35,343 nucleotides of DNA from Chiloscyllium plagiosum. Its lineage: Eukaryota. The DNA is taken from NCBI RefSeq assembly GCF_004010195.1, contig NC_057752.1:5213121-5248463 (forward strand). The letters run 5' to 3'. Shown piece by piece: positions 1 through 35,343 of this stretch. How positions within the stretch are numbered: the stretch's first letter is position 1; each line of letters starts with the position of its first letter. The notes beneath the pieces were generated by a model that did no database searches, was not told the origin of the DNA, and worked only from the letters and a program-made list of their open reading frames with translations. Both the position numbers and the translations under genes were made by a program.

Positions 1-185
1 GTCCCACAATCCAAAGATGTGCAGGTCAGGTGAATTGGCCATGCTAAATTGCCCACAGTGTTAGGTGTGTTAGTCAGGGTAAATATAGGTAGGGGAATGG
101 GTCTGGGTGGGTTACTCTTCAGAGGGTTGGTGTGGACTTGGGCTGAATGGTCTGATTCCATACTGTAGGGAATCTGATCTAATCC
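1..185 (+). mobile_element. 3' part of a V-SINE/HE1-like shark SINE
   Basis: Core tccaaagatgtgcaggt..ttggccatgctaaattg is shared with the copies at 18957 and 30130; tail gggaatctgatctaatc. Confidence 0.8.
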
Positions 186-249
186 ATAGACACAGGATAG
201 TTAATGAAGCAAATGCGTGGCTTGAAGGGGAATTTGTGGTGGTGTTCCC

Positions 250-1055
250 ATGTATTTGCAGATGATACGAAGATAGGTGGAGTTGTGGACAGTGAGGAGG
301 GCTGTTGTCGGCTGCAGAGGGACTTAGATATGATGCAGAGCTGGGCTGAGGAGTGGCAGATGGAGTTCAACCCTGCCTAGTGTGAGGTTGTCCATTTTGG
401 AAGAACAAATAAGAATGCGGAATTCAGGGTTAATGGTAGGGTTCTTAGTGAGGTTGAGGAACAGAGGGATCTTGGGGTCTATGTACATAGATCTTTGAAG
501 GTTGCCACTCAGGTGGATAGAGTTTGTAAGAAGGCCTATGGAGTATTATCGTTCATTAGCAGAGGGATTGAATTCAAGAGTCGTGAGGTGATGTTGCAGC
601 TGTACAGGACCTTGGTTAGGTCACATTTGGAGTACTGTGTGCAGTTCTGGTCGCTTCACTTTAGGAAAGATGTGGAAGCTTTGGGGAGGGTGCAGAGAAG
701 ATTTACCAGGATGTTGCCTGGAATGGAGAATAGGTCGTACGAGGATGGGTTGAGAGTGCTAGGCCTTTTCTCATTGGAATGGTGAAGGATGAGGGGTGAC
801 TTGATAGAGGTTTATAAGATGATCAGGGGAATAGATAGAGTAGACAGTCAGAGACTTTTTCCCCGGGTACAACAGAGTGTTACAAGGTGACATAAATTTA
901 AGGTGAAGGGTGGAAGGTATAGGGGGGATGTCAGGGGTAGGTTCTTTACCCAGAGAGTGGTGGGGGCATGGAATGCGCTGCCTGTGGGAGTGGCAGAGTC
1001 AGAATCATTGGTGACCTTTAAGCGGCAATTGGATAGACACATGGATAGGTGCTTA
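250..1055 (+). mobile_element. CR1-clade LINE, 3' fragment of ORF2 (RT C-terminus)
   Basis: Translates FADDTKIGG...[18 protein letters not shown]...[12 protein letters not shown], with in-frame stops. Confidence 0.92.
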
Positions 1056-1267
1056 AGCTAGGACAAATGTTCTGTACCACAGAAAAATGGGTTCCCATCA
1101 AAACATTGATTAGATTTTATGATTTAGCCGTTGTTGAAGAATAAAGAAAGAGGATCTCTCAACCTGAGTTTTATAATGACTCCAAAAATGAGTGTGTATC
1201 ATAATCATACCTAGTGCTTTCTGTTCTGACCAGGTAAGCTTCATTGTGTCACTACTAATTTTTAATT

Positions 1268-1445
1268 TTTCATGAGATGTGAATGTCGCTGGCAAGGTCA
1301 GCATTTGTTGCCCCATCCCTAGTTGTCCTAGTGAAGATAGTGATGGGTTGGCTTGTTGAACCAGTGCTGTACTGTTCATGGAGGAGTTCCAGAGACAGTA
1401 AAGCAATGGTGATTATAGTTCAAAGGCTGAATGGTGTGTAATTTA
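1268..1445 (-). mobile_element. LINE 3'-end fragment, probably the family seen at 15330 and 24750
   Basis: gtcgctggcaaggtcagcatttgttgccccatccctagttg resembles the reverse complement of the tail near 25180-25240. Confidence 0.5.
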
Positions 1446-1609
1446 GATCTCATTATTGTTGTTGGGACTTGTGTTTGGTTACTAATATACTTCTCAATGT
1501 TGTTCAGCACAACTCATTCGTAAACTCTTTTCTACATGAAAGATAATCAGATTAGATATTCCCAGACTCTCATCCTGAATAAATATACATTGACTCTAAC
1601 TTATAAAAA

Positions 1610-2005
1610 CACTTGCATTTATATAGCTGCTTCCACAACCTCCAGACATCTCAAAATACTTTCAAAGCAAATGAAACCCTTTCTGAAGAAGTCATACTGG
1701 ACTCGAAATATTAACTCTGTTTTTCTCTTTCCACAGATGCTGTGAGACCTGCTGAGTTTCTCCAGCATTTTGTGTTTGATTCAGATTTCCAGCATTCACA
1801 ATGTTTTGCTTTAATTACAGCAAATGAAGTAGTTTCTGAAAATAAGCCTCCCTTTAATGTAGAAAATGCAGCAATCAGAAATACAGCAAGCAATCTTTGT
1901 CTTGCATGATATTGATTGAGGGATAAATTTTTGTCAGAACATTGGAGATATTGTGACAGGTCTTCTTTCAATTAGTATTAGGAGGTATTTGACATTCACC
2001 AGAAC
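1610..2005 (-). mobile_element. Degraded Deu-domain SINE (SacSINE1/AmnSINE-like), interrupted by a Penelope unit
   Basis: acttgcatttatatagc tail and gattgagggataaat motif, the latter shared with 6335-6712. Confidence 0.55.
1676..1818 (+). mobile_element. Penelope-like 3'-terminal unit with degenerate hammerhead core
   Basis: ctgaaga..gtc atactg gac..gaaa followed by ccacagatgctg..gacctgctgagtttctccagca; flanked by the direct repeat agcaaatgaa (1666-1675, 1819-1828). Confidence 0.8.
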
Positions 2006-2099
2006 TGACAAACTCAGAGGTTCTGCCAAACTGAAGCAGGGTTATCACTTATGAAATCACAGGAAAGGATTTTGTATGATTGATAGTTTCTGTACTTTC

Positions 2100-2280
2100 C
2101 AAAACGTGGTCAGACGTAATCATCCCATACATAAAAATCAGGGGCTGACTTGAGAGAGGGATTTAAAATTATGAAGTGATGGGACAGAGTACAGTAGACT
2201 GTTTCCAATGGTTGAGAAGTTTAGGATGAGATGTAGATGGGCCAAATGGCCGGCTTTCATACTGTAGGGATTCTACGATA
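2100..2280 (+). mobile_element. Degraded CR1 3' fragment
   Basis: ggggctgacttgagagagggatttaaaattatgaa and the tail gggccaaatggcc..tactgtagggattcta. Confidence 0.6.
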
Positions 2281-2389
2281 TGTCTGAACAGGTTAATTAA
2301 AATATCGAGATTTAGTTGACTGAATACAGACTTAATATGTTGAAACGAAGTACGTGTAAGAAAGTATCCAAGGATCTCGCTCAAGATTT

Positions 2390-2485
2390 ATCAAACACAG
2401 AAATAGCTGGAGAAACTCAGCAGGTCTGGCAGCATCTGTGGAGAGAGAAACAGAGTTAACGTTTCGGGTTCAGTGACCCTTCACC
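2390..2485 (-). mobile_element. Penelope-like 3'-terminal unit
   Basis: gctggagaaactcagcaggtctggcagcatctgtggagagagaaacagagttaacgtttcggg; the reverse complement of the + copies. Confidence 0.85.
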
Positions 2486-2953
2486 GATCCTCAGTTCTTT
2501 GTTTCATTAAATACTTTTCAAACCTGGTTTCAAAACGCATTAAGTTGTACTCCTCTTCTTCGGCAGATTTTACACTGATAAGCCTGCCTCCTCCACCAAA
2601 AGCAAGCCTATTACCTAATACTTAAATTATCTGCATATCAACTGGAATTAGATTTAAATAAAACACTTTTGGGACATCGTAAAGCGATTTTAAATAAAAA
2701 CAGTCACACGTTCGAGGTAAAATGCTCTCTCAGATCTTCCCAGGAGGTGGCAGTGTGGACAGGCACTTTACGACGATGCCGTAAAATGTGCAGAGATTTG
2801 TTGTGGGGAGATTATTTTTGTATATTTAAAAAAATGAGCTCGCTGTGAATGAAAAAGGGGGGCGTGGGAGAAAGAGGGAACCTGATAAAAATCACCTCAG
2901 AAGTTCCAGCGCTCTCGCACGCTAAACCGAAGGGTGGGGGGAAAAAAACGGTC

Positions 2954-2967
2954 CGGTCACGTGACCG
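2954..2967. promoter_or_regulatory. Perfect 14-bp palindrome CGGTCACGTGACCG containing the CLEAR/USF-type E-box GTCACGTGAC (2956-2965)
   Basis: Read directly; about 60 nt upstream of the ATG; exact match to the MiT/TFE CLEAR consensus. Confidence 0.7.
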
Positions 2968-3027
2968 AGCCAAGCCCGGGTAATTCAAAAAAATTAAAAA
3001 TATATAAATCTAACTAATTGTAAACAA

Positions 3028-3079
3028 ATGGCCCCCTTAAAGTTTCGGAAGATTGCAGTATTGGGGTATAGATCAGTCG
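3028..3079 (+). CDS. RHEBL1: Rheb-like coding exon 1 ([18 protein letters not shown])
   Basis: ATG at 3028, P-loop start, donor G|GTGAGT at 3080; 52 nt. Confidence 0.96.
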
Positions 3080-6000
3080 GTGAGTCTTTTTTATTTCTCT
3101 ATTTTGAAGGGGAGAAATCTCGTGCGGACTCAGCTTTCCCCTTGGAAACGGCGCGCGGTTGTAAAATTCTTCCAGTTCATTCCGAAGGTTATGTTTTATT
3201 CTAAATGTAGTCAATTACTGTCAACCAGAAACAAGAGCTTTTGTTAGTGTACTTCGTGCATCAGTTTCTGTGGGTACTTCACAATGTAATTGAATCCATT
3301 GGTTGCTGTGAATGTTGTGTACAATATTATTTTCCTTGTGTCAGAACATTCTGTAGACCAGCATTCACCACTGATTTGATTCATCTATCTCCACGTTTCC
3401 CTTCAGCTCCTCCTCCTCCCCGTTCTTGACCATAGTTCTTCTCTTTCGACCCCCCTCCCCAAAATGTTTTTTTTAAATTACCAGAATAAAAAGTTAAATA
3501 GTAGTTTGTTGGGTATTTCCAGTCCCACTGCATTTTTAAAATGATTCGATACTGTCTCAGAACGTGATGTGGAGGAACCGGTGTTAGACTGGAGTGTACA
3601 AAGTTAAAACTCTCACAACACCAGGTTATAGTCTAACAGATTTATTCGGAAGCACTAGCTTTCGGAGCGTCGCTGATTCACCAGGTAGTTGTGGAGCAGG
3701 GCCACAAGACACAGAATTTATAGCAAAAGATTAGTGAACAAACCTAGATTTCTGTTAAGTCTTTCTTCTTTTAGAATGGGTTGCAGGTTCACTAATGTCT
3801 CAGAACGTGTCCTTTCTTGTCTATGTTGCCCGGTTACAGGTGTGGATGAAGGAACTCAAATCATGTTTCCCGGGCTACTGTTATCTCTCACCTGCATATC
3901 TCCAAGTTGCAGTCATTTTCAAAACACGAACATCTGTGGATGCTGGAAATCTGAACCGAACACAAAGTGCGGGACAAAGTCAGCAAGTCTGGCAGCATCT
4001 GTGCAGAGAGAAACACAATTAACGTTTCGGGTAGCCTGACGAAAGCTCACTAGACTTGAAACGTTAACTGTTTTTCTCTCTCCATAAATGCTGCCTGACC
4101 TGCTGAGTTGCTCAAGCACTTTGTTTAATTTTTGTCATAGAAATGCATTTTAAACCGGTTTTGTGTTGCTTGCTGTTATTGAACTGATTCTCCCGTAGCC
4201 ATTGAAGGGGGAAAGCGCCCCTTCCTTTTTTTGTGGGGGGTGAGTGGGTGAAAAGAAAGATTTTAAGGACAAAAAATGTGATCATTTACATCTTTAGCAT
4301 AGCTTTAAAATATAGATACCAGCATACCCTATTCTTTAATGAAGTTTTTTAAAACTGAAAATCTTCTATTTGTTCATGATGTTTGAATCACTTTGAATGC
4401 AGTAAAAATAGAATAATTCAGATGCTAGAGTTCTGAAATAATAAGTGCTGGAGAAACTCAGCAGGTCTGGCAACAAATGTGGAGAGAGAAACAGTTAATG
4501 ATATGACTTCCGAACTGAAAGGGGTGAAACCTTATGGTTCTTATGCTACAGATAGAAGGGGAGGAAAGTGCATGTGGAACAGATTGGGAGGGTGCCCAGA
4601 GCCAAAAACAAAGATGATGCTAATAGTGGTTTTAAAAAAAAGGGTGTGAATAAAAGTATGAAAATGAATTTGCTTTGCTGATAGCAAAGCCATCAAGGCA
4701 TGATAGGAGGGAAATGGAGCTAAGAAAAATGGAGAACAGAGATAATGCTTTGACGTTTTGGAAGACCACTTTTGAGTCGTGGAAGCTGGAGTGCTATGGA
4801 GGCAAGTGCTGCAGTCAATTTGCACACCAAGATCCCACAGACAACAATGTGATGAATTCCCAATGTGGAGTTCTGCTTTTCCTTCCAATAACATATGTAA
4901 CATCAATTTGAAGCAGTGGAAGAGTCAGAGGCTTTTAACATCTCATCTAAAGGTTGGTGTGAATATTGAAGTACTTATGAGGTACTGCACTGGAGCGTCA
5001 GTCCAGAAGATTTGCCTAAATTGGAAAAAGGCATGAATCCACAAGCTTCTAACCAAGTGCAACCTACTTAGTCAAGCTGGTGCTCACTTTTTAACACAAG
5101 TAAGCCATTAACATTCTGGCTTGATCAGCAAGGGAACTTCAGGTGTAAACAACACTGTTAAACCAGGAAGGGAGTTGAAATGGGGGCCTTTCTTTTAGTT
5201 CTATTTAGTTAATGGTTTTCAACCTTTTCTGTTTGGGGGCCCTCTGCAAATGTTGTTCCTGCTTAAGTATGTTAACAAAAATAAAGAATTCTGATGATCC
5301 ACCAGGTTTTTAAGTTCTGTGTATTCCAGTTCTGGAAATCTGTGGTATAATGCACCAGCTAACCTAGCTATTAAAACAAATAACTCCTGTGACCCATTAA
5401 AATCAGAATTTATCAAAGTAATCTCAAACTTTATTTAAATCTTGGGGATTCAAAATTTTGCGCCATTAAATGTGATGTAACAGGAAACTTTAAACACCAT
5501 ATGCTTGGAATGGCATTCTTATCTGTATTTAGATTTGAACTGAAATTGTTATGGTCTTCCGAATTCCATATTCTAGCAGAAAAAACACCTTTTTAAAACA
5601 AAAAACAATGTAAGTACAGGTTTGATTTAATGCTATCTTTTCAGTAAATGCTAAATGTTTTCTCATTCTAAAACAAATTACTTTGTAAACTCCTTGTAGG
5701 AAAGTCATCGCTAACAATCCAATTTGTGGAAGGACAATTCATCGAATGCTATGACCCTACAATTGAGAATAGTAAGTATGGTCTTCATTGGGTGGTACAA
5801 ACATCTTTGAACATTGAGGGCATCTCGAGGTGACTGAACAAATTTGGAATTAACACTGTGATTAAGTTTCCCCCATCCCGAAGATTTTGATGTGCTGGGG
5901 CGCAGCAGGGCTTATGGTCTCTGTCTGGTATATTGTCTTTGTGATCCTCATTTATGCATAGGTTGAGACAATGAGTATTGGCAGGCTGAAATAAAAACAG

Positions 6001-9000
6001 AATATGCTGGAGAAACTGAGCACATCTGACAGTATCTGTGAAGAGAGAAAAGGAGTTAATGTTTTGAATCTAACTTCTTTACTTTGGAACTCTGTATTGG
6101 TAGGCTACTTAACTTTTGAGACATCAACACCAAGCTAGATCCTGTCCTTGACCAGTGTTCACAGAGAGTATATCTGTCTCAATAGCAACTCTGCAACCTT
6201 TGACATGTAAGATGTTTATGGGATTGAATAGTTGTGTATTTTAAGAAATAGGTACACTTTTTAAGCAAGAGAATACAGAAGTAATCAAACATTCATGAGT
6301 TGACTTATTAGCATCACCTTATATGTCACTACAAGTAAGAATTTACAGTTACTTAACACCCTTTCATAACTGCACAACAACCAAGTGCTTAAAACCAATG
6401 AAGTTCTCTTGAAATGTAGTTATAGGAATAGTGGCAGCCATTTTGTAGATAGCTCTGTGATGGCCAAATAACTTGTTTTCCTGAGGGATGAATATTGGCC
6501 AGGATATTGGAGGTTCCCTGTGCTATGGGATCTTTTCCATCTCCCTGAAAAGGAAACTGATAGTTGACATCTCATCTGAGAGACTTCACTTTCAACAGCG
6601 CAGCACTCCCTCATTGTTGTACTGGAGTGTAAGCCTGGATTATGCACTAAGGGTTTTTGAAGTGGGTCTTGAATTTACAATCGCTTGATTCCGGGAGAGT
6701 GCGACCCAATGAATGCTTTTGTAATTCACTTTGAGAAAGGTACATTGACCTGGTAAAATATCTCAATGTCCCCCAATCTAATTTTGGCCTGAGCACTGCA
6801 ATTTTAAAATTGACCAGCTACACTTGCTCCTCAGGTTTCAGGCCCCTTTTCCATGTCAGTTTGATACCTGTTTATCTTACTCCAGAGACTAAAATACTGC
6901 TCTGTTTTTACTGTTGTCAGTATGACTGATGTTTGACTCAGTAGTGCTGAAAGACTATATCTTGCTTGCAGGTTTATTGTCAGAACAAAGTGCAGCTAAT
7001 AATGATAGAATGTAAACAATCTTATTTTAAAAAATGCATGTTTTCTCCAATTCATAAGATTTTTAAAAACTGTTTTGCAGCTTTTAATAAAACCATAAAT
7101 TTTGATGGACAGGACTTCTATCTGCAACTAGTGGATACTGCTGGGCAGGTGAGAGCTACATGCGTATGATCTTCGAGAGGGATGGTTTTCACTCTTTGAA
7201 TTTTACAGCACGAAAGGAGCCCAGAATGTCGACACTGGCCAACAAGTATTCTAGCACTTGGTCTATTGCTTTTATAGGTTATGGCACCTCAAGTGTATAT
7301 CCAAGCTCTCTTTGAAAAATGTGATTAGGATTCTGAGTCTAGCACCCTTTTTGAGGCAGAGAGTTCTGAATTTGCAACAGCCTGTGAGTGAGAAAGCTCC
7401 CCTCAAATCTCAGACCTCTCTTCCCCCTAAATCCATGACCCCAGGTTATGGACTTCTCAGTTAAAGGGGAAAAGGTCCTTCTTATAGACTCAATCAGGAC
7501 CCCTCACAGTGTTATAAATTTCAATTAAATCTCCCTTAAACTTCCTCTGTTCCAAAGAAAACCCTCTAGCTTATTGAATGCTTCCTTATTTTCCAATTCA
7601 CACAACATATTTTTAAATCTTCTCTGTCCCGTTTCAAGTGCAGTCATATTCTTGCTACAATATGGTGACCAGAATGGCATGCTATATAATCCAACTGTGC
7701 TCTATTACAGGGGTTGGTTAGCTGAGTTGGCTGATTTGTGATGCAGAGTGATGAAAACAGGAAGGGTTCAATTCCTGCACTGGCCGAGGACTCGCTTCCT
7801 CAACCTCTCCCCTTGCCTGAGGCATGGTGATCCTCAGGTTAAACCACCTGCAGTTGCCTCTCTCTCTAGGCCCTATGGTCCAGTGGGACGATGGCGACTT
7901 TACTTTTAATCAGTGTTTTATACAGCTCCAGCATAATCTCCCAGCTCTTATCCTCAATGCCTTGGCTAGAATCATAGAGTCATAGAGATGTACAGCACGG
8001 AAACAGACCTTCAATCCAACTTGACCATGCCGACCAGATATCCTAAATTAACCTAGTCCCATTTGCCAGCACTTGACAAGCTGCCTATACAGCTTCCCCA
8101 CTATCTATCATGCTTGTTACTGCCTCAAAAATTCTAATAAATTTGACAGGCATAATTTCCTCTTCATAAAGTCATAATGACTCTGATCGTATTATGTACT
8201 TTGTAATGGCAGAGCATTTTATCCTTTTTAATGAACTCTAACATTTTCCCAATGTCAAGTGTTAAGCTAACTGGCCTGTGGTTACCTTTTTCTTTTCTTT
8301 GACCCCAAATTGAAGAAGGGTATTACAGTAGCATTTTTCCAATCTGCTGGGACCTTTCAAGAATATTAAGATATTTGAAGATTACTTCCAATACATTCAC
8401 TGTCTTTATGGCTATTTCCTTTAATAACCTAGGATACAACCCATCAGGTCCAGAGGACCTAACTGCATGGGGCTTTTAGCTCCATTAGTTTCCCTGGTAA
8501 TTTTTCTCTAGTGATAGCTATTTTATTTATTTCCTTCTCATTTTTCATCCTTGGATTTAATACTTTTCAAATGCTATTAGTGCTCTCTATTGTGAAGATT
8601 GGTACACCTCTTCCATTTTCTTGTTTCCTATTGTAATTCTCCAGCTTCATTCTCTAAGGGACCTATGTTCATTTTGGCTTCTTTCTTTCTTTTCATATAT
8701 TTTAAGAATCTTGTACTTTCTGTTTTTTAAATTAATTGTTAGTTTATCCTCTTAGTTTATTCTCTCCGATTTTTGGGTAATCTTTTGTTGGCTTTTACCG
8801 TTCTCGATTCTCTTGCTTAACACGAATCTTGACCACATAGTTTTATTTTATTCTTGATTTTATTCTTGACCTCCTTAGTTAACTGTGGTCAGTTTATTCT
8901 CATTAAAGAATCCTACTTTCTCATTATTTTTGCTGTGTGTCATGAATTGTTTCATAAATGTCTGCCATTGTTCATCAACAATCTTTTCTGCTAAACTCCT

Positions 9001-12000
9001 TCCCAGTCCAGTCCAGCCAACTTTGCCCTCATTCTGATATTTAAATTTAGCACAGTTGTTTCCAACTCCAGTTTCTTGATTTCCAACTGAATGCTCAATT
9101 CTACCATGTCATGGTCACTGTTTCCTAGACTATATTTTACTCTGAGATAATTTGTTAAACCTGCTTCATTACACAATACCAGACCCAAACTAGCCTGATG
9201 CTTAGTTGGATCCACAACATTATGTGCTAGGAAATTGTCCCTAATATACTCTGAATTTTTCCTCATGGCTAACTCTACCAATTTGATTTTCCCACACTAC
9301 ATGAAAATTAAAGTCATCAGTGATTTAATGTACTGTTTTTTTTTAAAATACCCTCATCATCTGACTTATCCTGTGTCTTGCAGTATAGTTACTGTTGGGG
9401 GTGTGCAGGTCAGGGGCTATGGACTACTCCCACCAGTGTCTTCTTCCGCTTTGTATTTCTTATCTCCACCCATCTGGATTTTACATCTTCAGGTTCAAGA
9501 TCATTTCTTGCCTTCGTACTTATTCCATCCATGTATTAATATGGATGAAGTGGAACCAATGGATCTAATGTATTTGGACTTGCAGAAGGTGTTTGCTATG
9601 GTGCCACACATTATGTTACTTACTAAGATAAATGCCTGTGGTATTGGGGGTAATACATCACTGTGGATTGAGGATTGCCGAACCAATAGAAGATAGAGGG
9701 TTAGGATAAGAGGGGCATTTTCAAGATGGCAACATGTAACCAGTTGTGTGGCACAGGGATTGCTGCTGGAACCACATATATTTACACTATATATCTCAAT
9801 AGCTTGGATGAGGAAAGTGAACGTGCGATAGCCAGGTTTGCACGTGACACAAAAATAGGTTGGAAGGCAAGTGGTGAAGATGACACCAAATCCGGACGTA
9901 GGCCAGTTAAGCGACCAGGTAAAAACTTGGCGGATGGGATATAATGTGGGAAAATATGAAGTTTTGCACTTTGCCAGGAAGATTAGAGTGGCTGAATATT
10001 ATTTAAATAGAGAAAGACTGCAGAAATCTAAAGAACACAGGGATTTTGAAATCCTTGCCCATGAATCACAAAAAGCTAGCATCCAAGTTTGACGGGGAAT
10101 GGGGAAGGCAAATGGAATAAAACCAAGAACTGCACATACTGGAGATCTGAAACAAACAAAAACAGAAATTAGTTCTAGCTCTGAAGAAGGGTCATAGTAC
10201 TTGAAATGTTAACTCTGTTTTCTTTCCACAGATTCTGCCAGACCTGCTGAGTTTCTGCAGCAATTTCTGTTTTTGATTGTTTAAGGCAAAATGAATGTTA
10301 GCCTTTCATTCAAAGAGAATGAAACATAAAAGTAAAGAGGTTTTGCTAAAACTATACAAGACACTTGTCAGGCCACAGCTGGAATACTGTGAACAGGTTT
10401 AGGCCCTTTATCTAAGGAAAGATATACTGGCATTGAACCAGACAAGGTTCATTAGGCTGATAGCAAGTATGGAGGAACTGTCTTATGAGGAGAGGTTGTA
10501 TAGATTGGGCTTGTACTTGTTGGAATAGGGAAGAATGAGAGGTGACCTTATTGAAATATACACAATTTTTCAAGGATGTGACATGGAAAGGTTGTTTTCC
10601 CTTGTAGGACAGTCTAGGATCAGAGGGCATCATCTCAGAATAAGGGGTTGCACATTTATGACCGAGATGAGGAGGAATTTCTTCGGAGAGTAGGGAATCT
10701 GGGAATTCCTTTACCGCAGAGGACAGTTAAAGCTGGGCCATTAAACATTTTCAAGGCGGATGTAGACAGATTTTTAACTCAGGAAGAGAATCAGGGTTAT
10801 GGAGAAAAGGTAGGAAAGTAGAGTTGAGGATGATCAGATCTGCCATGATCTCATTGAATGGTGGAACAGACTGGATGGACTGAATGGCCTACTTTTGCTC
10901 GTATGTCTTATAATTGTGCTTTTGCTTCATTTATTTTGTTCTGAATATCATATGCATTTGAGTAAAGAGTTATTAATTTTGCCTTTTTATCATTTCCTCT
11001 TCTTTTGACCTTAATTTTCTGCTGTAATTTCTTTTGTAAATATATTTATTAGCAGATGTTTTTAACTTTACAAACATAAAATTATTGAAAAACTACAATC
11101 AGTAACAAATATCAGTATAATAAAAAGGAAAAGAAAAACATGCTGTAATTATTTAAGGTTTGTGCACTCTTTGTGTGTATCGTTGCCTAAATAATTGGCC
11201 TGCAATGCTACCACTTCCTTTTTGCTTTGGAAGCCTACCTATCCCCTTTGAGGAGAAAGTGAGGTCTGCAGATGCTGGAGATCAGAGCTGAAAATGTGTT
11301 GCTGGAAAATGTGTTCCTGAAGAAGGGCTTATGCCCGAAACGTCGATTCTCCTGTTCCCTGGATGCTGCCTGACCTGCTGCGCTTTTCCAGCAACACATT
11401 TTCAGTACCTATCCCCTTTGTAGTTCTACCCCCTCTAAATCGTTTAAAGACCTCTCTGTAATCCAGTTGTTCAATTTGCCAGGATATTGGTCCCATCACC
11501 ATTCATGTGAAGCCCATCCCACCCAAATAGCTTCTTTCTATCTCTGTACTGGTGTCAGTGCCCCATGCATTGAAAACTGTTCCTCTCGCACAAATCTTTG
11601 AGCCATGCTTTTAATGCGTAGACTTTATTTACCTTTTATGTCAGTTCGTCTGTGGCTTGGGTAATAATTCTGACATTATTACTTTGGAGGTTCTGCTTCT
11701 TAAGTTAACTCCTAAAAGTTCAAAATATTTCAGCAGATCCTCCTATCTATGTCATTGGTACTAAAGTGGACATCAACAACTGGACCCCTCCCCTCCCACT
11801 CGAAGTTTTTCTCCAGTTCTGAGGAAATGTACTTAACGCTGGCACTGCACAAAGGACACAGCCGTTGGGAGTCGTGCTTATGGCTGCAGAGACCAGTATA
11901 TATCTCCCTAATTATACTGTCCCCTACCAATACTACGTTCCTATTGCTTCACTTTCTGTTTGAATGTCTCCCTGTACCATGATGCTGTGGAGTTCACTCA

Positions 12001-15000
12001 TCCTCCCTGCAGTTCCCGCACTTTTCCACACACCTTGCAAAAGGCTCTTAACTGTTGGACAATTGTGGGGGCTGACATTCCTCAAAAGCTTCCTCTTGGA
12101 TACCCCATAACTGCTTCACCCATAGGCATGCCCTTCTGTTCCTGATCGTAGGCTAAATTTGAATCATTTAATCTGAAGGGTGTCACTACCTCCAAGAGAA
12201 AAGTGTCCAGGTAGCTTACCTCTTCGCTAATGTAATGTATTATTTGTAGATTGGACTCCAGCTCATCAACTGATGCTAAGTTGCTTGAGCTGCGAACACT
12301 GCTATAGAAATGTTCACTCTGGATCACCTTGGTGTATGGCAACTCCCACGTGCTGTTGCAACATGGCCCACCATCACGATTGTATTTAACTTATTAATTA
12401 ATTACTCCAGTATCCCTCCTCATTATGCTTTGTTATAATTTTTTTACACACCAGTATCAGCCTTGTTTAAAAATAGCAATATTAAGTACAAATAGAGAGG
12501 AGGGGAAAGGTCTGGAAACCTAAACCCAAACTAAAGACCTTATTTTTACTTTAAAGAGAAGAAATACTCGCCAATCCTATTCTTCAGTCAGCTGCTTTGA
12601 TTAGAAAAAAGCAACCAAATACCTCTTTCCTTCCTCTGCTTAGTTCCTTGAGAAGCTCAACTCCCAGGACTCCAATGTGGGTTGAACCCAACCACACTGT
12701 CAGTCTTTGTATCATCTGTGAACCTCTTAACCATTAAAGTCCAAATATATACCACAAAAAGCAAAGAGCCAAGTACTGAACCCTATGGAGCAACAATCTA
12801 AATGGTGACACTGCCTGCACATGTGGTGGTCTAAGCCACGAGAAGCATTAGCATTACCCAAATGGCACAAGATGCGCATTCACTGGGACTGAAATTCTGT
12901 CCCATTCCTTTACTTTTTAAACTACTCATCAGGCATTGCTGTTACCTGCTCACTCACTTGAAATACTGTTTTGTAAAAGATCGGAAAAACACTTATGCCC
13001 TTGCCACCAAATTCCTGAGTTAAGTACTCTATCAATGCAATACTTCATTAAGCTGGACACCGTGAAATCCATGTTAACCAGTGTCAGGTTTGGAAAATGG
13101 AATGTGATAGAGGGTTTTTTTTGTGTATGTTGTAGGAATGTGCCCACCATTTTGAGAAGGCTTACTTGATTTCAACGTTTCAGTACTTGTGCAGCCTTTT
13201 TTTAAAAAATGGTTTTAAGTACAATCACCAACTTGATAAACCCAAGTTTATTTCCTTCTTTAGTATTTTCTCCTGTTTCTGCTTTTAGGACGAGTACTCT
13301 ATGTTCAGCCGGTCCCACACCGTGGATGTTCACGGCTATGTTTTGGTTTACTCTGTAACATCAATGAAAAGGTGAGTAATCCATGTTAAACAACTCAGAA
13401 TTAAATGGAAGTAGTTTTTTTTAAACAAACCTGATACGTCTGGCAACTACCATGAACTAACACTGTATATCAAGATTAATCGTAGATTTAAGTTGACTTG
13501 AGCAACCAAATAAATCTTGGTTTTGATGGAAGTTAGTACTTACAAGGCTGATTTCAGCTTATATGGGCATATACAGCATAAGTTAAGTGGAAAATAAATT
13601 CTCTATTCTGCTGTAAATCCATTCAGTCTGATTTTGACCCTTAGTTTTGAAGAATACATGGCTTAAAAATATTGGGCTGCTTTATGAAATAGATGGATGC
13701 CTTTGGGCTTGGTGTGTGAGGTCCTGGGGAGACCTTGGAGTGCAGGTTCATAGTTCCTTGAAAGTAGAGCTGCAGGTAGATAAGATAGTGAAGATGGCAT
13801 TTGGTATATTTTCCTTGATTGGTCAGAGCATTGAGTATAGGAGTTGGGAGGTCATTTTGCGGCTGTACAGGACATTGGTTAGGCCACTGTTGGAATATTG
13901 CATGCAATTCTGGTTTCCTTCCTATCAGAAGGATGTTGTGAAACTTGAAAGGGTTCAGAAAAGATTTACAAGGATGTTGCCAGGGTTGGAGGGTTTGACC
14001 TACAGGGAGAGGCTAAATAGCCTGGGGCTGTTTTGCCTGCAGTGACAGAGGCTGATGGGTGACCTTTATGGAGGTTTATAAAATCATGAGGGACATGGAT
14101 AGGATAAATAGACAAAGTCTTTTCCCTGGGGTGGAAGAGCCCAAAACTAGAGGGTATAAGTTTCAGGTGAGAGGGGCAAGATATAAAAGGGACCTAAGGG
14201 GAAACATTTTCACAAAGAGGGTGGTATGTGTATGGAATGAACTGCCAGCGGAAGTGGTGAAAGCTGGTACAATTGCAACATTCAAAAGGCATCTAGATGG
14301 GTATATGAATAGGAAGGGTTTAGAGGGATATGGGCCAAGTGCTGGCAAATGGGACTAGGTTAGGTTAGGATATCTAGTCGGCATGGACAAGTTGGACCGA
14401 AGGGTCTGTTTCCGTGCTGTACACCTCTATGACTCTATAAGGTGTGGAAGCAGAAGTAGACCATTCAGCCCATCAAGTCTGCTCAGCCATCAATGAGATC
14501 ATGGTTGATCTAATAATCCTCAAATCCACTTTTCTGCCTTATGCCCACAAGCCTTGATTCCCTTACTGATTGGAAAATCTGTCTATTGCAGCCGTGGAAT
14601 GAACTCAACAACCCAGCCTCAAAAGCCCTCTGTGATATTGAAGTGCATTGTTTCCTCCTCATCTGTCTTAAATGGGCAACTCCTTGCAAATGAGATATGC
14701 CCACCCACAAGGGGAAACAACCTCTGTTTCTACCCTGTCAAGCCTCCTAAGAATCTTGTATATTTCAATATTTCTCTCATTCTTCTAAACTCCAACCAGT
14801 ATGATTTCAATCTACTGAACCTCTCCCTCATACAAAAATTCCCTCCCCCCGCAGTCAATCTGATGAACCTTCTTTTGACTGCCTCCAATTTCAGTGTATC
14901 TTTCCTTCGAAAAGCAGACAGTATTCCAGATGAGTGCCTGACTAGTGCCTTGTATTATTTAGCAAAATCTCTCTATGTTTATACTCCATTCCCTTTGAAA

Positions 15001-18000
15001 TGAAGGCTAAACTTGGATTGTGATAGAACTTGTGATTCATTCACAGGGACTCTGAGATCCTTGTGTTCTGTAGCTTTCTGCAGTCTCTCCCTATTTAAAT
15101 AATATTCAGCTATTTTATACTTCCTGACATTGCATAACCTCCCTTTTTTCCCACATTATATTCCAATTGTCACGTTTTTGCCCACTGTCATTCAATCTGT
15201 CTCTATCCCTCTTTGTTTCATCCACCATACTTGCGTTCCCACTTATTTTTGCGTTATCTGCAAACTTGGATGACAGAAGTAAATGTATTATCACCAAGTT
15301 GTTGAGATGTGTGTGCACATATGCAAGTGAAAATTGTGATGGAATACTTCTCACTTGTCTGGATGAGTCCAGCTACAACAGTATTCAAGAAGGTCCACAC
15401 CATCCAGAACTAAGCAGTCAGTAACATTGATGCACCTCCAATAATCACTCTCTTCTGATGTGCAATGGCAGCAGTGTGTATGACCTACAAGGTGATATCC
15501 ATCAGGCACTGTGTGAATCATCATCAGCAGAACGTATTCAAATACTATCTGAAACCTCATCATGGTCTGGCATATTTCCAGCTCTGCCATTTGTAAAGCC
15601 GGGAATTGAATGAGTGGAAGAACACAATTCTTGGACCATACTGATTTGATTTCAGCTGGATTAGCAGCTACAGTTGTGCTTAAATATGCAGATGTGGACA
15701 GAAAAGGTTAGGCTATGACGACCTTCATCATGCAATAGTTTTCTGATAAGCTGTTAAATTCACTCCCCTCATATTTACAATTTTTATCCTAATGTGAATT
15801 TGCTTTCAGAAAGTTGAGGATGGGTGTGAACCACAAGTAGGAGAACAAAAATGTTGGACAGTATCTATTATTTTAAAATATGTACCTACGTTTTAAATTC
15901 TAATCTCCCTCCCTTAATGTTTTCTAGTCGACTTGTCATTTTGTGTAATTCTCAAACTTTTTAACACACACATCTGAGCGACCTCCTCGCCACCAAAATC
16001 ACTGTCAATGTTTTGCTTAAACTAATCACCACCACCAGTAAAAACACCCATGTAGCCAGTTAAGTATTTACAAGCAAAGCCCATTATGGGCAATGCAAAC
16101 CATCAAAGGTGAGGGGGTGGTGGGTAGGGAGAGCGGGAATGGGGAGGATTTTATGTACTGATTAATAATTGATCTCAGCTGCTGCATTCAAATCTAACAG
16201 TTTTGGTGGCTGATCTGTCTTTTTTGGTATTTTTGTTGCAGCTTTGAAGTGATTAAGGTGATTCACAGTAAACTGCTAGATATGGTGGGAAAAATCCAGT
16301 GAGTATTGTTGGTTTCTGTCACATTTTATTTTTCTATCTGATTTGAGTGATCTTGAATAAATGTGAAACAAAAATAGAAAGTGCTGGAGAAATTCAGCAT
16401 GTCTGGCAGCATCTGTGAAGAGAAAAATAGTTAATGTTTTGAGCCTAGTGACTCTTCTCAAAACAGACTGCATAAACCTGACTGTGCCCAGCGCATTACG
16501 TTCTGCAGTGAGTCTGGACGTTCTGGTGTCACATGCAGAGTGAGTGCACTTTGGCTTCAAGTCTTTATATTCATTACACTTTCTGTTCCATCATCTGAGT
16601 CACGAATGGCGAATGCTTGAGGCATCGACGCATCCATGTGGACACCACTAGATCCACCCTGCCCATTGGATGTGCTCTTTGTCTCTTACTGCTCAGCCAG
16701 TTTCCTAAACAACAACTCAAATTTACCTTCGATTTTGAGTTACAACTTCTGCTAACAATCTCTTATGATGGACTTTATTGAATGTCTTTATGGAAATCCA
16801 TGAAAATATAATATCCATAGACTATAAAATCCAATACGATTCCTGTCAATTCCTTTAGTACGACTTCAAAAACATTCAAACAGGTTTATCACTTGGAATA
16901 CTTTGCCTATGTACTTTACAAAATGTGTCAACAGAAGATCTTCTATCTTGCATGTGATTTTTGGCTTTCTTGTCTTGGGGGTACGTTGTACAGTTCTCAG
17001 CAAAGTTAATCTCTATTTAAGGCCTTGTACAACGTCCCATATGCCTCCAGATGTCTTTGCAAGTACATTTTCCCAAAGGAAGAAAAAAAAATTGGGCTAA
17101 ATTAATTAGTTGATAAGCACCTTCTATCTAAATGAAATTCTGAATCTTTCCTTATCAAATGTTACATTCTTTCCACAGATGTTGATCTTTGTAAGTTTGT
17201 TTTTGCAGCAAACAATTCTGTATTATGTTCTTTTCCCACTATTAAATATTGTTCTTTCAGGACTAATTAGTGCTGTAAAATGAATAGCTAAATCCTTCAT
17301 GTTTACACAAAGATTTCCTCCTGTGAGGGGAATGTTAATCAGTCACTGCAACTTGACAGGACAGCTATCATAAAGATGTTGCGCACCTTCTTTATCCCAG
17401 ATCATTGATAGTGTGGCTTCTCCCACCTGATCACAGTAGTTAAGAGCTGGAATTTTACAAAGTTCTTGTATGTTTATCAACATACTATTGACACCATAAA
17501 GGATAATTAAACTCCTTGTGTAGTAAGTTTCAATTCAAATGTTCAGTGATTTATTTGATGTTTTAATTCTAAATCTAACCTATCACAATCAAGCCTGTAT
17601 AATATGTGCTAAAAAGCAGGTCTGTCCTGTGCTTACGGTTTAGCTTTAAAGTGCTCCCAACCAAGAATAACACTGACAAAAGCACAGATGTGGTTCTCAG
17701 TGTCGCAGTCATACAGCACAGAAACAAACCCTTTAATCCAACTTGTCCACGCTGAACACCCATCCCAATCTGAGCTAGTCCCATTTGCCAGCATTTAGCC
17801 CATATCCCTACAAACCCTTCCTATTTATATACCCATCTAGATGTCTTTATAAATGTTGTGATTGTACCCACATCCTCCATTTCCTCTGGCAGCTAGTCCC
17901 ATACACGACCAACCTTGGCATGGAAAAGTTACCCCTTGAGTCCTTTGTAAATCTTTCATCTCTTACCTTAAATCTATGCCCTCTAGTTTTGGATTCCTTT

Positions 18001-21000
18001 ACTTCAAGAAAAATACCTTGTCTATTTACCCTGTCCATGCCCTCCATGATCTTGTAAATCTCTAAGGTCAGCCCTCAGCCTCTGCTCCAGGTGAAAAGTC
18101 TGAGCCTGTTCAGCTTCTCCTGATAACTCAACCCCTCCAGTCCCAGCAACATCCTTGTAAATCTTTTCTGCACCCTCTCCAGTTTAAGAACATCCTCCCT
18201 ATAGAAGGGCGATCAGAATTATGTGCAGTATTCTAAAAGTGGCCTCTCCAATGTCCTGTACAGCAGGAACACAACGTACCAACTCCTATACTCAATGTTC
18301 TGGCCAATTAAAGCAAGTGTGCCAAATGCCACCTTCACCAACCTGTGTACCTACGACTCCGCTTTCAAGGAACTATGCACCTGCACTCCTAGGTCTTTTT
18401 GTTCGGCAACACTCCCTAGGTATATATTAAGTATATAAGTCCTGCCCTGGTTTGCCCTGCCAAAATGCAACACTTCACATTTATCTAAATTAAACTCCAT
18501 CTGCACTGCTCAGCCCATTGGCCCATCTGATCAAGGTCCTATTATACTGTGAGGTAACCTTCTTCACTGTCCGCTACACCACCTATTTTGGTGTTATCTG
18601 CAAACTTACTAACCTTGCCTCCAATATTCCCATCCTAAAAATTTATATAAATGATGAAAAGCAGCAGACCCAACACCGATCCTTGTGATACACCGCTGGT
18701 CACAGGCCTCCAGTCCGAAAAGCAACCATCTATCTCCATCCCCGTCTCCTATCTTCAAGCCAATTTTGTATCCAATTAGCTGGCTCTCTTTCCCCCCACC
18801 CACGCCCCCAGATCCCATGTGATTTAACTTTACTAAGTAGTTTACAGTATGGAACTTGTCGAATGCTTTGCTGAAGCCCGTATAGACAGTATCTACTACT
18901 CTTCCTACAAAAATCTTCTTTGTCACCTCTTTTTAAAAAAAGTTTCAGTTAAATTGAGTGGCACAGTGGCTCAGTGGTTAATACTGCTGCCTCATAGCAC
19001 CAAAGACCTGGGTTTGATTCCACTCTCTGGCAACTGTGTGGAGTTTGCATGTTCTCCCTGTGTCTCTGTGGGTTTCTTCCAGGTGCTCCAGTTTCCTCCC
19101 ACAGTCCAAAGATGTGCAGGTTAGGTAAATTGGCCATGCTAAATTGGAAATGCAGGGTTACAGAGATAGGTTAGCGGGCGTGTCTGGATGGGAATGTGCT
19201 TTTAGAGGGGGGGGAGGGCAGAGGAGGGGGAAGTGGGGGGTTGGTGTGGACTTGATAAGCTGAATGGCCTGCTTCCACAGTGTAAGGACTCCATGTACTC
19301 CAGTGAGACACAATTTCCCATGCACAAAGCCATATTGACTATTGCTAATCAATCCTTGCCTTTCCAAATGCATATAAATCCCATCCCTGGAATCCTCTCC
19401 AAAACCTTACCTACCACTGACGTCAGACTCGCTGGTCTATAGTTCTCTGGCTTTTCTTTACAGCCTTTCTTAAATAATAGCACCATATCAGCTAACTTCC
19501 AGTCTTCTGGCATCTCACCATTTGTTTTCAATGATCTAACTATCTTGGCAAGGGGTCTAGTAATCTCTTTCCTAGCTTCCCACAAAGTTCTGGGAAATAC
19601 CTGATTAATTCCTGAGGATTTGCGTATCTTTATGCGTTTTAAGACCTTCAGCACCACTTCTTCTGTAAGTGGAGGCAGGATAGAGGTGGAGTGGAGGAGG
19701 GTAAGTATAATGTGCAGTGAATAAACTTGGGATTTGAATTTAGCTCGAGGTCAAACAGTAAACCAGGCTGCATGAAGTTTATTTCACCTTAATTGAAAAT
19801 AACCAGGGAGGAGGATTGAGTTTGTAGTGACATTTTGAGAGGTGTCTAAAATTATGCAAGAGATCTGGAAAAAGCCATACCTGGAGATGTGCTGGTAGCA
19901 CTGTGATATGCAGGAGTGGATCCACCTGTGGAAATCCACTGACTGAACCATGGAGGAAGGTGGCATGACTGACCGTGTTGAATGTTTGAGAGAATGAGGA
20001 GAGGAGGCATGAGGGTCACAGAGGCTATTGTTGGCAAGTTTGACCAGAGTAGTATTGGTATTCTGGGCAGAGTGGAAATCAGAAAAAAAGGGAATTTGAC
20101 AGAAAAATCTGGGAGAAGTGAGTGTAGCTGGAAGGCGATGATCCATTGAAGTATCTTGCATAAAGAAGGGAAGTCAGAAACTGGGTGACAGTTGAAGGGA
20201 ATGGATGGATCCAGGGTGGATGTTTTATGAAAAAAGGATGATGATGACAGTTTTGAATGGAAGATAGTGCCTAAGTAGAGGGAGTTAGAAACCAAGTTGT
20301 TGTCTACTGGGACCAGAAATGGTTACTTTGTCAGCAATTGGATGGGGTGGGAATGTGTAATGGATCATTTGGTGACAATGCTGTGTGATTGAATCATACA
20401 GAGTAGCAGATACCTAGTTTCAGTTTGGGCAATAATATGGTTTATTTTGACAATGGAGGGGAAAGTAACCATTCTCTCATTTCTCTTGATTACCTAATAA
20501 TCTCTGTTAGAAAAAGCATTGCATATTGAATCTGGCTTGATTGTGGTTCTCCTACAACTAACAAGCTTGCTGAACCTCATTTCTCTGTTTTTGTGTGATG
20601 GATAACACTTCGGGTCAGATCTGGCAACAAATTAATCCTGAGTTGTAGAGTCGCTCTTGAATTCAGTGATCCTAAGATGCTTTTCATCCTTTTAAATAGC
20701 AAAATGTAGTATAAAATGTTGTGCTCCTTTAAAGGGTTAATCATGGCATTCATCAAACTTTGACAAAATAAGTGAAAGAGGGGAAAAATGCAACTCTTTA
20801 TAAAGTGTGACCATAGTTGGAAACCTCTAGATTTAAATATGGCCACAATGGATTTTTGAATCCCAAAAAGGCTAGTTATTCTGGCACAAAGACGTGATGA
20901 TTTTTAAATAGCTTAGTAAACAGTTGAACATCAGAGAATAGGTGTAGAATGGATTTGACTGTTCTTTAAATCTGTTTTTTATTAAAGGAGAGCATGAAAA

Positions 21001-24000
21001 ACACATGCCAGTTTTTCTTTTAACAGTGCTGACAAACATGTGCTATGAATGCAGTTTATACAAAATGGGGACAGATTCAACAGTTTGTCTTCTCTCTTGC
21101 AAGAGTAGCAGTGATTTAGTAACAACTTACCAGATGTCTGTTTTCGGCAGGTATGTTAGCTTAATTGCAGGCACAGCTAAAACTATTGTCCACTGCAATG
21201 ATCCAAGCTGATGGTATTGCTGGATAAGTCAGATCCCAGAACTAAATCCGGCTTGATGGATCATGTTTTGTTTTGTAGACTAGAATTACAGATAACGCCA
21301 GGATGAAGCTATTATACACCTGAGCCAAAACATTAAGTAACGTCTTTAGACTTAAAACTCCACACTTCTAATCTGGGACTAACACTAACTCTTGACTTCA
21401 AGGTAATCTAGTTTTACTATATCCTTCCCTTCTCAGGAGCACAGATCTACACAGCCATCTTCGTCTAAGGACTTCACAGGACTGCTCAAAACTCAAAGTA
21501 AAACTTCTTTTTTTAAAAAAAAAGTTCTCTAAACTATAGGTATTTACCTTAAGCTTTAATAAAAAATCTCTCCCAACCTTCTAAACTGGAGTTTGTTTAT
21601 CTTGCTTGGTCCTAAAATCCTGCCAATGTAGACAAAAACCTATTCATTCTAAAGCTAGGCCTCAGATTGTTTTGAAGGAAAACACCATAGATATAGAAAC
21701 ATTTGCAAGTTAATTATTCAAATACAGAGAAAACCACATGTTGCTAATTCAAAACCAAAAACTCAAATGTACAATAAATGGTATTAATAGCAAATATATA
21801 AATGACAGTCTATATCACACCTGGAAGGAGTGACACAGCAGTAGACAGTCTTCCTAATATGAGTAACAATTACCTGTTCATGATTATATTTATTTAACCC
21901 TCAGCCGGCCATCATCTCCACATTATGCTCCACCTCTTGAACCTCCCTGTTTTTGCCAGATGTGCAGGTGAGTCGTGAGGACATGCATGTCAGTAGATAC
22001 TTTTCTTGCATTTGTTTAATAATACATTCCTTGCATGGAAGTAGTTGAGATACTTCATGCAAACCATAGAGCAAATGTAAAATCAAATTGGAAAATCTAT
22101 AATTGAAAATATTTATAGACCATCTCTGTTTCACATTCAATTATCTCTCAAATGTAAATCTGATTAGTGGCTTCTATTGAACTTTGAAACTTGGGGTTGG
22201 TGAAGGGGAAATGGAACATTGTCAACCTAAAGTTAATAAATTGTCATTATGACCAGAAGTCAAAAGCCTCAACTCTCCAATATTGGATATTGAATGAACT
22301 ATTTATACAAAGCAGATCTTTTGGCAATTATATTGATGTAGTCTGTTCTTTATTTTACTTTTTGGGATTATTTTTGACCTGGGTCGTGAGCTGCAATCAA
22401 AAATGTGAGTACTAGGAAATATTGAGTCTTTAAATTTCTCGGTGGCTGTAACAGAGGTACTTTACCTTTCAGTCTAACAACTTAAATTGGTAAATGAGAC
22501 TGCTGCTACGACCAGAAACTCCAGTGTTTTGCAGGCAAAAGGCCAACATCCTCTCTAGTAACCCTCATATACTAGTGATGGATATTCTGTGTTGTGCTTT
22601 GTTTTCTGATCAATATTATACCTGTGCCTGCTGTTGGAGATACAGTGGCAAGAATCAGTCATATTTCAGAACAACTTCATGTAAAAGTGTGCTAATGCAG
22701 TTGATTTTGCACTCTGGAATCTGTTTGTAATTTAAATGGGATGGCTTTCATAATACTAGGAGCCTTGGCCAATATTACTGAACCATTCTTCACTAGGTCC
22801 TTTGATATTAATACAGAATTGAGTGGTATTATAGCTGAGAATGCTTTCAAGTGTTGTTGAAGTGCTTAGCTGCTACGTGATTTAGTCTTGAAATGGAAGT
22901 AATAGTAAGTGCATCAAATGCTACAATAAGTTTATAGTTAATTGCAATTTGACATTTATTGAAGTATAAGTATTCTGTTGAAGAAAATTAGTCAAGAGTT
23001 GTACAGTACAGAAACAGACCCTTCAGTCCAACTAGTCCATGCTGGCCAGATATGCTAAATTAATCTAGTCCCATTTGCCAGCATTTGGCCCATATCCCTC
23101 TGAACCCTTTCTATTCATGTACCCATCCAGGTGCCTTTTAAATGTAGTTTGAGTAATGCCAGCCTCCACCACTTCCTCTGGCAGCTCATCCAATACATGC
23201 ACCACCCTCTGCTTGGAAAAAGTTGCACCTTAGATCCCTTTTTAAATCTCACCTTTTAACCCTAGACCTCCTAGTTTTGTACTACCTCGCCCTGTGAAAA
23301 AGACCTTGTCTATTCACCCTGTCCATGATTTTATAAATTTCTAGAAGGTCACCTCTCAGCTTCCAACTCCAGGGAAAATAGCCCCAGCCTATTCAGTCTC
23401 TCCCTACAGCTCAAACCATCTGACCCTGGCAACATCCTTGTAAGTCTTTTCTGAACCCTTTCAAGTTTCATAACATCCTTCCTAAAGCAAGGAGACCAAA
23501 ATTGCACGCAGTATTCACTTGCTGGCACTGAGAAACTTCGATTATCTAGTTTTATCAAAGGATAATGTGGAAAGTCTGAAGATAATTGTGTGCAGTTTTG
23601 GTCGCCATACTATAGGAAGGATGTGGAGGCACTGGAACGGGTGCAGAGGAGGTTTACCAGGATGTTGCCTGGTATGGAAGGAAGATCGTAGGAGGAAAGA
23701 CTGAGACACTTGGGGCTATTTTCATTAGAGAAAAGAAGGTTTAGGAGTGACTTGATTGAGGTGTACAAGATGATTAGGGGGTGAGATAGGGTTGACAGTG
23801 TGAACCTTGTCCCGCATGTGGAGTCGGGTGTTACAAGGGGGCATAGCTTTAAATTAAGGAGGGGTAGATATAGGACTGAAGTTAGGGGCAGGTTCTTCAC
23901 TCAGCGAGTCGTAACTTCATGGAATGCCCTGCCAGTAGCAGTGGTGGACCCTCCCTCTTTATGGGCATTTAAGCGGGCATTGCATAGGTATATGGAGGAT

Positions 24001-27000
24001 AGTGGGTTAGTATAGGTTAGGTGGGCTTGGATCGGCGCAACATCGAGGGCCAAAGGGCCTGTACTGCGCTGTATTCTTCTATGTTTCTATAACCCATAAT
24101 TGCTTACCACAAACTTGGGTGCACTGGTCATGAAACAAATGCCTGATCTGGTGCTTGATTTGTTTTTTCATACTGTAGACACAATTACTATTTGTTGATT
24201 TCTCCTCATCCTTTAGAATACCAACAGTGCTGGTTGCAAATAAGAGGGATCTTTCTAAACAAAGGTATGTAGTTTTCTTTGCTCAGCAGCAAGGCTTCAC
24301 ATAAAATAACGCCAGACAAATATGATTTTAATTATCTCTTGAGCCATAGTAATGTGAGGGAGAAAAAAAAGAGAATAAGTTCCTACAATATGTTTGGAAT
24401 TCGCCTTTTTAATCCAACAATTTAAAACAAGGCTGTAATTGATCTAGTTCTAGGGAATGAAATGAGGGACGTAGAGAAATATCTCAAAAATTGAAAAGAA
24501 CGTTGGAGAATAGTGAGATATAATGTTAGAAGAGGGAAAACTTTTAAAGAAAACAATTGATTAATAAGTGGTATGGAAGACATTGAGGAAAAGTAGTAAA
24601 GGAATTTGAAGCAAGAGGGATGAGGACATTACCCACATATTGTGTCACCCATTTAGTAAACTGGATCAACTAGTTAACTGGTTTATAATGAGACAGCAGG
24701 TTGGAAACTGCATATTATGCATGGAATGTCTTGCCTGCAGATTCTCCCAAATCTCCCCTCCATCTACAAAATGCAAGTCATGGAATACTTTCCCCTTGTC
24801 TACAACAACTTTTGAAGCTCAACATCAACAACGATAAAGCAGTCCTCTTGATTGTCTCCCCACTCCCTCCACCACTGGCACATACTGGTTGCAGTGTGTA
24901 CCATCTACAAGATGCATTGCAGCAACCTGTCATGTCACCTTTGCTAGCACTTTCCCAACCCGTGACCTCTACCACATCAAGGAACAAGCTTAGCAGATCC
25001 ATGGGAACACTACTGCCTGCAGGTTCCCTCCATGCCATAAATCATCCTGACTTTGAATTCAATCGCTGTTCCTTCATTATTGCTGGCTCCAAGCGGTCCC
25101 TACTTAAGAGCATTGTGGGGATACCTTCATCTGGACTGCAGCAGTATGAGGTGACAACTTGCCACCAAGTTGAAGATAAGTAAGGATGGATTAAAAATGC
25201 TATAATCCAATTATTAATATCTTGTCATAATGCCCAGAGCCTGGGAATTAATTGAAACCATTGTAAAAATAAATCTCATGGTGGATGAAGTAACAGATGT
25301 ATAATGAATATTCTACCTCATTTCTTTGAACAAAGTATGAGATTTTTTAAAAAAAACACATTGGCTATGTGATGAGATGGAACAATCAAATATGACAGGA
25401 TAGTAATAACTTTTAATAAGAAAATTTGCTGAATCTCCAAATCAAAATAAGCATCAGACCTAAAGCTATGGATTCTGAAATAGAGGCAAGTCCAGAGTAG
25501 AAATAATAGAGGCTCTGACTACAATCTTTTAAATGTCCTTGGATATGCAAATTTTGCAATTGGACTGAAAGTTTGCCAGTGTAATGTCGCTGCCACAAAG
25601 AGATAAACCAGGTAACTAGATCTTTTCAACCTAACTATGTTGATGGACAAGGTTGGTAGAGTCCCTACAGGATGAAATTTGTGGTAGTCTAAAAAGACAT
25701 TGGTTAATTATGGATAAGCAATGTGGAATTGTTGTAGGCCAATCATTTGTGATATAAGTTATTTAAAGAAATTAGTCTATATTGTGAAAGGAATTAAGCT
25801 ATGTATAAAAGCAAATTGCTGCAGATACTGAAAATACGAAACAAACACTGAGAATGCTGGAGAAACTCTAAGTTTGGCAGCATCTGTGAGCGAGAAACTG
25901 AGTTAATGTTTAGAGTCTGGTATGTCATCTTCAAAATTTCAGACTGTTATGTAGTTTGAAAAGGTGTTAGGATGACTCCTAGAAAACTTCCTAAAATTAA
26001 GGTACACAGTAGTAAAGGGAATGTGACCGCATTAATAGGAAGTTGTTAAAGGATGGAACATGGAAAGCATAGTTAATGGATTCAAAAGAAAAATATTGCA
26101 GATGTTTAAAAAGTAGTGTAGAGACAGAAAATACTGCAAATATTCAACAGGTCTTGTAACGTCACTGGAGCATAGTTCACGTTTCAGGTGAATGCTCTAA
26201 TAAAGAGTACAGGTTAAAAGATTGAGCCATTTTGGCTGCCTTATTTCAGAAAAGTTGTGAAGACTATGGAGTGTGCAAATGAGATTCACTGTCCATTCTT
26301 TAAACCTATTGCTCCTGAAACCTGCTACCAAGAAATGGAGGCTCCTTTCATTACAACAAAGAAGGTTAAGATGGGGGGACATGAAATAAAATTACTGAGC
26401 TCTGAAGGTTATATTTATGCACTGGTAAAAGTAGAAATTTAACATAATAACACAGAACAAAGTGGGGGGGGCTAGAAGTTAAGGTAAAATGCCCGAACAG
26501 AAACTGCTGGTATCAGAATAACTTTAAAACAGTTACATTCTGGAGGAAAAAAATGTTTGCTGACGTTTTATTTGAGTTTGACAGTTCTGCTTTCTTCTTG
26601 CACAATTTCGAAGTGCCTTGAAGTCACTTTAGAGTTCTCTGAACTCTTAAGACATTTGTAGCTTTGCACCTCATGAGGGATTCCTTCTGGGAATTTCACT
26701 TTGATGTAAGTAGTAAGGAACTGTCGGTGAAGGGAGAGCAGAATTAATGGACACCTGCTTGCAGGGAACTTTAACCTCCCAACTGAGTTTATAATCCCTG
26801 AACAACATACCTGCAGCTCTCTGAGGAGCAGTCCATATGAAGACTTCAATTCTCTAAAGAGGTTGTGTAACCTGCAACTAACTGCCACAGAGGTGCAACA
26901 TTACTTATTGCAATCAAGGTCTCTGCAGCCCTGAATGTCTTTGTCTTTGTCTCAGATGACTACCAGAGGGAATATCTACTCAGGCGAACTGAAGCTACTA

Positions 27001-30000
27001 TTTGGCAAGTGATTGATGCCTTGGAGCAACACTTTCCCTTGCTTCACTTGACTTACAGAAATAGCAGAATGGAGTTCTGGGATTTGCATAAAATATAAGA
27101 TTTCCCCAAGTCCAGAACTGCACTCGTGTTGACATGTGGGCTGTTCCATGCAAACTCCAGCTTTTGGGAATTATGAAGGCTTCCATTTCATTAATGTGTG
27201 ATTGATACATATGATCACCAACAGCCCGTCATCCTGGTCTATGCTCACATTCCTCGTAACTAGTAAGTGCAAAGTCATGCACTTGGGTCAATAATGTGGG
27301 AAGGCGAACTATTATCTTAATGGGGAGAGACTGCGGGGTGCTCCAGTGCAGAGGGATTGAGGTGTACTAGTTCGTGAATCACAGAAGACTAGCATGCAGG
27401 TACAGCAGATAACAAAGAAAACGAATAGAATGTTGGCTTTTATAGCTAAAGGAACAGAATGTAAAGGTAAAGAAGTATTGTTGCAACTATACAAGGCAAT
27501 GGTGAGACCACACCTGGAGTATTGTGCAGTTTTGGTCCCCTTCATATGAGGCAAGATATAGAGGCATTGGAGGCAGTTCTGAGGAGGTTCACTAGATTGA
27601 TCCCAGAGATGAAGGGTTTGTTGTATGAAGAGAGATTTAACAGTTTATAATCTCTGGAATTTAGAAGAATGATGGGAGATCAAAGTTAGGTCTTCAAGAT
27701 GATAACAAGTGTGGATACAACAGACGTGGGGTGGATGCTTCCTGTTGTGGGGCATTCTAGAATGAGAGGTCATAGCCTTAGGATAAGGGGTAGCAAATTT
27801 AAAACAGAGTTGAGGAAAAACTACTTCTCCCAAAGGGTTGTGAATCTGTGGAATTCACTACCCCAAAGTGTGGTGGATGCTGGGACAGTGAGTAAATTTA
27901 AGGAGGAGTTTGACATTTTTTTGATTGGTTGAAGGAATGTGGAGAGAAGGCAGGAAAATGAGGGTGAGGAGCATTTCAGCCATGATCGAATGGAGGAACA
28001 GACTCAATGAGCCGAATGGCCTAATTCTGCTCCTATATTTCATGGACTGCTCTAATGCTTGTATCTTATCCTAATATTTCTCCACAACTGATTCTGCTCA
28101 GCAAATGAGAGACTAACAACTTGAGACAAGGGCTATTTCTTGCACATTTCGCTCATGATTTCTCCTAGTAATCCATACTATCTCTTTGAACTATTCTATG
28201 ATCAGGTCCACGCGTCAGTTATAGCCCTCATTAGGCAGGTTATTGATGCTCTCTAGCTACAATTCTGATAGCTGGATGTAGTTTGTTGGTTTTCAAGGTT
28301 TGCAGAAAGATTTGTAGCCCGGGTGCCAGTTGCCGTGGTTGTGGGTATGTTTGCTGAGGTGGGTAGTTGATTTGCAGACACATCGTCCCCTGTCTGGGTG
28401 ACATCCTCAGTGCTTTGGAACCTCCTGTGAAGTGCTGCGACACTGTCTCTTCTGGGGTTTATTTGGTTCCGTTCCTGCTGTTTCCGATTGTTCGTTGTAG
28501 TGGCCGGTATTTTGGGTCTAAGTCAATGTGTTTGCTGATGGAATCCATGGATGAGTGCTATGTCTCTAGAAATTCTCTGGCTGTCCTCTGTTTCGTTTGT
28601 CCTATGATCATTGTGTTGTCCCAGTCGAATTTGTGGCCCCTGTCATCTGTGTGTATGGCTACTAGGGACAGCTAGTCGTGGCATTTAGTAGCTCATTAGA
28701 GTGCGTTGATGTGGATTGTTAGTTGTCTACCTGTTTGCCCTGTATTTTGTGCAGTCTTTGTATTGTTTTCTTGTAAATTACGTTTGTCTTGCACATGATG
28801 GGTATGGGGTCTTTTGTTCTGGTGAGTTGTTGGTTTCTCACCCAAATCTGTTCAGTATTGTGCGAGTTTGATGTAAGCTGCATAACTGAATAGCAACAAG
28901 GACAACATAATGTGCATCTTTAAAGAAGACCATGATGGAATGGACACAAACAACATGGGGACTGAATTTTGTAAGCAAACATGAACACACTGGACCTCAA
29001 ATAATTGGCTGCAGATGGTCACTTTTTATGGTTGCCTACAACTGTAACTCTATAAGAGCAATATGTAATCATGTAATGATGCTCTTAGCCAATTTGACTG
29101 GGAACTTCTCTGGTTTTATTGTTTGGTCTGCATTGAGTTAGCAGGGGTTGGAGTATGTATGGCTGACATTTTATGTTTCTACGATTATGGAAAGGCAGAA
29201 TCAGCCCAGGTTTCTGAAAGCTATGAAGCAAACCTTGCTGATCAGTGTGCATGCATGGGCTCAAGGTGACTTGCCTGTGTGTGTTCTTTTCCTTTGCTCC
29301 AGCACAGTTTCCTAACATTCATCTGAGTCCATGTGTGAATAATCAGTTATATTGATTGAACTTGTTGAACTGTACACAAACAGTCTTTGGGAAAAGAGGG
29401 TTGATATTTTGGAGGTGGGGAAGTAAATACTTGCAACTGACATTCAAATCTGTGCCTTTTATTTTCTTCCCATAAACTGGATGTGCTTTTAGGGCAAAAC
29501 TTTGAAGTCTATTTTGAAATAAAATTGTATAGATCCATGTTGGTCTGTACTCCTGTTTCCATAGGGTGGTGCAGACCGAAGAAGGGAAGAAGCTTGCAGA
29601 TTCCTGGGGGGCTGCTTTCTTGGAATCCTCAGCAAAACAGAATGATGTAAGTGACTAGGGAGAAAAAAATTGATAACCTACATGTTCTCATTCCCAAAGG
29701 AAGCAATATAGTACCAGATTAGTTAGTGTTTAATTCTAAAACTGATTTTATGCAAGAGTTGTTTTACTTTGCATTCTCTGATTCCAGATTATGGTCTGTG
29801 AACTGTTCCCCATATTTGCATTTATCTGCTACCCTGGGACAGGGTAGACTCACAAGAAAAGCAATGTTCTAGAATCCTACCTTAAACCAATATTAGTTAA
29901 AGCTGTAATTTGACTCTCTAAATTTTTTGCACCAGGATGATATAGTAATGTGGCTTAATTTTTTTAAATGACTGCTAATCCAAGTGTCACTGCTGCCAAA

Positions 30001-32014
30001 TATGTTGTACAAAGCTAGTGGTGTTAGTGCAACATTGCAGACAAAATTCAAATGCAGTGGGGAAACTGGAGTGTGGTGCACTACACATGGTAAAACTTCT
30101 GCAACGTAGATGCAGAAATGCAGATGGGGGGTGGCACAGTAGCTCAGTAGTTAGCACTGCCACCTTACAGCACCAGGGACCTGGGTTCGATTCCACTCTT
30201 GGGTGACTGTGCAAACTCCACACAGACATTCTCCCAGTGTTTGCATGGGTTTCCTCAAGTGCTCCAGTTTCCCCTCTCAGTCCAAAGATGTGCAGGTGAG
30301 GGTGGATTGGCCATGCTAAATTGCTCATAGTGTCCAGGGAAGTGCAGGCTAAGTGGATTAGCCATGGGAAATGCAAGGCTACAGGGATAGGGTAGGTGGA
30401 GTAGGTCTGAATGGAATGCTCTTTGGTGGTTGGTGTTGATTTGACGGGCCAAAAGGCCTGCTGCCACACTGGAGGGACTCTATAATTTTAGATGTAATAT
30501 GCCTCTCCCTTTTTTAAAAAAAAAATTAAACAATGTATTTTGTTTACCCATGTTGAAGTATTGTCTATAGGATAAAATGAAACTAAGAACTGCGGATGCT
30601 GGAAATCTGAAACGAAACCAGACATTGCTGGAGAAACTTAGCAGGTCTGACAGCACTTGTGGGGTGGGGGTGTGTGGCTTGTGGGGAGAGAAAGTAAGTG
30701 AATAGGTGGACACTGAGCCCAGAGAGAGACCGTTAGGCAGACAAAGGGATGGATGATGGTAAGCCAGTGAGAAAGAAAAGTTGATAATGGGGATTATAGT
30801 TGAAAATGTGTTGGCAGTGCTGAAAACAAGCCATGTCATGACTGACAGGGCCTGGGGTGTGGAGGTTGGGTAAAGGACACAGAGAGAGAGAGAGAGAGAG
30901 CAAGAATGTATTCTCTTCTACTTTGTGGATACCAGACACCGACTGGGTGACCACTTTGTGGAACACTTGTATTCTGTCCACAAAAATGATCCTGAGTTCT
31001 GGTTGCCTGCCACTTTAATACATGATCATGTTCCCTGGCCAACATTTCTCTCTTTGGTCGACTGCAGTGCTCCAGTGAGGCCTAGCACAAGCTGTAAGAA
31101 CAGTATTTCATTTTCCACTTGGGGACCCTGCAGCCTTCAGTACTCAATATAGAGTTCAACAAGTTTAGAGCCTCAACAACTTCCTTTGTTATGTACCCAC
31201 TCTGGACCTGTCATGACATGCTGTGCTTTCAGCACAGCTAACCCATTTTCGCCTACTATAGTCCCCATTGTCAGCTTTACTTTATCCCCAGCTCACCATT
31301 ATTCATCCATTTGTCTCCCTAACTATCTTTCTCTTGCTCTCTGTGGGCTCTGTCCCCATACCACCTTTTCCAAGCTAATAACAGTTCTGAAGAAGGGTCA
31401 CTGGACCCAAAACATGGAATCTGCTTTCTCTCCACAGATGCTGCCAGATCTGCTGAGTTTCTCTGGCAATTTCTGCTTTTACATCATTTATAGGACTTCT
31501 CTTGAGTAAAGAACTTCCTGAAGGGAGCTGAAGAAAGACTGCATTTAAAAAAGGTGAACTTAGCAGTTGGCTGTTTGTAACTGTGATTGCTGATATGGAG
31601 GGCAAATGTTAAATTTCTTGCACCAAAATGAATTGGTGTTAGATTTTGGTAGTTTTGCAGCATCACTGTTTATAGGTGTGAAATGGCCGAAACCCATAAC
31701 TGTTCCTGCACTATGACCTGCACTGATCATGTGCAGTTCAAAACTTGGGCTTTGGATGTGGACCAGTAACACATTACTGAGAGCTATGGACTAACTTTTA
31801 AATGGAATGGTGGGGGCCAGTCTTTCGTTGTCCTCTGTTCTTCATCTGTATGTTATAGTACTCAAATAACTTAGCTTTGAGAGTATGCCTCAAAGTATTG
31901 AATATTATTGAATTGTTTCTCTTTCAGACTACAGTACAAATCTTCAAAATGATGATCCAAGAAATTGAAAAAGCTGATGGATGTACACAAGACAGGAAAT
32001 GTGATATGATGTAG
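3028..32014 (+). CDS. RHEBL1: Rheb-family small GTPase (RHEB-like 1 type), 8 coding exons, 182 aa (span includes introns)
   Basis: Spliced by hand: 52+72+68+83+57+48+82+87=549 nt, open frame, all introns GT-AG. Motifs: G1 GYRSVGKS with the Rheb-diagnostic Arg15, effector YDPTIEN, G3 DTAGQ, G4 NKRD, G5 SAK, C-terminal Caa[16 protein letters not shown], VQxxEGKKLAxSWGA, IQEI and the basic residues before the CaaX resemble RHEBL1 more than RHEB. The family is certain; the paralog assignment is less so. Confidence 0.9.
3563..3790 (-). mobile_element. Terminal fragment of a second Penelope-like family with a degenerate hammerhead core
   Basis: The minus strand reads ctggtga atcagcgacgctcc gaaa gcta gtg, followed by aataaa. 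Confidence 0.6.
3921..4125. mobile_element. Inverted pair of Penelope-like 3' units (- copy 3921-4032, + copy 4036-4125)
   Basis: The two arms are imperfect reverse complements; the + arm starts with CTGACGA aagctc acta gactt GAAA cgtta. Confidence 0.85.
4405..4740 (-). mobile_element. Penelope-like 3' unit plus probable degraded 3' UTR
   Basis: gtgctggagaaactcagcaggtctggca..gtggagagagaaacagttaa followed by a purine-rich stretch. Confidence 0.6.
4760..5080 (-). mobile_element. Degraded Deu-domain SINE
   Basis: gcagtcaatttgcacac..gatcccacagacaacaatgtgat and gtactgcactggagcgtcag, the latter matching 6615-6640. Confidence 0.6.
5700..5771 (+). CDS. RHEBL1: Rheb-like coding exon 2 ([23 protein letters not shown])
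   Basis: Acceptor ccttgtAG, donor GTAAGT; switch I; 72 nt. Confidence 0.97.
5988..6093 (-). mobile_element. Penelope-like 3' unit with target-site duplication
   Basis: Flanked by gtattggcaggct (5975-5987) and gtattggtaggct (6094-6106), a 12/13 match. Confidence 0.82.
6335..6712 (-). mobile_element. Deu-domain SINE (SacSINE1/AmnSINE-like)
   Basis: gagggatgaatattggccagga..atgggatcttt..cagcactccctca..actggagtgtaagcctggattatg matches the recalled DeuSINE reverse complement; tRNA-like head near 6660-6712. Confidence 0.7.
7081..7148 (+). CDS. RHEBL1: Rheb-like coding exon 3 ([23 protein letters not shown])
   Basis: Acceptor ttttgcAG, donor GTGAGA; DTAGQ motif, also visible in ORF 6966..7169; 68 nt. 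Confidence 0.97.
7175..7968 (-). mobile_element. CR1-clade LINE 3' fragment, interrupted by a SINE at 7711-7907
   Basis: The minus strand at 7911-7968 gives [24 protein letters not shown] motif near 7660. Confidence 0.7.
7711..7907 (+). mobile_element. tRNA-derived SINE of a distinct family
   Basis: A box tagctgagttgg (7719-7730), B box ggttcaattcc (7765-7775), internal hairpin cctgagg..cctcagg, tail actttactttt. Confidence 0.7.
7968..8075 (-). mobile_element. CR1 3' tail
   Basis: Reverse complement of 14335-14438 (catagagtcatagag tail repeats). Confidence 0.85.
9535..10910 (+). mobile_element. CR1 LINE RT-to-tail fragment nested in the minus-strand CR1
   Basis: [22 protein letters not shown] (FADD motif), [13 protein letters not shown], and the tail gaatggcctacttttgctc..gtcttat. 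Confidence 0.9.
10119..10282. mobile_element. Penelope-like unit (short inverted end plus sense hammerhead unit) inserted in CR1
   Basis: Flanks aaggcaaatggaat (10105-10118) and aaggcaaaatgaat (10283-10296); CTGAAGA at 10181, GAAA at 10203. Confidence 0.82.
11251..11405. mobile_element. Young 155-bp Penelope-derived insertion with perfect 15-bp TSD and 22-bp inverted repeat
   Basis: TSD tacctatcccctttg (11236-11250, 11406-11420); inverted repeat 11288-11309 / 11384-11405; near-identical to the terminus of the element at 34386. Confidence 0.93.
11313..11348 (+). ncRNA. Minimal type-I hammerhead ribozyme motif with intact core
   Basis: CUGAAGA (11317-11323), extra A, stem II GGGC-uuau-GCCC, GAAA (11337-11340), C-GUC with predicted cleavage after 11344. 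Stem III is reduced to the palindrome ACGU. Activity is not shown. Confidence 0.72.
12680..12800 (-). mobile_element. Old CR1/L2 RT remnant
   Basis: The minus strand gives VAP*GSVLGS, a decayed GVPQGSVLGP. Confidence 0.45.
13289..13371 (+). CDS. RHEBL1: Rheb-like coding exon 4 ([28 protein letters not shown])
   Basis: Polypyrimidine tract plus ttttAG, donor GTGAGT; 83 nt. Confidence 0.97.
13725..14438 (+). mobile_element. Relatively young CR1 3' fragment
   Basis: [12 protein letters not shown]...[17 protein letters not shown]...[12 protein letters not shown]; tail ctctatgactctat. Confidence 0.93.
14439..15275 (-). mobile_element. CR1 3' fragment of an older subfamily
   Basis: [11 protein letters not shown] in ORF 15115..15354; its tail is the reverse complement of the tail at 10780-10910. 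Confidence 0.8.
15325..15600 (+). mobile_element. Degraded LINE 3' fragment
   Basis: atggaatactt..gcagtgtgta motifs shared with 24750-25240. Confidence 0.55.
16242..16298 (+). CDS. RHEBL1: Rheb-like coding exon 5 ([19 protein letters not shown])
   Basis: Acceptor ttgttgcAG, donor GTGAGT; 57 nt; nearly identical to the RHEB helix-3 peptide. Confidence 0.97.
16360..16465 (-). mobile_element. Penelope-like 3' unit about 60 nt downstream of exon 5
   Basis: gtgctggagaaattcagcatgtctggcagcatctgtgaagag..gttaatgtttt..gtgactcttc. Confidence 0.8.
16745..16900 (-). mobile_element. Old CR1 RT remnant
   Basis: The minus strand resembles a decayed YLDFQKAFDKVP motif (tggatttccataaagacattcaataaagtccat). 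Confidence 0.45.
17705..19670 (-). mobile_element. CR1 LINE ORF2 3' half, split by a SINE at 18957-19295
   Basis: [38 protein letters not shown] (19349-19657); [14 protein letters not shown] (18609-18926); tail complementary to 14290-14430. Confidence 0.92.
18957..19295 (+). mobile_element. Full-length V-SINE/HE1-like tRNA-derived SINE
   Basis: A box tggctcagtgg (18967), B box ggtttgattcc (19011), central core shared with 1-60, CR1-like tail. Confidence 0.88.
19750..20350 (-). mobile_element. L2-clade LINE RT remnant
   Basis: [34 protein letters not shown] and [21 protein letters not shown] resemble L2 KPTLDP..NYRPISNLPFLSKVLE and GFR..HSTETAL.KV.ND. Confidence 0.72.
22993..23517 (-). mobile_element. 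CR1 3' fragment
   Basis: [31 protein letters not shown] (ORF 23349..23558). Confidence 0.92.
23580..24090 (+). mobile_element. CR1 3' fragment, subfamily similar to 250-1055
   Basis: [56 protein letters not shown]; tail ttctatgtttctat. Confidence 0.92.
24217..24264 (+). CDS. RHEBL1: Rheb-like coding exon 6 ([16 protein letters not shown])
   Basis: Acceptor cctttAG, donor GTATGT; NKxD motif; 48 nt. Confidence 0.96.
24750..25240 (+). mobile_element. Degraded LINE 3' fragment (CR1/L2 group)
   Basis: catctacaa..atggaatact..gcagtgtgtaccatctacaagatgca..ctggactgcagcag; a second copy lies at 15325. Confidence 0.6.
25240..26080 (+). mobile_element. Highly decayed CR1 ORF2; a further piece may lie at ~24420-24600
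   Basis: gataaaccaggtaact..(DKPGNYR-like) near 25600; VIDLVLGNE near 24435. Confidence 0.5.
25805..25935 (-). mobile_element. Penelope-like 3' unit; a more decayed copy lies at ~26085-26190
   Basis: tgctggagaaactc..ggcagcatctgtgagcgagaaactgagttaatgttt. Confidence 0.78.
26800..27262 (+). mobile_element. PIF/Harbinger (HARBI1-like) transposase relic
   Basis: Collinear decayed motifs [40 protein letters not shown] (GFP.V.GAIDCTHV) and GFHFINV..DH (RKGFHSINVQ..CD). Confidence 0.7.
27263..28045 (+). mobile_element. CR1 3' fragment
   Basis: [55 protein letters not shown], and the tail gccgaatggcctaattctgctcctat. Confidence 0.92.
28290..28840 (-). mobile_element. Penelope-like element (Poseidon-type) GIY-YIG endonuclease remnant plus 3' end
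   Basis: Minus strand: [57 protein letters not shown]; decayed hammerhead ctgagga tgtcacc..ggggac ga at ~28376-28412. Confidence 0.85.
29565..29646 (+). CDS. RHEBL1: Rheb-like coding exon 7 ([27 protein letters not shown])
   Basis: Acceptor tttccatAG, donor GTAAGT; SAK motif; 82 nt. Confidence 0.97.
30130..30483 (+). mobile_element. Full-length V-SINE/HE1-like SINE
   Basis: A box tagctcagtag, B box ggttcgattcc (30184-30194), shared core and tail. Confidence 0.9.
30572..31482. mobile_element. Penelope-like composite: inverted 3' part (30572-30870) plus sense GIY-YIG remnant and 3' terminus (30905-31482)
   Basis: [14 protein letters not shown] is homologous to ETGRLLAECFREHL at ~34950. 30700-30855 is an imperfect reverse complement of 31200-31360. 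Hammerhead CTGAAGA a GGGTC actg GACCC aAAA at 31387. Confidence 0.82.
30881..30900. repeat. (AG)10 microsatellite
   Basis: Read directly; sits at the junction of the inverted and sense Penelope parts. Confidence 0.95.
31928..32014 (+). CDS. RHEBL1: Rheb-like coding exon 8 ([28 protein letters not shown])
   Basis: Acceptor ctctttcAG; ends in a CaaX box and TAG at 32012-32014. Confidence 0.95.
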   Translation, partial: TTVQIFKMMIQEIEKADGCTQDRKCDMM

Positions 32015-33415
32015 AGTGGTTTGTGGAAATGACATTTTTCTGGATAGCAAAGAAGAGAGGCACCTATGAATTTGTTTTCAAGTCTAACTGTTTGGCGAGT
32101 GATTACCCTATAGTCAAATTGCTAGCACAGAGGTCCACTACAACTGTTTTGCACTAATCAACTTATTGGTACATTAGTCCTATATTGGTTATTTGTGCCT
32201 TTTTTTTTAGTTTGTACTAGTTCTGGCATCAACTGGATTCCAAAATATTTCAAAAGAGGAGAAGAAAGGAAGGAGACCTACCAATTTTGCACTGTAGAAG
32301 TCATTATAAAGCAGTTTTATTCAGGAATGTATTCATCAATTGACTACTACAATCTGCAACATACGGTTCCTGATGGGGGGGGTGTCACTCTTTTGTAGTC
32401 TTTTTAGCTTTATTAAGGATTGCCACTCTACTGGAATACAATGGTTGCAGTCTCTTATGAGGTGAATTCATTTTTCTGACGGACTTTTTAATGTTTGCAT
32501 TTTGTGCTGCCTATACTATCACAAATTTTGTGATCGGGTAAAATTTAGAAGTGTTGGACTGCTGAAATCCTTGTACGCACTTACTAAAATTGTTTATAAA
32601 TCCAGCTATTCAACTGAAATAGCCAAAACAAAACAGTACATTTTGTAATGTGTTTATTACTAAAGCTGCCAATTATAACACCTCCAATTATATATTTTTA
32701 CTTTTGATTTAGAATAATGCTGAAGCCTCTTTTTGAAATGGGTCTTTTTCCGCTGACTGATCTTTGATAAGAAGCCCTTGACTTGAAGCCACTTTTCCCA
32801 TCCTTCCTACTAAAGTAAGCTTTTGACTGAGTTTGAACAAAGGTAATACCAAGAAAATGCTGCTCTTCGAGATAGATAGTAACCTGCTTTAAGCTGAATT
32901 ATGCTGCAATGTGAATTTTATTTGCAAAGGAAAGATAGGTTATTGCAAAACATTTTGGTGTATATTTAGATCAAATGTAAAGTTTAGGAAGTTTGTTTTT
33001 TGTTAACTTGAATAAAGCTGAGTTACTTATTTAAATGGTAAATTCTGGCACACAGGATGTAAGACTAATGACCCTGATCCAATCAGTGTGCAGGAGCAAT
33101 TGTAATTTCTGACTAATGAAGATTTTTTTATATTTGTATTTAAGATTTACTTATAATTTTTGAAGAAATTGTTTGGTCTTGTTTTTGATATTTCTTTACT
33201 AAGCAATTGGTTGAATCATTGCACGTAATGGCATATTTTGTGTCTGTTATGTAGTAACTGAGTGAGTGCCACAGAGCAGCCAGGCTTTACCAGTACAACT
33301 GGAGAGATTTCTCTCCAATAATTTATCTGTCAGGTGACCTCCCTGTTGTTTAATTTATGCAATCATCTTGTGGAATAAAGATTTTCCAATAAATTTAAGT
33401 AAACCAGAAATTCCA
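32015..33415 (+). other. 3' UTR, AT-rich, no recognisable transposon; may extend to ~34020
   Basis: Follows the stop codon. AATAAA at 33011, 33374 and 33388; ATTAAA at 33995. Confidence 0.6.
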
Positions 33416-33427
33416 TTTTTTTTTTTT
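33374..33427 (+). terminator. Candidate polyadenylation site
   Basis: Tandem AATAAA (33374-33379, 33388-33393), a CA about 20 nt downstream (33414-33415), then a T-run. Confidence 0.5.
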
Positions 33428-33492
33428 GTAAAGGGGTTTCATCTCCCTGTTGTTTCTATTTGGTCAGAAGCAACTTAATGTTGTGCTGTTAA

Positions 33493-33520
33493 CTCTCAGA
33501 AATTATCTCTCAGAAATTAT
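33493..33520. repeat. Perfect 14-bp tandem duplication ctctcagaaattat x2
   Basis: Read directly. Confidence 0.9.
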
Positions 33521-34385
33521 ATAACATTGAACTTCAGTGGGTGAATTGCATTTTCTTCTTGTGCCCTTCTTCTGACTATTGATGCTGTATTGGTATTCTG
33601 GTGAAGCTCATCTGTTCAATGACTTGTCTAGTGAAATTAAATTCATAAGAGTAAAATATTGTTTTCTTAAATGGGGGCCAAATTTATATGGATGTACTTG
33701 TTCACATTGCTGTTGATGCTGTGCCTTTTGAATTGTTTGCTTTTGCTTAATCTGACCTCTTGTCTTGTGCCCTCCATAGATGTCATTTGGATCCTGAAAT
33801 GTTGGCTGATTGAATGAATGGTTTATCACTTAACTGCATTTCTTTTGTAGTCAGCATATTTCTTGTCTAGATCATTTGCTTTTGTGTTGGATTACCTGTT
33901 GGATTGACTGTTTTTGTGAAATTTTCAGTTTAAAAAAAAGCGGTCTGTGAAGTATTATGTGGAACTATTTTGTAGAATTTGCTTGTTTTGATTTATTAAA
34001 ATATTGTGGAATGTTCTATCACGTAAATTTTCTTGAGCAACATTTAAAACAAGGAAATTGTTTGAAGTAGCCTCCGTTCTAAGAGCTTAGAATATCAAAT
34101 TTTACCAACAAAGTTGTTTAGACTGACCATTTTTCTGCTGAAGCAACCACATAATATGTACCTTACACTGTAATGAGTGCTTTTTCTACCATAAAGCTTC
34201 CGTGGGTGGACACTTTTCTCAGCAGCAAGTGTGAGAAGTGTTTCTTCAATTCTAGTTCCACTTCCCTTCCCCGAGGGTGTTGGCAGGTAAGGTGTGCACA
34301 GGCTTTTGCTCCTTTTTATTTTGAAAAAGATATGTGGAAATATCTGTGGATGACTTTTTGATACTAGATATTAATTTGATAAAGG

Positions 34386-35108
34386 AGGAAGAAAGTGAGG
34401 TCTGCAGATGCTGGAGATCAGAGCTGAAAATGTGTTGCTGGAAAAGCGCAGCAGGTCGGGCAGCATCCAGGGAACAGGACAATCGACGTTTCTGGCGTAA
34501 GCCCTTCTTCAGGAATGAGGAAAGTTTGCCCAGCAGGCTAAGATAAAAGGTAGGGAGGAGGGACTTGGGGGAGGGGCGTCAGAAATGTGATAGGTGGAAA
34601 GAGGTCAAGGTGAGGGTGATAAGTCAGACTGGGGTGGGGGCGGAGAGGTCGGGAAGAAGATTGCAGGTTAGGAAGGCGGTGCTGAATTCGATGGATTTGA
34701 CTGAGACAAGGTGGGGGGAGGGGAAATGAGGAAACTGGTGAAACCCGAGTTCATCCCTTGTGGTTGGAGGGTCCCTAGGCGGAAGATGAGGCGCTCTTCC
34801 TCCAACCATCATGTTGTTGTGGTCTGGCGATGGAGGAGCCCAAAGACCTGCACATCCTTGGTGGAGTGGGAGGGGGAGTTGAAATGTTGAGCCACAGGGT
34901 GGTTGGGTTGGTTGGAAGGGGTGTCCCAGAGGTGTTCTCTGAAACACTCCGCAAGTAGCCGGCCTGTCTCCCCAATATAGAGGAGGCCACATCGGGTACA
35001 GAGGATGCAATAGATGATATGTGTGGAGGTACAGGTGAATCTGTGGCGGATATGGAAATTTCCTTTGGGGCCTTGGAGGGAGGTGAGAGGGGAGGTGTGG
35101 GCGCAAGT
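34386..35108 (-). mobile_element. Young 5'-truncated Penelope-like retroelement (probably Neptune-type): GIY-YIG endonuclease, 3' UTR and hammerhead terminus
   Basis: A minus-strand frame absent from the ORF track reads TCAHTSPLTSLQGPKGNFHIRHRFTCTSTHIIYCILCTRCGLLYIGETGRLLAECFREHL...PVAQHFNSPSH..*WLEEERLIFRLGTLQPQGMN, with one premature TGA at 34811-34809. Confidence 0.92.
34480..34517 (-). ncRNA. Minimal hammerhead ribozyme motif in the Penelope terminus
   Basis: The minus strand reads cauuc CUGAAGA a gggc uuac gcca GAAA c GUC gauug. Stem I cauuc/gauug pairs 4 of 5; stem II has one mismatch. Confidence 0.62.
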
Positions 35109-35343
35109 CTATCCCAGTCCCAGCACCCCCTCCTACCCAGATTCATGCTGTCACTGACGTCTTCCTCATCTTCAAAACCAACATCATATCGGCATTGCCA
35201 CTTCACTACCTCGGAATACCTCGAACATGTACCAACACCAACAGCCATGCAAAACTTAAATCTCTCACTCAATCCTTCCCTTTCTGCCATTCCAGGAGAT
35301 GAGAGAACACTGGAGGGCAGAAAGCTCTTGGATTGGTGGAGAG

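Follow-up and report, generated by a model that had tools for sequence, protein, structure and literature searches.

The window analysed here is a stretch of 35,343 nucleotides from Chiloscyllium plagiosum, and its plus strand carries matches to the Ras family in Pfam. Seven coding exons, located by motif at about 3040, 5700, 7080-7148, 13289, 16240, 24230 and 29580, span about 3040-29640 of that strand; the Pfam match itself is to Ras, and from its motifs we take the gene to encode a Rheb-like small GTPase. The intron between coding exons 3 and 4 contains a 155-bp insert (11251-11405) that is flanked by an exact 15-bp direct repeat and carries a hammerhead ribozyme motif in sense, as the sequence-only reading of this DNA had placed it. 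The 11236/11406 pair is the sole exact 15-mer pair spaced 100-330 bases in the whole window. A longer copy of the same Penelope-like element (PLE) family lies near the end of the window (Table 1). Its GIY-YIG fragment (34812-35108) matches Pfam at an E value of 0.019, and the fragment in another copy (L171) at 0.0011, both below the curated cut-off. Relatives of the element protein carry RVT_1 and GIY-YIG domains, one of them above the Pfam cut-off, and the nearest proteins are from cartilaginous fishes. Translations of family copies contain a cysteine motif between the reverse transcriptase (RT) and endonuclease (EN) domains.

Other repeats in the window include about ten older hammerhead-like terminus copies on both strands (1682-1777, 2390-2488, 3922-4124, 4436-4510, 5969-6088, 10177-10277, 16346-16463, 25819-25935, 30590-30690 and 31383-31480); the copies at 10177 and 31383 start 4 bases before the core, and 3935-4122 is a head-to-head pair. 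LINE-type RT fragments are found at 381-935, 10293-10890, 13638-14490, 17707-18435, 22995-23886 and 27428-28026, and a SINE-like repeat at 18958-19292 and 30131-30481.

Table 1. Features of the insert and its surroundings. Element positions (+) are counted from the A of an initiator-like motif; sites A and B lie at about +93 and +130.
Feature	Positions	Strand	Remarks
Host intron, third between coding exons	7149..13288	+	Pfam and motif-located exons
Left TSD copy, 15 bp	11236..11250	.	11246-11250 with microhomology to element RNA past site B
Inverted arm, element +130 back to +72 (tail and 22 overlap bases)	11251..11309	-	putative cDNA primed at site B
Inverted repeat, left arm, 22 bp, overlap of the two cDNA arms	11288..11309	.	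sequence
Junction filler, 4 bases, then 2 bases common to the sense arm	11310..11313	.	putative slippage
Sense arm, element +2 to +93	11314..11405	+	putative cDNA primed at site A, run to the RNA 5' end
Minimal type-I hammerhead motif	11315..11346	+	read from the sequence; palindromic 15.2-16.2; no Rfam match
Hammerhead core	11317-11323 and 11337-11344	+	predicted cut after C11344
Hammerhead stem II	11325-11328/11333-11336	+	sequence
Inverted repeat, right arm, 22 bp	11384..11405	.	sequence
Right TSD copy, 15 bp	11406..11420	.	sequence
Longer 5'-truncated PLE copy: GIY-YIG fragment, 3' UTR, initiator-like motif, degraded hammerhead, tail	34386..35111	-	

The insert consists of two arms of the element terminus joined head to head. 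Element positions are numbered from the A (+1; 34516 in the longer copy) of a motif that resembles an initiator (consensus YYANWYY) and precedes the hammerhead core by 4 bases. The first 56 bases of the insert match 34390-34445 exactly, and the sense part is 91% identical to the same copy, in reverse. This copy was rejected as the source of the insert on account of the 91% identity and its broken stem II, and is a diverged sibling. The 22-bp inverted repeat is formed by perfect reverse complements (MFE z = -4.2), and the junction contributes 4 additional bases that re-copy the bases after the same A-run, 15 bases upstream. The final 5 bases of the left TSD are identical to the element template directly past site B. 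The A arm begins at +2 and has no extra G there. The arms are not nested, each holding sequence that is absent from the other. Thus the duplication, the insert length, the inverted repeat and the hammerhead core noted from the sequence alone are all present. In contigs of a related organism (four runs) the unique flanks beside the insert are not covered, and no joint across the insert is among the joints listed.

Minimal hammerheads of PLEs have the core boxes, an extra base between positions 9 and 10.1, a G10.1-C11.1 pair, a palindromic 15.2-16.2 and a helix I of 4-5 bp, and single motifs showed no cleavage (PMC4209133). The insert shares the boxes, the extra base, the G10.1-C11.1 pair and the palindrome, but its stem I is only 2 Watson-Crick pairs followed by a U-U mismatch, and both stem III and a second hammerhead in cis are absent. 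In predicted folds, stem II pairs with a probability of 0.95-0.97 and stem I with 0.03-0.10 (0.03 for the insert), and the hammerhead-like fold lies 1.0 kcal/mol above the MFE. Rfam hammerhead models found no match in the window, in the insert at E values up to 10 or at a tandem locus of the family described below, where only sub-threshold hairpins appeared. The hammerhead had been called intact; this holds for the core and fails for stems I and III and the partner in cis. The lone hammerhead of the insert is probably silent, and the host intron is unlikely to be affected by it.

The insert belongs to a huge family. An exact 38-mer taken from it has 59,619 matches in the genome, the exact hammerhead core has 30,936, and a reversed tail followed by a core within 8-38 bases has 861. 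Such stubs outnumber the longer copies of the family, and the insert is one intronic stub among tens of thousands, ordinary as a locus. Thirty loci recovered with the whole 155-mer have differing flanks and, in most cases, a TSD of their own, and the outer ends of stub copies carry template bases that are absent from the 155-mer. Some junctions stutter, with the stretch beside site A re-copied repeatedly and in up to three rounds (L031; also L009, L014 and L021), which is reminiscent of the iterative copying of the related telomerase RT and may reflect a similar behaviour.

The layout of the element was assembled from partial copies only. A search for a full-length element through the GIY-YIG fragment yielded none: all 13 long 'open frames' sampled were assembly N gaps. 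Past the tail, the sequence continues to an ATG and on into coding sequence for the PLE N terminus (571 exact matches), so that the hammerhead and both start sites, A and B, sit at the element's front, upstream of the ORF sequence. Bases past site B are carried by 2,230 copies. Most copies with sequence past the tail run through 40-300 bases of the ORF start and then return to the hammerhead region, with varied junctions; these are internally deleted partial tandems.

A sister PLE subfamily contains a coding-free tandem derivative in which one internal junction has 40 exact matches in the genome. It holds 2-5 hammerheads, with a perfect 4-bp stem I, in units of 224 and 320 bp, and the order 224 bp followed by 320 bp is common to 13 of 30 sampled sister loci (L269-L298; for example L275, L276, L289 and L297). 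Several of these loci are bounded by TSDs of 12-15 bp, and four have an inverted B arm together with an A end. Since the 224 + 320 order is kept, the form in which the sister element moves seems to be a linear RNA of several units, and it is a candidate PLE-derived retrozyme-like element. A near-perfect inverted repeat upstream of a hammerhead at L275 (1728-1817, plus strand) gives sub-threshold matches to miRNA hairpins. Long double-stranded RNA would be produced by many such head-to-head copies lying in introns.

The ends of the arms were mapped in a sample made up of the first 87 of 100 matches listed for the 38-mer, in genome order and mostly from the start of one contig; 91 arms were found, of which 85 aligned and 6 were dropped. 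The 3' ends of the 85 arms fall into two narrow zones, +87 to +102 (site A, 40 arms) and +127 to +137 (site B, 39 arms), and lie elsewhere in 6. Their 5' ends lie at -4 to +8 in 47 arms, at +12 to +43 in 13 and at -9 to -6 in 3, and in the remaining 22 at -39 or further upstream, where some are cut by assembly gaps. Among 34 unselected inverted copies, 30 combine one A arm with one B arm, one is A/A, one is B/B and two are unclassed; the A/A and B/B copies both lack a convincing TSD. The pairing in 30 of the 32 classable copies differs from independent choice at p = 1e-7. Across all loci, a set partly preselected for the tail arm, the A/B combination is present in 89 of 95 TSD-bearing inverted copies, and of 129 inverted copies, 79 have a TSD of 14-16 bp. 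Target microhomology at the outer ends averages about 2 bases at both A and B.

Many arms end at a sharp 5' boundary. Among the 30,936 cores, a non-template base stands before +1 in 4,987 and before +2 in 5,351, and in 5,974 the template match continues without mismatch for 9 bases upstream. By hand count of the first 100 matches listed of the 4,987, G precedes +1 in 69, A in 18 and T in 13, against 14 G in the first 100 listed of the 5,351 that serve as control before +2. About 90 of those 100 places were sampled and 85 of the +1 junctions classified: 37 were explained by neither arm nor TSD, and 27 of these have G; of the rest, 17 belong to the inverted arm (13 G), 17 lie inside the TSD (13 G) and 14 are ambiguous (5 G). 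Another tally puts at 30 of the 85 the junctions whose preceding base is accounted for by arm or TSD. In L1 insertions, capped 5' ends are marked by an extra G (PMC11702581), and the terminal repeat of Drosophila Penelope contains an initiator as part of an internal promoter (PMC2377424). Alternatively, the RT could have added the G terminally at an uncapped end, or a master copy could have had G there. The boundary was rejected as a splice acceptor, as there is no AG at +1, and as a hammerhead cleavage end, as the cleavage site at +33 coincides with the 5' end of just 1 of 85 arms. In an RNA run of a related organism, 34516 (+1) is among the main loose ends (55 reads); this is the same genomic boundary in that organism, not an RNA start. 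The one informative raw RNA run of the related organism, made of poly(A) single-cell reads, shows no pile of molecule starts, a second raw run has zero reads on the element, and no RNA set is listed as carrying the terminus.

The reading that we favour, and hold to be likely, is that the insert is a single dead-on-arrival PLE insertion in which the two strands of a target cut with a 15-base stagger both primed on the front part of the element RNA. The family RNA would start at +1 with a cap, the source of the G, followed by the hammerhead from +2 to +36; start sites A and B would lie near +93 and +130, with the ORF beginning at about +168. Of the two target strands, one would prime at B and the other at A, and cDNA growth would stop at the cap to give products of about 95 and 130 bases or shorter, the hammerhead being bypassed uncleaved. 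Head-to-head joining of the two cDNAs would then follow, through microhomology and with slippage, and gap filling would produce the TSD; in the insert, the B arm would have halted at +72 and the A arm reached +2. With purified PLE from an anole, both strands are nicked and extended, synthesis begins at two internal sites flanking the tail, and hammerhead cleavage is not needed (PMC11167929). Taken with that system, double priming at A and B on a capped, uncleaved RNA appears to be the simplest model for our census. The 22 of 85 arms that reach far upstream of +1 mean that other templates, namely tandem RNAs, are used too.

The sequence-only reading had offered two origins for the insert, a stereotyped truncated and inverted Penelope insertion, which the A/B arm ends, the tail on one arm and the TSD now support, and a non-autonomous retrozyme-like mini-element. 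The mini-element, whose own transcripts would be re-inserted, is largely refuted, and we give it very little credence. A non-autonomous derivative with a fixed junction does exist in the sister subfamily, and one 100% identical 155-mer lies on another contig with a different TSD, along with about 40 near-identical full-length matches among the 40 scored of 652 candidates. That identical copy, however, has 2 further template bases at site A. A self-copying unit would keep its junction constant, as the sister element does and thereby provides the positive control that the 155-mer fails; instead, junctions are distinct in 29 of 30 stubs sampled from the 861, and the exact junction of the insert has only 5 genome matches, on four combinations of subfamily markers. 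The 155-mer also has a single hammerhead and no tandem, lacks +1 and any promoter upstream of it, has ends that are off the cleavage site, and has its tail antisense to the hammerhead, so that its own RNA would be without site B. The suggestion that the insertion is recent is plausible in view of the identical copy. Marginally less probable still is that the inverted half arose by self-priming or fold-back of one cDNA, or from an antisense template, as self-priming was proposed for rotifer PLEs (PMC3846280). The agreement of the two arms at marker site 47 in 48 of 51 elements, where both alleles are about equally common, would fit such an origin. A simple fold-back cannot yield the insert, though, because each arm has sequence that the other lacks, and the outer ends, both with microhomology to the target, coincide with fixed start sites. 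Comparison of the arms at three non-CpG marker sites, which could also be mutation hot spots, gives 10 disagreements in 144 against a background of 1.2%. The marker sequences thus suggest that the arms come mostly from one source and that two RNA templates were likely used in a minority of events.

Another possibility accepts the same double-primed insertion and disputes the 5' end, explaining the pile-up at +1 by stalling of the RT at the foot of stem I, by a short solo-repeat RNA or by processing that trims the ends. The boundary does coincide with the 5' strand of stem I, the 5' ends scatter from -4 to +16, two older-family copies in the window likewise begin 4 bases before their core, and transcription starting at +1 was not seen in the RNA run of the related organism. 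Stalling, on the other hand, is expected on entry into a structure rather than after the structure has been copied, the stem I pairing probability is just 0.03-0.10, and a stall does not predict an extra G at one position. There is no AG acceptor at +1, and the 2,230 copies with bases past site B imply that many templates were longer than a solo repeat. We therefore regard this explanation of the boundary as unlikely, and keep to a capped RNA start at +1 as the favoured one.

The combination of an inverted terminal repeat, a one-sided tail and a TSD is an already described PLE pattern. Insertions of EN+ PLEs show an inverted pLTR, a one-sided tail of 30-40 bp and a TSD (PMC3846280, PMC8557442), and the insert resembles them in its inverted 5'-truncated arm (+93/+130), a tail of about 37 bases confined to one arm, the TSD and the minimal hammerhead. 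[quoted passage not shown] The differences from those insertions are that the insert has no ORF sequence, TSDs are 14-16 bp compared with 8-10 bp in the rotifer examples, and the inner ends of the stubs cluster at a single base that is preceded by an extra G. In the in vitro work on the Anolis Poseidon element PAc (PMC11167929) two internal RT starts also bound the tail, both strands are used and cleavage is dispensable. The main text of that report describes no strand difference in the start site, whereas the two ends here use different sites almost always; the PAc start sites are inside the ORF, while those of this family are apparently before the likely start codon; and inverted insertions and TSDs, and their tie to start sites, are not discussed in its main text. 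Twin priming of L1 shares internal priming by the second target end, inversion, a discrete 12-18 bp TSD and the extra G, which in L1 stands at full-length 5' ends, but here both primings are internal at fixed sites, poly(A) is absent and the cDNAs overlap by tens of bases (PMC11702581). Metazoan non-LTR retrozymes are head-to-tail repeats of 170-400 nt, or 150-450 bp in a wider definition with one hammerhead per unit, that are processed to circles and expressed as linear and circular monomers (PMC7229834); the insert is similar in its type-I hammerhead, small size and lack of coding sequence, but is a single head-to-head unit with one hammerhead and shares no common unit and junction with other copies, so that the sister tandem element is the closer analogue. 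In the literature searched, mostly without subscription journals, neither the A/B rule nor the extra G turned up for PLEs.

Whether the stubs as a class record how PLEs integrate is a wider question, to which we give about even odds. In that case, a dimeric RT-endonuclease would make cuts staggered by 14-16 bases and prime at A and B on capped, uncleaved RNA, sometimes on two RNAs, and the same machinery would have spawned the coding-free multi-hammerhead parasite of 224- and 320-bp units, an apparent step from PLE to retrozyme. The origin of the tandem and inverted ends of PLEs is named as open in PMC8557442 and PMC11167929, and the stub class bears on this question. Three sharp predictions for the existing in vitro PLE system are arms paired as A/B, a stagger of 14-16 bp and an extra G, and the sister tandem derivative, whose hammerheads have partners in cis and a perfect stem I of 4 bp, is a better target than the insert for studies of cleavage and circular RNA. 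If the model is true, the position of the start sites 93 and 130 bases from the cap would make a strong-stop-like stub the commonest product, and a single model would account for tail, inverted arm and TSD as well as for solo hammerheads in the tens of thousands. The stub class would then explain the abundance of solo minimal hammerheads in genomes of this sort without requiring ribozyme activity.
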